Shown piece after piece: positions 1-64,000 of a stretch of 64,000 nt of DNA. Numbering within the stretch: the stretch's first letter is position 1; each line of letters begins with the position of its first letter. The notes below the pieces were generated by a model. It saw only the letters and a program-made list of their open reading frames with translations. It had not been told where the DNA came from and did no database searches. The DNA is taken from positions 1-64,000 of IMG/VR virus record IMGVR_UViG_3300022602_000029, one strand, 5' to 3'. This DNA comes from a virus. The translations under genes were made by a program, and so were the position numbers.

Positions 1-702
1 TTAGCTTTGCGTAGATTGATCGAAGTAGCTATAGAAGGAATACACGAATTATGGACTGTTATAGGCCCTCCTATAAAGGAAGGTTTCCATGCTATTTGGA
101 AAGAAGTCAAACCAGCATTGCTAGAGATGTGGGAAAGCCTAATGAAGGCTCTAGAGCCTATATTCGTTTCTATGTTAAAGTCTGTAGGAAAAGCATTAGG
201 ATTAACTGTGTTTGAAACAGAAGATGATGTACAACGCAGGAAGTTACAGGACGCATTAAATCAGCAACAGGCTACAGCAGGAGAAAGACTTAAATCACTG
301 CCTTCATTTGCCATCGAAGGAATAGCAAAAACGATACCAGGTCTAGGTTGGTTAGGAAAACAAGCAGAAGCATCACGCATTGAAAGTGATTCTAAATATC
401 TGCAAGAACAAGGTAGATTTAATAAAGCTATGACTCGTTCCGAGATGGCTAAGGCTGCAGGTGCTAGTAATACAGAAGATGCAAAAACTGAATCTATCGA
501 AGAAAAGATACGCAGAACTGCGGCAGAAGATCCTAACAATTCCGATAATAAAAACCCAAGCTCAGATAAATTATCTGAGCACCTAGATCGATTAAATAAT
601 ACAAATGCTCAGATGTTACATCATATGAAAGAAATGACTAAGCATGCCAAAGATAATGTATCGGCTACTAAAGCATTAAACGGAAATTTACTACCACAAT
701 AA
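1..702 (+). CDS. 3' end of a large gene truncated by the window edge; possibly tape-measure-like tail protein
   Basis: The frame is open from base 1 (TTA GCT TTG CGT...), so the called start at 7 is probably not real. Helical Ala/Lys/Glu-rich sequence ending just before the portal gene. The product call is a guess from composition and position. Confidence 0.4.
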   Translation, partial: LALRRLIEVAIEGIHELWTVIGPPIKEGFHAIWKEVKPALLEMWESLMKALEPIFVSMLKSVGKALGLTVFETEDDVQRRKLQDALNQQQATAGERLKSLPSFAIEGIAKTIPGLGWLGKQAEASRIESDSKYLQEQGRFNKAMTRSEMAKAAGASNTEDAKTESIEEKIRRTAAEDPNNSDNKNPSSDKLSEHLDRLNNTNAQMLHHMKEMTKHAKDNVSATKALNGNLLPQ

Positions 703-706
703 TATT

Positions 707-2449
707 ATGTCATGGAAACGTTACTTTACTCCTGTAAATAGATCAGGATCACTCAGCCCAATAAGCGGAGCTAACGGACTCGGATCTATCAGCTCCGGAG
801 TAGGAAGAACAAACTATAGCAGTTACCTTCCAGATGTCTACACGGGTCACCCTAATAGATTAGAGCGATACGGTCAGTATGATACCATGGACATGGACAG
901 CGAAGTAAATGCCGCTTTAGATATTTTAGCTGAGTTCTGTACACAGATGAGCGACGACAATGGAACTCCTTTCCAGATCAGTTTTAAAGAACAGGCCACT
1001 TCTACTGAGATCAAGATTATTAAAAAATATCTACAGCAGTGGACTAAACTGAATAAGTTTGAAAAACGTATTTTTAAGATAGTGCGTAACGCATTCAAAT
1101 ATGGAGACAGTTTTTTCATACGCGATCCAGAAACACAAAGCTGGTTCTATATAGATCCTAGCAAAGTTGATAAGATCATAGTGAATGAAAGCGATGGCAA
1201 AGAAGCCGAGCAGTATATCATACGTGACATAAACGTCAACTTCCAAAATCTAACAGTCACGCAGATCAATCCCACTAATCAAAGTACTACTCCTGGAAAC
1301 ATAGCTTATGTAACAGGTGGTGCTCAACAGCGAGGAATGGCTGCGGGAGGTAATGGCGGTGCCGCGGGAAATAGATTTACTGTAAATCAAAATCAATGGG
1401 CTATTGATGCCAAGAATGTGATACATATCAGCCTGAGCGAAGGTCTTGATAATAACTTTCCGTTTGGAAACAGTCTACTAGAAAGTATCTTTAAGGTTTA
1501 CAAACAGAAAGAATTATTAGAAGATGCTATTATTATCTATCGTGTGATGCGTGCTCCTGAGCGTAGGGTGTTTTATATCGATGTAGGAAACATGCCGCCC
1601 CACTTGGCCATGGGTTTTGTTGAGCGTGTTAAAAACGAAGTAAATCAGCGTCGTTTGCCATCAGTTGCTGGAGGTAGCAGTAGCGTGGTAGACAGCAGTT
1701 ATAATCCTTTAAGCATAACCGAAGACTACTATTTTCCGCAGACAGCTGAGGGTAGGGGCAGCAAGATTGATACACTAGCTGGTGGCACTAACCTGGGAGA
1801 GATTGATGATCTTAGATTCTTTACTAACAAGTTATTTAGAGCTTTACGTATACCATCAAGCTACTTACCAACAGGACCGGATGACGGCGGAAGCAGTTTC
1901 AACGACGGACGAGTCGGAACAGCCTACATACAAGAGCTACGTTTTAACAAATATTGTGAAAGATTACAGTCGTTGATGAACGAGATATTCGATACACAGT
2001 TTAAGTTATACATGAACAAGAAAGGTATCAACATCGATCCTAACCTGTTTGATCTTAAGTTTAATCCTCCACAAAACTTTGCAGCCTACAGACAAGCAGA
2101 AATGGACGGTGTTCGCGTTAACGCATTTACTACCATGGCAGGTGTTCCACATATCAGTAAGCGTTTTGCTCTCAAGCGTTTCTTAGGATTGACACAAGAA
2201 GAGATGGCAGAAAACGAAAAAATGTGGAAAGAAGAAAATGTCGACACTAAAACTAATCTTTCTGCCCAAGCAGAACTACGATCTGCTGGTGTCACTGCTA
2301 GCGGAATCAGCGGCGATATAAACGATCTCGGACAAAGCGCAGAACCTCCTGAAGGAATGGAAGGAGAAGATGTTCCGGGAGCACCTAATCCCCTAGATTC
2401 AGCCGGCGGAGGAGCAACTCCGCAAGGTAGCCCTGCTGCCGGACAGTAA
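707..2449 (+). CDS. gp20: T4-like portal vertex protein
   Basis: 580 aa with T4 gp20-family motifs: EVNAALDI, LEDAIIIYRVMRAPERRVFYIDVGNMP, EDYYFPQ..GRGSKIDTLAGG.NLGEIDDLRFF..KL.RALRIP, ELRF.KYCERLQ. Acidic, Pro-rich C-terminal tail. Confidence 0.97.
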   Translation: MSWKRYFTPVNRSGSLSPISGANGLGSISSGVGRTNYSSYLPDVYTGHPNRLERYGQYDTMDMDSEVNAALDILAEFCTQMSDDNGTPFQISFKEQATSTEIKIIKKYLQQWTKLNKFEKRIFKIVRNAFKYGDSFFIRDPETQSWFYIDPSKVDKIIVNESDGKEAEQYIIRDINVNFQNLTVTQINPTNQSTTPGNIAYVTGGAQQRGMAAGGNGGAAGNRFTVNQNQWAIDAKNVIHISLSEGLDNNFPFGNSLLESIFKVYKQKELLEDAIIIYRVMRAPERRVFYIDVGNMPPHLAMGFVERVKNEVNQRRLPSVAGGSSSVVDSSYNPLSITEDYYFPQTAEGRGSKIDTLAGGTNLGEIDDLRFFTNKLFRALRIPSSYLPTGPDDGGSSFNDGRVGTAYIQELRFNKYCERLQSLMNEIFDTQFKLYMNKKGINIDPNLFDLKFNPPQNFAAYRQAEMDGVRVNAFTTMAGVPHISKRFALKRFLGLTQEEMAENEKMWKEENVDTKTNLSAQAELRSAGVTASGISGDINDLGQSAEPPEGMEGEDVPGAPNPLDSAGGGATPQGSPAAGQ

Positions 2450-2455
2450 TAAATA
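2450..2455 (+). promoter_or_regulatory. T4-type late promoter core (TAAATA)
   Basis: TAAATA 5 nt upstream of the ATG at 2461; matches the 3' part of the T4 late consensus TATAAATA. Confidence 0.6.
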
Positions 2456-2460
2456 CTGAC

Positions 2461-2727
2461 ATGCTACTAAACGAATTCATTTATTTTGATCAAGATCGTG
2501 CCGATCCTACGGACAATGATCGCTACGATATCTCTAAAGATACCAGCGTGATCAAGAGCAAGGATCTGCGTAAAAGCCGTTTAACGCTGGGCATGTTGAG
2601 CGATTTGCGAAAAGCAGGTGATGCCCGAGAAAAAGAAACTAGAGAAGATCTAGCTCTAGTACGAGTCATGTATGCTACTCCTACTGAAGAGCAAGGTGGG
2701 GGCGCTCCTGGCGGCCTAGGCATGTAA
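2461..2727 (+). CDS. small head-module protein at the T4 gp67/gp68 position
   Basis: 88 aa between portal and protease. The N-terminal LLNE resembles a gp21 cleavage-type motif. Function inferred from synteny only. Confidence 0.6.
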   Translation: MLLNEFIYFDQDRADPTDNDRYDISKDTSVIKSKDLRKSRLTLGMLSDLRKAGDAREKETREDLALVRVMYATPTEEQGGGAPGGLGM

Positions 2728-2760
2728 TAAACTGTTAATATAATATTTAGAACTCAAAAC

Positions 2761-2850
2761 TAAATATTTTAGACAGTTTTACAGCATTCGAAGTCAAAAA
2801 CGGCCGTTTTTGGCCTATTTCACGCATCTAATATCAATCGGCTGTAAATA
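2761..2850 (+). promoter_or_regulatory. two late promoter cores flanking an 18-bp palindrome
   Basis: TAAATA at 2761-2766 and 2845-2850; perfect palindrome CAAAAACGGCCGTTTTTG at 2795-2812; AGGAG Shine-Dalgarno at 2878-2882. Confidence 0.55.
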
Positions 2851-2891
2851 CTCCTGATAGCCTTGCCGATCTAACACAGGAGATAAACGCA

Positions 2892-3962
2892 ATGTCAAAA
2901 AAGATGCAACAGCTCTTAGACCTAATTGTTAACGAAGAAACTGAAAAAGCCAACGAACTTTTTCACGAAATCGTTGTAGAGAGATCTAGAGAAATATATG
3001 AAAACCTAATAGCAGAAGAAGAAGAACAAGAGATGGAAGAAGCATCAGAAGATGATGCTGATGATCAAGATCTCGAAGAAGAATCAGAAGACGACCTAGA
3101 AGAAATGTTTGGACAGGGCGCTGACATGGACGACGATCACGGTGATGAAGCCGACACGATCGGCGGAGATCCTGCTGATTCTATGGTTGGAGACACAGAA
3201 GTAGGTCACGATGATAGCGAAGAAAGCGGTGACGCTCCAGCTACTAAAGATGACGTACAAGATCTAGAAGACGCATTAGCAGAACTAAAAGCTGAATTTG
3301 AAGCTTTAATGGGCGGCGAAGGCGATGATGATATGGATATGGATGAGCCAGAAGATGATGACGGCGAAGAAAATCCTTTCGATGATCAAGATGATGACGA
3401 TGACGATAATGACGATGACGATAATGACGATGACGATAATGACGATGACGATTATGATCAAGAAGATGCTGACGAAAGCATGGGTCTACGTGAATATCGC
3501 GAAACTGTTAATCACAACTACGGTGGAAATACACAGAAACAACAAGGTGTAAATATCGGCGGACACACTGGTGAAGATTATCCTGCTCCAAGAGATGTAG
3601 GCAGCAACATCAATAAGAACGCTAAAAACACTATGCCTAACAGCAAAGCTAACGCCAGCAACATCGCCCAAGGTGACGTAGGTGAAGGCGCTATGGACGG
3701 CACAACCACAAACATGCACAAAGGCAAGACAGGACTAGTAGGTAACATCAAAGGTGAATTCACTAAAGGTGTAGAAAAAAATCTAGCTAATAGTGCCAAA
3801 GCTAAAATGAAAGATGGAGCATCTTTAGAAGCTGTTAAGAAAGGTCACGGAGCAGAACGTAAAGGTACTACTCCAGGTCCAGTAGGTTCAGGAACAGGTG
3901 AAAAAGCTGGTCAAACATCTGTAACAAATAGCAAGCAGTTCTTACAACCTTACAAAAAATAA
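2892..3962 (+). CDS. highly acidic prohead core / internal scaffold-like protein
   Basis: 356 aa; Asp/Glu-rich N-terminal half, Gly/Lys-rich C-terminal half; good SD; sits directly before gp21 like the T4 core proteins. Confidence 0.65.
   Translation: MSKKMQQLLDLIVNEETEKANELFHEIVVERSREIYENLIAEEEEQEMEEASEDDADDQDLEEESEDDLEEMFGQGADMDDDHGDEADTIGGDPADSMVGDTEVGHDDSEESGDAPATKDDVQDLEDALAELKAEFEALMGGEGDDDMDMDEPEDDDGEENPFDDQDDDDDDNDDDDNDDDDNDDDDYDQEDADESMGLREYRETVNHNYGGNTQKQQGVNIGGHTGEDYPAPRDVGSNINKNAKNTMPNSKANASNIAQGDVGEGAMDGTTTNMHKGKTGLVGNIKGEFTKGVEKNLANSAKAKMKDGASLEAVKKGHGAERKGTTPGPVGSGTGEKAGQTSVTNSKQFLQPYKK
3396..3455 (+). repeat. 15-bp coding tandem repeat (GACGATGACGATAAT x4; DDDDN)
   Basis: Three perfect copies at 3396-3440 and a fourth with one mismatch at 3441-3455. 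Confidence 0.95.
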
Positions 3963-3966
3963 TTAG

Positions 3967-4602
3967 ATGAAACTAACTTCATATCTAAGAGAAAACCTAA
4001 GTTTTGATCAGGCTCGTGTTGAACTACACGAGGCTGACGAACATGGAAAGAAAAATCTTTATCTAAAAGGTATTGCTATCCAAGGTGGAATCAAGAACGC
4101 TAATCAACGTGTGTATCCAGTAAGTGAGATTACTAACGCAGTAAAAACACTTAATGATCAGATACAGAACGGGTATAGCGTGCTAGGTGAAGTTGATCAT
4201 CCTGATGATTTAAAAGTAAATTTAGACCGTGTATCACACATGATAACAGATATGTGGATGGACGGCCCAAATGGTTACAGTAAGATGAAAATCTTACCTA
4301 CACCGATGGGTAACTTGATTCGTACTATGCTCGAAAGCGGCGTAAAACTTGGTGTTAGTTCTAGAGGCAGCGGCAACGTTGATGATAGGACAGGCGAAGT
4401 AGCAGAGTTTGAGATAATCACAGTTGATATAGTTGCTCAGCCCAGCGCACCTGGCGCTTATCCTACACCAGTTTATGAACATCTCATGAACACACGTGGT
4501 GGAAATAGAATATTAGGTGTTGCTAAAGAAGTAAAAGAAGATCCAAAGGCCCAGAAATATCTTAAGGAATCACTCCTTAATATAATAAAAGGTCTAAAAT
4601 AA
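3967..4602 (+). CDS. gp21: prohead core protease
   Basis: LYLKGIAIQG..KNANQRVY, LGEVDHP, VSH.I, LGVSSRGSG and TVDIVAQPSAPGAY are T4 gp21-family motifs. Confidence 0.96.
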   Translation: MKLTSYLRENLSFDQARVELHEADEHGKKNLYLKGIAIQGGIKNANQRVYPVSEITNAVKTLNDQIQNGYSVLGEVDHPDDLKVNLDRVSHMITDMWMDGPNGYSKMKILPTPMGNLIRTMLESGVKLGVSSRGSGNVDDRTGEVAEFEIITVDIVAQPSAPGAYPTPVYEHLMNTRGGNRILGVAKEVKEDPKAQKYLKESLLNIIKGLK

Positions 4603-4620
4603 GCCCGAGGAGAAAGATAG

Positions 4621-5712
4621 ATGTTGGACGCATTCAAACAGTTAGTAGAATCAGGAGCTCTGTCAGAGGAACACACCACTGCACTAGAGTCTGCTTTTGC
4701 TCAAAAAATCCAAGAGAATCGCGACCAAGTCACTGCTGAACTACGTGAAGAATTTGCAGGCAAGTATGAGCACGATAAAGGGCTCATGGTTGAGGCAGTC
4801 GACAAGTTGTTGAGCGAAAGATTGGCCGCAGAAATGGCTGAACTTGCTGAAGATAAAAAGGCCCTAGCGGAAGCTAAAGTCGCTTATCAACGCAAGATGG
4901 CAAATGATGCTAAAGTAATGGAATCATTTGTTATTAAACAGCTGACAAAAGAGTTAGGCGAGTTCCAAAGCGATCGTAGAAAAGTCGCAGAAAACTTCGC
5001 TAAGTTAGAGGGATTCATAGTCCATGCTCTAGCTAAAGAGATCAGAGAATTTGCTATCGATAAGAAGAGCGTAGTTGAAACGAAAGTTAAACTAGTTCGC
5101 GAAGCAAAAGAAAGATTTGAAGTAATCAAGAAACAGTTTATACAACGTAGTTCTAAGGTAGTTGAAGCCGCAGTAACAGCTAAGTTAACATCTGAAATCA
5201 AGCAGTTGAAAGAAGATATTGATTCAGCACGCACAAACAACTTTGGTCGTCGTATATTCGAAGCATTCGTACAGGAATACAATGGTTCTTTTCTAAATGA
5301 AAAATCTGAAACAGCTAAACTGTTGAAGGTTATCGCTAAGAAAGATCAAGCCCTGGCCGAAGCACAAGATGCACTATCACAAAAAGAAACTATCGTTGAA
5401 TCTAAAAACCGCGAACTCCGCGTAGCTAAAGATTTAATGGAGCGTAAGGCAGTGATGGGTGAGTTGTTAGCTCCTTTGGGCGCTGACAAAAGAGAACTCA
5501 TGAAAGATTTGTTAGAATCAGTACCCACTAAGAAATTGAATGAGAGTTTTGAGAAATACCTACCAGCAGTAATGGAAGGCGAGACAAAGCGTGTAGTACA
5601 AAAAACTACACTAACTGAAGGTACCGCTGTCACAGGAGATCGTGGAGCACCGACTCCCGGGGTAGGCTTAGATAACATTTTAGATATCCGCAAACTCGCG
5701 GGACTAAAATAA
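4621..5712 (+). CDS. gp22: prohead core scaffolding protein
   Basis: 363-aa coiled-coil protein between gp21 and gp23 with many L-x-E sites; C-terminal IRKLAGLK. Confidence 0.85.
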   Translation: MLDAFKQLVESGALSEEHTTALESAFAQKIQENRDQVTAELREEFAGKYEHDKGLMVEAVDKLLSERLAAEMAELAEDKKALAEAKVAYQRKMANDAKVMESFVIKQLTKELGEFQSDRRKVAENFAKLEGFIVHALAKEIREFAIDKKSVVETKVKLVREAKERFEVIKKQFIQRSSKVVEAAVTAKLTSEIKQLKEDIDSARTNNFGRRIFEAFVQEYNGSFLNEKSETAKLLKVIAKKDQALAEAQDALSQKETIVESKNRELRVAKDLMERKAVMGELLAPLGADKRELMKDLLESVPTKKLNESFEKYLPAVMEGETKRVVQKTTLTEGTAVTGDRGAPTPGVGLDNILDIRKLAGLK

Positions 5713-5736
5713 TTTAGAAAATTCAAGGAGACATAA

Positions 5737-6918
5737 ATGTCACAACTATTAAATGAAAGATGGTCCGAGACCAGGGAAGCTCTGCTTGAAGGCCTACAAG
5801 GTAACCGTCGTGCTTCTATGGGCGTATGCTTAGAGAACACACGTAAGTACCTAGCAGAAGCCGCAACAAGTGGTGCTACAAGCTCTGGAAATATCGCAAC
5901 TTTAAATCGCGTTATTCTTCCAGTTATCCGTCGTGTTATGCCAACAGTTATTGCTAACGAAATCATCGGTGTACAACCAATGACAGGTCCAGTAGCTCAG
6001 ATCCATACACTACGTGTCCGTTATGCTGATACATCATCAGGCGATGGTATCGTAGCAGGTGAAGAGGCATTATCACCATTCAAGATCGCCGCTGCCTATT
6101 CTGGTAACAACCAGGACGCAACTCCAGCTGCCGCTTCAACATCGGCTCTTGAGGGTGCACCAGGTAAGCGTATGAGCATCCAAATCTTGAAAGCACCTGT
6201 AGAAGCTAAGTCACGCAAGCTATCAGCTCGCTGGACCTTCGAGGCTGCACAAGATGCACAAGCTCAACAAGGTATTGATATCGAAGCAGAAATCATGGCT
6301 GCTCTAGCTCAAGAAATTACAGCTGAGATCGACCAAGAGATCTTAACTTCACTACGTACTTTAGCGTCAGTTGAATTAACATACGACCAATCGTTAGTAT
6401 CTGGTACAGCAACATTCGTTGGTGATGAGCATGCCGCATTGGCAATCATGATCAACCGTGCTGCCAACTTGATCGCTCAACGTACACGTCGTGGTGCTGC
6501 AAACTGGGCAGTTGTTTCTAACCAGGCTCTAACGATCCTACAAAGCGCAACTACATCAGCATTTGCTCGTACTACAGAAGGCACATTCGAAGCTCCAACA
6601 AATACAAAATTCGTTGGTACATTGAACGGTGCTATGCGTGTTTATGTTGACGCATACAAGTCTGATACAGACAACAACAACCAAGTATTACTAGGTTATA
6701 AAGGTGCTAGTGAGGCAGATGCTGCCGCGTTCTATTGCCCATATATTCCTTTAATGTCTTCTGGTGTTGTTCTTGATCCAGCAACATTCGAACCAGTAGT
6801 TGGCTTCTTGACACGCTACGGCTATGTCCAGTTGTCTAACACTGCTTCTTCACTAGGTAACGCCGCAGATTACCTAGCTAAAGTTGCTATCAACAGCTCA
6901 ACAGTTAGCTTCCAGTAA
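5737..6918 (+). CDS. gp23: major capsid protein
   Basis: LPVIRRVMP..IANEIIGVQPMTGPVAQI..LR, VEAKSRKLSARWTFEAAQD, LAQEITAEIDQEI, FYCPYIPL and GFLTRYG are gp23-family motifs; AAGGAG SD. Confidence 0.97.
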   Translation: MSQLLNERWSETREALLEGLQGNRRASMGVCLENTRKYLAEAATSGATSSGNIATLNRVILPVIRRVMPTVIANEIIGVQPMTGPVAQIHTLRVRYADTSSGDGIVAGEEALSPFKIAAAYSGNNQDATPAAASTSALEGAPGKRMSIQILKAPVEAKSRKLSARWTFEAAQDAQAQQGIDIEAEIMAALAQEITAEIDQEILTSLRTLASVELTYDQSLVSGTATFVGDEHAALAIMINRAANLIAQRTRRGAANWAVVSNQALTILQSATTSAFARTTEGTFEAPTNTKFVGTLNGAMRVYVDAYKSDTDNNNQVLLGYKGASEADAAAFYCPYIPLMSSGVVLDPATFEPVVGFLTRYGYVQLSNTASSLGNAADYLAKVAINSSTVSFQ

Positions 6919-6937
6919 TCCTGGAATATCGGTAAGC

Positions 6938-6967
6938 AAAAAGCGCTCTACGGAGCGCTTTTTCTTT
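6938..6967 (+). terminator. rho-independent terminator after the capsid gene
   Basis: AAAAAGCGCTC-TACG-GAGCGCTTTTT-CTTT: perfect stem, C(UACG)G tetraloop and U-tract, 20 nt after the gp23 stop. Confidence 0.92.
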
Positions 6968-6975
6968 GCCCCCAA

Positions 6976-6981
6976 TAAATA
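6976..6981 (+). promoter_or_regulatory. late promoter core (TAAATA)
   Basis: Immediately after the terminator; would drive a ~70-nt leader for the gene at 7058. Confidence 0.65.
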
Positions 6982-7057
6982 TCATGTACGCTCAAAAGAG
7001 TTTGTTGCGGCACCACCGCGCAGTGGCTAGAACCCACACAACACAAGGAGAAATTAA

Positions 7058-7759
7058 ATGGCAAGAGGTTTAAAAACATCGGGTAATAATACTACTCAAT
7101 ATACCGGAGCAAACATACAGATCGATTCAGCAATAGGCCCAGAAATCGTAACTTATGTAGCAAACGTCAATACAACAACATATGCCACTACGGTATCTAC
7201 ATATGTATCAGTCTATCTAGGAGGAACAGTAGGAAACCCAACCGGTGTTACACCATTCGTGATCCAAACAGCGTTCCAAACAGCGGCCAGCGTGGCTTAT
7301 AGTGATGGATATATTAAACGTCAACTAGGTCGTAGACAATTCCTGGTACAGAGCTTATCAGGTGGTTCAGCTACTCAAACAGTCTGTACACTAACTAACG
7401 TAGCACCAGGTAGCTTAACTGCACAACAGATGAGCATACAGGCAGTGACTACAACAGGAAGCGTAGTATATGTTGGACGTATCAGTGACAGATTTATCTG
7501 GACAGGCGCCAATGGAACAGGCACACGATACCTATATGTATTAGGTACAGGTGGTACAGTTCCTGGATCAACTAGCACTCTTGCTTATGTTAGCACAGCA
7601 TCAGGCACTAGTTTCTATGTAACTACAAATGCTCCAGCATCAGCTCGAGTTCCAGCAGTAGGAACTTCTAATACCGTAACAGTTGTAACTAACTTAACAC
7701 CAACTCCTATATCTTATGCTATAGTTGCTGGACTAGCTACACCTACTAGAAATTATTAA
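7058..7759 (+). CDS. Thr/Val/Gly-rich putative virion (head decoration or fibre) protein
   Basis: 233 aa, beta-rich composition, AAGGAG SD, monocistronic between a promoter and a hairpin, directly after gp23. The function is inferred. Confidence 0.55.
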   Translation: MARGLKTSGNNTTQYTGANIQIDSAIGPEIVTYVANVNTTTYATTVSTYVSVYLGGTVGNPTGVTPFVIQTAFQTAASVAYSDGYIKRQLGRRQFLVQSLSGGSATQTVCTLTNVAPGSLTAQQMSIQAVTTTGSVVYVGRISDRFIWTGANGTGTRYLYVLGTGGTVPGSTSTLAYVSTASGTSFYVTTNAPASARVPAVGTSNTVTVVTNLTPTPISYAIVAGLATPTRNY

Positions 7760-7780
7760 TCTAGATATAGATTGATATCA

Positions 7781-7804
7781 ATAAGGGCTCTTTTGAGCCC
7801 TTAT
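7781..7804 (+). terminator. stem-loop, probable terminator
   Basis: ATAAGGGCTC-TTTT-GAGCCCTTAT, a perfect 10-bp stem; the U-tract is weak. Confidence 0.55.
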
Positions 7805-7815
7805 CTGTCTGCAGG

Positions 7816-7821
7816 TAAATA
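7816..7821 (+). promoter_or_regulatory. late promoter core (TAAATA)
   Basis: 5 nt upstream of the ATG at 7827; no SD between them. Confidence 0.6.
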
Positions 7822-7826
7822 TAATC

Positions 7827-8342
7827 ATGCCCACTCCTTGGTTCTATCCCACCGTCGTTTCTCAATATCCTGAATCAGATTACCATATTCCTTGGTTAGG
7901 AACTGGTAATGATTTTACATCAATAGTACAAGTGAGGACTAAATCTGATCTTACTTCTGTAGCTAACGATCTACAGCTAAGTAATCTAAGGACTAAATCT
8001 TACTATCTAACTCTCACGGGTTTTGGAATAGATCCTTCTTATATACCATCTCCATTAAATGGAATAGAACTGTATGTCAATGTAAGAAGAGGTGGAAGGG
8101 TGATAGATGATACGGTATCGCTTTATTATAGTAATCAAACTATCAGCACTAATCGAGCACAGGGAGCCATAACTGATTTAACGACCTATGGAGGGGAGAC
8201 AGATCTATGGGATGCAGTACCTATGATATCTACACTGCTAACTGATCCAAGTTTTGGAGTTTTATTGAGATATCAAAGCAACGTTTTCTGGCCTCACAGG
8301 ACTACTCCTAATATGCAACATGTGCAGTTACGCCTCTGGTAA
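7827..8342 (+). CDS. hypothetical protein, probably virion-associated
   Basis: 171-aa ORF with its own late promoter; no family recognised. Confidence 0.6.
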   Translation: MPTPWFYPTVVSQYPESDYHIPWLGTGNDFTSIVQVRTKSDLTSVANDLQLSNLRTKSYYLTLTGFGIDPSYIPSPLNGIELYVNVRRGGRVIDDTVSLYYSNQTISTNRAQGAITDLTTYGGETDLWDAVPMISTLLTDPSFGVLLRYQSNVFWPHRTTPNMQHVQLRLW

Positions 8343-8345
8343 CAA

Positions 8346-8351
8346 TAAATA
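8346..8351 (+). promoter_or_regulatory. late promoter core (TAAATA)
   Basis: Intergenic, followed by AAAAGG SD and the ATG at 8369. Confidence 0.6.
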
Positions 8352-8368
8352 TATAAAAGGAAAAATCA

Positions 8369-9382
8369 ATGGTAACCGATGTCGTTAGAGTTAATGGTAA
8401 CTACAGTATACAAGCAAATAATGGTAGTATAACATTAGCCAGCCCCAACACGGTTATCAACGGAAATCTCACAGTATATGGAACCCAGACCAATGTAGAT
8501 AGCGTTGATGTAACGGTAACAGCTACTATATTAGTCTTAAATCAAGGAGAACCCGGTCCAGGAGTAACAAGGATCACTCCTGGATTTCCTGCCAATAGCG
8601 CAGGTATAATGGTTTCAAGGGGTAGCGGAGACAGTACTAGCCAAGGCGCATTCTTGTTGTATGACGACAGCGTAGTTAGCAGTGACGGCACACATACCTA
8701 TCCCGGAATGTGGAGATTTAACGGAACTACAGCCAATGGCAGTAACGAATTTGGCAGTGTTATACAGGTGCAGGCCATACGAACACCTAATGGTGCTACC
8801 TTAAATCTTTTAGGTGCAGACAATCCCAACGCTAAACTCACAGTCAAAGGTGCTAGCACAGTAACTACCTATGCGTCCAGGATGACTGATCCAGACGACA
8901 TACCTAACAAAGATTATGTAGATCAATTCTATGCTAGAGGTACTACAGTTACACAAAAACTACAGGTCGGTAATAGCTTTATTGAGATATTAGATAACAG
9001 CGTTAACACCAACAGTCAATACTACAGTCCAGTAAATCAGGTCATAGCCGCCCTAGGAACTTCTAGCAATATCGTGTTTACATTAGCCGCACAGTCGGCA
9101 CAGTTTCAAAATATTACCGTAGTCAATAGCACTATACAGGTTACTAATACCAGTACCAATACTAATCTAGCGCTGACTGCTGCCGGCAGTGGAAATATAG
9201 TACTCAACAACGCACTTCAACTAACATATACTACACCACCTAATGTAATCAGCGGTGCTATCAACATATATTCAACAAATACCGTAGGCGGAGGTGGCAC
9301 AGGTTTATTTTATGTAAATACAAATAACACAGATGAACTAGTCAGCCGTACCAAGGCCATAGTTTATGGTATAATATTTTAA
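8369..9382 (+). CDS. putative virion fibre/structural protein
   Basis: 337 aa, beta-strand rich (GNLTVYGTQT..DV.VT..ILVLNQGE), DDIPNKDYVD fibre-type motif, hydrophobic C-terminus KAIVYGIIF. Confidence 0.6.
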   Translation: MVTDVVRVNGNYSIQANNGSITLASPNTVINGNLTVYGTQTNVDSVDVTVTATILVLNQGEPGPGVTRITPGFPANSAGIMVSRGSGDSTSQGAFLLYDDSVVSSDGTHTYPGMWRFNGTTANGSNEFGSVIQVQAIRTPNGATLNLLGADNPNAKLTVKGASTVTTYASRMTDPDDIPNKDYVDQFYARGTTVTQKLQVGNSFIEILDNSVNTNSQYYSPVNQVIAALGTSSNIVFTLAAQSAQFQNITVVNSTIQVTNTSTNTNLALTAAGSGNIVLNNALQLTYTTPPNVISGAINIYSTNTVGGGGTGLFYVNTNNTDELVSRTKAIVYGIIF

Positions 9383-9392
9383 GGTAAAAAAC

Positions 9393-9701
9393 ATGGCTTT
9401 AACAAACGCAATCATAGCATCTACAACAACTACAGCTATATATGTTTCATCGGGGATCACAGCTATCACCACAATGATATTTTGTAACACAGGTGGTGCT
9501 GCCGGAACTCTTACTGTATATGCGGTAGCCAGCGGTAATGTGATAGGAACTAGTACTACGATACTGTCAGTACTACCTTTGCCAGCCACAGAAACTTTTA
9601 CACTTGATACAGAAAAACTTATATTAGGAAACGGAGACACTATCTATGCACAGGCCACCGTTGGAACGATCGGAGTAACTGTCAGTAGCGTACCACTATA
9701 A
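9393..9701 (+). CDS. small beta-sandwich-like structural protein
   Basis: 102 aa; AITTMIFCN...LTVY...ETFTL..EKLILGNGDTIYA; similar in pattern to 16314-16697. Confidence 0.6.
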   Translation: MALTNAIIASTTTTAIYVSSGITAITTMIFCNTGGAAGTLTVYAVASGNVIGTSTTILSVLPLPATETFTLDTEKLILGNGDTIYAQATVGTIGVTVSSVPL

Positions 9702-10429
9702 TGAAATATACAAAACGTCTAACTCTATATCGCGTAAATCCTAGCGATAATACTTTTGCGGTGCAAGGCGGAAACGTTTTGACTACCCTAACAGGAGCGA
9801 TGCAGATACCTTCTGGACCTGAATCTGCACGTCCCAGTAGTCCTGTTAATGGCGAAGTAAGATATAACTCAACTACACAAGATACTGAACTTTACAATAT
9901 TTCTGGATCAGGAACAGGCTGGGAAAAAATCAAGACCAATAGACAGACTGTTATAACTCCTCAAAATCTCGGCACAGGTAATTACTCAAATACTTTATTT
10001 GGACCGTTAGCTTATAATGTTGCTACTAATGCTCCTCAAAATGTTTTGGTATTTGTAGATAACGTTTTCCAGGTACCTAACACTAACTATACTCTAGTAA
10101 CAGGTACTGGTACGAATTCTACAGCATCTATTGTGATATCAACTCCTCCAACGACTACTACAATAAAGATATCAACACTGACTAATATCTTAGTCGGTAT
10201 GACTATAGCAACACAAACTGGTATATCCAACGGAACTACCGTAACCAATGTTAATAGCCTTACTAATTTTATCACAATAAATCCTGCTACCTTCGCACCT
10301 ATAGGTGCTGGAACCGTGTTGACTTTTTCAGAAAGCGCAGGAGTCTACATCAACTTTACCAGCTCAGTCCCAGCCAAACCTGTTTTTGCCTTACTAGGTT
10401 TCGACGGTTATACAGGCTCCAATAACTAA
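9701..10429 (+). CDS. putative virion structural protein
   Basis: 242 aa; IPSG..SARP..PVNGEVRYNSTT motif typical of phage fibre proteins, plus an LVFVDNVFQ.P..NYTL module; coupled by a TAATG overlap. Confidence 0.6.
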   Translation: MKYTKRLTLYRVNPSDNTFAVQGGNVLTTLTGAMQIPSGPESARPSSPVNGEVRYNSTTQDTELYNISGSGTGWEKIKTNRQTVITPQNLGTGNYSNTLFGPLAYNVATNAPQNVLVFVDNVFQVPNTNYTLVTGTGTNSTASIVISTPPTTTTIKISTLTNILVGMTIATQTGISNGTTVTNVNSLTNFITINPATFAPIGAGTVLTFSESAGVYINFTSSVPAKPVFALLGFDGYTGSNN

Positions 10430-10446
10430 TAAATCCTAACTATCGA

Positions 10447-10452
10447 TAAATA
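10447..10452 (+). promoter_or_regulatory. late promoter core (TAAATA)
   Basis: Intergenic; precedes a ~95-nt structured leader of the 1919-aa gene. Confidence 0.65.
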
Positions 10453-10549
10453 AGTTCGATGCCGTGTTTTTTTCGGCAGAACATACAGTGGTAAACCCGC
10501 TATGTAAGGTGGTTATCCGTGAAACTCGGAGGTTTGGGAGCTTGTTCGC

Positions 10550-13500
10550 ATGGCTGTAGGTCGCATATCCGGTCCGTTACTTCAACAGAATTTATTCCGT
10601 GATAATGTTCCACTGGCCTTCTATAATACTAGTAGCCAGACAGAAAACCCAACCCTTTATCTAGATGTCACTGACGGATTTGTTGGTATACAGACTTCAA
10701 GTCCGCAATATCAACTTGATGTTTCTGGTACTATAAACGCAACTAATCTGCGTGTTATTCCTGGCACTTCTCAGCTAGGGAATATGTTATTCAACAACAA
10801 TACCGTGGCAACATCAGTTGGCGGTATTACTATACAGCCTACTGGCGGAAATCAGATAATTTTAGGTAGCATAGTAACAGCTACTGGGCAAACGATATTC
10901 GGCGCTAATATTCAATCAAATACCACTACAAATGGTAGCGTGGTGGTACAAGGCGGACAAGGTATATCAGGAAACCTATATGTCGGCGGTCTAGGTTCTT
11001 TTAATACATTAACTGCAAAGACAGAAACAATTACAGGAAACATAAATTCTACAGGAACTACCACAGGAGCATTAGTAGTTAACGGAGGTGTAGGAGTCGG
11101 AGGAGATGTTTACGTAGGCGGTACTATCTACGGACATATCAGCACAGCTAGTATTTCTAACTTTTATTTTACTGCTACTACAGTTACTATAAGCAACACA
11201 ACTACAGTAGGCGTTTTCTATCCAATGCTTTCCAGCACAAGCAACGGATATGTATCTGTTAATGCTACAGGATCTTTATATTATAACGCAAACACTAACG
11301 TTCTAACTAGTCCTTTTATCTATGTAAGCACGAATACAGAAAGTACAACATCTACTAATGGGGCTCTAATAGTCGCAGGTGGAGCCGGTATACTTAGTAA
11401 TCTAAATGTAGGCGCTACATTATTTGCAAATACCGTTACCGTTAATAACAAACTATCGACTCCTAATTTATCTGCTACCAATGCCACGATAGGTAACCTA
11501 ACCGGCACCAATGCTTCTATTTCGTCATTGACTGCTACAAGTATATTGGTCAATGGAAATATTGATTCCACTAGCACCACTACAGGATCTCTCCTAGTAC
11601 AGGGCGGAGTCGGAATAACAAAAAGTCTAAACGTAGGCGGAAACATAGTAGCACAAGGCAATATTATCGCTAACGGTAATATAATCTTAGGAAGTAACAC
11701 CACTACTGATACTTTAACGATTGATGCAGAGATAGCCAGCGACCTAGTTCCTGCTAAAGATAATACCTATAGCATTGGAACAGCTTCAAATACTTGGGCT
11801 ACTGGCTACGTCAATACATTATATTCAAATATTATTTCTAATCAGTCTGGACAGATATCTATAAATCCGGCCGATAGTTTACTGAATATCAATGCCAGCA
11901 TACGTGTAAATGGTGACAAACCTATCGGTACCGCACCGGTAGTAACTAATCTATTATATGTTACTATGGACGGAGATGATACCAATGATGGTCGTGCACA
12001 AGATGCCAGCCGTGCTTGCCGTACAATAGGCGGTGCGTTGAATAGTCCTTATTATGGACCAGGAACTAGCATACGAGTAGCACCCGGGCATTATTTTGAA
12101 AACAATCCTCTCTTGTTACAGCCTTATACCAGTATCATTGGACAGGATCTAAGAACTACTAGCATAGAACCTATCAATAAAACTCAGGATCTATTCCATC
12201 TTCAGAGCGGTTGTTATCTAGCACAGATGCAGTTTTTAAATGGTCGTAGTGGTGTGTTGCCAGGGTCATATGCAAGTGGATACAACAGAGGTGCTTACGC
12301 TACAGCTTATCCTCCAGAAGTAGACGGATCGCTGATAGATGTTTACCATAGCCCATATATACAAAATTGTACTAACCAATCTGGTCCTTGGCTCTATGAT
12401 GGAACTCTTTTCGTTCCTAATCAAACCATACAAATTCCTCAGGTATTGGGAACTGGAACATGGGCTTCTAGTTCTACAAGTATTACTGTTGTTACCACCG
12501 GTACTATCGTAGTCGGTATGAGCATTAATGGAGGTCATCAAGATCCTGGGTATTTCAATGCTAGGACTTTGCTGTTGGCTAATCAGCAGTTTATACAAGA
12601 ACAGGTAGTGGCTTATGTGAATCAAACATATCCTACATTTGTTTACAATCAGGCATTGTGTTTTAGAGATGTTGGCATTATCGTTCAAAATATCGCATAT
12701 GATGCTACCTTTGGTGGCAATCAGAAAAGCGTAGAATCTGGCCTAGCTTATTGGAATGGAGTTACTAGCGTTGTCGCAGGAGAAATAACCCAAACTATCG
12801 CGGCTATTAACTATATCAATACTCTTTCTCAGCTGATAATCAATAACACGACGGCTACTAATAGATTAGGATCTAGCAGTACGTATTCTCAAGTTATTAA
12901 TACAGCACTAACAGGCGGAAGTATATCCGGTCCTAATCTATCTACTAATATAGGAACTATTACTACCATCATAGCGAATGGTCCTACTAGTGCTCCTACA
13001 GAATATGTCAGTGCCGCGGTCGATAGTAGCTATCTAAGCGCTGAAGTTTTATTACAGCTGAATAGAAACTTTATACAAAATGATACTCTAGCATGGATAG
13101 CTAACACGTATCCTTCGTTTGTTTATAATACAGCTACCTGTTTCCGTGATGTAGGATTGATCATAGATGCCATAAGCCAGGATATACTAATCGGCGGAAA
13201 TAGCAAAACTATAGAAGCCGCACTAAGTTATTGGAATAGCGGATATAGCCAAATAGTAGGACAGATAACTACTACTACGCAGGCCATAAGCCATGCCGCG
13301 AGTGTAGCATTGAATGTAATAACTAATACAGCCGTTACTCCACAGGTGGGAAATGCATCTACACAAACTATCAATACATATTTTAGTGGTGGTGGAGTAG
13401 CTACCCAATCAGTAAACAGAAACTTTAATATTATTAATAATATAATAATAAATGGACCAGGAGTAGCTCCTCCTACATTCCAGGGATATTCTGTATTTGC

Positions 13501-16309
13501 TCCTACAGGTATAACAGGAGATGATATAAAAGTGGCGCCTAAGGTAACAGCAGTATCTACTATATCATCTAATACCTATAACGTAACAATAAATGGGCCC
13601 ACAGTAACTAGTTCAACTAATGCGGCATTATATTTTGGTTACACCGCAGTTTATCCTGTACAAGATACCAGCGTTCCTGATATATGGGCTCAACGTAGAG
13701 TAGATCCTAATGGTTCTATGGGAGGAAGCCTAGTTGACGGTTCAGTGGTCAGCAAGCGCAGTCCAATACAATCATTTGTCTATGACGCTTATACACAGGT
13801 TAACCAAGGTGGCAGAGGTATACATATCATCAACAATGGATACGCACAGTTGGTATCTGTGTTTACTATTTTCTGTTCAACCGCCGTTGAAGTTGATACT
13901 GGAGGAATAGCCAGTATCACTAACTCTAACAGCAACTTTGGTACATATTGCCTAGTAGCCAAGAGTTATGGAAGTAGAGAGTTTAGCGGAACTGTTTATA
14001 ATCCTCCCTATCCAGGATTTGTACAGAACGGAGAATATTATCCTACCGGTTATTTCCCTAACAATGGAAGCGTATTGATATTTGTTCCTGATACATCTAA
14101 CAGGCCGCATATCGCACAGTTAATGGAGATAATTCCTCCTTTAGGTTATATCAATAATCAAGGACTTCCTGGATTTGTAGGAGGCCAAGTAAACACAGGT
14201 ACGCTGACTACTGGATCTATCACTATATCTGGAATCGATGTTTCTTCTGTAGGTATAGGACAGACAGTTTATGTAAGAGATCAATACGGAAATTCTTCAA
14301 AGAATGGCGTGCCATATGTGGCCACAGGTACGATAGTTTCTGATGTAGGATTCCAAACAATCACACTTAATCAAGCTATAGTGACAGGAGGTGGCGATAC
14401 TACTAATCCTAACTATTTTACTGTATACACCTGTGGCAATGCTTATTACACAGTATTAAGCAGTACAGCATATCCTAATCCTGTTCCTGTTGGCCAATCT
14501 ATGATACCACAGATACAGGGCAATGAAATAGTCGCATTAAACTTTATCAGTACTCTTACACAGGCCGTGGTATCAAATATCACAGGTACGAATTATTCGA
14601 CACAGACTCAAACTATAGTTCCTACAGTCACTGGCGGATCTGGATCAGAAAGTTTTATAGCAGGATTTTTTAATACCATCACTAACATAGTAGCTAATGG
14701 TGTTAATACTCCTATTCCTTTAGTGACTTCAGGTACCATACCAAGCGGAGCTGGTAGTGCCATCACATTGATACAAGATAACATAGAATATATCACTCAA
14801 GAGACAGTAGGATATATATCGACCCTATATCCTAATAATCCAAACTATAGCAGGACTACCTGTGCTAGAGATATAGGACTGATACTAAACGCCATCACAC
14901 AAGATTTATTATTTGGAGGAACTAGCCAAAGTACTTTCGCTGGTTTACAATATTGGAGTCAGAATACAAATACCAATGCGATCATTCCTGGAGAAGCTAC
15001 AACGACTACTGCGGCTATAAACTATCTAAGTAGTTTGTCTCAGCTTATAGTACAGAATATAACCACAGGCACACGTTATCAAAGCACGGTTTCGCAGGTA
15101 ACTAATGCCTATACTGGTACCATAGCAGAAGCAAACACACTCGCTGCCGATTTTTCTGTAATAACAAACATATTAACTAATGGAACCGCAGGAGTGACTG
15201 ATCAGATAGTGCCTAATGGACCAGTGGGTCTATTACAGTTGTTCACCGTACAATATGCATTCAATCTGCTAGAAGCAAACAAAACTTATCTGCAGGCAGA
15301 AGTTAATGCCTATATACGTGCTACTAACCCTGGATTCGTATATGATTCAGTGATCTGTGCCAGAGACGTTGGATACATCATAGATTGTGTAGGATTTGAT
15401 TTGCTGTATGGCGGAAACAGACAGGCGATACAGGCAGGCGTATATTATTATGGTTATAGTTCAACTGTTCCTTCTATATCTAATGAGACTACGGCTACGA
15501 TAGCTGCCTATAACTATCTCAGCCAGCTGATACCATATGTAGTAAAAGGAATAACTACAGCTACGGTACAGACATCAGTTCCTCAAGTTATACCTTATGC
15601 TACTGCTACTAATGCTCAGGTAACTGTATTACAGCAGGAAATCAATACTATTACTAATATAATATTAAATGGACCAAGCGTAGCAGGACCTAAAGTACCA
15701 ATAGGATTGACAGCTACTAACAACACTCTATTGTTAAATGCGGCCAATGCTATTATACAAAATACAGCTTTCCTCAAAGCAGAACTAGTAGCCTATATCG
15801 ATAGTTTCTTTGATCTAGGATCATATCAAGCCAAGTGTGCTAGAGATGTTAGACTAATATTACAACAGTTAATTTATGATCTTGAAAACGGTGGAAACTA
15901 TAATGCGGTTTATAGTGGTTTGAGCTATTGGTCAAGAGCAGGCACATACCATTTAGTTAATCTAGAAGAAAATGTAACCGATCCTACGCTATTCCCAGAT
16001 GGTTGTACAGCGAATTTCTATCAAAGGAGCTATATCAGCGCATCTGGATATACATTTGAATATGTAGGAGCAGGTACTAACTATGGATCTTTACCTCAAG
16101 TAGGAGTAGCAGATCCTCAACAAGACCAAGAAGTGGTCATGTTAGATGGAGGAAAGGTATTCTATACATCAACAGACCAAAACGGAGATTTCAGGATAGG
16201 ACCAGAATTGGTTATCAGCCAGGCGACTGGTGTACTAAGCGGACGAACATTTACAAAATCACTGTTCGCTAACCTGACACCATTTATATTAGCGATCGAA
16301 CAAGGATAA
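10550..16309 (+). CDS. giant virion structural / tail-fibre-like protein with a pectin-lyase-like beta-helix segment and five CxRD helical repeats
   Basis: 1919 aa; TGAL.V.GG.G shaft repeats; LYVTMDGDDTNDGRA...RTIGGAL and SPYIQNCT motifs seen in beta-helix spike proteins of T4-like phages; five C-x-R-D...GG repeats. Confidence 0.7.
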   Translation: MAVGRISGPLLQQNLFRDNVPLAFYNTSSQTENPTLYLDVTDGFVGIQTSSPQYQLDVSGTINATNLRVIPGTSQLGNMLFNNNTVATSVGGITIQPTGGNQIILGSIVTATGQTIFGANIQSNTTTNGSVVVQGGQGISGNLYVGGLGSFNTLTAKTETITGNINSTGTTTGALVVNGGVGVGGDVYVGGTIYGHISTASISNFYFTATTVTISNTTTVGVFYPMLSSTSNGYVSVNATGSLYYNANTNVLTSPFIYVSTNTESTTSTNGALIVAGGAGILSNLNVGATLFANTVTVNNKLSTPNLSATNATIGNLTGTNASISSLTATSILVNGNIDSTSTTTGSLLVQGGVGITKSLNVGGNIVAQGNIIANGNIILGSNTTTDTLTIDAEIASDLVPAKDNTYSIGTASNTWATGYVNTLYSNIISNQSGQISINPADSLLNINASIRVNGDKPIGTAPVVTNLLYVTMDGDDTNDGRAQDASRACRTIGGALNSPYYGPGTSIRVAPGHYFENNPLLLQPYTSIIGQDLRTTSIEPINKTQDLFHLQSGCYLAQMQFLNGRSGVLPGSYASGYNRGAYATAYPPEVDGSLIDVYHSPYIQNCTNQSGPWLYDGTLFVPNQTIQIPQVLGTGTWASSSTSITVVTTGTIVVGMSINGGHQDPGYFNARTLLLANQQFIQEQVVAYVNQTYPTFVYNQALCFRDVGIIVQNIAYDATFGGNQKSVESGLAYWNGVTSVVAGEITQTIAAINYINTLSQLIINNTTATNRLGSSSTYSQVINTALTGGSISGPNLSTNIGTITTIIANGPTSAPTEYVSAAVDSSYLSAEVLLQLNRNFIQNDTLAWIANTYPSFVYNTATCFRDVGLIIDAISQDILIGGNSKTIEAALSYWNSGYSQIVGQITTTTQAISHAASVALNVITNTAVTPQVGNASTQTINTYFSGGGVATQSVNRNFNIINNIIINGPGVAPPTFQGYSVFAPTGITGDDIKVAPKVTAVSTISSNTYNVTINGPTVTSSTNAALYFGYTAVYPVQDTSVPDIWAQRRVDPNGSMGGSLVDGSVVSKRSPIQSFVYDAYTQVNQGGRGIHIINNGYAQLVSVFTIFCSTAVEVDTGGIASITNSNSNFGTYCLVAKSYGSREFSGTVYNPPYPGFVQNGEYYPTGYFPNNGSVLIFVPDTSNRPHIAQLMEIIPPLGYINNQGLPGFVGGQVNTGTLTTGSITISGIDVSSVGIGQTVYVRDQYGNSSKNGVPYVATGTIVSDVGFQTITLNQAIVTGGGDTTNPNYFTVYTCGNAYYTVLSSTAYPNPVPVGQSMIPQIQGNEIVALNFISTLTQAVVSNITGTNYSTQTQTIVPTVTGGSGSESFIAGFFNTITNIVANGVNTPIPLVTSGTIPSGAGSAITLIQDNIEYITQETVGYISTLYPNNPNYSRTTCARDIGLILNAITQDLLFGGTSQSTFAGLQYWSQNTNTNAIIPGEATTTTAAINYLSSLSQLIVQNITTGTRYQSTVSQVTNAYTGTIAEANTLAADFSVITNILTNGTAGVTDQIVPNGPVGLLQLFTVQYAFNLLEANKTYLQAEVNAYIRATNPGFVYDSVICARDVGYIIDCVGFDLLYGGNRQAIQAGVYYYGYSSTVPSISNETTATIAAYNYLSQLIPYVVKGITTATVQTSVPQVIPYATATNAQVTVLQQEINTITNIILNGPSVAGPKVPIGLTATNNTLLLNAANAIIQNTAFLKAELVAYIDSFFDLGSYQAKCARDVRLILQQLIYDLENGGNYNAVYSGLSYWSRAGTYHLVNLEENVTDPTLFPDGCTANFYQRSYISASGYTFEYVGAGTNYGSLPQVGVADPQQDQEVVMLDGGKVFYTSTDQNGDFRIGPELVISQATGVLSGRTFTKSLFANLTPFILAIEQG

Positions 16310-16313
16310 AATC

Positions 16314-16697
16314 ATGGCAGCTTTACCATTAAACGTCTTTAAAACAAAAACATCTATACTAGGTAGCAATACGACCACCTTTGTTTACACAGCACCAGTC
16401 GGAGTTACATCTATTATATTGATGGCCAATGTGGCAAACATAACACAAAACGTCCAATATGTCACCATGTCGCACTATAGGAATCTTCCTGTCCTTCCGG
16501 ATAGCCAAGGAAACGGAGGACAACCGGGTAATGTTACTACCGAGATAGCAAAGAGTTTCGGTATCCCAGGGGATAACAGTGCCAATATGTTACAAGGAAA
16601 ACTGATTATCGAAAGTCTAGATAGTATTATAGCCTATGCCAATAATACATCAACTTGTAAATTAGTTTTAAGCGTGTTAGAAACAGCTAACGCATAA
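16314..16697 (+). CDS. small structural partner protein
   Basis: 127 aa; VYTAP.GVTSIILMANVAN...GKLIIESLD.I.A..; follows the hydrophobic C-terminus (PFILAIEQG) of the previous gene. Confidence 0.6.
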   Translation: MAALPLNVFKTKTSILGSNTTTFVYTAPVGVTSIILMANVANITQNVQYVTMSHYRNLPVLPDSQGNGGQPGNVTTEIAKSFGIPGDNSANMLQGKLIIESLDSIIAYANNTSTCKLVLSVLETANA

Positions 16698-16709
16698 TAG
16701 AGAGATATA

Positions 16710-19700
16710 ATGCCAACGATACTCAGCGGAGCAGTAGTCCAAACAGGTAGCAGTAGTAGTTTTATTACTCTTGCTCAAGCCCAGCCTGCCCTGCAGATTA
16801 CTCCTAGTACTAATACAGGCTATACAATAATAGTTAATACGGCTAGTAATATTGAATATACTAACCTATTAGGAAGCCTGGTATTCGATAGCGGCACTAT
16901 AACCAACTATAACTCCGGCACTGACATAGGAATATATAATTTAGGCGGTGGATTCTTACAAGTATATACTTCTACCTTCCTTAATAATACTTCTGCTGTA
17001 ACTGACGGAACTGATAGCTATGGAACTACATCGGGTGCGTTTGTAGTTACAGGCGGAGTTGGCATAGGTAAAAACCTTAATATAGGGGGCATAACAACTA
17101 TTGCCGCCAATATAGCCAGTAACAGTACACAAACAGGTAGTTTGGTAGTAGGCGGTGGTTTCGGAGTAGGCGGTGATATCTATGTAGGCGGAAATCTAGT
17201 ATTCACGAATGCCAAACAAGGCACATTAACATCAGAAAAAGTAACAGTATTAGGAACTTATACTTCAGTATCGACTACTACAGGAGCCGTAGTAGTACAA
17301 GGTGGAGTTGGTATAGGAGGTAGTTTATATTCTGGTCCTGTCTATGATAACGGTAATCGAGTAGTAAGCGTAGTCAACGCCGGAAGAGGAATCGCAGTTT
17401 CTACCAGTTCAGGTCCAACAGTATTAGTAACAAATACTGGAGTGCTCACCCTTACAGCAGGAACAGGCACAGTAGTTAATACATCAACCGGTGATATTAC
17501 TGTATGGATTAATCCAACAAACGTGTTACTGACTTTACAACAAGTTACTAATGCGGGCAACACAACTAATCTTCCTGTATATTTCAATAATCAATCTAAT
17601 GCTATCAGTAGTATAACAGGTGCTGTAGTCGTAGCAGGTGGTGTTGGTATATCTCAAGATTTATATATTGGCGGAAACATAACTGCTAACGGTGTTAATC
17701 TAACTAGTTCTGCTAATAGTACCCTACAGGCCAATAATGGTATCTTTAAGACATTGTCTGTTACTGGAACTAACTTCAGTACTACTACATTTTCTAATAA
17801 CGCACTGTATGTAGCGGGTGGAGCAGGAGTAGGATCTAGTCTAGCTGTAGGAGGAGATGCTGTAATCTACGGAAATCTCTATGTTCAAGGAACCTACACT
17901 ACATTCGTTACGCAGAATATAGCTATAGGTAGGAATGTTATAGCATTATCTACAGCTTCTGGTCCAGCTATACTAGCTAATGGTAGTGGAATCACAGTTG
18001 GACCAGTGGCATCTCCTTTTGCTAGTTTCTTATATGATGGCATAACTTCTTGGCAAAGTCTTGGTAGCATCAATCCAACACTAGATCTCGCATATAATCT
18101 TGGATCTTCTGGATTAAGATGGAATACGGTATATGGCGGATCTGCCATATTTAATGATGGTGCTAACAGTATCAGCACACAAACTGGTGCTTTGGTAGTA
18201 CAAGGTGGCATAGGAGTCAGTGGAGATAGCTTATTTGCTGGTGAAATCAAGTTTACCAGTCCTCTACAGGCCACATCTACCTTGACAGGAGCACTGATAA
18301 TACAGGGCGGAGTTGGTATAGGTGGTAGTATCTATGCTGGCAACATCTACAGTAATGGAATATTATTGACTTCCGGAGGCGGAGGCGGCGGAGGCACTGG
18401 GACTATAAATCTAATAGCAGGTGCTGATATAGCTCTAACTACCACCACACAAGGCACGGTCATCTCCAATACCAGCACTCTACAGACAGTCACCAGTAGA
18501 GGCAATACTACTATAAATCCAATAGTTATCACTAATGGTCAGAACAGCTATAACGCTACATCCGGAGCTCTACAGGTAACAGGCGGTGGCTCTTTTGCAT
18601 CTAATTTATGGATAGGCGGTAATAGTTATTTTAATGGATATGCCACACAGTTATTTTCTACCAATACTTTTATCTACGATAACATAGTAGATCTGCATTT
18701 CAATGTCAATAACTGGACATATGATGATGGTAAAGATATAGGCCTTAAGTTTAACTACTACTATGGAGCATCGACCGCTACTGGTTTCTTAGGACGCAGT
18801 GACGCTTCGGGCCATCTAGTATGGTTCTCCACCGGTAATGAACTGGCCAATGGAAAGTTTACCGGCACCGGCGGAGTATTTGAAACAGGTAGCATACAGT
18901 TAAACTCAACTAGTACGGCCAGCATCACATCTCTAGGTGGTATAGCGGCCGCTGGTCCTTTATATATCAACAACTCTGCTACCATATCTGGTACTATCTA
19001 TGCAGGACCCATATTCTCAAACTATGCTCCTGTATTAACATCAGCCAATCTAAGTAGTTTTGGTGTCGCAGACATCATAGCAGGTACCGGAACTAGCGTT
19101 AGCTCTAGCACAGGTAATGTGATAATATGGAATACTCTCAACCTAAATCAAGTTAGTCAGAATGGTAACACGACTAGTTTTCCGATAGGTATACTAAACG
19201 GGACCAATACCTACAGCACAGCGACAGGTGCCTTGACAGTTTCCGGTGGCGTAGGTGTTAATGGTGGAGTATTTGTTGGCGGAACTGTAACAGCCACTAA
19301 TGCCACTTTCAATAATCTCGCTGTACAGATAGAAAATATATCAAACAGCCTGACTATCAATAGCACACAGCAGATTCCTTTACAGATAACTAATCCTCAG
19401 AACGGAACCAGCACTGTATTAATTAATGCTGTAGGTACAGATACCAATAGTCATGGTGGGCTAGTGATTCAAAATAACTTAGGAAATTATCTTGAGTTAG
19501 GTATCAATAGTTCGGGTAGGACCATATCTCAATATGGAGTAGGTTCTGCTTACCTTTACACTAATCCTTTCCTACCATCTCTTAATATTGGTAATAGTAG
19601 CACTATAAACTTCTGGTCACAGAACGTAGCTAGTGCGAATCCACCCGCAATGTCCATAGCTAGCACTACTACTACGATTATTAATAATCTATTGGTAGAA

Positions 19701-20507
19701 GATAATAGTTATAGTAGTACTCCTAGTGCAGGTATAATCATACAAAGTAACGCAACAACAAGCCACGGTAGCCTAACCTTTAGGAATGTTAATGCGAATG
19801 GGCAGAGTTATACATGGGATGTAGGCGGAAATAACAGGGCCGGTGGTAATGGGTCCGTGATAAGCGAAGGTAGCCTTACTCTTTTTGATGATATAGCAGG
19901 AGTTTATCGCCTGGCTGTACATAAAGGGTCTGGCGCTGTATTGATAAATCAGATCACAGACGACGGATTTAACAAGCTACAGGTAACAGGTGGCATCAAT
20001 ACAGACAATCTAAACGTAGCTAATTCGGCTACTATTGGACAGAGCCTTACGGTAGGCGTGACCACGTTTAACGGTTTCATAACAGTTAATACCAGTAGTA
20101 TTTTCAACGGTGTTGCCAAATTCTATAACACAGCGAGTTTTTATGGGCCTGTAGTGATAACAGGCACCGTAGTTATAGGAAGTAGCGCACTACAAACCTC
20201 TGTAACCTTGGTAAATACAACGAATCCAACATCTATTGATAGTTTTGATTCTACGTTGTATAGATCCGCTAAGAGTTTAGTACAGATAGAAGACTTAGAC
20301 AATGGAAGTTTTTATGTTGTAGAAGTCGTGTTGCTAGTCGATAATGCGAGTAATGTTTATATAAGCCAGTATGGTATTATAACAACCGCTTCTCCTCTAG
20401 GAGATTTTTCGACAGGGATAGTGGGTAATAATGTAGTATTGTATTTCACAGCATACGATACTACAAATAAAAAGATCAACGTGGTGCAAACAGCGATAAG
20501 TGTCTAA
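16710..20507 (+). CDS. long fibre protein (TGALxVxGGxG shaft repeats)
   Basis: 1265 aa; many TGA[L/V]xVxGGxG[I/V] repeats; DNIVDL...YDDGKDIG module also present in the 26551 gene; C-terminal IDSF...YRSAKSLVQI...YISQYG domain. No Cys found on reading. Confidence 0.75.
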   Translation: MPTILSGAVVQTGSSSSFITLAQAQPALQITPSTNTGYTIIVNTASNIEYTNLLGSLVFDSGTITNYNSGTDIGIYNLGGGFLQVYTSTFLNNTSAVTDGTDSYGTTSGAFVVTGGVGIGKNLNIGGITTIAANIASNSTQTGSLVVGGGFGVGGDIYVGGNLVFTNAKQGTLTSEKVTVLGTYTSVSTTTGAVVVQGGVGIGGSLYSGPVYDNGNRVVSVVNAGRGIAVSTSSGPTVLVTNTGVLTLTAGTGTVVNTSTGDITVWINPTNVLLTLQQVTNAGNTTNLPVYFNNQSNAISSITGAVVVAGGVGISQDLYIGGNITANGVNLTSSANSTLQANNGIFKTLSVTGTNFSTTTFSNNALYVAGGAGVGSSLAVGGDAVIYGNLYVQGTYTTFVTQNIAIGRNVIALSTASGPAILANGSGITVGPVASPFASFLYDGITSWQSLGSINPTLDLAYNLGSSGLRWNTVYGGSAIFNDGANSISTQTGALVVQGGIGVSGDSLFAGEIKFTSPLQATSTLTGALIIQGGVGIGGSIYAGNIYSNGILLTSGGGGGGGTGTINLIAGADIALTTTTQGTVISNTSTLQTVTSRGNTTINPIVITNGQNSYNATSGALQVTGGGSFASNLWIGGNSYFNGYATQLFSTNTFIYDNIVDLHFNVNNWTYDDGKDIGLKFNYYYGASTATGFLGRSDASGHLVWFSTGNELANGKFTGTGGVFETGSIQLNSTSTASITSLGGIAAAGPLYINNSATISGTIYAGPIFSNYAPVLTSANLSSFGVADIIAGTGTSVSSSTGNVIIWNTLNLNQVSQNGNTTSFPIGILNGTNTYSTATGALTVSGGVGVNGGVFVGGTVTATNATFNNLAVQIENISNSLTINSTQQIPLQITNPQNGTSTVLINAVGTDTNSHGGLVIQNNLGNYLELGINSSGRTISQYGVGSAYLYTNPFLPSLNIGNSSTINFWSQNVASANPPAMSIASTTTTIINNLLVEDNSYSSTPSAGIIIQSNATTSHGSLTFRNVNANGQSYTWDVGGNNRAGGNGSVISEGSLTLFDDIAGVYRLAVHKGSGAVLINQITDDGFNKLQVTGGINTDNLNVANSATIGQSLTVGVTTFNGFITVNTSSIFNGVAKFYNTASFYGPVVITGTVVIGSSALQTSVTLVNTTNPTSIDSFDSTLYRSAKSLVQIEDLDNGSFYVVEVVLLVDNASNVYISQYGIITTASPLGDFSTGIVGNNVVLYFTAYDTTNKKINVVQTAISV

Positions 20508-20519
20508 GGATAAAAGATT

Positions 20520-23500
20520 ATGTCAATAACAAAAGATTTTGTAGTCAAACAAGGCGTAACGATACAGGGAACGGCAACTAGCCTTAGCACCAGTACGGGC
20601 GCTTTGTTGGTCGCTGGCGGCGCCGGTATAGCAGGTAGCGTTTTTGCTTCTGGTATAGGTAGTTTCGGAGCCAACACACCGGGTACAGCTACTACAAGTA
20701 CTACGACATCACAAACATTGCGTATAACTTCGGGCGGTGCTGGTGTAGTTGGAGACAGTTTATTCCAAGGACAAGTTGCTATCGCTGGCAGTACCTACAT
20801 ATTAGGAACCGCACCAGCCAGTACTACCAATACAGGAGCTCTACAGGTCCTAGGTGGAGTAGGCATCGGCGGTGCTGTATACATCGGCACTAGCAGTTAT
20901 ATCGCTGGCAGCCAGATATTAACACAGGCTACTCTAGGAGCTTTAGCAGTAACCAGTATCATCGGCGGTACAGACACCAACGTTAGTTCATCTACAGGTG
21001 CTGTAACGGTATGGAGCACAGCAACATTAGCGTCTGTCAGTGGAAGATCAGGACCAGGATATGCGGCAGGTGTCACACCTAATGCCATAACCATACAGAA
21101 TTATACAGGTAGTGTTAGCACGAACTCAGGCGCACTGATAGTTACAGGCGGCGTGGGTATATGGAATACATTAACTGTTGGCGGTGCTGCCAACATAACT
21201 GGAATCATAAATGGCAGTGCTAGTTTAAGCATCGCTACAACAGCCAGCTTCGGAGGAACAGCTAACGCTACTAATACTTTCACTGGCGCGGTAGTAATGG
21301 TCGGTGGATTAGCTGTAGCCCAAACTGTTTATTCTCAAGGACACGTAGTAGTTGGAACAAATGCTAGCGTGAGCACCACGGCATCTAATGCCCTAGTAGT
21401 AAGCCAGGGTGGATTAGGTGTACAAGGTACTGCTTTAATCGGCGGTAACACAGTATTACAATCTCCAACTAACGGCACCTCAACAGGCACAGGACAAGCA
21501 TTATTAGTAGCAGGCGGCGTCGGAGTCGCGGCTAATCTAGTAGCAGGTAAAGTTATCACTGCTGATCAGACAGCGGCTACCTCCGGCGGCGCAGGAAGTC
21601 TGCAGATAGCAGGCGGTGCTTATGTAGCCAACAACATCTATGTCGGTGGCGGAACACAGAGTACAGGAACACAAAACGGTAGTTTGGTAGTAAGCGGCGG
21701 CGTCGGTATAAGCCAAAACTTAAACGTAGGTGGTACAGCGTACATCACAGGTGATCTGTATGTTGACGGTACCAACTTTATCGTAAACAAAAATATAATA
21801 GCTACTGGAGATTCTACTCTAACCTTATCAACAGGATCTACCAGTAGCGTTCTAGCTACAGGTGCTGGTCTACAGATTGGAAACACAGCCACTCCTTATA
21901 TCTCTTGGTTGTATGATGGTATAGGAAACTGGAAATCTAGTGGCGGTATCATATCTAGTAGCACTATCTATGCCAGCAGTGGTTCATTAGCAACCAACAC
22001 TCTAACAGGTGCAATACAGGTATTAGGCGGAGTTGGCATCAATGGCAACATCTATGTAGCAGGTAATGGCGCATCAGCTAGCAGTTCATCAGTGGCCAGC
22101 CAGAGTATCGTTATCAACACCAATGGTATAGGCGTTACTGGTAACAGTTATTTTGCCAGCAACGTAGGAATCGGCGGTGCCTATGGACTAGGCGTAACAA
22201 ACAACATAGGCGTTGGCAATCAAGTAATCATATCAGGAACTAGCGCAGTAGGTAGCACTAGCTCTATCAGCTCACAGGCATTGGTAGTAACAGCCAATGG
22301 TATGGCTATCAACGGCGCAAGCAATATCAACGGTGCGCTATCCATTAGTGGTTTAACTCAGATAACTAATACCACTAACAGCACAGCGTTTGGTAACGGC
22401 GCATTGACCGTATTAGGTGGTGTAGGTATAGCACAAAACTTAACTGTCGGCGGTACTATATTTGGAAATCTTACAGGTGTCGCAACCACAGCTACTAATA
22501 TAGCAGGCGGTGCTACTGGTAGCATTCCTTATCAGACTACTGCTGGCAATACAGCGTTTATAGGTATCGGCCAAGCTGGATTCTTGTTAGTCAGCAATGG
22601 ATCATCAGCAACATGGTCAACAGCAACTAGCATTCCGGTCGGTATCGCGTTGGACGCTATCAACATAGCAGTAACTGGTACGAATGCTAGCACACCTTAT
22701 TACCTAGCTATGGTACAGGCGGTCAATCCGGCTAACTATTTTGAACCCGTATACAGCACATCTACAGTAACTATCACACCACAAACTGGAGTCGCTAGCT
22801 TCAGCGGTACTGTAGATTCAACTACCAGCACCAACGGTACTATCGTAACTACCGGCGGCGTGGGTATCGCCAAGAGCACAGTAGTAGGCGGAACCAGTAC
22901 ACACTATGGTCCCGTAGTAATCCTAAATAATCAATCTGCTACTACAGCGACTAGCACAGCCAGCTCGGCAGCTTTACAAATAGCAGGCGGAGCATCAGTA
23001 CAGGGTTCTATATACGCAGGTAACATCTATGACAACAATAATAGAGTTATAACCAGCGTAACACCAACTGCTTCGACAGGTATCGCTATAACTAGCTTAG
23101 TTTCATCAGGACCTGCAGTATCATTTACTATCAACAACTTTGGTGTTACCAGCCTAGCAGGTACTACCTATCTAGGAGTTAGCAGTAATACAGGAAGTGT
23201 AACTCTAACAAATCTAGGTGTACAGACACTGACAGCAGGTACAGATACAGCAGTATCGGCCAGCACAGGTACTATCACGATATGGAATACAGCTACTCTA
23301 CAGACTATAACCAACAGAGGTAACTCTACCACCAACGCTGTTTACATCACTAATGGTACACAGGCGGGTAGCACAGGAACCGGTGCGTTGACAGTACAGG
23401 GTGGCGCAGGTATTGGTGGAAATCTATATGTAGGCGCCACTTTAAATAGATCAGGTAACGTTTCTAGTTCAAGTTGGTTAGCTAGCGGTGTAGCTATAGT

Positions 23501-24200
23501 CAGTTCAACAGCTACATTTACTGATACAGTATTGACAGGTCCACAAGGTCCGGTAGCGATCAATGCCTTTGGTGTTCCGACTCTCGCGGCCACTAACACT
23601 CCGGTATACAGTGATGCGGCCACAGTTTACATAGCGGGTGCTCCTAGCACATCGACTGGTGTCAGTGTTACAAATCCATGGAGCTTGTTGATACCTAACG
23701 GTAACGTGAAGTTTGGAGCCACAGCTACCAGCGTCAGCACAGCAACGGGCGCACTAGTAGTAGGCGGCGGAATCGGAGCAGGTGGAGCAGGTTATTTTGG
23801 TGGATTGGTACAGGCAGGAGCTACAGTAACTGCTACGTCTGTGGTTGGATTCGTTTCAAATAACGCCACTATAGCTACCTATACCAGCGGTGTTATCAGC
23901 ACTACTACACAGCAGACTCTAGATGTATGGAGCTCTAGTACCTACAGGACTGCTAGATATACTATACAGGTAGTAGATACAGGATTTACTCCTAACTATG
24001 TCTACAATACTGAAATGATGATATTCCATGACGGTGCTGGAACTGTTTACAAGAGCGAATATGGAATGACCTTTAACGGTTCAATATTAGGCAACTTTGA
24101 TGTCAACATGATTGGACAGGGCGTGCAACTGGTGTTTACTCCGACTTATACTCCGGCTAACATGACCATCAAGGCACACAGGACCACGCTGTCTCTATAA
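20520..24200 (+). CDS. long fibre protein, paralog of 16710-20507
   Basis: 1226 aa; N-terminal KDFVVKQG; same shaft repeats; C-terminal LDVW...YRTARYTIQV...YKSEYG domain homologous to the previous gene. Confidence 0.75.
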   Translation: MSITKDFVVKQGVTIQGTATSLSTSTGALLVAGGAGIAGSVFASGIGSFGANTPGTATTSTTTSQTLRITSGGAGVVGDSLFQGQVAIAGSTYILGTAPASTTNTGALQVLGGVGIGGAVYIGTSSYIAGSQILTQATLGALAVTSIIGGTDTNVSSSTGAVTVWSTATLASVSGRSGPGYAAGVTPNAITIQNYTGSVSTNSGALIVTGGVGIWNTLTVGGAANITGIINGSASLSIATTASFGGTANATNTFTGAVVMVGGLAVAQTVYSQGHVVVGTNASVSTTASNALVVSQGGLGVQGTALIGGNTVLQSPTNGTSTGTGQALLVAGGVGVAANLVAGKVITADQTAATSGGAGSLQIAGGAYVANNIYVGGGTQSTGTQNGSLVVSGGVGISQNLNVGGTAYITGDLYVDGTNFIVNKNIIATGDSTLTLSTGSTSSVLATGAGLQIGNTATPYISWLYDGIGNWKSSGGIISSSTIYASSGSLATNTLTGAIQVLGGVGINGNIYVAGNGASASSSSVASQSIVINTNGIGVTGNSYFASNVGIGGAYGLGVTNNIGVGNQVIISGTSAVGSTSSISSQALVVTANGMAINGASNINGALSISGLTQITNTTNSTAFGNGALTVLGGVGIAQNLTVGGTIFGNLTGVATTATNIAGGATGSIPYQTTAGNTAFIGIGQAGFLLVSNGSSATWSTATSIPVGIALDAINIAVTGTNASTPYYLAMVQAVNPANYFEPVYSTSTVTITPQTGVASFSGTVDSTTSTNGTIVTTGGVGIAKSTVVGGTSTHYGPVVILNNQSATTATSTASSAALQIAGGASVQGSIYAGNIYDNNNRVITSVTPTASTGIAITSLVSSGPAVSFTINNFGVTSLAGTTYLGVSSNTGSVTLTNLGVQTLTAGTDTAVSASTGTITIWNTATLQTITNRGNSTTNAVYITNGTQAGSTGTGALTVQGGAGIGGNLYVGATLNRSGNVSSSSWLASGVAIVSSTATFTDTVLTGPQGPVAINAFGVPTLAATNTPVYSDAATVYIAGAPSTSTGVSVTNPWSLLIPNGNVKFGATATSVSTATGALVVGGGIGAGGAGYFGGLVQAGATVTATSVVGFVSNNATIATYTSGVISTTTQQTLDVWSSSTYRTARYTIQVVDTGFTPNYVYNTEMMIFHDGAGTVYKSEYGMTFNGSILGNFDVNMIGQGVQLVFTPTYTPANMTIKAHRTTLSL

Positions 24201-24223
24201 ACTCGTCACTTTCCGCTTTTAAC

Positions 24224-24229
24224 TAAATA
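24224..24229 (+). promoter_or_regulatory. late promoter core (TAAATA) inside an inverted repeat
   Basis: Lies in the 20-nt loop between arms 24209-24219 and 24240-24250. Confidence 0.6.
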
Positions 24230-24264
24230 CTCATAGTCGAAAGTGGAAAGGGAAGCTAGAGACC

Positions 24265-24504
24265 ATGTCTGTTAATAATAATTTCGTCGTCAAGAACGGC
24301 CTGGTTGTCACCACCACGGCTTCAATCCAAAGCTCATTAGCTTCAACCTCAACTACCACGGGCGCATTAACGATCGCAGGCGGAGTCGGCATAGGAGGTA
24401 ATGTATACATGGGCGGATCCACACATTATGTAAATTCAAATACTAGCGCGGTGTATCAGTTTTATAACGCAGGTACAGGTAGTTTAGATACGGTATTTGG
24501 ATAA
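24265..24504 (+). CDS. short fibre adapter (type 1 of pair), C-terminus YQFYNAGTGSLDTVFG
   Basis: 79 aa; NFVVKNGL N-terminus similar to 20520; one TGAL repeat; C-terminus shared with 35184 and 38006. Confidence 0.75.
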   Translation: MSVNNNFVVKNGLVVTTTASIQSSLASTSTTTGALTIAGGVGIGGNVYMGGSTHYVNSNTSAVYQFYNAGTGSLDTVFG

Positions 24505-26516
24505 TGGCTACAGCACAGAGATTATATCCTGGAGGCCTATTACAGGTCTATAGTAACTTTGATGAAGTTACTTTCAATCCCACCAGTGGTCAGGTTACTA
24601 ATCTATTCCCCTACAGCCAAAACTTCTCACCAACTACACCTTGGGTAAAATATTCCACGACCGATACAGTATATCTTAACACAGCGTCAACACTGGCACC
24701 AGACGGTACTACAAGTTCTACGCTGATCATTCCAGGAACTAATTCTGGTTATCATATGTTTACACATATTGGACTGATATTTGGAACAGGTACTATCAGT
24801 ATATTTGCTAAACCAGCAGGCTATAACTACATAGGCCTTAGTAATGGTCCTTATAATACCACTAAGTTTAATCTCACAGCTACCAGTGTCGCTGTGCTAG
24901 GATCAGGATGGACCACAGCTAGTATCGCTTCTGTAGGAAATGGATGGTGTAGGGCACAGGTTAGTTCTACAGGATCAGTAGGATGGGGCACCATGTACTT
25001 AGAAGTTCCTAATAATCTAGATCAAGAGCAATACGCCGGAGATGGAGTTAACGGAGTATACATATGGGGAGCACAGGTAGAAACTAACCCCACAGCCAGT
25101 ATCTATGTTCCTACCACGGCAGGAGTCGTGTCGTCCAGTCCGGGATCTAAAACCGTAAACCCAGGTATCATATACACTACTGGACAGTTTGATGAAGTGA
25201 CCTACAACTCTACCAGTAGTTATATCGTTAACAACTTACAAAACAGCCAATATTTTACCAGCACTAATTGGGCCACAAGCAACAGCACTGTTTTCCTAAA
25301 TACCACTACTGTTACCGCGCCCGATGGCACATTGACCGCTACTAAACTTATGGATCTCTCTGGTTCGGGATATCACTACCTGTCTTATATTACACCGTTT
25401 AATCTAAACTCTGGAACGAGTTATACTTTTAGTCTTTATGCTAAAGCTGCCGAGATACCTAATATCGGTGTTTACATACCGAGTAGCGCCTCTGGAGCAA
25501 AATATAATCTAACAAATGGTTCTTTGATATCTAATGACGCTAATATCACTAGCAGTATAGTTTCATATCCTAATGGGTGGTGGCGGATCAACGCTACCTA
25601 TAGTGCTCCATCTTCCACAGTTAATAACCTTCAAATATACCTAATGAATCCAGGGACTAGCTATTCAGCTACTGGAGGTCAGGGGCTTTATATCTGGGGC
25701 GCCCAGTTTGAACCAAATGCCACTACATCGTCGATCTATGTAGCTACGACCTCAACGACTTCTCCTAGTTTTGCTAGTAGGGTAAGTAGCCAAGGAAACT
25801 TATATGTTCCTGGCTATTTTGATGAAGTTACATTGGCCAATCCAGTTCCTACTATAGTGACTAATGGACTACTATTCAACATAGACATGCAGAATTGGAC
25901 ACCATCTAATCCTTTGAACTTACTAGACAGTAGCGGTAATGGCAATAACTTTACCTTCTATGCGACTCCTAATATAACCACATACGGATATGTGGCCAAC
26001 ACTGGGACCAGTCAGGCCTATTGGTATGGGCCAGGAAACAACGGCGCAGTAGCATCAACGGCTTTCTTTCCGGGAAATATCAACTACAGTAAGTCTGCTG
26101 TGGTATGGACTCCAAATGGTAGCTTGTCTAATATCATAGGATCAACAAGCCAAGAAACCATGTGGGGAGCAGGAACTAGCTATCTATATGCTGGAAATAG
26201 CAGTGCTAACTATCAAGAAGGTACTTCTAGTCCTACTACATTCTCTGTAGGCCAATGGATGTATGTAGGAGTGAGCTACAATACATCTACTGGATGGCAT
26301 ATGTATATTAACGGATCGTTGGTAGGAACAAATGCTTCATCTGTTTCTAGGACCTCTAGCTCTACTCCACAACTATTCAGCTATTCAGGAAATGCTAATA
26401 ATAGCATAGGTAAAATCGCTGCCGCATTGTTATACAATAGAGAATTAACTACTGCGGAACATCTACAGAATTACAACTATTATATCACGAGATATAATGG
26501 TTCAAGTCCAACTTAA
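24504..26516 (+). CDS. multi-domain lectin-like receptor-binding protein (FDEV linkers, CBM-like and LamG-like domains)
   Basis: 670 aa; three FDEV motifs; two APDGT..A..L...YAK.A...NGW.R....GxYIWGAQxE modules; C-terminal LamG/ConA-like domain (W.YV...Y...MYINGSL...GKIA..LLYNRELT..E..QNY). Confidence 0.75.
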   Translation: MATAQRLYPGGLLQVYSNFDEVTFNPTSGQVTNLFPYSQNFSPTTPWVKYSTTDTVYLNTASTLAPDGTTSSTLIIPGTNSGYHMFTHIGLIFGTGTISIFAKPAGYNYIGLSNGPYNTTKFNLTATSVAVLGSGWTTASIASVGNGWCRAQVSSTGSVGWGTMYLEVPNNLDQEQYAGDGVNGVYIWGAQVETNPTASIYVPTTAGVVSSSPGSKTVNPGIIYTTGQFDEVTYNSTSSYIVNNLQNSQYFTSTNWATSNSTVFLNTTTVTAPDGTLTATKLMDLSGSGYHYLSYITPFNLNSGTSYTFSLYAKAAEIPNIGVYIPSSASGAKYNLTNGSLISNDANITSSIVSYPNGWWRINATYSAPSSTVNNLQIYLMNPGTSYSATGGQGLYIWGAQFEPNATTSSIYVATTSTTSPSFASRVSSQGNLYVPGYFDEVTLANPVPTIVTNGLLFNIDMQNWTPSNPLNLLDSSGNGNNFTFYATPNITTYGYVANTGTSQAYWYGPGNNGAVASTAFFPGNINYSKSAVVWTPNGSLSNIIGSTSQETMWGAGTSYLYAGNSSANYQEGTSSPTTFSVGQWMYVGVSYNTSTGWHMYINGSLVGTNASSVSRTSSSTPQLFSYSGNANNSIGKIAAALLYNRELTTAEHLQNYNYYITRYNGSSPT

Positions 26517-26537
26517 CCGGTGACAGAAAATATAAAA

Positions 26538-26543
26538 TAAATA
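26538..26543 (+). promoter_or_regulatory. late promoter core (TAAATA)
   Basis: 7 nt upstream of the ATG at 26551; no SD. Confidence 0.65.
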
Positions 26544-26550
26544 CACGAAT

Positions 26551-29500
26551 ATGGCAAAACTACTCGGCGGCACGATAATATACGGTACAGGAACTATCCA
26601 ATCTACACTATATGTAGGAGGGATACTCAATACGGGCACGGCAGTATCGAACTCGACTATCACAGGAGCCCTACAGGTAGTTGGTGGTGTCGGGGTAGGC
26701 GGTAACATCAACGCAGGCGGCTATATCACTGCCCAAAGCGGATTCTATGCTGTCAATACCTACACCGGAGGTTATAGTGACGGCATAGTAGTCGACTATG
26801 TCAATGGAACTATAGGTAATGGACGTATCAGTGTTGGCCCTCAAGATAATATCACATTCTACAATGGTGGTCCTGCGACTACAGCTACCATGCAGATTTC
26901 TTCAAGCGGTACTGTTTATGTTCCAACAGGCATCACATCAAACTCTACGCTCACAGGCAGTCTTGTAGTAGCAGGCGGAGTTGGCATCGGCGGTAACCTG
27001 TACGTAGGTGGTATCATCGCCGGTTCCATAAGCAGTTCAACCAATATATCTGGAGGACAAGCTGGTTATATTCCTATACAGAGTGCTCCTAACGCTACTA
27101 GTTTTATAGGTACAGGTAGTGTAGGTTATGTGCTACAGATGCAGATCAACAACACAGCTACTTGGGTAAGTACTGGTTCTTTGGGTATTAGCGGAGGCGG
27201 AGGCGGCAGCTTAAACGCCTATTGTAGCTACTATGTAACTAGCCCAACTGTGTCTACTAGCGGTGTCAATAACATAGCTATCGGATGTTGTGCTTTAAGT
27301 AATAATACTACTGGGTGTAACAATCTAGCACTAGGTTATGGATCTCTTAGATTAAACACCACTGGGACCAGTAACTTCGCCGTGGGCTATAGGACGTTGG
27401 CAGGTAACACAGGTGGATTTAATAATATCGCCATAGGATGCTGTGCGCTGTTAGGCAACACATTTGGATCTAGCAACTTTGCGGTTGGTTCGCAGACACT
27501 GGGAAAGAATACCTATGGCTGCAATAATACAGCGATAGGATCAGGAGCACTAGCTAACAATACTACAGGAAGTCAAAATTTCGCCGCAGGTCCTAATGCA
27601 CTTGGAAACAATACGTTTGGTAACAACAATACAGCTATTGGGCAGGGTGCGTTGCTTGCCAATACCACAGGAAGCAATAACTTTGCTGTGGGTTATGCCG
27701 CACTCCGAGCCAACACAGGGGGAGGAAATAATCTAGCCCTGGGTACATGGGCTATGACCAATAGCATAACTGGACAGAATAACATAGCATTAGGTTATCA
27801 ATCCATGAGCTTCTATGTGGCAGGATGTAACAATATTGCCTTAGGTGTAAACTCTTTATATGGATTAGCTGGCACTTATGGATCTAATAATGTAGCTATA
27901 GGTGGTAACACCATGCGTGCCAATACCACTGGTTCTAATAATACAGCTATTGGGTATGGATCCTTGAAATCCAACGTCACTGGCTGCAACAACGTGGCTA
28001 TCGGCTATTATGGAATGCATAATAACATCTCCGGTCAGGCTAACACGGCTATAGGATATCAAACATTATATAATAACACCGGAGGTAACTTTAACACAGC
28101 GATCGGTTGTTATGCTTTATTCTGCAATACCACAGGTTGCTATAACACGGCTATAGGTCCTAGCGCATTGTATTTCAACACAGGTAGCGGTAATACTGCT
28201 ATAGGATGTCTAGCACTAAATCTAAACACCTATGGCTGCATGAACATAGCTATCGGTAATAGCGCTATGAGGTGCAACCTTACTGGCTGTAATAATATAG
28301 CATTTGGCAATAATTCCATGTGTGGAAACCTAAATGGTAGCCATAACTTTGCCGCAGGCTGTCAGTCGCTTAACAATAACACCGCAGGTAACTATAACAC
28401 AGCGATAGGCGTCAACGCATTATTTTGTAACACTACTGGATCTAATAATACCGCGTTAGGAAATAGTGCTTTATACCTTAACTGCACGGGATCAAACAAC
28501 ATAGCTATAGGATCTAGTGCTCTTGTTAAAAATACCTACGGTAATTCTAATATAGCATTGGGTTATCAGTCTTTATGTGCCAATACTACAGGACAGAATA
28601 ATATCGCCATGGGCACCTGTGCTTTGGTAGCTAACAATACAGGCAGTTTTAACGTAGCCATAGGTTGTAATGCGTTATATGGCAATACTAGCGGTAACTA
28701 CAACAATGCTGTAGGTGTTTTTTCTCTAAGGAACAGTACTACTGGTATAGCCAACTTCGCAGGAGGTTACGCAGCCTTATCAAGTAATTCATCAGGTAGT
28801 TACAATACAGCAATAGGTCATTGTTCGATGGCTTATAATAATACCGGTAACTGTAATATAGCATTAGGTCCTTATTCCTTATATGGTATAGTCACAGGAT
28901 GTAATAACTTTGCCGCAGGTGCTTATGCTCTTTTCAGCAATACAGGAGGCTGTGCTAACGTGGCCATCGGCCTTAGCGCTCTTAACAAAAACACCACTGG
29001 TTATGGAAACGTAGGCATTGGTGCTAATTCTGGATACAACAATACTTCAGGATGTGATAACATATCCGTGGGAATCTGTGGATTATACTGTAATATAAGC
29101 GGCAGCCATAACATAGCTATCGGAGCCTGTGCATTATATGCCAATACCGGCACCAACAACGTGGCTCTTGGATTTACTGCTTTAAGAAATAACAGCTGGG
29201 GCTATGGCAACATAGCAGTGTCTAGAGGAGCTCTGTGCCATAACACATATGGACAGAATAATATCGGTCTTGGTAGTCTTTCTCTATATTGCAACACCGT
29301 AGGCTGTAGCAACTTTGCGGCAGGTGTATGCGCTTTATATTCTAACACCGCTGGTAATAGCAATATAGCTATAGGCGCCAGCGCCTTGCTTTACAATACG
29401 ACCGGCTATAATAACATAGCGATGGGCTGTTTATCATTGTTTTCTAACACTAGTGGTTACAACAACATCGCCATGGGCTATCAGGCCCTGTATCTCAATA

Positions 29501-32500
29501 CCTATGGAGTCCATAATATAGCGTTTGGACAGGCAGCAGGCTATTCTTTAACGACCGGTAGTAGCAACTTCGCCGCGGGATATACTGCTCTTAACAACTT
29601 AACTACTGGTTGTTCAAACATAGCCATAGGTATGCGAGCCTTATTCTGCAGTACCTATGGTGGCGGAAACTTTGGAGCCGGTGGCTACACTCTGTTTAAT
29701 AACACCACTGGCTGTAACAACACAGCTATAGGTTGCTATGCTGGCTGCGGATATACCGTTAATGGAGGTAATAACAACGTAGCGATAGGTTATCAAGCAT
29801 TGTATTGCAATACCGTGTCTAATAACATAGCTATAGGCTATAGGAGCATGTTCGCCAACACCTACGGAGCGCAAAACATAGCCCTAGGAAGCCAGACATT
29901 GGCTAGTAATATCAGCGGAACTACAAACATAGCCATAGGCTGTAACTCACTACAATTCAATACCGGCGGTAGTTGTAACGTGGCACTAGGTTATGGATCT
30001 CTACGATTTAATACCACAGGTTCCGGAAACTTCGCAGTGGGCTGTAATGCTTTATATTCTAACACCGGCGGTAGCGGTAACACGGCCATCGGAACTGGCG
30101 CTTTAGGCTCCAATGTTATAGGAGGAAGTAATTTCGCTGCTGGTCAGGGCTCATTAGGCAGCAATATCAGTGGCTGTAATAACGTGGCCATCGGCCAGAA
30201 CGCATTAGGCAAGAACTATTGTAATCATAATTTCGCCGCTGGCTATCAGGCCATGTATAATAACACCGGAGGTAGTGGTAATACCGCTATCGGTTGTTTC
30301 GCATTAAATGCCAATACTTATGGCGTCATGAACATAGGTATCGGTAATAGCGCACTGGTGAAAAACACCACAGGTAACTGGAACATAGCCTTAGGTAATA
30401 ACAGTTTATACTATAACACAGGTGGATGTAACAACTTTGCCGCAGGATGCCTAGCATTGTTCTGTAACACTACAGGTAACAACAATATAGCTGTAGGTAA
30501 TAATGCGCTTTATGGCAATAGCGGAGGTATGATGAACGTGGCCCTAGGGTGTTTTGCCTTGCAGGCCAATACTACAGGTAGCAATAACTTCGCTGTTGGT
30601 TATGCTACATTATACCGCAACACTATAGGTAATAATAATGTCGCCATAGGTTCGGCCTCGCTATATGGTAATCAGACGGGCTGTAGCAATATCGCTATTG
30701 GTCCCAATGCTCTAAGATGTAACACGTCGGGCAGTCATAATATAGCATTAGGCTGTGCGGCCATGCTGTGTAATACCTGTGGCTACAACAACGTAGCTAT
30801 AGGACAGAACGCATTAATATGTAATACTACAGGAAACCAAAACGTTGCGCTGGGGCAGAATACCTTATATTTTAATACCGGTGGTAGCTACAATATGGCC
30901 ATAGGTAGCTGTGCCCTTTTCAGAAATATATGTGGTAGTAATAATATGGCCATGGGTATATATACCTTAGCCAGCAATACCTATGGAAGTTACAACGTTG
31001 GTATCGGTGACTGTGTGTTAACTAAAAATACAGCAGGTGTTTATAACTTCGCATTTGGCCACGGTGCCATGTATGGTAATACCTACGGTAGTTATAATGT
31101 TTCGTTGGGAGGAAGAGGATTATGCTGTAACCTAAGCGGTTGTTATAACATAGCATTGGGATATAATTCTTTAGCACAGAATACTGCTGGTAACTGTAAC
31201 ATAGCATTCGGAGTGTGTAGTTTATTCGCTAATACTACCGGTGTTAACAACTTTGCCGCAGGTGCCGGCGCACTAACTAGCAATACCACAGGTTGCGGAA
31301 ATACAGCTATAGGCTGTGCCGCACTTTGCAATCACACAACCGGTATAAACAACTTCGCTGTAGGCGGAGGAGCCATGAAGAATGTTACCTATGGTGCCAA
31401 CAACACAGCATTTGGATTCTTTTCGTTATATTGTAGCCTAATCGGTTCCAACAATACTGCTATCGGTTGCGCATCAATGCAGTATAACACAGGTAGCCAA
31501 AATATTGCGGTCGGGGCTTATACACTAAGAGGAGCCAATGGCGCCTGCAACTGCGGAGGTTGCAACATCGCGATGGGCTATAGTTCGATGTCTTGTAATA
31601 CATACGGAAGCACTAACGTGGCATTAGGTTTTCAGACATTGAATTGTAATATCAGCGGTAGCAATAACGTAGCTATCGGCTCCAATGCCATGACCTGTAA
31701 TATAGCCGGTTACAATAACATCGCTATAGGTAACCTGCCGTTGGTTTCTAACACAGGCGGTACCTACAACGTGGCGCTAGGTGCGAGGAGCATGTACGGT
31801 AATACTACTGGTAGTGGAAATATAGCTATTGGCTGCCAGTCACTGTGCGCCAATACGGTAGGTGGTTCTAACATCGCGCTAGGTGGTCAGGCCATGTTCT
31901 GTAACATCAGCGGCGTAAACAATGTGGCCATTGGCCAGAGTGCTCTTTACAGCAACACCATAGGCTGTAACAATCTAGCTATCGGACTATTTTCTCTTTG
32001 TGGCAATACCAATGGTGTGCATAATGTTGCGTTAGGACGAGAAACTCTATACTACAACACAGCTGGTAACTTTAATACTGCTATCGGTTATTGCTCACTT
32101 TATAACAATACAGTAGGCACTAGTAACATAGCTATCGGCTGCCAGACGCTTGTTAGCAATACCGCCGGAAATTATAATCTAGCGATGGGAGTCAACGCAC
32201 TATGCTCTAATACATATGGTTTAAATAACATAGCTTTAGGTTACACTGCGTTATCAAAAAATACCACTGGCGGTCAAAATATTGCTATTGGATGCCAGAA
32301 TTTGTTTGCCAACACTGTCGGCGGGCAGAATATCGCTATGGGTAGTAACGCTATGTTCTTCAATACATCGGGCTGTTGCAATATTGCTATAGGTAGCGCC
32401 GCATTATATGGCAACACAGGAGGTAGTGATAATACTGCTATCGGCCAAGGCGCACTACAGAAAAATGCCACAGGTTGCCATAACGTAGCGATTGGCTATG

Positions 32501-35172
32501 CAACATTAAACGTTTCTACTGGTACTGTATGTAATATAGCTATTGGCTTCCAAGCCATGCGCTACAACACATATGGTAATTGTAACATCGCTGTTGGTAT
32601 AAATGCCTTATTACGTAATACATGCGGTTGTTTAAACATAGCACTTGGTACGAAAGCCTTATATGGTAATGTGTGCGGCTGTAATAACTTTGCTGTAGGG
32701 TACGGAACATTACGTAACAACACAGGTGGTAGTTACAATATCGCTATGGGCTTTGTATCCATGTGTGCGAACACCACCGGTGTCAACAATATCGCCTTAG
32801 GAGCATGCACTTTATATAACAACACCTACGGTTGCAATAATATAGCGATAGGATTGTCGGCTTTATGCTACAACACTACTGGTATCAATAACTTCGCCGC
32901 TGGTTACCAAGCTCTAACAGCCAACACGAGCGGTAACAATAACATAGCTATAGGCTTGTGCGCACTATCAGCCAACACAACAGGTAATGCCAACGTAGCA
33001 CTGGGATGGTTATCTCTATGTAAAAACACTACTGGACAGAATAACGTGGCTATAGGCTGCAATACCTTGCTATACAATACCTATGGATACAACAACTTTG
33101 CTTCCGGTATCAATGCCATGCGTTGTAATACTACAGGTTGTAATAACGTGGCCATAGGTCCTGGTTCGATGCAGTTAAACTGCTGCGGATCTTTTAATAT
33201 AGCAATAGGTCCATCTACCTTGTATTGTAATACCGCAGGTAACTACAATGTAGCATTAGGTGGCAACGCACTCTATGGAAATATTACTGGGTCATTTAAT
33301 ACTGCTATAGGACTAAATGCGTCTTACTGTAATCAATTTGGCAGTGGTAACTTTGCCGCAGGTTTCTGTGCTCTTTACAATAATACAGCCAGCGGCAACC
33401 TAGCTATAGGCTGTACGGCTATGGTCTTTAACACCACTGGACAGAATAACATAGCACTAGGTACGAATTCTCTCTGTGCTAATACCAGCGGTTGCACTAA
33501 CGTAGCGGTAGGATATGGAGCTTTAAGGCAAAATACCACAGGCAACGCTAACGTAGCGATAGGTGTATATACACTGGCATGCAATACCACTGGCTTTTGT
33601 AATATCGCTATAGGAGCCTCCGCCCTAGTCAATAATACGGCTGGCTGTATCAACATCGCAATCGGTGGTGGCGCTATGGGCGCTAATACTACCGGTTATG
33701 GCAATAATGCCATAGGAGTTACAGCACTAGGCTGTAATCAAGGAGGAAACTTTAACGTAGCGATAGGCCAACGTGCCGCTTGGGCCAACACCGCAGGTAG
33801 CCAGAACGTAGCTATAGGACAATGTAGTCTACGCTGTAATAGTCTAGGAAGCAATAACCTAGCTATCGGTGGACAGGCTACGATGTGTCTCAGCACAGGC
33901 TCTTGTAATATAGGTATAGGTTCATTCGCTGGATGTGCTATCACTAGCGGTAACGGCAATGTGGTAATAGGCGGCTATGGCGGAACTAACATGGCTACCA
34001 ATAATAACACAGTGGTCATAGCCGATGGTTCTGGTAATGTCAAGATGGGATTCACCAATACCGGAGCTATGTTTGTAGGTTCGAATATAACCAACTTTGG
34101 TGCCAATGGACAGGTACTGCAGTCATTTGGTCCTGGAGGAGCTCCTAACTGGGTCAATCCTGCCAGCATCACAGTAGGTACTGGAACCAACGCACTCAAC
34201 AGCTATGTTACTGATGATAGTTCAACAGGCAATCCAGAATATGTAACATTCGTCAATGCTACCAATACCTATACGGGTATAAGGTCTAACAGCGCCAGTT
34301 TTACTTACCAACCTAATATAGGACTGTTGACTACCCCGTCGCACTACATATCTAGCACAGCGGCCAACACAGCTACTACATCTAGCAACGCACTTTATGT
34401 AGCAGGTGGTTCATATCTAAACAGCCTGTTTGTATTGAATCAGGCCACATTTGCTGGACCAGTGGTATTCAACGGAACTGCTACCTATGTCTACAGTACT
34501 AATACAGTATATACAGATAACATCATAGAACTACATGCTCCTCCCGGAGGAGTCAACGGTCAATGGGCCTATGATGATGGCAAGGACATCGGACTCCGCT
34601 TCCATTATTTCAATAGATCTGTTAGCACTGACAGCAATGCCGCACTGGTATTGGCCGACGATAGCCAATATCTAGAATTCTACAATCTAGGTGCTGAATC
34701 TAATACAGGAACGTTCAGCGCAGGAACACCTACCTACGGAACATTCAAGACCGGTGCTATCAAGCTGGTAGGAGGCACTACCGCCACTTCTATCACTAGT
34801 GGTGATATGACAGTAACGGGAGGCGTAGGCATAGGAAAGAGTCTCTATGTCAATGGTAGCATCGTATTAAATGGATCTCCATTAACTACCCAGCAGGCCA
34901 TGACCACCTATGAGTTTACGTCAGGCATCAATTCATCTACATTCACTATCAGCGGTGGATATACCGTAGGACAGATAGAAGTTTACAGTAATGGTGTTTT
35001 AATGAACTCGGGAGATTATGTAGCCACTAACGGCAGCACGGTGGTGTTTAATGCTCCGAGAAATCAAGGAGATCTAATATCAGTAAGAACTTTCGTATCG
35101 TTTGGAGTAGCAGGTAGCACCATGGCCAGCAAGTCCTACGCAACAGCCATAGCCACCGCTATGGGCATGTAA
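26551..35172 (+). CDS. giant Cys-rich repeat fibre/adhesin protein
   Basis: 2873 aa; MAKLLGGT.IYG N-terminus; long array of 17-aa N-x-A-x-G-x-x-A/S-L-x-x-N-T-x-G repeats (YadA-head/beta-roll-like); C-terminal GYTVGQIEVYSNGVL...DYVATNG module and ATAIATAMGM tail. Confidence 0.8.
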   Translation: MAKLLGGTIIYGTGTIQSTLYVGGILNTGTAVSNSTITGALQVVGGVGVGGNINAGGYITAQSGFYAVNTYTGGYSDGIVVDYVNGTIGNGRISVGPQDNITFYNGGPATTATMQISSSGTVYVPTGITSNSTLTGSLVVAGGVGIGGNLYVGGIIAGSISSSTNISGGQAGYIPIQSAPNATSFIGTGSVGYVLQMQINNTATWVSTGSLGISGGGGGSLNAYCSYYVTSPTVSTSGVNNIAIGCCALSNNTTGCNNLALGYGSLRLNTTGTSNFAVGYRTLAGNTGGFNNIAIGCCALLGNTFGSSNFAVGSQTLGKNTYGCNNTAIGSGALANNTTGSQNFAAGPNALGNNTFGNNNTAIGQGALLANTTGSNNFAVGYAALRANTGGGNNLALGTWAMTNSITGQNNIALGYQSMSFYVAGCNNIALGVNSLYGLAGTYGSNNVAIGGNTMRANTTGSNNTAIGYGSLKSNVTGCNNVAIGYYGMHNNISGQANTAIGYQTLYNNTGGNFNTAIGCYALFCNTTGCYNTAIGPSALYFNTGSGNTAIGCLALNLNTYGCMNIAIGNSAMRCNLTGCNNIAFGNNSMCGNLNGSHNFAAGCQSLNNNTAGNYNTAIGVNALFCNTTGSNNTALGNSALYLNCTGSNNIAIGSSALVKNTYGNSNIALGYQSLCANTTGQNNIAMGTCALVANNTGSFNVAIGCNALYGNTSGNYNNAVGVFSLRNSTTGIANFAGGYAALSSNSSGSYNTAIGHCSMAYNNTGNCNIALGPYSLYGIVTGCNNFAAGAYALFSNTGGCANVAIGLSALNKNTTGYGNVGIGANSGYNNTSGCDNISVGICGLYCNISGSHNIAIGACALYANTGTNNVALGFTALRNNSWGYGNIAVSRGALCHNTYGQNNIGLGSLSLYCNTVGCSNFAAGVCALYSNTAGNSNIAIGASALLYNTTGYNNIAMGCLSLFSNTSGYNNIAMGYQALYLNTYGVHNIAFGQAAGYSLTTGSSNFAAGYTALNNLTTGCSNIAIGMRALFCSTYGGGNFGAGGYTLFNNTTGCNNTAIGCYAGCGYTVNGGNNNVAIGYQALYCNTVSNNIAIGYRSMFANTYGAQNIALGSQTLASNISGTTNIAIGCNSLQFNTGGSCNVALGYGSLRFNTTGSGNFAVGCNALYSNTGGSGNTAIGTGALGSNVIGGSNFAAGQGSLGSNISGCNNVAIGQNALGKNYCNHNFAAGYQAMYNNTGGSGNTAIGCFALNANTYGVMNIGIGNSALVKNTTGNWNIALGNNSLYYNTGGCNNFAAGCLALFCNTTGNNNIAVGNNALYGNSGGMMNVALGCFALQANTTGSNNFAVGYATLYRNTIGNNNVAIGSASLYGNQTGCSNIAIGPNALRCNTSGSHNIALGCAAMLCNTCGYNNVAIGQNALICNTTGNQNVALGQNTLYFNTGGSYNMAIGSCALFRNICGSNNMAMGIYTLASNTYGSYNVGIGDCVLTKNTAGVYNFAFGHGAMYGNTYGSYNVSLGGRGLCCNLSGCYNIALGYNSLAQNTAGNCNIAFGVCSLFANTTGVNNFAAGAGALTSNTTGCGNTAIGCAALCNHTTGINNFAVGGGAMKNVTYGANNTAFGFFSLYCSLIGSNNTAIGCASMQYNTGSQNIAVGAYTLRGANGACNCGGCNIAMGYSSMSCNTYGSTNVALGFQTLNCNISGSNNVAIGSNAMTCNIAGYNNIAIGNLPLVSNTGGTYNVALGARSMYGNTTGSGNIAIGCQSLCANTVGGSNIALGGQAMFCNISGVNNVAIGQSALYSNTIGCNNLAIGLFSLCGNTNGVHNVALGRETLYYNTAGNFNTAIGYCSLYNNTVGTSNIAIGCQTLVSNTAGNYNLAMGVNALCSNTYGLNNIALGYTALSKNTTGGQNIAIGCQNLFANTVGGQNIAMGSNAMFFNTSGCCNIAIGSAALYGNTGGSDNTAIGQGALQKNATGCHNVAIGYATLNVSTGTVCNIAIGFQAMRYNTYGNCNIAVGINALLRNTCGCLNIALGTKALYGNVCGCNNFAVGYGTLRNNTGGSYNIAMGFVSMCANTTGVNNIALGACTLYNNTYGCNNIAIGLSALCYNTTGINNFAAGYQALTANTSGNNNIAIGLCALSANTTGNANVALGWLSLCKNTTGQNNVAIGCNTLLYNTYGYNNFASGINAMRCNTTGCNNVAIGPGSMQLNCCGSFNIAIGPSTLYCNTAGNYNVALGGNALYGNITGSFNTAIGLNASYCNQFGSGNFAAGFCALYNNTASGNLAIGCTAMVFNTTGQNNIALGTNSLCANTSGCTNVAVGYGALRQNTTGNANVAIGVYTLACNTTGFCNIAIGASALVNNTAGCINIAIGGGAMGANTTGYGNNAIGVTALGCNQGGNFNVAIGQRAAWANTAGSQNVAIGQCSLRCNSLGSNNLAIGGQATMCLSTGSCNIGIGSFAGCAITSGNGNVVIGGYGGTNMATNNNTVVIADGSGNVKMGFTNTGAMFVGSNITNFGANGQVLQSFGPGGAPNWVNPASITVGTGTNALNSYVTDDSSTGNPEYVTFVNATNTYTGIRSNSASFTYQPNIGLLTTPSHYISSTAANTATTSSNALYVAGGSYLNSLFVLNQATFAGPVVFNGTATYVYSTNTVYTDNIIELHAPPGGVNGQWAYDDGKDIGLRFHYFNRSVSTDSNAALVLADDSQYLEFYNLGAESNTGTFSAGTPTYGTFKTGAIKLVGGTTATSITSGDMTVTGGVGIGKSLYVNGSIVLNGSPLTTQQAMTTYEFTSGINSSTFTISGGYTVGQIEVYSNGVLMNSGDYVATNGSTVVFNAPRNQGDLISVRTFVSFGVAGSTMASKSYATAIATAMGM
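27270..33960 (+). repeat. coding array of 51-nt / 17-aa units (roughly 130 units, estimated from length)
   Basis: Periodic AIG/AVG/ALG every 17 residues from N-cap SLNAYCSYYVTSP to C-cap GCAITSGNGNVVIGGYGG; boundaries approximate. Confidence 0.9.
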
Positions 35173-35183
35173 AGGAAAAACAA

Positions 35184-35543
35184 ATGACCACACCATCAAA
35201 TCCATTATCGCTACTGTTTAACAACAGTGGACAGGCTACATTCAATAATACTGTTACGGTCACTAGTATAGCTATCAGCAACAGCACCAATACAGGTGCT
35301 TTGATAGTAGCAGGTGGACACGCTGTTGGAGGAAATCTCTATGTGGGCAATACAGCCGCGATATTATCTCCTGCATTATCGCTTTCTACAGCATCAGGAG
35401 CGTTGACAGTACAAGGTGGTGTAGGAGTAGCTGACAGTATATACGCAGGTAATCGAGTAGGTTGGGGATCAACGACCGGCACTTCTGTAGCATATCAAGT
35501 ATATAATTCTGCAGTTGGCAGTATAGATTTATATTTTGGATAA
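35184..35543 (+). CDS. short fibre adapter, C-terminus YQVYNSAVGSIDLYFG
   Basis: 119 aa; two TGAL/SGAL repeats; TAATG overlap with the next gene. Confidence 0.75.
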   Translation: MTTPSNPLSLLFNNSGQATFNNTVTVTSIAISNSTNTGALIVAGGHAVGGNLYVGNTAAILSPALSLSTASGALTVQGGVGVADSIYAGNRVGWGSTTGTSVAYQVYNSAVGSIDLYFG

Positions 35544-37984
35544 TGGCAACACTAGCATCAAGAATAACATCTACAGGAACATATCAAGTCAGCGGTAGCT
35601 TTGATGAAGTTTCCTACAATCCTAATTCCACGGTTAAAGTAAACGTCCTGCCCTATAGCCAGTCATTGAAGCAGGGAAACTGGAGTTTTGGTAATTGCCA
35701 GGTATTTACCACAACCACAACGGTAGCACCGGATGGTACACTAACCGCCTACAAGGTAGTGGCTAATACAGGAACAGCAACGACTAACTACTATGGAAAT
35801 ACAAGTTTTATAGCCCCCTCGACTGGAACCTATCAGACTGTAATCAGCATTTATGCCAAACCGGCAGAACGCAATTCTTTGGCATTTTCATTCAGCACAG
35901 CGGGTTGGATCGTGTTCAATCTTGGTACTCAGCAGGTCACAAGTATCAGCACAGGTGCTATAGGCAGTGGTGCAGGACACGGAGGATTTGTATCAGGTAG
36001 CGTGACATCGGCTGCCAACGGATGGTACAGGGTCAGTGCTCTCACCACAGCAGAATATGTCAATCCATGGCAACCTGCCATGGCATCGGGGACAAACCTA
36101 TCTTTTATAGGAGACGGAGTTAGTGGTATATACCTATGGGGAGGTCAAGTAGAGCTTTCTTCAGCCGGTTTTCCTAGCGACTATGTTGCCACTACGGCAT
36201 CTGCGGCCTTGTTGAATCCGCCTATCACTAAAACTAATTCTTCTGGCATCGTTTACGCTGGTGGCGGATTCGATGAAGTTACTTATAATCCTACTAGCGG
36301 AGTTACTAAAAACCTATTGTTGTACAGCCAAGATTTTACGCAAACTTCTGCTTGGTCTGCACAGATTGCGGTTACACTAACTAAGACCAATGCCGTTACC
36401 GCTCCAGATGGTAGCAATACTGCTATACAATATTATCTTAGTGCTCCAAGTGGCAGGGGAGTAGATCAACATATAAACTTTGTTACTGGTATTACTTATA
36501 CGTTTAGTATATACCTAAATGCTATACAAAACACTACGTATTATCTATCGCATGTCGACAATTCGACGACCGTTATAACAGGTCAATCAGGAGCAATAAC
36601 CACTGGCACCGGTTGGAATAGAGTTAGTTTTACATTTACAGCTACCACAGCAACTTCTTTTATCCAGTTTGGGGATTTTTCAGGGAATACCGGTAATATG
36701 TTTTACTGTTGGGGATCACAACTAGAAATAGGAACTACTGCTACGAGTTATGTCGCTACCTCCTCCACTACAATACCTGTAAAATCTTTCGTGCAGAGAA
36801 CAGATAATCAAGGCAATGTCTATGTAGCTGACAAGTTTGACGAAGTCACAGGAAATCTTTTTACATGGACATTTACAGCGACTACAGCATTTCTTCCTAC
36901 TCTAACCGGATGGGGTGGTATACAGAGTTCTCTCAAAGGGGGGCTAGCGGATGGCAATTTATTTGATGGGTATAGTATGTGGGGATCTATTTACACTTCT
37001 AATCCCTATATTACAGCGATCTTTCCTACTACCTATAACGTTACAAATATATATGTAGGAGCCGCTTATCCAAATAGTCCCGGTTATTGGGGTGTATCTT
37101 ACACTAACAACGGAACACTACAAAGTAGCATGGATGGTATTAACTGGACCACATTAACGAATATTTCAGGAGTGACTCTTGGGAAGGTATCAGTGTTTCC
37201 AGTCAACACCACAGCTAACTATATTAGGGCAGTAGCATTAAGCGGTGGCGCATATCTTGCTGTTTCTGAATTTTACTTTGATGCTTCTTGGTACTTTAAT
37301 ACAGGAGTAAAACCAGTTAATACCAATGGCTTGGTCGGATATTGGAGCGCAAACTCGTCAAACAGTTATCCGGGAACTGGTACGATATGGTATGATATCT
37401 CGGGACAGAGCAATAATGCCACACTGGTTGGAACTTATAGTTATAATACCGGTACCAGTTTTAATATGTTAGGCACAGGATATGCTACTATATCTAGTAA
37501 AGTAGTTAATGGACTAGCGTCTAGTGCTACAGAATTTTCAGTGGCGGTATGGTTTAACTATACCAGCACAGCAACTTATACGTCTATGTTTGAAAAACAA
37601 AATGGACCTGGCGGAGGGATACCTCGTATGGATTTAGGATATATTGGGGGAGGAACAAACACACTGTACTGGACTACCTGGAATCAACCGACTGGAGTAA
37701 CTAATGATATGACCTATAGCACCGGTATCAATTCGGGAACATGGTATCACACGGTACTAACCTGTAGCAGTTCTACTTTTAAAATTGGTTACTTGAACGG
37801 ACAAAAGGTTGCGTCTGTAGCAGTTACAGCCAACTGGCCGGATGCTACTCAACCGTTTGGAATTGGTGGATACTCTAGAATAATGAACGGGCAAATAGGA
37901 GAAACTGAAATATATAATCGATCTTTATCGGCGGCAGAAGTTCTAGATCTCTTTAACTCTACTCGCTCTAAATACGGGTTATAA
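35543..37984 (+). CDS. multi-domain lectin-like receptor-binding protein (FDEV linkers)
   Basis: 813 aa; three FDEV motifs, two CBM-like modules, a discoidin/F5/8-like segment (GTLQSSMDGINWTTL...TTANYIRAV) and a C-terminal LamG-like domain (SYPGTGTIWYDISG...IYNRSLSAAEV). Confidence 0.75.
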   Translation: MATLASRITSTGTYQVSGSFDEVSYNPNSTVKVNVLPYSQSLKQGNWSFGNCQVFTTTTTVAPDGTLTAYKVVANTGTATTNYYGNTSFIAPSTGTYQTVISIYAKPAERNSLAFSFSTAGWIVFNLGTQQVTSISTGAIGSGAGHGGFVSGSVTSAANGWYRVSALTTAEYVNPWQPAMASGTNLSFIGDGVSGIYLWGGQVELSSAGFPSDYVATTASAALLNPPITKTNSSGIVYAGGGFDEVTYNPTSGVTKNLLLYSQDFTQTSAWSAQIAVTLTKTNAVTAPDGSNTAIQYYLSAPSGRGVDQHINFVTGITYTFSIYLNAIQNTTYYLSHVDNSTTVITGQSGAITTGTGWNRVSFTFTATTATSFIQFGDFSGNTGNMFYCWGSQLEIGTTATSYVATSSTTIPVKSFVQRTDNQGNVYVADKFDEVTGNLFTWTFTATTAFLPTLTGWGGIQSSLKGGLADGNLFDGYSMWGSIYTSNPYITAIFPTTYNVTNIYVGAAYPNSPGYWGVSYTNNGTLQSSMDGINWTTLTNISGVTLGKVSVFPVNTTANYIRAVALSGGAYLAVSEFYFDASWYFNTGVKPVNTNGLVGYWSANSSNSYPGTGTIWYDISGQSNNATLVGTYSYNTGTSFNMLGTGYATISSKVVNGLASSATEFSVAVWFNYTSTATYTSMFEKQNGPGGGIPRMDLGYIGGGTNTLYWTTWNQPTGVTNDMTYSTGINSGTWYHTVLTCSSSTFKIGYLNGQKVASVAVTANWPDATQPFGIGGYSRIMNGQIGETEIYNRSLSAAEVLDLFNSTRSKYGL

Positions 37985-37992
37985 TCTTAGAA

Positions 37993-37998
37993 TAAATA
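37993..37998 (+). promoter_or_regulatory. late promoter core (TAAATA)
   Basis: 7 nt upstream of the ATG at 38006; no SD. Confidence 0.65.
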
Positions 37999-38005
37999 CA
38001 ACACT

Positions 38006-38569
38006 ATGGCAAAACTACTCCCCGGCACACGAATTTATGGTACAGGTACCGTCGACAGCACCTTTTTTATCAATGGTACTGCTGTATCTACTTCAACTAA
38101 CACTGGGGCATTGATAGTAGCAGGCGGCGCCGCAGTTGGCTATAACTTATTTGTCGGTAGCCAAGCACTGATTGGGCAGTCTACCGTAACAATTACGGGT
38201 GTTGCAAGTGGATTTATAGCTAGTCCTGCGTTTATTCTCGGCGGGCAGACTACCGACAGTATGTATTTTAGACGTAACAGTAATGGTAACTATGCTCTAC
38301 AAACAAACAACGGGAACAACGCAGGTAATATAGCATTACAACCATATGGTGGACAGGTAGCTATTGGAACTAACGGAGTCTTACAAGCAAGTTCACCGAG
38401 TACAACTTCGACACAAACCGGTGCTCTAGTTGTCCAAGGCGGTATAGGAGTAGGAGATAGTGTTTATGTTGGTAACCGTGTAGGATTTGTTTCCACAGTT
38501 ACCAATGCCAGCGCGGTATATCAGATATATAATTCAATAACAAATAGTTTAGATACCGTGTTTGGATGA
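38006..38569 (+). CDS. short fibre adapter, N-terminus MAKLLPGTRIYG, C-terminus YQIYNSITNSLDTVFG
   Basis: 187 aa; shares its N-terminus with 26551 and 40841 and its C-terminus with 24265 and 35184. Confidence 0.75.
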   Translation: MAKLLPGTRIYGTGTVDSTFFINGTAVSTSTNTGALIVAGGAAVGYNLFVGSQALIGQSTVTITGVASGFIASPAFILGGQTTDSMYFRRNSNGNYALQTNNGNNAGNIALQPYGGQVAIGTNGVLQASSPSTTSTQTGALVVQGGIGVGDSVYVGNRVGFVSTVTNASAVYQIYNSITNSLDTVFG

Positions 38570-38572
38570 TCG

Positions 38573-40819
38573 ATGACCAATACTATAGCAAGACTGACTA
38601 CCTCGGGGACATATTATACCAGCGCAAAATTTGATGAAGTGACTGGTATACCTATCATCGATTCTAGTCTACAGATATTATTTGATGCTGGAAATCTTCG
38701 AAGTTATCCAGGATCAGGAACCATATGGTATGACATCAGCGGGAATGGATACATAGCCACCTTGACCAATACACCTTTATATTCATCGGCTAATGGTGGT
38801 TATATTTCATTCAACGGTGTCAATCAATACGCAAATACCAACTATATACAACCTGCTTATCAATCTACTAGTTCATTTACGTGGAATGTTTGGATATCAT
38901 CCGGCAATACATCTACCCAAGGACAAAATGCTACTATAGGTAATAGGAGTTATTCAGGCAGTTATTTTGATTTTACCAAGATTGACAATAACTTGACATT
39001 TGAATATTATCATACTGGTACTGTTTCTAACTATATAGTGCCTGGAAGCGTATCTAGCAATACTTGGTACAATCTTGCTATAGTGAAAAATACCAGCAGT
39101 TTTTCCTATTATGTCAATGGAGTGCTTAAAAATACACTAGTTTCGACTAATACAACAGGAACCGCTCCGCAGGCATTTTGGATTGGCGGAGACCTTAATG
39201 CTGGAGAATACGGCAACGCTAACATATCTTTAGTCAGTATATACAATCGCCCATTGTCTAGTACAGAAGTCGTGACTAACTATAATGCCTTGGCACCTAG
39301 ATTTAATCTATCGCAGATAACTGTAGGAACCGGTGCTCCTTCTAGTGTCACTACTACGGCTGTATATCTTAACTATATGGATGAAGTAACCGGCATAATC
39401 AATACCAATGGACTAGTGGGATTACTAAATGCTTCAGCCTATGGTGGGAGCGGTCCATGGAACGACTTAGTCAATACATATAACAGCAAATTTAGCGGCA
39501 CAGCCACTAACATCACTTATATCACTACAGTAAGCAACACTGCTCTTTATTTTCCTAATACATCAACTAGCGTAGTACAGTTGTATAGTATACCTGCTTC
39601 ATTTTTTACATCTACTTATACAGTATCATTCTGGGTTTTCATGAATCAGACTAACAAGGCCACTGACAATGCTTTCCTAGGTAATGGCCAATCAGGCACT
39701 AATCAAGGGCTCCATATGGGAGAAAGAGGTAGTTATACATATTATGGATTTTTTAGCGATGATCTAAGCGGAACCATTAACTTATTTCCCAGCAGGTGGT
39801 ATAATATAGTCTATCAGTATAACGCCAGTAATCTGACAAAAAATATATATCTCAACGGTGTATTAGATGCCACAGGAACGGCCACAGGAGCTTACTTACC
39901 TACGTTCAATAATACAGAAGTAGGGAGATATTCCTGGAACACCACCTATAATATGTTTGGATATATTTCTCAGGTAGCATTTTACAGTAGATTTTTAAGT
40001 CCTGCTGAGATCTTAGATAACTATCAGGCACTGGCCAAATCATATGGTCTGGCTGTAACGACTATTCCTCCTGTGTTGAGAGAAACTACTAGTTCGGTAC
40101 GTGTTTCTCAGATATTTGACGAAGTAACTCCTATGATAGTTACTACCGGAACTGTGCTGAATCTAGATGCGAAACAGTACGGAGGAGCGGGAACAGTATG
40201 GGCCGATCTTAGCCCTACAAATGATCTAGTATCTCTATACAATACTACCTTTAGTTCATCTACCAGCAGTTACTTTACTTTTAATGGATCAAACTCTGTA
40301 GTTGGTACTAACTATTATTATTCCGGGACAGGCCCGCAAAACTTTAGCCTCTGTGCTTGGTTCCAAACTTCCGTAGCTAACGGAAAGATAATAGGATTTG
40401 AAAGCGTTAATGGCCTTGGCTCATCAGGAAGCTATGATAGACATATCTATGTGGGAACAGATGGTAGGCTCTATTTCGGTGTATATCCCGGATTCATAGC
40501 CATAGATGATACTACTAGCACTTCTTATGCTAATAATATATGGCATTATGTAGTGGCTACATTTACTACAGCTACATATACCAATAATATGTTGTTGTAT
40601 GTAGATGGAAGTCTCACCGGAGTGGCATCTTCTACAGGTCCTCCTCAGGCATATTCAGGTTGGTGGAAAATCGGCGGTAATAGTATAGGAGGCTGGAACA
40701 CAGTTACTAATGCCACGTTCCAGGGTAATATTTCTATGGTACAGGTTTATAATCGTCCTATAACGGCAGCAGAAGTCTCGGAAAACTTTAATCAAACCAG
40801 AGGCAGGTTCGGGGTTTAA
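38573..40819 (+). CDS. triple LamG/concanavalin-A-like lectin protein with DEV linkers
   Basis: 748 aa; FDEVT, MDEVT and FDEVT each precede a LamG-like domain ending Y[N/S]R.L/I...E...N[Y/F]. Confidence 0.78.
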   Translation: MTNTIARLTTSGTYYTSAKFDEVTGIPIIDSSLQILFDAGNLRSYPGSGTIWYDISGNGYIATLTNTPLYSSANGGYISFNGVNQYANTNYIQPAYQSTSSFTWNVWISSGNTSTQGQNATIGNRSYSGSYFDFTKIDNNLTFEYYHTGTVSNYIVPGSVSSNTWYNLAIVKNTSSFSYYVNGVLKNTLVSTNTTGTAPQAFWIGGDLNAGEYGNANISLVSIYNRPLSSTEVVTNYNALAPRFNLSQITVGTGAPSSVTTTAVYLNYMDEVTGIINTNGLVGLLNASAYGGSGPWNDLVNTYNSKFSGTATNITYITTVSNTALYFPNTSTSVVQLYSIPASFFTSTYTVSFWVFMNQTNKATDNAFLGNGQSGTNQGLHMGERGSYTYYGFFSDDLSGTINLFPSRWYNIVYQYNASNLTKNIYLNGVLDATGTATGAYLPTFNNTEVGRYSWNTTYNMFGYISQVAFYSRFLSPAEILDNYQALAKSYGLAVTTIPPVLRETTSSVRVSQIFDEVTPMIVTTGTVLNLDAKQYGGAGTVWADLSPTNDLVSLYNTTFSSSTSSYFTFNGSNSVVGTNYYYSGTGPQNFSLCAWFQTSVANGKIIGFESVNGLGSSGSYDRHIYVGTDGRLYFGVYPGFIAIDDTTSTSYANNIWHYVVATFTTATYTNNMLLYVDGSLTGVASSTGPPQAYSGWWKIGGNSIGGWNTVTNATFQGNISMVQVYNRPITAAEVSENFNQTRGRFGV

Positions 40820-40827
40820 AAATACAA

Positions 40828-40833
40828 TAAATA
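40828..40833 (+). promoter_or_regulatory. late promoter core (TAAATA)
   Basis: 7 nt upstream of the ATG at 40841; no SD. Confidence 0.65.
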
Positions 40834-40840
40834 TCATACT

Positions 40841-41509
40841 ATGGCAAGACTTCAAAGCGGAACAAGGATATACGGCACAGCAACAGTTGACACGATTTTA
40901 TTCGTCAACAGTACCGCCACTGCTGTTTCAACTAGCACGGGCGCACTAGTAGTAGCAGGCGGTGCGGGATTCAATGGAAATATATATTTCAATGGAAATC
41001 TATACCAGAATGGAGCTCTTTTTACCAGCGGTGTTAGTACAGGAACCACATCTACTTTTTTTATAAACAACAACACACAGAGTACCAGCACTAATACAGG
41101 TGCACTGGTAGTAGCAGGCGGTGTAGGCGTAGGTGGCAATATCTACGCAGGTGGCGCTTTATTTGCTGTTACCAAGTCATTCCTGATCGAACATCCTACC
41201 AAACCAGGTATGAAACTGCGTTACGGAAGCCTAGAAGGTCCTGAAAATGGCGTCTATGTGAGAGGAAGATTGAAAGGAACTACTACTATTGAACTACCGG
41301 ACTATTGGTCAAAACTAGTTGACCCTGAAAGTGTCACAGTTCAAATCACACCAATAGGTCGTCACCAGAAGTTATTCGTGCAAGAGATCACAAACAATCA
41401 AGTAATCATAGAAAATGATGCACTGTTTGGCGGTAGCATCGACTGCTATTATGTCATATTCGCCGAGCGTGCTGATACTGATAAACTAGCAGTCGAGATA
41501 CCAGGATGA
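40841..41509 (+). CDS. short fibre protein with C-terminal chaperone-like domain
   Basis: 222 aa; MARLQSGTRIYG N-terminus; TGAL repeats; KSFLIEHP..PG..LRYGSLEGPE.GVY.RG...IELPDYW..LV domain commonly found at phage fibre C-termini. Confidence 0.7.
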   Translation: MARLQSGTRIYGTATVDTILFVNSTATAVSTSTGALVVAGGAGFNGNIYFNGNLYQNGALFTSGVSTGTTSTFFINNNTQSTSTNTGALVVAGGVGVGGNIYAGGALFAVTKSFLIEHPTKPGMKLRYGSLEGPENGVYVRGRLKGTTTIELPDYWSKLVDPESVTVQITPIGRHQKLFVQEITNNQVIIENDALFGGSIDCYYVIFAERADTDKLAVEIPG

Positions 41510-42861
41510 GCATAAGTTATAATCCCAGTATAGTCACACAAAATCTCGCTCTCTTGGTAGATACAGTAAATCCCAAGAGCTATACTAATAGCGAGAATCT
41601 ATTTTACTATAGTGAAAATTTAAACTATAGCGGGTATACTAATTTATCAGCATATACCGTAACCTATGCTACCAGCGTTATCAGTCCCGCAGGTACTACA
41701 TCAACTAATACTGTGATAGGTGCTAGTACATCAGCTAACTACTCATATATCAGCCAGCAGTATATCACCGGACAGGGTGGATATTATACCTTCAGTATGT
41801 ACGCAAAACCGGGAACTACTGGCACGATCACACTGATACATGGTACTAATGGATTCTATACTCCTAATGGAACCAGCACAGTATATGCCACGGTGATAGT
41901 TGACCTGCCTACCAGTACTATGACTCTACGTGGATTGTCACAGGGCACAGGGAATAATAATACCATAGCTGATTTTTCTTGGGGGAAGACTCCGGCAGCT
42001 AACGGTTGGACCAGATATTATATCATTGCAAACTTAACTACATCTACCAATCTCTGGCCCATGACCAGTGTTAATGCGGGATTTTATGTAGGAATCCCCG
42101 GTAATACTTCTGCAGCTAATGGGTTGAATATGTATGCCTGGGGATTACAGTTAGAAAACAGCACGCAGATGAATAGCTACACGCCTACTGCTGGATCTAA
42201 TGCTTTCCGTAGTTTAATATGGAATGATATCAGCGGTAATAATAATAACCTAACCATAGGCGGCGGTATATATAATCCAGGGCAAAGCATGAGTAGTGGA
42301 GTATTTTTCACCAACTCTGCTACAGTATGTTCAGCTTCTGCTAGCCAGAATTTCTTAAAAACTACCAGTGCCACTAATGTATCATATAGTTTTACTATCA
42401 ATGCCAACTGGTATGCTGACCAGTATTATCAAACATTATTTGGTATGCAAAGCAGTGGTTTTACTTATGTGGCCACTTTAATTTTAGACAACGCAGTTAG
42501 CCCTATAGGAGACCTATGTGTAGATATGAGATCACCGCTAGGAAATGATAGAGATATCATCCAATATAATATGTTGCCCTATAGTAATCAGTGGATATTG
42601 TTAACCTATACATTTAATACCGGAACACATAGTCTCTATGTAAACAATAATCTAGTAGCGCAAGCCTCGGGTAATAATAAAATCTTTCCAGGCTGGCCTA
42701 GCGGGGTTAGCAATAGCGGATTTGCCATAGGAACCAATCTCGATTCGGCTAGACCTATAGGCAACGCTAACATAGGATGGGTCGCAGTATATAATTCAAC
42801 CTTAACTCTTGATCAGATAACACAGAATTTCTCAGCACTACGCGGGAGGTATGGTATATGA
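41506..42861 (+). CDS. CBM-like plus LamG-like lectin protein
   Basis: 451 aa; P.IVT..L.L.VD..NPKSY N-terminus; YAWGLQLE module; C-terminal YNSTLT..QITQNF.ALRGRYGI; ATGA overlap. Confidence 0.75.
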   Translation: MSISYNPSIVTQNLALLVDTVNPKSYTNSENLFYYSENLNYSGYTNLSAYTVTYATSVISPAGTTSTNTVIGASTSANYSYISQQYITGQGGYYTFSMYAKPGTTGTITLIHGTNGFYTPNGTSTVYATVIVDLPTSTMTLRGLSQGTGNNNTIADFSWGKTPAANGWTRYYIIANLTTSTNLWPMTSVNAGFYVGIPGNTSAANGLNMYAWGLQLENSTQMNSYTPTAGSNAFRSLIWNDISGNNNNLTIGGGIYNPGQSMSSGVFFTNSATVCSASASQNFLKTTSATNVSYSFTINANWYADQYYQTLFGMQSSGFTYVATLILDNAVSPIGDLCVDMRSPLGNDRDIIQYNMLPYSNQWILLTYTFNTGTHSLYVNNNLVAQASGNNKIFPGWPSGVSNSGFAIGTNLDSARPIGNANIGWVAVYNSTLTLDQITQNFSALRGRYGI

Positions 42862-44213
42862 CTATCATAGCAGGCCCAGTTATATCATCGGGACTAATCT
42901 ATTTCTCAGATCCAGGTAACAAAAAAAGCTATAATCCGTCTGAGAATCTATATCCCCAAAGCGAAACGTTAAATGCGGGAGGATATAGTTTTATAAACGA
43001 TGCACCTAGCCCTTATTATCAAGTAAACTCCGGTGGACCTTATGGTGGAGTGTACTTTGTTACTACTGTCACTACCTATTCAGGAAATTATTGGTTTGAA
43101 TGGGGGAATACAGTCAGCCTTAATGCAGGAGATACTGTGACACAGACATGGCATGTTAGGCCTTATGTTACTGCTACCAACACGATGACACAGATCCAAC
43201 TACAGTTATGGACAGGAGCAGGTAGGGCATGGACCACTACCCGACTAGTTACTTTTAATCTAGGTAGTAATCCTAGCGTATCTGGTTATAGTTATAGCAC
43301 TAGTCAAACTGGGGCCATATCAGTATTAGATAATGGATGGTATAGGATCAGTCAAACAGCAACTGCTGATCAATCAGGTTATAGTGGTATGAGTCTTTTT
43401 GTAGGGAGCCTATCTACTACAGGTACGACCTATCATTTTGCGGCAGCGCAGATAGAAAAAAATCCTCAGTTCACTGGCTACACTCCTACCTATGGTACAG
43501 CTATTACGAGAGCCACAGGGTTATCTGATCTCAGTCTGACCAGTAGTACACTCAGCACATTCGTAAACGGCAATGCTGTCTATTATCCTGCCAACGGAGG
43601 ATATCTTAATCTAGGTCCTGCGAACTACATATCAAATAATATCACTAACTACGCCTATATCAACACACCATTATCTGGAATCAGATTCAGCGCTACAAGT
43701 GATTTTACGATTTCTACTTGGTTTAACTTTGGCAATAACTTCTCCACATTGACTAATATCATGGGAACATTAGCAGGTTCGTTATATTTCAATGGTTGGG
43801 GATTGCAGTGGTTTGGTAATACTACTACCTATCAAATCAGCACTTGGGTTCGTACTAGTGTAGGTATAGTGGGATGTTATGGCGTCTATGATTCGGCTGG
43901 TCCGGGAAATGGTTATAACTGCAACACCAGCACATGGTATAATGCTACCATGGTATACAGTACTATCAATGCTTACCATGCTATCTATGTCAATGGACAG
44001 CTGGCTAACATAGCTAATCCTCCATTAACTACTGGAACATTCGTAGTAACTAACCCTAATTTTAATTTAGGTAGCAGTAACGGAGCGGGAGGAGGTGCTA
44101 CACAGGTACCATTTCCTGGATCATTTGGCCCTACCCAGGTCTACAATCGTATGCTATCGTCGGATGAGATACAGCAGAACTTCAACGCATATAGAGGAAG
44201 ATACGGATTATGA
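42858..44213 (+). CDS. CBM-like plus LamG-like lectin protein, paralog of 41506
   Basis: 451 aa; same architecture; ends YNRMLSSDEIQQNFNAYRGRYGL. Confidence 0.75.
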   Translation: MTIIAGPVISSGLIYFSDPGNKKSYNPSENLYPQSETLNAGGYSFINDAPSPYYQVNSGGPYGGVYFVTTVTTYSGNYWFEWGNTVSLNAGDTVTQTWHVRPYVTATNTMTQIQLQLWTGAGRAWTTTRLVTFNLGSNPSVSGYSYSTSQTGAISVLDNGWYRISQTATADQSGYSGMSLFVGSLSTTGTTYHFAAAQIEKNPQFTGYTPTYGTAITRATGLSDLSLTSSTLSTFVNGNAVYYPANGGYLNLGPANYISNNITNYAYINTPLSGIRFSATSDFTISTWFNFGNNFSTLTNIMGTLAGSLYFNGWGLQWFGNTTTYQISTWVRTSVGIVGCYGVYDSAGPGNGYNCNTSTWYNATMVYSTINAYHAIYVNGQLANIANPPLTTGTFVVTNPNFNLGSSNGAGGGATQVPFPGSFGPTQVYNRMLSSDEIQQNFNAYRGRYGL

Positions 44214-44971
44214 GTCTAACACACAGTCCCCAAATAGTGACCAACGGACTAGTATACATGGTCGATTCGGCTAGTCCCAAGTGTTGGAACGGCACAGCTA
44301 CAAATATCAACGCCTTGATCAACTCAGGATCAAGCACATTGAGCGGTAGCGGAGCAGTGCCCACCGCTTGGTGGGGAGATACCAGCTACTATAAAACACG
44401 TACATTGGCCATAAACAGCAATACTACCAGCACCAGCCAGCTACAGCTCAATAATATAGACCTAAACGCACTGGCATTAACCGGTAATTTGACCATAATG
44501 TACGCGGCACAGAAAATATATTATGGTCTAGGACCCAGCTCTGGCCCGGGAAACAGCGCATTTTTCAACGCCAGTTATAGCGGATATACAGAAGGATGGC
44601 GCATAACCGAAGGCAATCAAGGAACACCCGGAAGTCCTTTTACTGGACAACATTCCTGGAGCTTAGGATTTCCAGATGTGCAGGCTGGACTCACGGTAAA
44701 CGATATTAATAGTAACGTCAATAGGATGAACATAGTGGCATTTACTGTCAATCCCACAACTATAGCAGGATGGTGCAATGGTACCTATATAACCAGGACC
44801 AACCCACAGAACTATATCAGTGGTAGTAATAACTGTATATTTGCGGGGAGAGAAGGGGGAGAAGGAAGTTTTAATGGCCTATTGGGATTCATGATGTTTT
44901 ACAATCGTGCCCTGACACTTACTGAAATACAGCAGAATTTCAATGCCATGCGCGGCCGCTATAACTTATAA
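44210..44971 (+). CDS. single LamG/concanavalin-A-like lectin protein
   Basis: 253 aa; SPQIVTNGLVYMVDSASPK N-terminus; ends FYNRALTLTEIQQNFNAMRGRYNL. Confidence 0.78.
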   Translation: MSLTHSPQIVTNGLVYMVDSASPKCWNGTATNINALINSGSSTLSGSGAVPTAWWGDTSYYKTRTLAINSNTTSTSQLQLNNIDLNALALTGNLTIMYAAQKIYYGLGPSSGPGNSAFFNASYSGYTEGWRITEGNQGTPGSPFTGQHSWSLGFPDVQAGLTVNDINSNVNRMNIVAFTVNPTTIAGWCNGTYITRTNPQNYISGSNNCIFAGREGGEGSFNGLLGFMMFYNRALTLTEIQQNFNAMRGRYNL

Positions 44972-44974
44972 ATA
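44967..44974 (+). promoter_or_regulatory. late promoter, full TATAAATA consensus
   Basis: Exact T4 late consensus overlapping the previous stop codon, 21 nt before the ATG at 44996. Confidence 0.75.
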
Positions 44975-44995
44975 CTGGATAAACGGTAAAACTAC

Positions 44996-47900
44996 ATGGC
45001 CTATAGCAATCAGAATTTGACAATAATACCAAATATTGGTAATCCAAATGATGTCCCACAGATAGTATTCACAGCCAGCAATACTTCTACCACCTCTACT
45101 ATAGTATTGCGAGCCTATGCTATCAACGGCGGACAGCTGAGTTTTGAAGGTAGCGCCGGACAGTTATTCAGTATCAACAACAGCCTAGTTGGTACTATAT
45201 TTTCAGTAAACGACATATCCGGTATCCCTAGTATATCAGTGACAGATACAGGTACTGTAGCACTGGCTCCCTTCAACGGTTATGTCACTTTAGGCAGCAA
45301 CGTTCCTAGTTTTAGTACCAATACCGGAGCATTAGTGGTATCGGGCGGTGTTGGAATAAGCGGAAATCTAAACGTAGGCGGACAGATCACAGGTGGCGGT
45401 GGATCTTTTGGTACAGGTACAGCAGCCACTCCTACGCTAGCAGGTGTCGTATATGCTATCACTACGGCTAGCACACAGTGTTATAACGTAGCTTTAGGAT
45501 GGCAAGGCCTTGTCTCTAACACCCTGGGATTCTGTAACGTAGCCATAGGTTACCAGTCTCTTAGATCTAATACAGCCGGTTGTTACAATACCGCAGTTGG
45601 TACCTGCGCTCTTTACTGCAACACCACTGGTAATCTTAACGTAGGTGTCGGTATCAACGCACTACAGTGCAATAGTTCGGGATATGACAATACCGCTGTT
45701 GGCGCGGACGCACTACAGGGCAACACTTATGGTAACTGTAACGTAGCTATTGGTACGTTCGCTATGCAGTGTAGTAAATCGGGTATAGGCAACGTAGCTA
45801 TAGGCTATGGATCCATGAATCTCAGCGTCAGCGCTAGTAATAATGTAGTTGTTGGTATCTCCGCTATGTTCTGTAACGCTGGGGGAAGTTTCAATACCGC
45901 TCTAGGTAGCGGTGCGCTACAACGAAATACTAATAGTGTAGCTAATACTGTTATAGGATATAATTCTATGGCGCTTGCTACGGCCGGTGCCAGCTATAAC
46001 ACGGCGATAGGTAATCAAGCTCTTTTCAATAACAGTGCTAGTTATCAGGTAGCTGTAGGTTATCAGGCGATGTGTTGCAACACTACAGGAGCGAGAAATA
46101 CAGCTATAGGAACTTTGGCTCTATCGAAAAATACCTATGGCTGCATGAACACGGCACTGGGTTACGGTGTTATGCAGAATAATGCTACTGGTAACTTTAA
46201 TATAGGCATAGGTTATACAGCATTATATGGTAACACCACAGGCAATGCGAATGTAGCCATAGGCATACAGAGTTTGTGCACTAACACCAGCGGTAACAAA
46301 AACATCGCTATCGGTTGGGACTCTATGAAACAGAACACCATTGGTTACATGAACGTGGCCATAGGTGGATATGGAGCTCTATGTGGAAATACCTACGGTA
46401 ACTGTAACATAGCGATAGGTGCCTGTAGTCTGAATAATAACAAATCCGGATGTAATAACATAGCATTAGGTAGTAATGCGCTTTATTCAAATTGCGGTGG
46501 TAAAGATAACTTCGCCGCTGGGGCATCTGCTCTATTTGCCAATACAGCAGGTTGTGGTAATATAGCCGTGGGAACCCTGGCTCTTACCTGCAACACCACT
46601 GGCAGCAATAACATAGCATTAGGATGCTGTTCTCTACTCAATAATACTACGGGAACCAACAACTTCGCCGCAGGCTACAGCGCGATGAAATTTAATACCT
46701 ATGGGTATAGCAACATCGCTATAGGAAACCAGGCATTGGTCAATAATATCGGAGGTTATTATAACACGGCCCTGGGAATCAGCGCATTAGGTTGTAATAC
46801 TTTTGGTAACAATAACTTCGCGGCAGGCGAATGTGCTATGGCCTCGAATACTGGCGGTAATATTAACATAGGTATTGGATTCCAATCTCTATATTTTAAT
46901 ACAACAGGTTGTAATAATATCGCCTTAGGTAACCAAGCTCTTCTCTGTAATACTACCGGTATTAATAACTTTGCCGCTAGCTCTAATGCCTTGAAGGCTA
47001 ATACTGTTGGATCTGATAACGTAGCTATTGGATATTTCTCTCTATGTAACAATACCACAGGTAATCATAATATAGCCCTAGGGTGTCAGTCATTATTCAG
47101 TAATACCACAGGTTTTAACAACGTGGCCCTTGGCAATCAGGTCATGTTCTGCAATACCACAGGAAACAATAACTTTGCTTCCGGATGTAATGCTCTATAC
47201 TACAATACTGGCGGAGGCAGCAATAACCTAGTGATAGGCCAGTATGGCATGTTCTGTAACATAAGTGGTAACTACAACATAGCATTTGGACTTCAAGCTA
47301 TGCGTTGTAACAGCTACGGTAGTTGTAATATCGCTATAGGTGCTTGTTCACTTTTCTCTAATACGACAGGTATTAATAACATTGCATTTGGTCCTAACGC
47401 TATGCAGAAAAACACCTACGGTAGTAATAACTTTGCCGCAGGTTGTACAGCACTACAAGCCAACATAAGTGGTAATAATAATTTTGCGGTAGGATGCCTA
47501 GCACTATATGGTAATACCGTCGGATGCAACAACGTTAGTATCGGAGTTAGCACGTTAAAATGTAATACTGCAGGTTTAAATAATACTGCTATCGGCTGTC
47601 AGGCTCTTTACTGCAACACCACTGGTAGTAATAACTTCGCCGCAGGTTCAACAGCTCTTAAAAATAACACTTCGGGACTATATAATACCGCTATCGGCGC
47701 TGCCGCACTTTTTGGTAATACCTATGGGCAAAATAATATAGGTATCGGTTGTTATGCCTTGTTATGCAGTACCACTGGATGTAACAACCTAGCATTAGGT
47801 GGAAATTCACTATATAGCAATGCCAGCGGTTCTAACAATATCGCTATTGGCTGTAATAGCATGTATGCCAGTGTGGGTGGTTTCAACAATATAGCTTTGG

Positions 47901-50900
47901 GATATTATGGATTAAAGGCTAATACTACAGGTAATAGTAATATAGCGCTAGGTTACAAATCATTATATGGTAACACTTCTGGCACCAACAACACCGCAAT
48001 AGGTTACGGCAGCCTCAAGTGCAACACCACTGGCTGTCAAAACATCGGCATAGGTATTGCCGCAGGATGCCTAATCACAGTTGGAAATAATAACGTAATC
48101 ATAGGCGGTTATGGAGCAGTAAACTTCGCCAACAGCAACAGCAACATCATATTGGCTACTGGTGCAGGCACAGTACAACATCTATTCAACGCCAATGGCG
48201 CTGTTAGTTTTGGATCTACCAGCTCATTTGGTACCAGCGGGCAAGCACTGATTTCTCGAGGTCCTAGTAGCACACCATGTTGGGGTACGGTCAGTGGCAG
48301 TTCTCCTTCTCTAAACACCTATTGCTCTTTCTACGTAACTAGTCCTACTATCAGCACTAGCGGTATCAATAACTTTGCCGTAGGTTGTTGCTCATTCACT
48401 AATAATGCCAACGGTGCCAACAACTTTGCCGTTGGATACGGTGCGCTTTACGCTAATACAGTTGGATCTAACAATATAGCCATAGGCTGTAATTCTCTGC
48501 GTTCAAATCTAGTAGGTACACTGAATATAGCGATGGGGCAGGGGGCCTTGTATAATAATACCGCAGGTAACTACAACGTAGCTATGGGACTTAACGCCAT
48601 GTGCGGCAATCTATGTGGTGCTAACAACTTTGCCGCGGGCTTTGGCGCCCTACAAGGTACTAACCATATCGGTTGTTATAATATCGCTATCGGTTCAGCG
48701 GCTTTACAAAGCAACTGTGCGGGATCTTTCAATACTGCGTTGGGTGATCAGGCCCTAGCCAACAACTCTATAGGTTGTTACAACTTTGCTGTTGGATTAT
48801 TTCCACTACTAGCTAATACAGCAGGTAACAACAACACAGCCATTGGTTACGGTACTTTAAAATGTAATACCACAGGTGCTAATAATATTGCTATGGGCTA
48901 TGGCGCTTTAAAGTGTAATACCATTGGAGGCAATAATACAGCGATCGGATGCTGTTCACTTTACTCCAATACTGCTTCTAATAACATAGCATTAGGAGCC
49001 TTTTCACTTGCACTTAACACCACAGGTACTGGTAATGTAGCTATTGGAATAAGCGCACTTCAGTGTAATACTCGTGGCGGTTGTAATATAGCATTAGGAA
49101 CCAACAGCCTATACTGTAATACCACCGGTGTTGCCAACATCGCAGTAGGAACCTGTAGCCTTGCTGGCAATACCTCTGGCTACTATAATACAGCATTAGG
49201 AGGTACGAGCCTACGCAACAACTCCTATGGAAACTCTAACATTGCGGTGGGATATGGTAGCCTCTGTACTAATACTGTTGGTAATTGTAACACCGCAGTG
49301 GGTAACTACAGCCTCCGTTGCAATACCTGTGGCAGCTACAATACTGCATTAGGTTATGGATCGCTTACAAATAACACCACCAGCAACTTTAACGTCGCTG
49401 TCGGATTCAACAGTCTCTGCTCCAACACCACAGGAAACTGCAATACCGCAGTAGGCGCCAGCAGTCTATTCCAAAATACCTCGGGCTCAAGCAACGTCGC
49501 ACTAGGTTTTAGTAGCCTCCGGTATAACACTACCGGCTGCAATAATGTGGCAGTGGGTTCTTCCAGTCTCTATGGTAATACCGTTGGTCAAAATAATGTG
49601 GCAGTGGGAAATAACGCTTTATGTGCTAACACCACTGGCAACAACATGACTGCTATAGGTTATGGGACTCTCCGGAATAACACTACTGGAGTAGGTAACA
49701 CCGCAGTAGGTACCCTCAGTCTCTCTGCGAATACGACTGGTGCCTGTAACACTGCTATAGGTAATCAAGGCCTCTTCAATAATACTTCTGGCAGCTGCAA
49801 CACCGCGTTAGGAGGTCTAGCCCTCTATGCTAACACCGGTGGCAACTACAACGTCGCATTAGGTTACAATAGTCTCTATAGAAATACTACCGGCAACTGT
49901 AATGTCGCTGTAGGAGCATGTAGCCTCTACGGTAATACCGTAGGCAACTACAACGTCGCAATAGGCCATCTCAGCCTCCGATGCAACACCGCTGGCAACT
50001 GCAACGTCGCAATAGGATTAAGAGCTCTTTATTATAATACTACCGGAGGCAACAATATAGCAGTGGGCTACGGTAGTCTTTATGGTAACACCAGTGGTTG
50101 TAATAATGTCGCACTAGGTACTAATAGCCTCTTTTCCAACACCACTGGCATACAAAACTCCTCTGTAGGCGCCTACAGCCTACGTAATAACACATATGGC
50201 GTCTGCAATGTAGCATTCGGCGCCTGTACCCTCTACTGCAACTCTAGCGGCAGCTATAACTCTGCTGTAGGGATGCAGGCACTTTATAATAATACCACTG
50301 GCAGCTACAACACGGCCTTAGGTATCTATGCACTATACGGCAATACCGCAGGTGTCGGTAATACAGCAGTGGGCGCATGTGCATTAAAATGTAATATCAG
50401 TGGCAATAATAATATAGCTATTGGCCTATCGGCATTATACAATAATACCACCGGCACCCTCAACACCGCAATAGGCGCTTGTAGCCTCTTCTGCAACACC
50501 ACCGGCGGCTACAATACCGCATTAGGTTACCAAAGCCTCCGTAGTAACACTTCTGGCACCAGCAACGTCGCGATAGGTAACAACAGCCTCTACAACAACA
50601 CCAAAGGCCTCTGCAACACTGCTGTAGGTAACAACAGCCTCTACTGTAATACAACTGGCGTCGGTAACATCGCAGTAGGCACTTACGGCCTCTATGCCAA
50701 CACTACTGGCTCTCGTAACACCGCAATAGGAGTCTTCGGCCTCTACTGCAATATCACTGGCATCAATAACACCGCAGTGGGTGCTTACAGCCTCTATAAG
50801 AACTCTACTGGCGGCTACAACACCGCATTAGGTGTCTGCAGCCTCTACAACAACTATGGTGGTAGTTGTAACACCGCACTAGGTTACAACAGCCTCCTCA

Positions 50901-52585
50901 ACAACACCACTGGCTTCAACAACACCGCATTAGGCTTATTAAGTCTCCAAGCTAATACCGTCGGCAACAACAACACCGCAGTGGGCAACCAAAGCCTCCG
51001 CTCCAACACCACCGGCGGCTATAACACCGCATTAGGTCTCAACAGCCTCTACTTCAACACCGGTGGCTGCTTCAACACCGCAGTAGGTACCAGCAGCCTC
51101 TCCTCAAACACCACGGGTGCCTGCAACACCGCAGTAGGTTACGGTAGCCTCTACAGCAACACGTATGGCTACAACAACACCGCATTGGGTCTCAACAGCC
51201 TCTACTACAACACCACTGGTTGCTCGAACACAGCAATAGGTCTCAACAGCCTCTACAGCAACACGTATGGCTACAACAACACCGCATTGGGTCTCAACAG
51301 CCTCTACTACAACACCACTGGTTGCTCGAACACAGCAATAGGCAACAGCACCCTCTACTGTAACACCACCGGCAACAACAATATCGCGATAGGTGCCGGT
51401 AGCCTCTACGGAAATATCACTGGCGGCAACAACACGGCAGTAGGTAACAATAGTCTTTATAGTAACACCTTCGGCATGTGTAACACCGCACTAGGTTACG
51501 GCAGCCTCCGGTTTAATACCACTGGCAGCTGTAACACCGCAGTAGGTCTCAACAGCCTCCGCTCCAACACCACCGGCGGCTATAACACCGCATTAGGTGT
51601 TTCTAGCCTTTTCTGCAACACCACAGGTGCCCGCAACACCGCAGTAGGTTATGGTAGCCTCTACAGCAACACCACTGGCTGCGCCAATATCGCAATGGGC
51701 CACTATAGCCTCTACGCAAACACCACTGGCTGTCAAAACATCGGCATAGGTATTGCCGCAGGATGCCTAATCACAGTTGGAAATAATAACGTAATCATAG
51801 GCGGTTATGGAGCAGTAAACTTCGCTAGTAGCAACAGCAACGTCATATTGGCTACTGGCAATGGAACTGTTAGAGAACTATATAACGCCAATGGCGCTGT
51901 TAGTTTTGGTTCTACCAGCTCATTTGGTACTAGTGGACAGGTATTGACATCACAGGGGCCAGGCAGCGCACCTATATGGGCCACAGGTGGTGGTGGTAGT
52001 TTAACCACAGGTACCTTAAACATCAGCGAACAGACGGTGGTATCTAGCACCAACACGTTCTCTGTATCGGGAGGTTATGTACCGGGAAATCTACAGGTAT
52101 TTGGAAATGGTATCTTACTGGGGTCAGCAGACTATACAGCTACTACCAGTCCAACAGTCATAGTCAACAGAGCACGTAATCCAGGCGACGTCATGCGTTT
52201 CCAAGCTCTGACCACTAACTTCTATACCACTAACACCTACGCCTATTCAGTACAGGAAATAACAGCCACGACTGGACAGACTATCTTTACCATTCCCGGT
52301 GGTTACAAAGTGGGTGCCACTGAAGTATTCCTTAACGGTATACTGTTAGATAGCCCCGACTATACGGCAACTAATGGTACTACAGTCGTACTGACCACAG
52401 GAACTGGTGTCGTCACTGGTGCTATATTAAGGACCCACAGTTTCAATACAGTCAACATATCGGGCGCTTTACCATTAAGTGGTGGAGTTATCAGCGGATC
52501 TATAAATGTCAATGGTACGATCAAACAAAACAACGTCAGTATTATAGCGTTAAATGCTGCCATGAGTCTAGCATTGGGCGCATAA
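44996..52585 (+). CDS. giant Cys-rich repeat fibre/adhesin with two repeat arrays
   Basis: 2529 aa; N-terminal LSFEGSAGQLFSI.....GTIFSVNDISGIP module; two 17-aa arrays separated by a cap/linker; two C-terminal GY..G...VF.NGILL...DYTAT modules; AAMSLALGA tail. Confidence 0.8.
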   Translation: MAYSNQNLTIIPNIGNPNDVPQIVFTASNTSTTSTIVLRAYAINGGQLSFEGSAGQLFSINNSLVGTIFSVNDISGIPSISVTDTGTVALAPFNGYVTLGSNVPSFSTNTGALVVSGGVGISGNLNVGGQITGGGGSFGTGTAATPTLAGVVYAITTASTQCYNVALGWQGLVSNTLGFCNVAIGYQSLRSNTAGCYNTAVGTCALYCNTTGNLNVGVGINALQCNSSGYDNTAVGADALQGNTYGNCNVAIGTFAMQCSKSGIGNVAIGYGSMNLSVSASNNVVVGISAMFCNAGGSFNTALGSGALQRNTNSVANTVIGYNSMALATAGASYNTAIGNQALFNNSASYQVAVGYQAMCCNTTGARNTAIGTLALSKNTYGCMNTALGYGVMQNNATGNFNIGIGYTALYGNTTGNANVAIGIQSLCTNTSGNKNIAIGWDSMKQNTIGYMNVAIGGYGALCGNTYGNCNIAIGACSLNNNKSGCNNIALGSNALYSNCGGKDNFAAGASALFANTAGCGNIAVGTLALTCNTTGSNNIALGCCSLLNNTTGTNNFAAGYSAMKFNTYGYSNIAIGNQALVNNIGGYYNTALGISALGCNTFGNNNFAAGECAMASNTGGNINIGIGFQSLYFNTTGCNNIALGNQALLCNTTGINNFAASSNALKANTVGSDNVAIGYFSLCNNTTGNHNIALGCQSLFSNTTGFNNVALGNQVMFCNTTGNNNFASGCNALYYNTGGGSNNLVIGQYGMFCNISGNYNIAFGLQAMRCNSYGSCNIAIGACSLFSNTTGINNIAFGPNAMQKNTYGSNNFAAGCTALQANISGNNNFAVGCLALYGNTVGCNNVSIGVSTLKCNTAGLNNTAIGCQALYCNTTGSNNFAAGSTALKNNTSGLYNTAIGAAALFGNTYGQNNIGIGCYALLCSTTGCNNLALGGNSLYSNASGSNNIAIGCNSMYASVGGFNNIALGYYGLKANTTGNSNIALGYKSLYGNTSGTNNTAIGYGSLKCNTTGCQNIGIGIAAGCLITVGNNNVIIGGYGAVNFANSNSNIILATGAGTVQHLFNANGAVSFGSTSSFGTSGQALISRGPSSTPCWGTVSGSSPSLNTYCSFYVTSPTISTSGINNFAVGCCSFTNNANGANNFAVGYGALYANTVGSNNIAIGCNSLRSNLVGTLNIAMGQGALYNNTAGNYNVAMGLNAMCGNLCGANNFAAGFGALQGTNHIGCYNIAIGSAALQSNCAGSFNTALGDQALANNSIGCYNFAVGLFPLLANTAGNNNTAIGYGTLKCNTTGANNIAMGYGALKCNTIGGNNTAIGCCSLYSNTASNNIALGAFSLALNTTGTGNVAIGISALQCNTRGGCNIALGTNSLYCNTTGVANIAVGTCSLAGNTSGYYNTALGGTSLRNNSYGNSNIAVGYGSLCTNTVGNCNTAVGNYSLRCNTCGSYNTALGYGSLTNNTTSNFNVAVGFNSLCSNTTGNCNTAVGASSLFQNTSGSSNVALGFSSLRYNTTGCNNVAVGSSSLYGNTVGQNNVAVGNNALCANTTGNNMTAIGYGTLRNNTTGVGNTAVGTLSLSANTTGACNTAIGNQGLFNNTSGSCNTALGGLALYANTGGNYNVALGYNSLYRNTTGNCNVAVGACSLYGNTVGNYNVAIGHLSLRCNTAGNCNVAIGLRALYYNTTGGNNIAVGYGSLYGNTSGCNNVALGTNSLFSNTTGIQNSSVGAYSLRNNTYGVCNVAFGACTLYCNSSGSYNSAVGMQALYNNTTGSYNTALGIYALYGNTAGVGNTAVGACALKCNISGNNNIAIGLSALYNNTTGTLNTAIGACSLFCNTTGGYNTALGYQSLRSNTSGTSNVAIGNNSLYNNTKGLCNTAVGNNSLYCNTTGVGNIAVGTYGLYANTTGSRNTAIGVFGLYCNITGINNTAVGAYSLYKNSTGGYNTALGVCSLYNNYGGSCNTALGYNSLLNNTTGFNNTALGLLSLQANTVGNNNTAVGNQSLRSNTTGGYNTALGLNSLYFNTGGCFNTAVGTSSLSSNTTGACNTAVGYGSLYSNTYGYNNTALGLNSLYYNTTGCSNTAIGLNSLYSNTYGYNNTALGLNSLYYNTTGCSNTAIGNSTLYCNTTGNNNIAIGAGSLYGNITGGNNTAVGNNSLYSNTFGMCNTALGYGSLRFNTTGSCNTAVGLNSLRSNTTGGYNTALGVSSLFCNTTGARNTAVGYGSLYSNTTGCANIAMGHYSLYANTTGCQNIGIGIAAGCLITVGNNNVIIGGYGAVNFASSNSNVILATGNGTVRELYNANGAVSFGSTSSFGTSGQVLTSQGPGSAPIWATGGGGSLTTGTLNISEQTVVSSTNTFSVSGGYVPGNLQVFGNGILLGSADYTATTSPTVIVNRARNPGDVMRFQALTTNFYTTNTYAYSVQEITATTGQTIFTIPGGYKVGATEVFLNGILLDSPDYTATNGTTVVLTTGTGVVTGAILRTHSFNTVNISGALPLSGGVISGSINVNGTIKQNNVSIIALNAAMSLALGA
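45480..48110 (+). repeat. 17-aa/51-nt coding array 1 of the 2529-aa protein (about 50 units)
   Basis: Periodic N-x-A-x-G; ends at C-cap GCLITVGNNNVIIGGYG; boundaries approximate. Confidence 0.88.
48360..51800 (+). repeat. 17-aa/51-nt coding array 2 (about 67 units), distal part DNA-homogeneous and C3-rich
   Basis: Starts after SLNTYCSFYVTSP; distal DNA consensus GGC NNC NNC AAC ACC GCA NTA GGT NNC NNC AGC CTC NNC NNC AAC ACC ACY. Confidence 0.9.
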
Positions 52586-52591
52586 ACGAGA

Positions 52592-52597
52592 TAAATA
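52592..52597 (+). promoter_or_regulatory. late promoter core (TAAATA)
   Basis: Intergenic, followed by GGAG and the ATG at 52623. Confidence 0.65.
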
Positions 52598-52622
52598 GAA
52601 AACATCGGAGATATAAAGAAAA

Positions 52623-55600
52623 ATGGCCAAACAACTACAAAGAATTTACAGCTTCACTCCTGGCACAGCCGGGAATGGATACGTGCTGATACCTGGTAAG
52701 ATCGATCAAAACCAGCTATTACTGATCACGAACGCTACTACCAACAGCTTCTTATATAACTTCGCTGATCCAACCTACGCAGGTACTACGGTAACCTTCA
52801 ATAGAGGCAATAACTCAGTCTTCCCCACAGCGGTCATGAACAGCGACGGATGGACGCAGGTTACATTTGCCATCGACACCAGCGCCATGAGCGCATCACA
52901 CAACATACAGATCTTCACAGAGCGTCCAGAGATCATCACACGCCCCTGGCCCATGGGCACTGATGCTTTCGAACGCCAACGTGTAGCGGCTCCCCAGGCC
53001 ATGATCGACGCTGACTTTGAATATGGACTACAGCCTACTAAATGGCAGGTCTTAGAGAAGATACGTGAAAACGTTGGTTTCTATGAAGTTCCGGGTACTG
53101 ATGGAGCCATCGTCAATATCACTACTGATCAAAGCGGTGGAACACTACTACCATCAGTGTCTAGCCTTATCACAGTTAACACAGTTAACCCACACGGATT
53201 GACGGTAGGCTCAGGTATCAGCATACACGGTATCAACAGCCTAGTCAGTAGCTATAACAAAGCAGAAGGTACTTTCTTCGTTAACTCTGTTCCTACGCTG
53301 AACCAGTTTACCTATTACGCAGTAGGACAAGTGGGCTACAGTCTCCTTGGTGGTACTATCAATGCTGGTACTGATATCAGCACGCCTTATACAGTATTGC
53401 GTACAGCTAAACTATACTACAACAGCGCGATCAGTACAGGCACATTCTCAGTAAACGGCGGTAGCGCATCCACTACTGCTAGCATATCAGTCACCTATGC
53501 TAATCCTCATGGATATGTTGTAGGCGACACGATCAACGTACAGATCACTAGCGATCCTAGCAATGCCAGTGGACACCAACTTGCCGCAGGTACGTTTGTT
53601 ATCACAGGAACATCAGCGCTCAATGTGTTGACCTATAGTGCTAGAAGCAATGGTACTATCACAGGAACACCCGTAGGCGGTGTCTATGCTGGTCCAAGGA
53701 ACTTCTTTGTGCATCGTCCTCCAGATGGCGGCGTCATGTTGTCAACGGACAGCCCCGCCCACGGAGCTGCCGCGATACGACAGACTAAAAAATACATGCG
53801 TTACCAATCTGGTAAGGCCATGAACTTTAATACTGGTATCTTGTTCGCTCCTAACTATTATCTCCGCAGTGCTACAGCTACCAACGTGACTATAGGATCT
53901 ACTATTACCGTAGTCACAGACGAAATCGATCACGGTCTACAACCAGCTGCCACTATCAGCTTAACAGGCGTCGGCAATAACTACGCAGGTACCTACACAG
54001 TGGCCACCATCATAGATAATCGCACATTCACAGTCACAGCCACACAGGTATTGACTAGCGTAACAGCCAGTATACAACCGCCAGCATTGGTCAACCACGT
54101 CAACTGGCACGGATCAACGGTCCGCGTAGGAACTTTTGACGATCAGAACGGCCCGTACTATCAGTTCGATGGTATACAGATGGCCATAGGATTGCGCAAC
54201 AGCGTGGCCCACGTGACCGGAGTCGTTAACGTGACTCCACAAAGCAACAGCATCACTGGTACCAACACGCTTTTCCAAAGCCAACTGATAGCAGGAGACC
54301 GTGTGGTCATCCGCGGAATGACCCATATCGTTACACAGGTAGTCAATAATACGCAGATATACGTTTCTCCTCAATATAGAGGTATAACAGCCACTAGCGG
54401 TATCTACATGACCAAGACTAGGGATCAGATAGTGCCACAAAGCCAATGGAACCTAGATCGTTGCGATGGAAGCAACGGGCCTTTCAACCCTAGTGGTTAT
54501 AATCTAGTAACTAACCGTATGCAGATGGTTGGACTACAATGGACATGGTATGGTGCTGGATTTATCGATTGGATGCTACGTGGTCCAGACGGTAACTATA
54601 TGACAGTACACCGCATCAGGAACAGCAACGTCAACTACGAAGCATGGATGCGTTCTGGTAATATGCCACTACGCTATGAGGTAGTCAATGAAGGCGCACG
54701 TTCCACTTTAACCAACAGCATACTATCGAGTGATACATCTCTACAGATAGCAGATACCACGTTCTTCCCCGTAAGTGGTACAGTGTATGTAGATAACGAA
54801 CTGATAAACTATACAGGAAAGACTTCAACATCGGGACAGGGTACGCTAACAAACCTTACCCGTGCTTATACACTTGGTCCTTACTACAATAACATACAGC
54901 AGAATTTTTCAGCAGGGGCCGCTGCCTCACACAGTAGCAGTACCGGGGTCATATTGGTCAGCTGTACTGCTAGCCCATCAGTGACACACTGGGGTGCGGC
55001 ATACCTAGCAGATGGCGGATTCGACTATGATAGGGGCTACATCTTTAACTATCCTAGCACAAACATAACTGTTAATACCGTCAAAAACACGGTATTTGGT
55101 ATCCGCCTAGCACCTAGCGTTTCAAACGCTGTCACAGGCAACTTAGGAATACGAGATCTTATCAATCGTGCGCAGTTGCTACTACAGGGTATCGAGATTA
55201 CCTGTAACGCATTGACCAGTAACAACCAAGCTATTATTATTGAAGGTGTCCTAAATCCTCAAAACTATCCTAATAATCCTGCTAATATGGTATGGAGACC
55301 ATTGATCGGAACCGGTGCTGGTACTAACACTGGCCAACCTAGCTTCTCGCAGATAGTTCCCCAGGCAGGTATACAGTTTGACGGTACTGCTACCTATGCG
55401 ACTACACTAGCCGCTACAGCAAACACAGGTACTAACGTCATAACGGTAGCGAGCACAGCCAGTATGGCAGTAGGTGACGCACTACAGTTCGCTGGCTGCG
55501 CAGGTAACAGTTTAATAACCAGCATAGGAGTCGGTACAGTGACCCTGAGCCAGAATACCTACACTACTACTACTAACGGATCGCAGGTACTGGGCTATAG

Positions 55601-55829
55601 GAACACATGGGCGGTAGCAGGAGAGACGATCTTTACCTTTATTTCTAACCCATCTGAACGTGACGTGCTAGATCTAACGCCATTGAAAGAGCTAACAAAC
55701 ACTCCATTGGGTGGTCAAGGATGTTATCCAAACGGCCCAGATGCTTTGTTTATTAACATCTATCTGACCCAACAGCCTGTTAACCTAACAGCTAACGTTA
55801 ATCTGCGTTGGTCAGAGACACAGAGTTAA
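52623..55829 (+). CDS. large putative virion structural protein (T4-like/cyanophage-type)
   Basis: 1068 aa; DAFERQRVAAPQAMIDADFEYGLQPTKW, IRQTKKYMRYQSGKAM and QWYGAG-like (QWTWYGAGFI) motifs; three HG[L/Y]..G..I beta modules. Confidence 0.65.
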   Translation: MAKQLQRIYSFTPGTAGNGYVLIPGKIDQNQLLLITNATTNSFLYNFADPTYAGTTVTFNRGNNSVFPTAVMNSDGWTQVTFAIDTSAMSASHNIQIFTERPEIITRPWPMGTDAFERQRVAAPQAMIDADFEYGLQPTKWQVLEKIRENVGFYEVPGTDGAIVNITTDQSGGTLLPSVSSLITVNTVNPHGLTVGSGISIHGINSLVSSYNKAEGTFFVNSVPTLNQFTYYAVGQVGYSLLGGTINAGTDISTPYTVLRTAKLYYNSAISTGTFSVNGGSASTTASISVTYANPHGYVVGDTINVQITSDPSNASGHQLAAGTFVITGTSALNVLTYSARSNGTITGTPVGGVYAGPRNFFVHRPPDGGVMLSTDSPAHGAAAIRQTKKYMRYQSGKAMNFNTGILFAPNYYLRSATATNVTIGSTITVVTDEIDHGLQPAATISLTGVGNNYAGTYTVATIIDNRTFTVTATQVLTSVTASIQPPALVNHVNWHGSTVRVGTFDDQNGPYYQFDGIQMAIGLRNSVAHVTGVVNVTPQSNSITGTNTLFQSQLIAGDRVVIRGMTHIVTQVVNNTQIYVSPQYRGITATSGIYMTKTRDQIVPQSQWNLDRCDGSNGPFNPSGYNLVTNRMQMVGLQWTWYGAGFIDWMLRGPDGNYMTVHRIRNSNVNYEAWMRSGNMPLRYEVVNEGARSTLTNSILSSDTSLQIADTTFFPVSGTVYVDNELINYTGKTSTSGQGTLTNLTRAYTLGPYYNNIQQNFSAGAAASHSSSTGVILVSCTASPSVTHWGAAYLADGGFDYDRGYIFNYPSTNITVNTVKNTVFGIRLAPSVSNAVTGNLGIRDLINRAQLLLQGIEITCNALTSNNQAIIIEGVLNPQNYPNNPANMVWRPLIGTGAGTNTGQPSFSQIVPQAGIQFDGTATYATTLAATANTGTNVITVASTASMAVGDALQFAGCAGNSLITSIGVGTVTLSQNTYTTTTNGSQVLGYRNTWAVAGETIFTFISNPSERDVLDLTPLKELTNTPLGGQGCYPNGPDALFINIYLTQQPVNLTANVNLRWSETQS

Positions 55830-55861
55830 TCTGTGCTCTATAACGCTGTCAGAGGAAACTT

Positions 55862-56845
55862 ATGACCATAGCAGAAAATCTGAGTTTTTTCCTATCGACC
55901 GGTACTACTACTACCAGCGTACCTAGCAACCTGGTAGTAAGTAGCCTGACTATAGGAACTGCTACTTTCACTAACAGCAACATAGCTCCTCAAACATATC
56001 AGACTACCGGGAATGGATTATCTACTAGTTTCTCTTTACCATTCACTCCTTCCGCACTGACTGGTTTAATCGCGACTATAGATGGAATAACTGAATACGA
56101 CTACTCACTCAATGGGAACACGGTCACCTTCAACTTCGTTCCCGCTAATAATACCATAATAAGATTCTTTAGCACAGGCATACCTGGACTAGTCAGCACA
56201 GCCACACTAGGTCCGGGCACAGTTACCAGCAGTAGCTTTGCCGCTGGCGCTATCCTAGCCAGTTTAGGTTATACACCAGCTAACAAAAACGGAGATACAT
56301 TCTCAGGAACATTTGTTCTATCGGGATCTAGCACGATCAACGGTTGGCCTATCAACACAGGTACTATTGTTGTTACTAGCACTGCTACACTGATGGCACA
56401 GGCAGTAACCGCTACCTATGCGGCGACGGCATATTCTCTAGCTTCAACAGCTACGGCATATCAATATACATCAGGAACCAACGTTACTTCTGCATTGACT
56501 CCTGCGGTGGTATGGGCGGCAGCGGCTCCCGTGACTCTAACTGATGCGTCTAGTATCACTATAGATATGAGCACGGGATTTAACTTTAGCCTATTGACTA
56601 CATCTGGAGTAGGAGCCACTAGGACACTGGCCAATCCAGCTAACATAAAACCAGGGCAAACAGGATGGATCTCAGTCACACAGAGTAGCAGTGGTAATAA
56701 TGCTGTGGCATTTGGTAATAACTGGCATTTTTCTACAGGCACAGTGACAACAGTCTCTAACTCTGCCAACGCCGTAGATCTTATCTACTATACAGCAGTA
56801 ACCAACAGTTATCTGCTAACCACCATCGCAAAATATTGGTTCTAA
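55862..56845 (+). CDS. fibre/anchor protein
   Basis: 327 aa; MTIAENL N-terminus (compare 61784); LGYTPANKNGDTFSG fibre motif; C-terminal TLTDASSITIDM...LANP.NIKPGQTG.I.VTQ...AVDLIYY domain. Confidence 0.65.
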   Translation: MTIAENLSFFLSTGTTTTSVPSNLVVSSLTIGTATFTNSNIAPQTYQTTGNGLSTSFSLPFTPSALTGLIATIDGITEYDYSLNGNTVTFNFVPANNTIIRFFSTGIPGLVSTATLGPGTVTSSSFAAGAILASLGYTPANKNGDTFSGTFVLSGSSTINGWPINTGTIVVTSTATLMAQAVTATYAATAYSLASTATAYQYTSGTNVTSALTPAVVWAAAAPVTLTDASSITIDMSTGFNFSLLTTSGVGATRTLANPANIKPGQTGWISVTQSSSGNNAVAFGNNWHFSTGTVTTVSNSANAVDLIYYTAVTNSYLLTTIAKYWF

Positions 56846-56846
56846 T

Positions 56847-57875
56847 ATGCTGCCGGGAATAATAGGAAATCAAGGAATACGGATACCTACAGTAAAAGCT
56901 GGAGGTGGAGGCGGAAGTGCCAGTGGCAGCATAATCTATGCCACAGCCGGAAGTTACAGTTGGACAGTCCCTACAGGAGTAACGTCAGTTAGTGTGGTAG
57001 TGATCGGAGGTGGCGCCGGAGGGTCAACAGGAGGTACATTCAATCCCTGTGCCGCTGGAGGTGCTAGTAGTTTTGCTAGTTGTACTATAACTGCCAATGG
57101 TGGATCAAGTGGCGCAGGTGGTGGTCCTGCAGGTTCTTATACTGCAGGATTTAATGGTGGCAGCTCAGTTGGGTGTAGTGGTGCGGGGGGAGCGGGAGGA
57201 TACGCCGGCGCAGGTGGTGCGGGCGGTGCAGGTAGCACAGGCGCTCCTGCCGCCGGAACAGGAGGAGCAGGTGGAGGCGGCGCCGATGGTAATGGCGGCT
57301 CTAGTGGCGGTGGTGGCGGAGTTGGCGTATTTGGCCAGGGATGCAATGGAGCCGCTGGTGTGAGTCCCGGAAACTTTGGAGGAGGTGGCGGCTCTGGTGG
57401 CGGCAACGGAGGACAGGGTGGCGGCAATGGTAGCGGTAATACAAGAGCCCAGACCTGGGGACTAGCCGGGGGTGGCGGAACAGCAACCGGCGGTGCGGCC
57501 AGTGGCACAGACGGAAGTAATGCAACGGCCAACGGTGGTGCGCTAACTACCACAGGTGGAGGGAATGGAGGGAGTTTCAACGGAGCAATCTGTGCTTCTA
57601 CACGACCGGGCGGTGGCGGAGGCGGAGGCGCATTTGGCGGAGGCGGCGGTTCGGGCGGATATTATTATCCGTCAGGCGGAGGTGGAGCACTTGCCTATCT
57701 GAACAACTATGCTGTAACTCCTGGACAACAGTATACTCTTGTCGTTGGTCGCGGCGGTGCCGGTAATGCAGGTGCTAGCTATGGCGGATCAGGATCTGGA
57801 GGTGCTGGTGCTGTGCGCATAGTGTGGCCAGGGACCACTAGACTATTCCCATCAACAAATGTAAATACGGTGTAA
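56847..57875 (+). CDS. glycine-rich adhesin-like protein
   Basis: 342 aa; YSWTVPTGVTSVSVVVIGGGAGG...GGGAL.Y.NNYAVTPGQ.Y..VVG.GG...GAVRIVW; roughly half Gly/Ala in the core. Confidence 0.7.
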   Translation: MLPGIIGNQGIRIPTVKAGGGGGSASGSIIYATAGSYSWTVPTGVTSVSVVVIGGGAGGSTGGTFNPCAAGGASSFASCTITANGGSSGAGGGPAGSYTAGFNGGSSVGCSGAGGAGGYAGAGGAGGAGSTGAPAAGTGGAGGGGADGNGGSSGGGGGVGVFGQGCNGAAGVSPGNFGGGGGSGGGNGGQGGGNGSGNTRAQTWGLAGGGGTATGGAASGTDGSNATANGGALTTTGGGNGGSFNGAICASTRPGGGGGGGAFGGGGGSGGYYYPSGGGGALAYLNNYAVTPGQQYTLVVGRGGAGNAGASYGGSGSGGAGAVRIVWPGTTRLFPSTNVNTV

Positions 57876-57877
57876 AA

Positions 57878-58375
57878 ATGGATTCGCAGTTAGAAAAAAT
57901 GGGATTATTTCCTTCGACCTTGTTCATCAAGGTCATAGATGGGCAACCAGTTGATCACCCCATGCTCGATATTAATCTAAAACACATCTATGGATCATTA
58001 GAAGATATTCCTCCAGAATATAAACTGTTTTTGCGTGTTCCTCAAAATGTCACCCCGGGACATTTCCAAAAAGCCGTAGCTACATATCAAGAAGTCGACG
58101 GTGTATGGCAAGATGTTTGGGTCATAGAAGATATGAATGAAGAAGAAACAGCGGCTAGGGAAAAAGAAATCCATGCTTGGGCCACGCAGGCAGAAACAAG
58201 TTTAAGACGCAAAACTGAAATGATCTTAAACGAATCAAAAAATCCCGATGAAATAGCCGCATTGACTCAATACCTGTCGCTGTTAGATGCTTGGGAGCTT
58301 GACATCACTAATCCGGTATTTCCTAATCCACCAGTTTTTAATCCGACCACTAACAGTTGGGAAATTCCATCATAA
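57878..58375 (+). CDS. tail-fibre-assembly-like hypothetical protein
   Basis: 165 aa; YQEVDGVWQDVW then a helical segment ending FPNPP...W, resembling fibre assembly chaperones; inferred from pattern and position. Confidence 0.5.
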   Translation: MDSQLEKMGLFPSTLFIKVIDGQPVDHPMLDINLKHIYGSLEDIPPEYKLFLRVPQNVTPGHFQKAVATYQEVDGVWQDVWVIEDMNEEETAAREKEIHAWATQAETSLRRKTEMILNESKNPDEIAALTQYLSLLDAWELDITNPVFPNPPVFNPTTNSWEIPS

Positions 58376-58427
58376 AAATTTGACATTGGTTCCTTTTGAC
58401 ATATATACTAGAAGTATAGGAACAGCT

Positions 58428-59111
58428 ATGACAAAGAAAAAACAAAAAGTAAAAATACAAGAATCTGAAAATCTAGAAAACTGGTTATTTTTTCCAACAT
58501 TGGTTTATAAAATTACCAAAACTAATTTCCTAGAATCTGTCAAGACTGTAGCCTATGAACAGATTGATAAAATAGAAAAAAAATCAACAGGTAAACCTTC
58601 TGTACACCAAAGTGAAAATATATATCTTGATCCAAGGCTTGATGAATTTTCTAAATATGTAGCAGATACTGCGTGGAACATATTGTCCAGCCAAGGGCAT
58701 AGAATGGAAGGTAAGTTCACTTCCTATACAGAAATGTGGGCACAGGAAATCGAACAATATGCTTTCATGCCATATCATGTCCATGGCTCAGGTAATCAGA
58801 TCAGCGGATTTTATTTTTTAGATTGCCCCGAAGAAGCTTCGAAAGTCATCATCTATGACCCCCGTCCTGGAAAAGTGCAGATAAATCTAGAAGAAACTGA
58901 CGTTAGTAAAGCTACCTATGCCAGTGGTATGTGCAACTTTACGCCAGAACCGGGCATGTTGATATTTTTCAACAGCTGGTTACCCCATGCTTTTGGAGAA
59001 AACTTATCTGCAGACCCTTTGAGATTTATACATTTTAATCTTTCAATAGTGGAAAACAGCACATTCCTACCTATGAGCCAAGTTGATTCCGCGGCACCTA
59101 TAGTGGTATGA
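58428..59111 (+). CDS. 2OG-Fe(II) oxygenase (TIGR02466 / 2OG-FeII_Oxy_5-like)
   Basis: FPTLVY N-terminus, MWAQ, HVH....ISGFYFL, DPRP, P.PGMLIFFNSWLPH and R..HFN. The start is more likely ATG 58428 (AGGA 6 nt upstream) than TTG 58287, which overlaps the previous gene. Confidence 0.85.
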   Translation: MTKKKQKVKIQESENLENWLFFPTLVYKITKTNFLESVKTVAYEQIDKIEKKSTGKPSVHQSENIYLDPRLDEFSKYVADTAWNILSSQGHRMEGKFTSYTEMWAQEIEQYAFMPYHVHGSGNQISGFYFLDCPEEASKVIIYDPRPGKVQINLEETDVSKATYASGMCNFTPEPGMLIFFNSWLPHAFGENLSADPLRFIHFNLSIVENSTFLPMSQVDSAAPIVV

Positions 59112-59359
59112 ACAAATATCTTATCAGATTCAATAAAAGCAAAGGTCAACCTGGTAGAGGTTCTATCGACCATGCTTGGCGTATATTTGAAAATGATCAA
59201 GAATACCTAGTTAAACATGTAAAAATACTAGTTCCTTGTCATGATGAAGTATCAAAAGATGGACTAGGTAATGACGATTGGAATATCTGCTGTTACGGGC
59301 GAATGACCTTAGACAAAAAAACATCAACAGCGACTATATCTCCTGCAGAAAAAGTCTAA
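59108..59359 (+). CDS. small hypothetical protein coupled to the oxygenase
   Basis: 83 aa; ATGA overlap; YLIRFNKSKGQPGRGS.DH.WRIFE...DWNICC.G. Confidence 0.7.
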   Translation: MNKYLIRFNKSKGQPGRGSIDHAWRIFENDQEYLVKHVKILVPCHDEVSKDGLGNDDWNICCYGRMTLDKKTSTATISPAEKV

Positions 59360-59392
59360 AGTTCTAGTAAAACTCATCGCCGGTGTTATATG

Positions 59393-59400
59393 TATAAATA
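59393..59400 (+). promoter_or_regulatory. late promoter, full TATAAATA consensus
   Basis: 6 nt upstream of the ATG at 59407; no SD. Confidence 0.75.
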
Positions 59401-59406
59401 TAACAA

Positions 59407-61782
59407 ATGGCAAAACAACAGATATTTACTAGCGATGTAACGCCCGGATCAGCGGGCACGGTCCTTTACAGCAACGGAACCAGCGTTTCGTGGGTATCCA
59501 CAGGCAGTTTGGGGATAGCCGGTGGGGGTGTCACGCAGATAGTAGCAGGCAACAACGTCACTATCAGTCCTTCAGGGGGTCAAGGAGCTGTAACTATATG
59601 CGCTGGCAGCGCCACCAGCGGCAGCCTAGGAACCTGCGGTCAGTTTCTAGTTATCAGTCCCACAAATAGCAGTAGCACCGGGGTTAATAATATAGCTATC
59701 GGCTGCTGTTCATTCAGCGCTAATACCACTGGTTGCAACAATCTAGCACTAGGTTACGGATCTCTAAGATCTAATACCATAGGCTCTTGCAACGTCGCAC
59801 TAGGTTTCTGCAGCCTCTACGCTAACACTACCGGTGGTTACAACACAGCAGTGGGCGCTAGGAGCCTATACTGCAACACTACTGGGGCCGCGAACACCGC
59901 AGTAGGTTACGCCAACCTCTTCAACAATACTAGCGGAGTTAATAATACGGCTATAGGTCAAGGCAGCCTCTACTCTAACACTACCGGCAGCTACAACACC
60001 GCAGTAGGTAGTGGCAGTCTCTGCGTTAACACATCTGGCACCAACAACACCGCAGTAGGAGTCAACAGTCTCTTCTCTAATATTATCGGTTCCAGTAACA
60101 CCGCAGTAGGTTTCGATAGTCTCACCAACAATACCCTTGGCAACGGTAACACCGCAGTAGGAACCTACGGCCTCTATGCCAACACTATTGGCTCTCGTAA
60201 CACCGCACTAGGCCCCTACAGCCTCTATTGCAATACCACTGGCATCAATAACACCGCACTAGGCTATAACAGCCTCTTAAACAATACCTATGGTAGCACC
60301 AACATAGCAGTAGGGTATGGTGCAGGCTCTAGTATTACAACAGGTATCGGTAATGTAATTTTAGGAAATTATGCTGGATCAGCCGCATTGGCATGTATAT
60401 TCGTGGTACAGGCAGGCAACTGCGTGAGACTATGCGTCAATAACAGCGGACTTTTTGTGAATGGATCTGCCATAAGTGGTGGGGGCGGTGCTAGCCTAGG
60501 TACCTGCTGCCAGTTCCTAGTTATCAGTCCAACAAATAGCAGTAGTACTGGCGCAAATAATATTGCTATTGGTTGCTGTTCATTAAGTGTGAATACCACC
60601 GGCTCTAATAACATAGCATTAGGTTATGGCTCATTGAAATCCAATACCACTGGCGGATGTAATACAGCAATAGGTTTTAACAGCCTCAAGTGCAACACCA
60701 CTGGCGGCTATAACACCGCAGTAGGCTATGGCAGTCTCGTCTGCAACACCACTGGCAACAGTAACGTCGCAGTAGGCCTTAAGGCTCTCTATGGAAACAC
60801 TATTGGCCTCTGTAACGTCGCAGTGGGTGTTAACAGTCTTCTATGCAACACCACCGGCTCTAATAACATAGCATTAGGATACGGAGCTTTAAAAGTTAAC
60901 ACTTCGGGTTGTAATAACTACGCAATAGGAATTTTAAGTATGTGCTCCAACACTACTGGATATAATAACGTAGCTATAGGACAAAACATATTGAGCTGTG
61001 CTACAGTTCCTTGTCTAACCGTAGCCATAGGAAACGGAGCTATTGGTTATAGTACTGCGCCTGCGAATAATGTCGCTATAGGCTCAAGTGCCGGCAGAGG
61101 CTATCCATTCCAGCCTGGTGGATATGGCAATATCAGTATAGGCGCAGGCGTCATGCAGAATATCTACAATGGTGGCTATAATATTGGCGTAGGTTTATAT
61201 AGCCTATATAGCAACACTACCGGTGCTTTTAATACTGCTATTGGAGGTTGTGCTTTATTTAATAATACCACCGGATGTGGTAATACGGCCCTTGGATTGG
61301 CTGCAGGTTGTTCACTAATCGGCGGATGCAACAATACCATGATAGGCTGTAATGCGCAGGCTGCATCAACTACCAGCTGTAACAGTATCACGCTAGGTGA
61401 TGGCAATATCACAAGCCTACGCAGTAATGTGCAGACTATCAGCACCTTATCTGATTGCCGTGATAAGACCTGTATCGCACCCATAGCTGTAGGATTGGAA
61501 TTCGTCCGTGCCCTACGTCCAGTGACTTTTACCTGGAACCGCAGAGACGGCAGCATGGTCGACAAGACTAGCAGTGGATTTATTGCGCAAGAACTAGATG
61601 AAGTACAGAATCGATTCACCGCCACTGACTATTTAAATCTGGTATTGAATGATAATCCTGATCGCTTAGAAGCCAACGCAGGAAATCTACTACCAGTGCT
61701 AGTACGAGCTATACAGGAGTTGTCTATAGAAAACGAAGATTTGAGATCCAGGATAGAGATCTTAGAAGGAAAGATAGTATAA
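59407..61782 (+). CDS. Cys-rich repeat fibre with C-terminal Peptidase_S74 intramolecular chaperone
   Basis: 791 aa; two 17-aa arrays; from 61450 SDCRDKTCI...GLEFV..LRPVTFTW.RRD...GFIAQE...LLPVLVRAIQELS..NEDLRSRIEILE. Confidence 0.88.
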   Translation: MAKQQIFTSDVTPGSAGTVLYSNGTSVSWVSTGSLGIAGGGVTQIVAGNNVTISPSGGQGAVTICAGSATSGSLGTCGQFLVISPTNSSSTGVNNIAIGCCSFSANTTGCNNLALGYGSLRSNTIGSCNVALGFCSLYANTTGGYNTAVGARSLYCNTTGAANTAVGYANLFNNTSGVNNTAIGQGSLYSNTTGSYNTAVGSGSLCVNTSGTNNTAVGVNSLFSNIIGSSNTAVGFDSLTNNTLGNGNTAVGTYGLYANTIGSRNTALGPYSLYCNTTGINNTALGYNSLLNNTYGSTNIAVGYGAGSSITTGIGNVILGNYAGSAALACIFVVQAGNCVRLCVNNSGLFVNGSAISGGGGASLGTCCQFLVISPTNSSSTGANNIAIGCCSLSVNTTGSNNIALGYGSLKSNTTGGCNTAIGFNSLKCNTTGGYNTAVGYGSLVCNTTGNSNVAVGLKALYGNTIGLCNVAVGVNSLLCNTTGSNNIALGYGALKVNTSGCNNYAIGILSMCSNTTGYNNVAIGQNILSCATVPCLTVAIGNGAIGYSTAPANNVAIGSSAGRGYPFQPGGYGNISIGAGVMQNIYNGGYNIGVGLYSLYSNTTGAFNTAIGGCALFNNTTGCGNTALGLAAGCSLIGGCNNTMIGCNAQAASTTSCNSITLGDGNITSLRSNVQTISTLSDCRDKTCIAPIAVGLEFVRALRPVTFTWNRRDGSMVDKTSSGFIAQELDEVQNRFTATDYLNLVLNDNPDRLEANAGNLLPVLVRAIQELSIENEDLRSRIEILEGKIV

Positions 61783-61783
61783 C

Positions 61784-64000
61784 ATGACCATAGCATTTAA
61801 TCTAGCCACGCTGTTAACATCAACCACTAGCCTTTCAGTAGGAACGAGCACACTAGCACAGTGCGCGATTAATCTAGCAGGCGGCATGGCCTATGGACTA
61901 CACTATCAAATAGCACCAAATACCAGCGGATTCCTTTCGCCCCCAGCACAGGGTGCTTATTTGTATTCAAACGGCGGACAGCTCGGTTGGGTTCAAGGAA
62001 CATCTAGTACCATAGTAGGAGGCACTACTGGAGCCTTATTATATCAGGCCGCACCAGGCACGACCAGTTTTATAGGAATAGGATCTGCAGGCACAGTGCT
62101 ACAAAGCAATGGCACCACAGCTACATGGGTAACTACCGCATCATTGGGAATAAGCGGCGGTGGTGGAGGTGGTAGTGTCAGCCTAAACGCCTACTGTAGT
62201 TATTATATTACCAGCCCTACTATTAGTAGTAGCGGCGTCAACAACATAGCTATCGGTTGTTGTACCTTAAGCGCAAACTCCTGTGGGTCGGATAACTTCG
62301 CCATGGGGTATGGCGCACTTAGATCAAATACCTGTGGTTCAAATAATATAGCTATAGGACATAGCACCTTATTCAGTAATACCACTGGATGTGGTAACTT
62401 CGCCGCTGGTCGTGTAGCTTTATACAGGAACCTAACTGGAAACTATAACACTGCTTTTGGCTACGGCGCAATGTGTTCAAACACAGGCGGTATCAATAAC
62501 CTTGCCATCGGACAGTTTGCTATGGCTAGCAACACGATAGGTAGTAACAACCTTGCCATAGGACAGAGCGCACTAGCTTGTAATACTACCGGATGTTATA
62601 ACTTTGCCGTTGGTTGCCAAGCACTTCAAGCAAATACAACAGGTAATAGTAACTTTGCCGTTGGCGGATTCGGACCGTTAGTTAATAATACATCTGGTAG
62701 CAATAACATTGCTGTAGGTTACGGAGTATTGAGGTCCAATACCACCGGTAGCAATAACATCGCTCTAGGTTATAAATCATTATATGGTAACATCTTTGGC
62801 TGTAACAACATCGCTCTAGGTTACCAAAGCCTTAAGTGCAACACCTGTGGCTACTCGAACATCGCGGTAGGATATGGCAGTCTCTTCTGCAATACCACTG
62901 GCAGCTTGAACACCGCAGTAGGAACCTTCAGCCTCTGCGCCAACACCACCGGAATCAACAACACCGCAGTGGGCGCTAAGAGCCTATACTACAACACCAC
63001 CGGAGTTTACAACACCGCAATAGGCTATGGCAGTCTCTTCTGCAACACCACGGGTGCCTGCAACACCGTAGTAGGGTATGGTGCAGGATGCTGTATCACA
63101 ACAGGTATCGGTAATGTAATTTTAGGAAATTATGCTGGATCAGCCGCATTGGCATGTATATTCGTGGTACAGGCAGGCAACTGCGTGAGACTATGCGTCA
63201 ATAACAGCGGACTTTATGTAAACGGATCTGTTGTTGGTGGTGCTAGTCTAGGCACCTGCTGCCAGTTTCTAGTTATCAGTCCAACAAATAGCAGTAGTAC
63301 TGGCGCAAATAATATTGCTATTGGTTGCTGTTCTTTAAGTAATAATACTACCGGGTGTAACAATATAGCATTAGGTTATGGATCTCTTAAATGTAATACT
63401 ATCGGCATACTCAACACAGCTATAGGCTATAATACTCTCGCACTGAACACCACCGGCTGCAATAACACCGCGATAGGTGCCGGTAGCCTCTGCGCCAACA
63501 CCTCTGGCGTCAGCAACACCGCAGTAGGAGTCAACACTCTCATCTGTAACACTATCGGCATGTGTAACACCGCAGTAGGCTATGGCAGTCTCGCCTACAA
63601 TACCTCTGGCGGCTGTAACGTCGCATTAGGCTTCAGCAGCCTATACAATAATACTACCGGTGGTTACAACACAGCAGTGGGCGCTAGGAGCCTATACTGC
63701 AACATCTTCGGTCTGTATAACGTTGCAATAGGTTATAACAGCCTCTCCAACAACACTTGTGGTAATACAAACGTCGCCATAGGAATGTCTGCCCTCTACA
63801 ACAACACCACCGGCGTCTGTAACACCGCGATAGGCTATGGTAGCCTTTGTTTAAATAAGACCGGCTCTGCTAACGTCGCAGTGGGATATGGATCATTAGC
63901 TTATAACAGCAGTGGTACCTATAATACCGCAGTGGGTGTTATAGCCCTCAATAAAAATATCACCGGTTGCCTCAACGTCGCAATAGGTTATGGCAGCCTC
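61784..64000 (+). CDS. fourth Cys-rich repeat fibre protein, 3' truncated (not in the supplied ORF track)
   Basis: ATG at 61784 (MTIAFNLATLL...); the frame reads through SLNAYCSYYITSP and 17-aa repeats to the window end; I saw no stop by eye. Confidence 0.85.
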   Translation, partial: MTIAFNLATLLTSTTSLSVGTSTLAQCAINLAGGMAYGLHYQIAPNTSGFLSPPAQGAYLYSNGGQLGWVQGTSSTIVGGTTGALLYQAAPGTTSFIGIGSAGTVLQSNGTTATWVTTASLGISGGGGGGSVSLNAYCSYYITSPTISSSGVNNIAIGCCTLSANSCGSDNFAMGYGALRSNTCGSNNIAIGHSTLFSNTTGCGNFAAGRVALYRNLTGNYNTAFGYGAMCSNTGGINNLAIGQFAMASNTIGSNNLAIGQSALACNTTGCYNFAVGCQALQANTTGNSNFAVGGFGPLVNNTSGSNNIAVGYGVLRSNTTGSNNIALGYKSLYGNIFGCNNIALGYQSLKCNTCGYSNIAVGYGSLFCNTTGSLNTAVGTFSLCANTTGINNTAVGAKSLYYNTTGVYNTAIGYGSLFCNTTGACNTVVGYGAGCCITTGIGNVILGNYAGSAALACIFVVQAGNCVRLCVNNSGLYVNGSVVGGASLGTCCQFLVISPTNSSSTGANNIAIGCCSLSNNTTGCNNIALGYGSLKCNTIGILNTAIGYNTLALNTTGCNNTAIGAGSLCANTSGVSNTAVGVNTLICNTIGMCNTAVGYGSLAYNTSGGCNVALGFSSLYNNTTGGYNTAVGARSLYCNIFGLYNVAIGYNSLSNNTCGNTNVAIGMSALYNNTTGVCNTAIGYGSLCLNKTGSANVAVGYGSLAYNSSGTYNTAVGVIALNKNITGCLNVAIGYGSL

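Follow-up and report, generated by a model that had tools for sequence, protein, structure and literature searches.

Canonical phycobiliproteins (PBPs) usually need lyases for the attachment of their bilins, and ApcE attaches its bilin without a lyase. Light-only adsorption of some cyanomyoviruses is independent of host photosynthesis. Light is required for the adsorption of the cyanophages P-HM1, P-HM2, and S-PM2 by a mechanism described as unknown, whereas P-SSM2 and P-SSP7 also adsorb in the dark, P-SSM2 still being enhanced by light (Liu et al. 2019, PMC6628666). The role of the bilin-synthesis genes carried by phages “remains a mystery” (PMC3037559), and the site attributed to T-type lyases such as CpeT is Cys-153 rather than Cys84 (PMC10452541). 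The CXRD motif comprises the covalently binding Cys and its hydrogen-bond partners, and BBAGs that bear it, such as BBAG-1 and BBAG-3, self-assemble by attaching bilins themselves, without lyases (Rockwell et al. 2023, PMC10151467).

A motif of this kind recurs in a virion protein encoded in the window, i.e., the whole stretch of 64,000 nucleotides analysed here (positions 1 to 64,000 of the IMG/VR virus record IMGVR_UViG_3300022602_000029). The gene of this protein, P0001, comprises the following features:

10550..16309, + strand: P0001, intact tail-fibre-type virion protein of 1919 aa; a single open frame that holds all repeats
12509..12958, + strand: PBP-like repeat 1, aa 654-803, with Cys704 at nt 12659 (HMM E 5.3e-53)
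12995..13432, + strand: PBP-like repeat 2, aa 816-961, with Cys864 at nt 13139 (HMM E 6.7e-48)
14426..14671, + strand: degenerate partial repeat, aa 1293-1374 (HMM positions 74-146, E 1.1e-5)
14711..15160, + strand: PBP-like repeat 3, aa 1388-1537, with Cys1438 at nt 14861 (HMM E 2.1e-51)
15236..15649, + strand: PBP-like repeat 4, aa 1566-1699, with Cys1603 at nt 15356 (HMM E 3.3e-50)
15692..16150, + strand: PBP-like repeat 5, aa 1717-1861, with Cys1763 at nt 15836 (HMM E 2.3e-33)
16001..16300, + strand: C-terminal domain of ~100 aa common to the C-termini of phage tail-fibre families (PHROG matches)

P0001 is a tail-fibre-type virion protein with five bead-like PBP-like domains in a row and a decayed sixth. 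The repeat unit is all-helical and ~150 aa long; the five full copies were detected with domain E-values of 2e-33 to 5e-53, repeat 5 being the most divergent, and the degenerate copy, which was also recovered in a record-wide search (14504-14674, E 9.3e-4), corresponds to the C-terminal half of the unit without C-x-R-D. The preliminary description had placed Cys codons at 12659, 13139, 14861, 15356, and 15836; these begin C-x-R-D motifs at residues 704, 864, 1438, 1603, and 1763, and the sequences it quoted are exact. All five motifs are preceded, as it also stated, by a helix of the form N..[F/Y][I/L]..[E/D]..[A/G][Y/W][I/V], which continues to YP in copies 1-3, as claimed for them, and to NP in copy 4. 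The spacing from Cys to Cys is 160, 574, 165, and 160 aa, and five of the 13 cysteines of P0001 belong to C-x-R-D motifs. Five C.RD motifs were observed versus 0.008 expected from the composition of the protein, and none occurs in the 18,889 residues encoded by the remaining 32 plus-strand ORFs (≥100 aa). Since the motifs sit inside homologous repeats, their recurrence is not a matter of chance.

P0001 matched the PHROG tail-fibre families phrog_5342 (E 1.6e-63), phrog_17885, and phrog_4527, and its aa 1818-1917 matched phrog_17885 and phrog_3442 at their final 100 positions, as well as phrog_529. The gene lies within a structural block, preceded by the portal, protease, and major head genes and followed by fibre or virion structural genes, so that both family match and position place its product in the class of giant tail-fibre and baseplate proteins. 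The earlier label “spike” is loose, as the PHROG families and the homologues in cultured phages indicate tail-fibre or baseplate-wedge giants. A protein of 1967 aa from another metagenome (P0097) is 98% identical to P0001. The other giant proteins of the window were considered as further carriers and rejected, as none has the repeat; P0001 is the sole repeat-bearing gene in the 193.7-kb record.

Several lines of sequence comparison, each individually modest, connect the repeats to PBPs. P0001 matched the Pfam family PF00502 with 28.5 bits (cut-off 22.2; E 1.8e-6) over aa 689-769 (profile positions 63-141 of 155). This threshold is passed only by the summed copies, because single repeats score 17.1 (repeat 1), 16.5 (repeat 2), and 14.0 bits (repeat 3), all below the cut-off, or show no PF00502 match by themselves (repeats 4 and 5). 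The protein-level scan passes, whereas a six-frame PF00502 search of the record scored three candidates, none at E ≤ 0.001; no other PF00502 genes were found in the record. A profile built from 48 repeat copies and searched against 177,635 PDB sequences gave 21 matches at E ≤ 10, 18 of which were PBPs (17 phycocyanin-alpha chains and one phycoerythrocyanin-beta chain); the lowest E-value was 0.0054, with the repeat Cys aligned to Cys84. A phmmer search of PDB sequences with the whole of P0001 yielded no match. When the repeat profile was aligned by hhalign with 50 phycocyanin alpha and beta sequences (probability 85.4%, E 5.8e-6, 64 columns only), the C, R, and D of the repeat fell on the invariant phycocyanin residues C84, R86, and D87. 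The register is identical to that of PBPs at Cys84/Arg86/Asp87, at the GG turn, which comes 18-19 residues further on, and at the helix-B Asn, and the C-x-R-D occupies this register in helix E of all five full copies of P0001. The 21-letter phycocyanin alpha motif quoted for comparison in the preliminary description occurs verbatim in the phycocyanin-alpha gene of a metagenome contig (L110), and the identities of copy 5 to it (C1, R3, D4, L9, Y14, L16, and G19-G20) hold.

The AlphaFold model of repeat 1 (pLDDT 73, pTM 0.74) comprises six helices, with a poorly modelled F' region (pLDDT <50 at model residues 84-88). All Foldseek matches of this model listed to rank 49 were PBPs (probability 0.98-1.00, TM 0.46-0.69), the best E-value being 0.016 (none ≤0.001). 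Comparison with 48,161 chains by VIA-align, in which a common helical arrangement alone can give a Z of ~13, placed phycoerythrin (Z 12.9) and far-red allophycocyanin (Z 12.0), as well as the bilin domain of ApcE (Z 11.6), above bilin-free globin folds such as globin sensors and RsbR (Z 7.0-9.3). An independent model of repeats 1-2 in tandem (pLDDT 78) likewise had PBPs as its top matches, again with no Foldseek E-value ≤0.001. Both models lack the X-Y hairpin and instead begin with an unstructured stretch of ~12 residues that leads into helices A and B, and structural alignments begin at PBP residues 17-34. According to the models, helices A, B, E, F, G, and H of the globin core are kept, and the N-terminal X-Y hairpin used for alpha-beta pairing is missing. 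Globin-fold, PBP-like modules within a virion protein, as put forward in the preliminary description, are thus backed by Pfam, PHROG, PDB-profile, hhalign, and structure matches, and the predicted fold is of the PBP type rather than one unrelated to globins and PBPs. We consider it highly probable that the repeats are remote PBP homologues sharing a PBP-like fold, and each C-x-R-D helix is very likely the E-helix of a domain of the PBP or bilin-binding-globin family.

The putative chromophore residues are conserved far beyond P0001. Among 1480 repeat copies from 120 homologous proteins, with a pairwise identity of roughly 30%, C, R, and D occurred together in 1427 (~96%) and Cys in 1431, contrary to the non-conserved Cys that the preliminary description had named as a refuting outcome. 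Arg and Asp were both retained in 21 of the 49 copies without Cys. The Cys was found in 14/14 motif-aligned copies of S-PM2, P-HM2, and Syn9 (16 rows, two of them gaps throughout), and the motif reads KC[RK]RDIG[HY]F in several of these copies; against a bilin-binding function, copies of Syn9 have Arg replaced by D or T.

The record (193.7 kb, about 54% complete) stems from an uncultivated jumbo phage of the T4 superfamily whose genome measures roughly 350 kb. It shares fibre-type proteins with cyanophages, and it contains radical-SAM enzyme and halogenase gene families. An affiliation with the T4-like cyanomyoviruses was rejected, as capsid and terminase have their nearest counterparts in jumbo phages of Proteobacteria (GAP32-like and PA5oct-like), the capsid being 68-70% identical to those of GAP32-like phages. 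A search for bilin synthesis or lyase genes, which the preliminary description had proposed as a check, recovered none in these 193.7 kb, where heme oxygenase, bilin reductase, CpeT, CpeS, and psbA were all missing. No psbA was seen in this phage lineage, whose host is perhaps not a cyanobacterium. A close relative (G001; 328 kb, 92% complete), whose major capsid protein is 91% identical, encodes at least 15 repeats in one protein and has a heme oxygenase (HO) gene adjoining the gene of a ferredoxin-dependent bilin reductase (FDBR). This pair is located ~150 kb from the repeat gene, and the clustering typical of BBAGs, with the repeat gene beside HO and bilin reductase genes, was seen neither in the record nor in G001. 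Only three loci were retrieved from IMG/VR with the G001 bilin reductase. The P0001 gene had no megablast match among 50,697 phage records, an ESM Atlas look-up gave an uninformative 0.81-0.84 to unnamed viral clusters, and a scan of genome contigs with repeats 1-2, by a method that detects close relatives only, returned 261 pattern stretches and no relative, which speaks only weakly for an absence of the repeat from cells.

With tblastn, repeats 1-2 matched 223 of the 50,697 cultured-phage records, all named Synechococcus phage, Prochlorococcus phage, or Cyanophage except for one single-cell “Marine virus”. The carriers in cultured phages are giant baseplate or fibre proteins. Within a set of 18 complete RefSeq cyanophage genomes (80 IMG/VR loci retrieved with P-HM2 gp8 lie mostly on fragments <90 kb), 12 had both the repeat and CpeT, two the repeat only, none CpeT only, and four neither; these four remained negative when re-tested with a cyanophage-derived profile. 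The co-occurrence has a one-sided Fisher p of 0.005, a statistic that ignores phylogeny in 18 related genomes. The cpeT gene is located just upstream of a repeat-bearing giant gene in S-PM2, S-RSM4 (which has 13 repeat matches), and Syn1. The repeat is present in P-HM1, P-HM2, and S-PM2, and absent from P-SSM2 and P-SSP7, a correlation with the mode of adsorption that comprises five related genomes only. P-SSM2 possesses a bilin reductase and shows a light effect without having the repeat, and thus neither depends only on this module.

These observations, namely the conservation of the Cys/Arg/Asp triad, the co-occurrence with CpeT, and a close relative with bilin synthesis, are what bilin binding and light sensing by the repeats rest on. 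We give bilin binding an even chance. A linear tetrapyrrole (bilin) would be joined by a thioether to the repeat Cys as the fibre folds in the infected cell, and the virion would thereby become a biliprotein. Bilin uptake would most likely have been kept, because Cys and Arg/Asp are retained in about 96% of 1,480 diverged copies. The pigment could be supplied by the host or by a phage heme oxygenase and bilin reductase, as in the close relative, and attachment may be autocatalytic as in BBAGs or lyase-assisted. The most attractive use would be light sensing within the adsorption apparatus, and this would account for the light-only adsorption of P-HM1, P-HM2, and S-PM2; light-gated adsorption through the repeat domains is nevertheless rather unlikely in our estimation. 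A still wider proposal, which we put forward as an unlikely speculation, is that biliprotein virions are found in many marine cyanomyoviruses and in a lineage of aquatic jumbo phages with genomes of ~330-350 kb, that arrays of PBP-type domains with covalently bound chromophores in their baseplate and fibre proteins act as a particle photoreceptor gating adsorption by light, and that phage ho1, reductases of the pebS/pcyA/pcyX type, and cpeT at least partly serve to pigment the virion and not the host antenna. To our knowledge, cyanophage particles have never been reported to be coloured or fluorescent.

The same data can be read as structural repurposing, in which the PBP-derived domain is a rigid, stackable, pigment-free fibre spacer, and in which Cys, Arg, and Asp, like Asp64 and Tyr80, have a role in folding, in the packing of neighbouring domains, or where fibre chains touch; we judge this possible, if somewhat unlikely. 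The 6-36 copies per giant fibre protein resemble structural beads, the X-Y hairpin of light-harvesting PBPs is missing from the models, and the repeat-specific near-invariant residues Asp64 (99%) and Tyr80 (99%) have no PBP counterpart. Bilin genes were not found in the record either, and the 21 Cys-less copies that retain R and D show that the triad is not lost as a unit. Packing, however, poorly explains a lone Cys kept in nearly all copies at such low identity. The retained residues are exactly the chromophore residues of PBPs, the bilin-free globin folds score lower than PBPs, and G001 encodes both HO and bilin reductase.

Among the conserved columns, no His or other candidate heme ligand is conspicuous, and the sequence and profile matches are specific to phycocyanins and not to heme globins. 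It is therefore quite improbable that pocket and Cys serve another ligand (heme, an inter-chain metal, or a host surface molecule) or a covalent cross-link stabilising the fibre, although the globin fold is versatile (heme sensors Z 7-9; photocobilins, with B12 plus bilin, Z 10-11); one Cys per domain would, moreover, be unfit for a regular disulfide net in a three-fold fibre. The domains might also act as intracellular decoys that soak up host bilins or lyases or dock on phycobilisomes, before or apart from assembly, as could be suspected from their resemblance to PBP alpha subunits, their restriction to cyanophages among cultured phages, and their co-occurrence with cpeT. This is very unlikely given that the annotations of the carriers in Syn9, S-PM2, and P-HM2 are those of virion, fibre, or baseplate proteins and the gene lies in a structural block in the record, that the hairpin for alpha/beta pairing is absent, and that this lineage, in which no psbA was seen, may infect no cyanobacterium. 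Least probable of all is a convergent or chance resemblance, i.e., a helical repeat with C-x-R-D that mimics the PBP fold: identity to PBPs is only 12-16% in the structural alignments of repeat 1, and middling structural scores come easily to helical bundles, but four independent methods (Pfam threshold, PDB profile, hhalign, and two aligners on two models) agree on PBPs, and the register of Cys84/Arg86/Asp87, GG turn, and helix-B Asn is identical.

The PBP relationship is already flagged by automatic Pfam tables, in which most homologues carry PF00502; it is not discussed in the literature searched, and no description of PBP-like domains in phage fibres was found there. A family of potentially pigment-binding domains in the adsorption apparatus offers a testable candidate for explaining light-dependent adsorption and phage bilin genes. 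If bilin is bound, the arrays would constitute a photoreceptor on a virus particle and a new, naturally tandem, and possibly self-attaching biliprotein scaffold; if not, they would still represent a clear recruitment of the host light-harvesting fold as a building block of phage fibres.

Compared with the alpha and beta subunits of phycocyanin and phycoerythrin (PF00502), the repeat shares the globin-like core, the helix-E C-x-R-D, and the spacing of the GG turn, as well as a Lys that often precedes the Cys, a Gly two residues after the Asp, and the conserved helix-B Asn and Gly of the F-G region. It differs by the missing X-Y hairpin, an identity of ~12-16%, and the arrangement in tandem arrays of 5-36 domains within giant virion proteins. 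Light-harvesting PBPs form alpha/beta pairs and discs with linkers, of which the repeats show no sign; they are internal to a 1919-aa protein and not stand-alone subunits of ~160-175 aa accompanied by linkers and lyases. The cyanobacteriochrome-like GAF folds of cyanophages (PMC12481020) are likewise of a bilin-photoreceptor type, found by structure prediction and functionally untested, but represent another fold, and the description consulted mentions for them no virion-fibre context, tandem arrays, or PBP/globin domain. BBAGs and photoglobins/photocobilins, described as bilin-binding paralogues of PBPs that do not harvest light (PMC10151467), match the repeats in structure (photocobilins, Z 10.1-10.7); BBAGs are cellular proteins of one domain each, encoded in clusters with HO and FDBR genes, whereas the repeats sit in a virion protein, and the main text of that source treats phages for their bilin reductases only. 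ApcE (Z 11.6 for 4xxi; 10.3-10.9 for ApcE chains in whole phycobilisomes) resembles P0001 in having a PBP-type domain inside a large multidomain protein, but it contains one such domain followed by linker repeats and belongs to the phycobilisome core, whereas in P0001 the PBP-type domains themselves are repeated in a phage fibre. The same repeat occurs in the giant proteins of T4-like cyanomyoviruses (P-HM2 gp7, S-PM2 p091 and a “short tail fiber” CDS, and Syn9 gp101), whose annotations read baseplate wedge, tail fibre, or virion structural protein (for Syn9 and S-PM2, “virion structural protein” or “putative fiber”) and in no case name the PBP relationship. These giants measure 3,000-7,000 aa, with 2-13 matches per genome, and differ from P0001, whose phage belongs to another lineage.

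The window encodes a tail-fibre-type protein, P0001, that holds all of the phycobiliprotein (PBP)-like repeats:

10550..16309, plus strand: open reading frame of P0001, a single intact frame of 1919 aa

The preliminary description had reported five phycobiliprotein-like C-x-R-D helices in this protein. All five motifs were recovered with identical sequences at residues 704, 864, 1438, 1603, and 1763 (Cys codons at 12659, 13139, 14861, 15356, and 15836), each preceded by a helix of the form N..[F/Y][I/L]..[E/D]..[A/G][Y/W][I/V], which in the first three continues to YP. The composition of P0001 predicts 0.008 C-x-R-D motifs instead of five, and the motif is absent from the window's 32 other plus-strand ORFs (18,889 residues in total). 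Profile searches detected five full repeat copies and one decayed half copy (aa 1293–1374) in P0001, and none in any other gene of the 193.7-kb record. The recurrence of C-x-R-D is due to homologous repeats and not to chance. The N-terminal quarter of P0001 (aa 1 to ~460; 10550–11930) is rich in Gly, Thr, Ser, and Asn and contains a recurring “...G.L.V.GG.G(I/V).G.(L/V)...” pattern, read off the translation; it matched no family in Pfam and PHROG searches and is probably a fibre shaft.

The affiliation of the repeats with the PBPs was supported by sequence profiles and predicted structure. The Pfam family PF00502 (Phycobilisome) matched P0001 with an E-value of 1.8e-6 and 28.5 bits (curated cut-off 22.2), a threshold passed because several weak copies sum, as single repeats scored 17.1, 16.5, and 14.0 bits (repeats 1–3) or gave no match (repeats 4 and 5). 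A profile of 48 repeat copies from the window and 12 viral contigs (L001–L003, L005–L010, L012, L013) was searched against 177,635 distinct PDB sequences and obtained 21 matches at E ≤ 10 (best E 0.0054), 18 of which were PBPs (17 phycocyanin alpha chains and one phycoerythrocyanin beta chain); the alignment spans helix A/B through helix E and places the repeat Cys on Cys84. When this profile was compared by hhalign with an alignment of 23 alpha and 27 beta phycocyanin subunits, whose genes were taken from metagenome contigs by motif scan, the probability was 85.4% (E 5.8e-6, 64 columns), and the C, R, and D of the repeat fell on columns invariant in the phycocyanins (C84, R86, D87). The AlphaFold2 model of repeat 1 has six helices (pLDDT 73.1, pTM 0.74). 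A Foldseek search of this model against 350,542 PDB chains agreed with the globin-type PBP fold initially proposed, the matches listed to rank 49 all being PBPs (probability 0.98–1.00, TM 0.46–0.69), with weak E-values of 0.016 at best. VIA-align against 48,161 representative chains ranked phycoerythrin on top (Z 12.9), followed by far-red allophycocyanin (Z 12.0), the ApcE bilin domain (Z 11.6), photocobilins (Z 10.1–10.7), and then heme globin sensors and RsbR (7.0–9.3). A joint model of repeats 1 and 2 (pLDDT 78.0, pTM 0.62) showed the six-helix pattern twice and again had PBPs as top structural matches. These results identify the repeat as a true though distant member of the PBP/bilin-binding-globin superfamily, reduced to the globin core.

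A search with aa 640–970 of P0001 scored 7,999 candidates and yielded 1049 homologous proteins at E ≤ 0.001. The 120 homologues listed have 1,864–3,303 aa and contain 1,618 repeat copies (6–20 per protein); PF00502 is precomputed on most of them, so that the relationship already resides silently in the databases. Among the 1,480 copies with letters at all three motif columns, the Cys is conserved in 1,431 and the complete C-R-D triad in 1,427, while 21 of the 49 copies lacking the Cys retain both R and D. Further near-invariant repeat positions are Asn24 (92%), Gly55 (88%), Asp64 (99%), Gly77 (89%), Tyr80 (99%), and Gln127 (89%). In the cultured phages S-PM2, P-HM2, and Syn9, 16 repeat rows were inspected, two of them gap-only at the motif, and the Cys was present in all 14 motif-aligned rows; several S-PM2 copies read KC[RK]RDIG[HY]F, very near the phycocyanin motif, and Syn9 copies have the Arg replaced by D or T. 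The chromophore triad is thus under strong constraint.

Against 1.84 billion proteins, the repeat profile retrieved 1,562 representatives at E ≤ 0.001 and 688 at E ≤ 1e-30, with up to 36 copies per protein. By tblastn, repeats 1 and 2 matched 223 of 50,697 cultured-phage records, named “Synechococcus” (189), “Cyanophage” (25), “Prochlorococcus” (8), and “Marine virus” (1, from single-cell amplification), and a scan of prokaryote genomes, one for each species, revealed no close relative. The carriers are annotated as gp7 baseplate wedge subunit in P-HM1 and P-HM2, as tail fiber or short tail fiber protein in S-PM2 and others, and as virion structural protein or putative fiber in Syn9; BFVD contains the same fold in tail and structural proteins of cyanophages as well as in uncultured Caudovirales, and the names given to these entries do not refer to PBPs. 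The tandem PBP-type domains hence sit in a virion fibre-type protein and are confined among isolates to cyanophages, to which is added a jumbo-phage lineage with one member encoding bilin synthesis.

The phage itself (record completeness 54%, CheckV) has a mosaic genome. The window contains a structural block in the order portal, protease, major head protein, and a series of fibre-type giants. Its major head protein (5737–6918, plus strand) is 68–70% identical to those of ~350–470-kb jumbo phages of Proteobacteria, including GAP32, Serratia BF, Vibrio 2.275.O, and Sinorhizobium Phosso, and the terminase is 57% identical to that of PA5oct-like phages. Two other proteins are cyanophage-like: the cultured relatives of P0001 belong to cyanophages, and a 1068-aa virion protein (52623–55829, plus strand) shares 44–46% full-length identity with S-CAM1 and S-CAM3 proteins and matched cyanophages in 41 of 46 records. 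The adsorption apparatus thereby hints at a cyanobacterial host, whereas the core genes do not. Four more plus-strand fibre-type proteins (26551–35172, 44996–52585, 59407–61782, and 61784–64000) lack the PBP-like repeat and are built of a different one (PHROG 23837/6002/4636), with up to 31 matched stretches per protein. A 2OG-Fe(II) oxygenase gene lies inside the fibre block (58287–59111, plus strand), and in S-PM2 one separates cpeT from the giant gene that carries the repeats (5308–5889 of the S-PM2 locus L029); a gene of this kind may regularly accompany fibre genes. Outside the window, at ~127–151 kb of the record (L023, L024), a dense block includes seven radical-SAM genes, a tryptophan halogenase, several 2OG oxygenases, sugar-nucleotide enzymes, a small S74-chaperone protein, and the Fe-S assembly genes NifU and two of HesB type.

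The search for bilin synthesis or lyase genes suggested by the preliminary description was negative in the 193.7-kb, 54%-complete record: neither heme oxygenase (HO), bilin reductase, CpeT, nor CpeS was found, nor was psbA, and a Pfam scan of another 149 ORFs detected none of these five either. Bilin synthesis genes do occur in a related contig, G001 (328,068 bp, 92% complete), whose head protein is 91% identical to that of the window and whose repeat protein (L002) has at least 15 copies:

G001 163,523–164,065: heme oxygenase
G001 164,040–164,714: ferredoxin-dependent bilin reductase (FDBR), its start overlapping the HO end

Both genes lie in a host-like island (~6640–15628 of locus L246, G001:156001–172000) with Hsp20, ClpS, CsgF, CsgG, a FecR-domain protein, a PA14-domain protein, and a CHASE2-adenylate/guanylate cyclase; nothing corresponding to this neighbourhood was found in our 193.7-kb record, and CpeT and psbA were not found in G001. 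CsgF and CsgG serve curli secretion, and such export genes, unusual for a phage, hint at a Gram-negative host envelope.

In complete cyanophage genomes the repeat tends to occur together with cpeT.

Co-occurrence of the repeat and CpeT in 17 cyanomyoviruses and the podovirus P-SSP7
Repeat and CpeT: 12 (P-HM1, P-HM2, S-PM2, S-SM1, P-RSM4, Syn33, Syn19, Syn1, S-SSM5, P-SSM4, Syn9, S-RSM4)
Repeat, no CpeT: 2 (S-ShM2, P-SSM7)
CpeT, no repeat: 0 (none)
Neither: 4 (P-SSM2, S-SM2, S-SSM7, P-SSP7)

The association (one-sided Fisher p 0.0049; 0.0147 without the podovirus) is uncorrected for relatedness and therefore a lead only. A profile of cyanophage copies again found no repeat in the last four genomes and matched S-ShM2 and P-SSM7 strongly. 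In S-PM2, cpeT (163,961–164,470) lies 1.5 kb upstream of the repeat-bearing giant CDS (165,928–177,267), and the same neighbourhood exists in S-RSM4 (cpeT 176,535–177,038, repeats 170,002–173,580, minus strand) and Syn1 (cpeT 19,950–20,462, repeats from 21,720). The S-PM2 RefSeq table (NC_006820.1) places 16 tRNA features (168,556–173,383), all under locus tag S-PM2t009, within this “short tail fiber protein” CDS. The frame runs there without interruption for 3,792 aa, and the tRNA entries look like mixed-up coordinates or annotation in the record. T-type lyases are described (PMC10452541) as acting on the Cys-153 site, which counts against a simple role of CpeT as lyase for the fibre. Bilin genes and repeat are also not coupled one to one: P-HM1, P-HM2, and P-SSM2 encode a bilin reductase and S-PM2 does not.

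According to excerpts of Rockwell et al. (2023; PMC10151467), CXRD comprises the covalent Cys and two hydrogen-bonding partners of the bilin, and bilin biosynthesis-associated globins with CXRD were shown to attach bilins without lyases. Whether the viral domains would likewise bind bilin on their conserved Cys appears evenly poised; the main rival, that the repeats are pigment-free structural beads, we consider rather unlikely. Bilin-bearing repeats could render the adsorption apparatus light-sensitive, a further step that we regard as doubtful. Excerpts of Liu et al. (2019; PMC6628666; preprint 10.1101/167650) state that dark adsorption is absent for P-HM2 and P-HM1, occurs below the light level for P-SSM2, and occurs for the podoviruses P-SSP7 and P-GSP1; they also cite Jia et al. 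(2010) for a light effect in S-PM2 independent of photosynthesis. Five of these phages were compared: the three that require light contain repeat matches (P-HM1, 4; P-HM2, 4; S-PM2, 9), and none were found in the dark-adsorbing P-SSM2 and P-SSP7. A fibre-borne bilin sensor would be expected to give such a pattern, but five related genomes prove nothing, and the light-enhanced adsorption of the repeat-less P-SSM2 implies that further factors exist.

In the library searched, no paper combined PF00502 or “phycobiliprotein-like” with phage, or “phycobilisome protein” with the terms structural protein, cyanophage, and virion, and related queries likewise retrieved no description of such proteins. 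Light-harvesting PBP subunits possess an N-terminal X-Y hairpin, which both repeat models lack. In the PDB and hhalign alignments Asn24 of the repeat pairs with an Asn of PBP helix B, and Gly77 also pairs with a Gly in the PBP alignment, whereas Asp64 and Tyr80 are repeat-specific. We do not count the repeat among the canonical alpha or beta PBP subunits; what is new here is a bilin-binding-globin domain in a novel architecture and a novel place.
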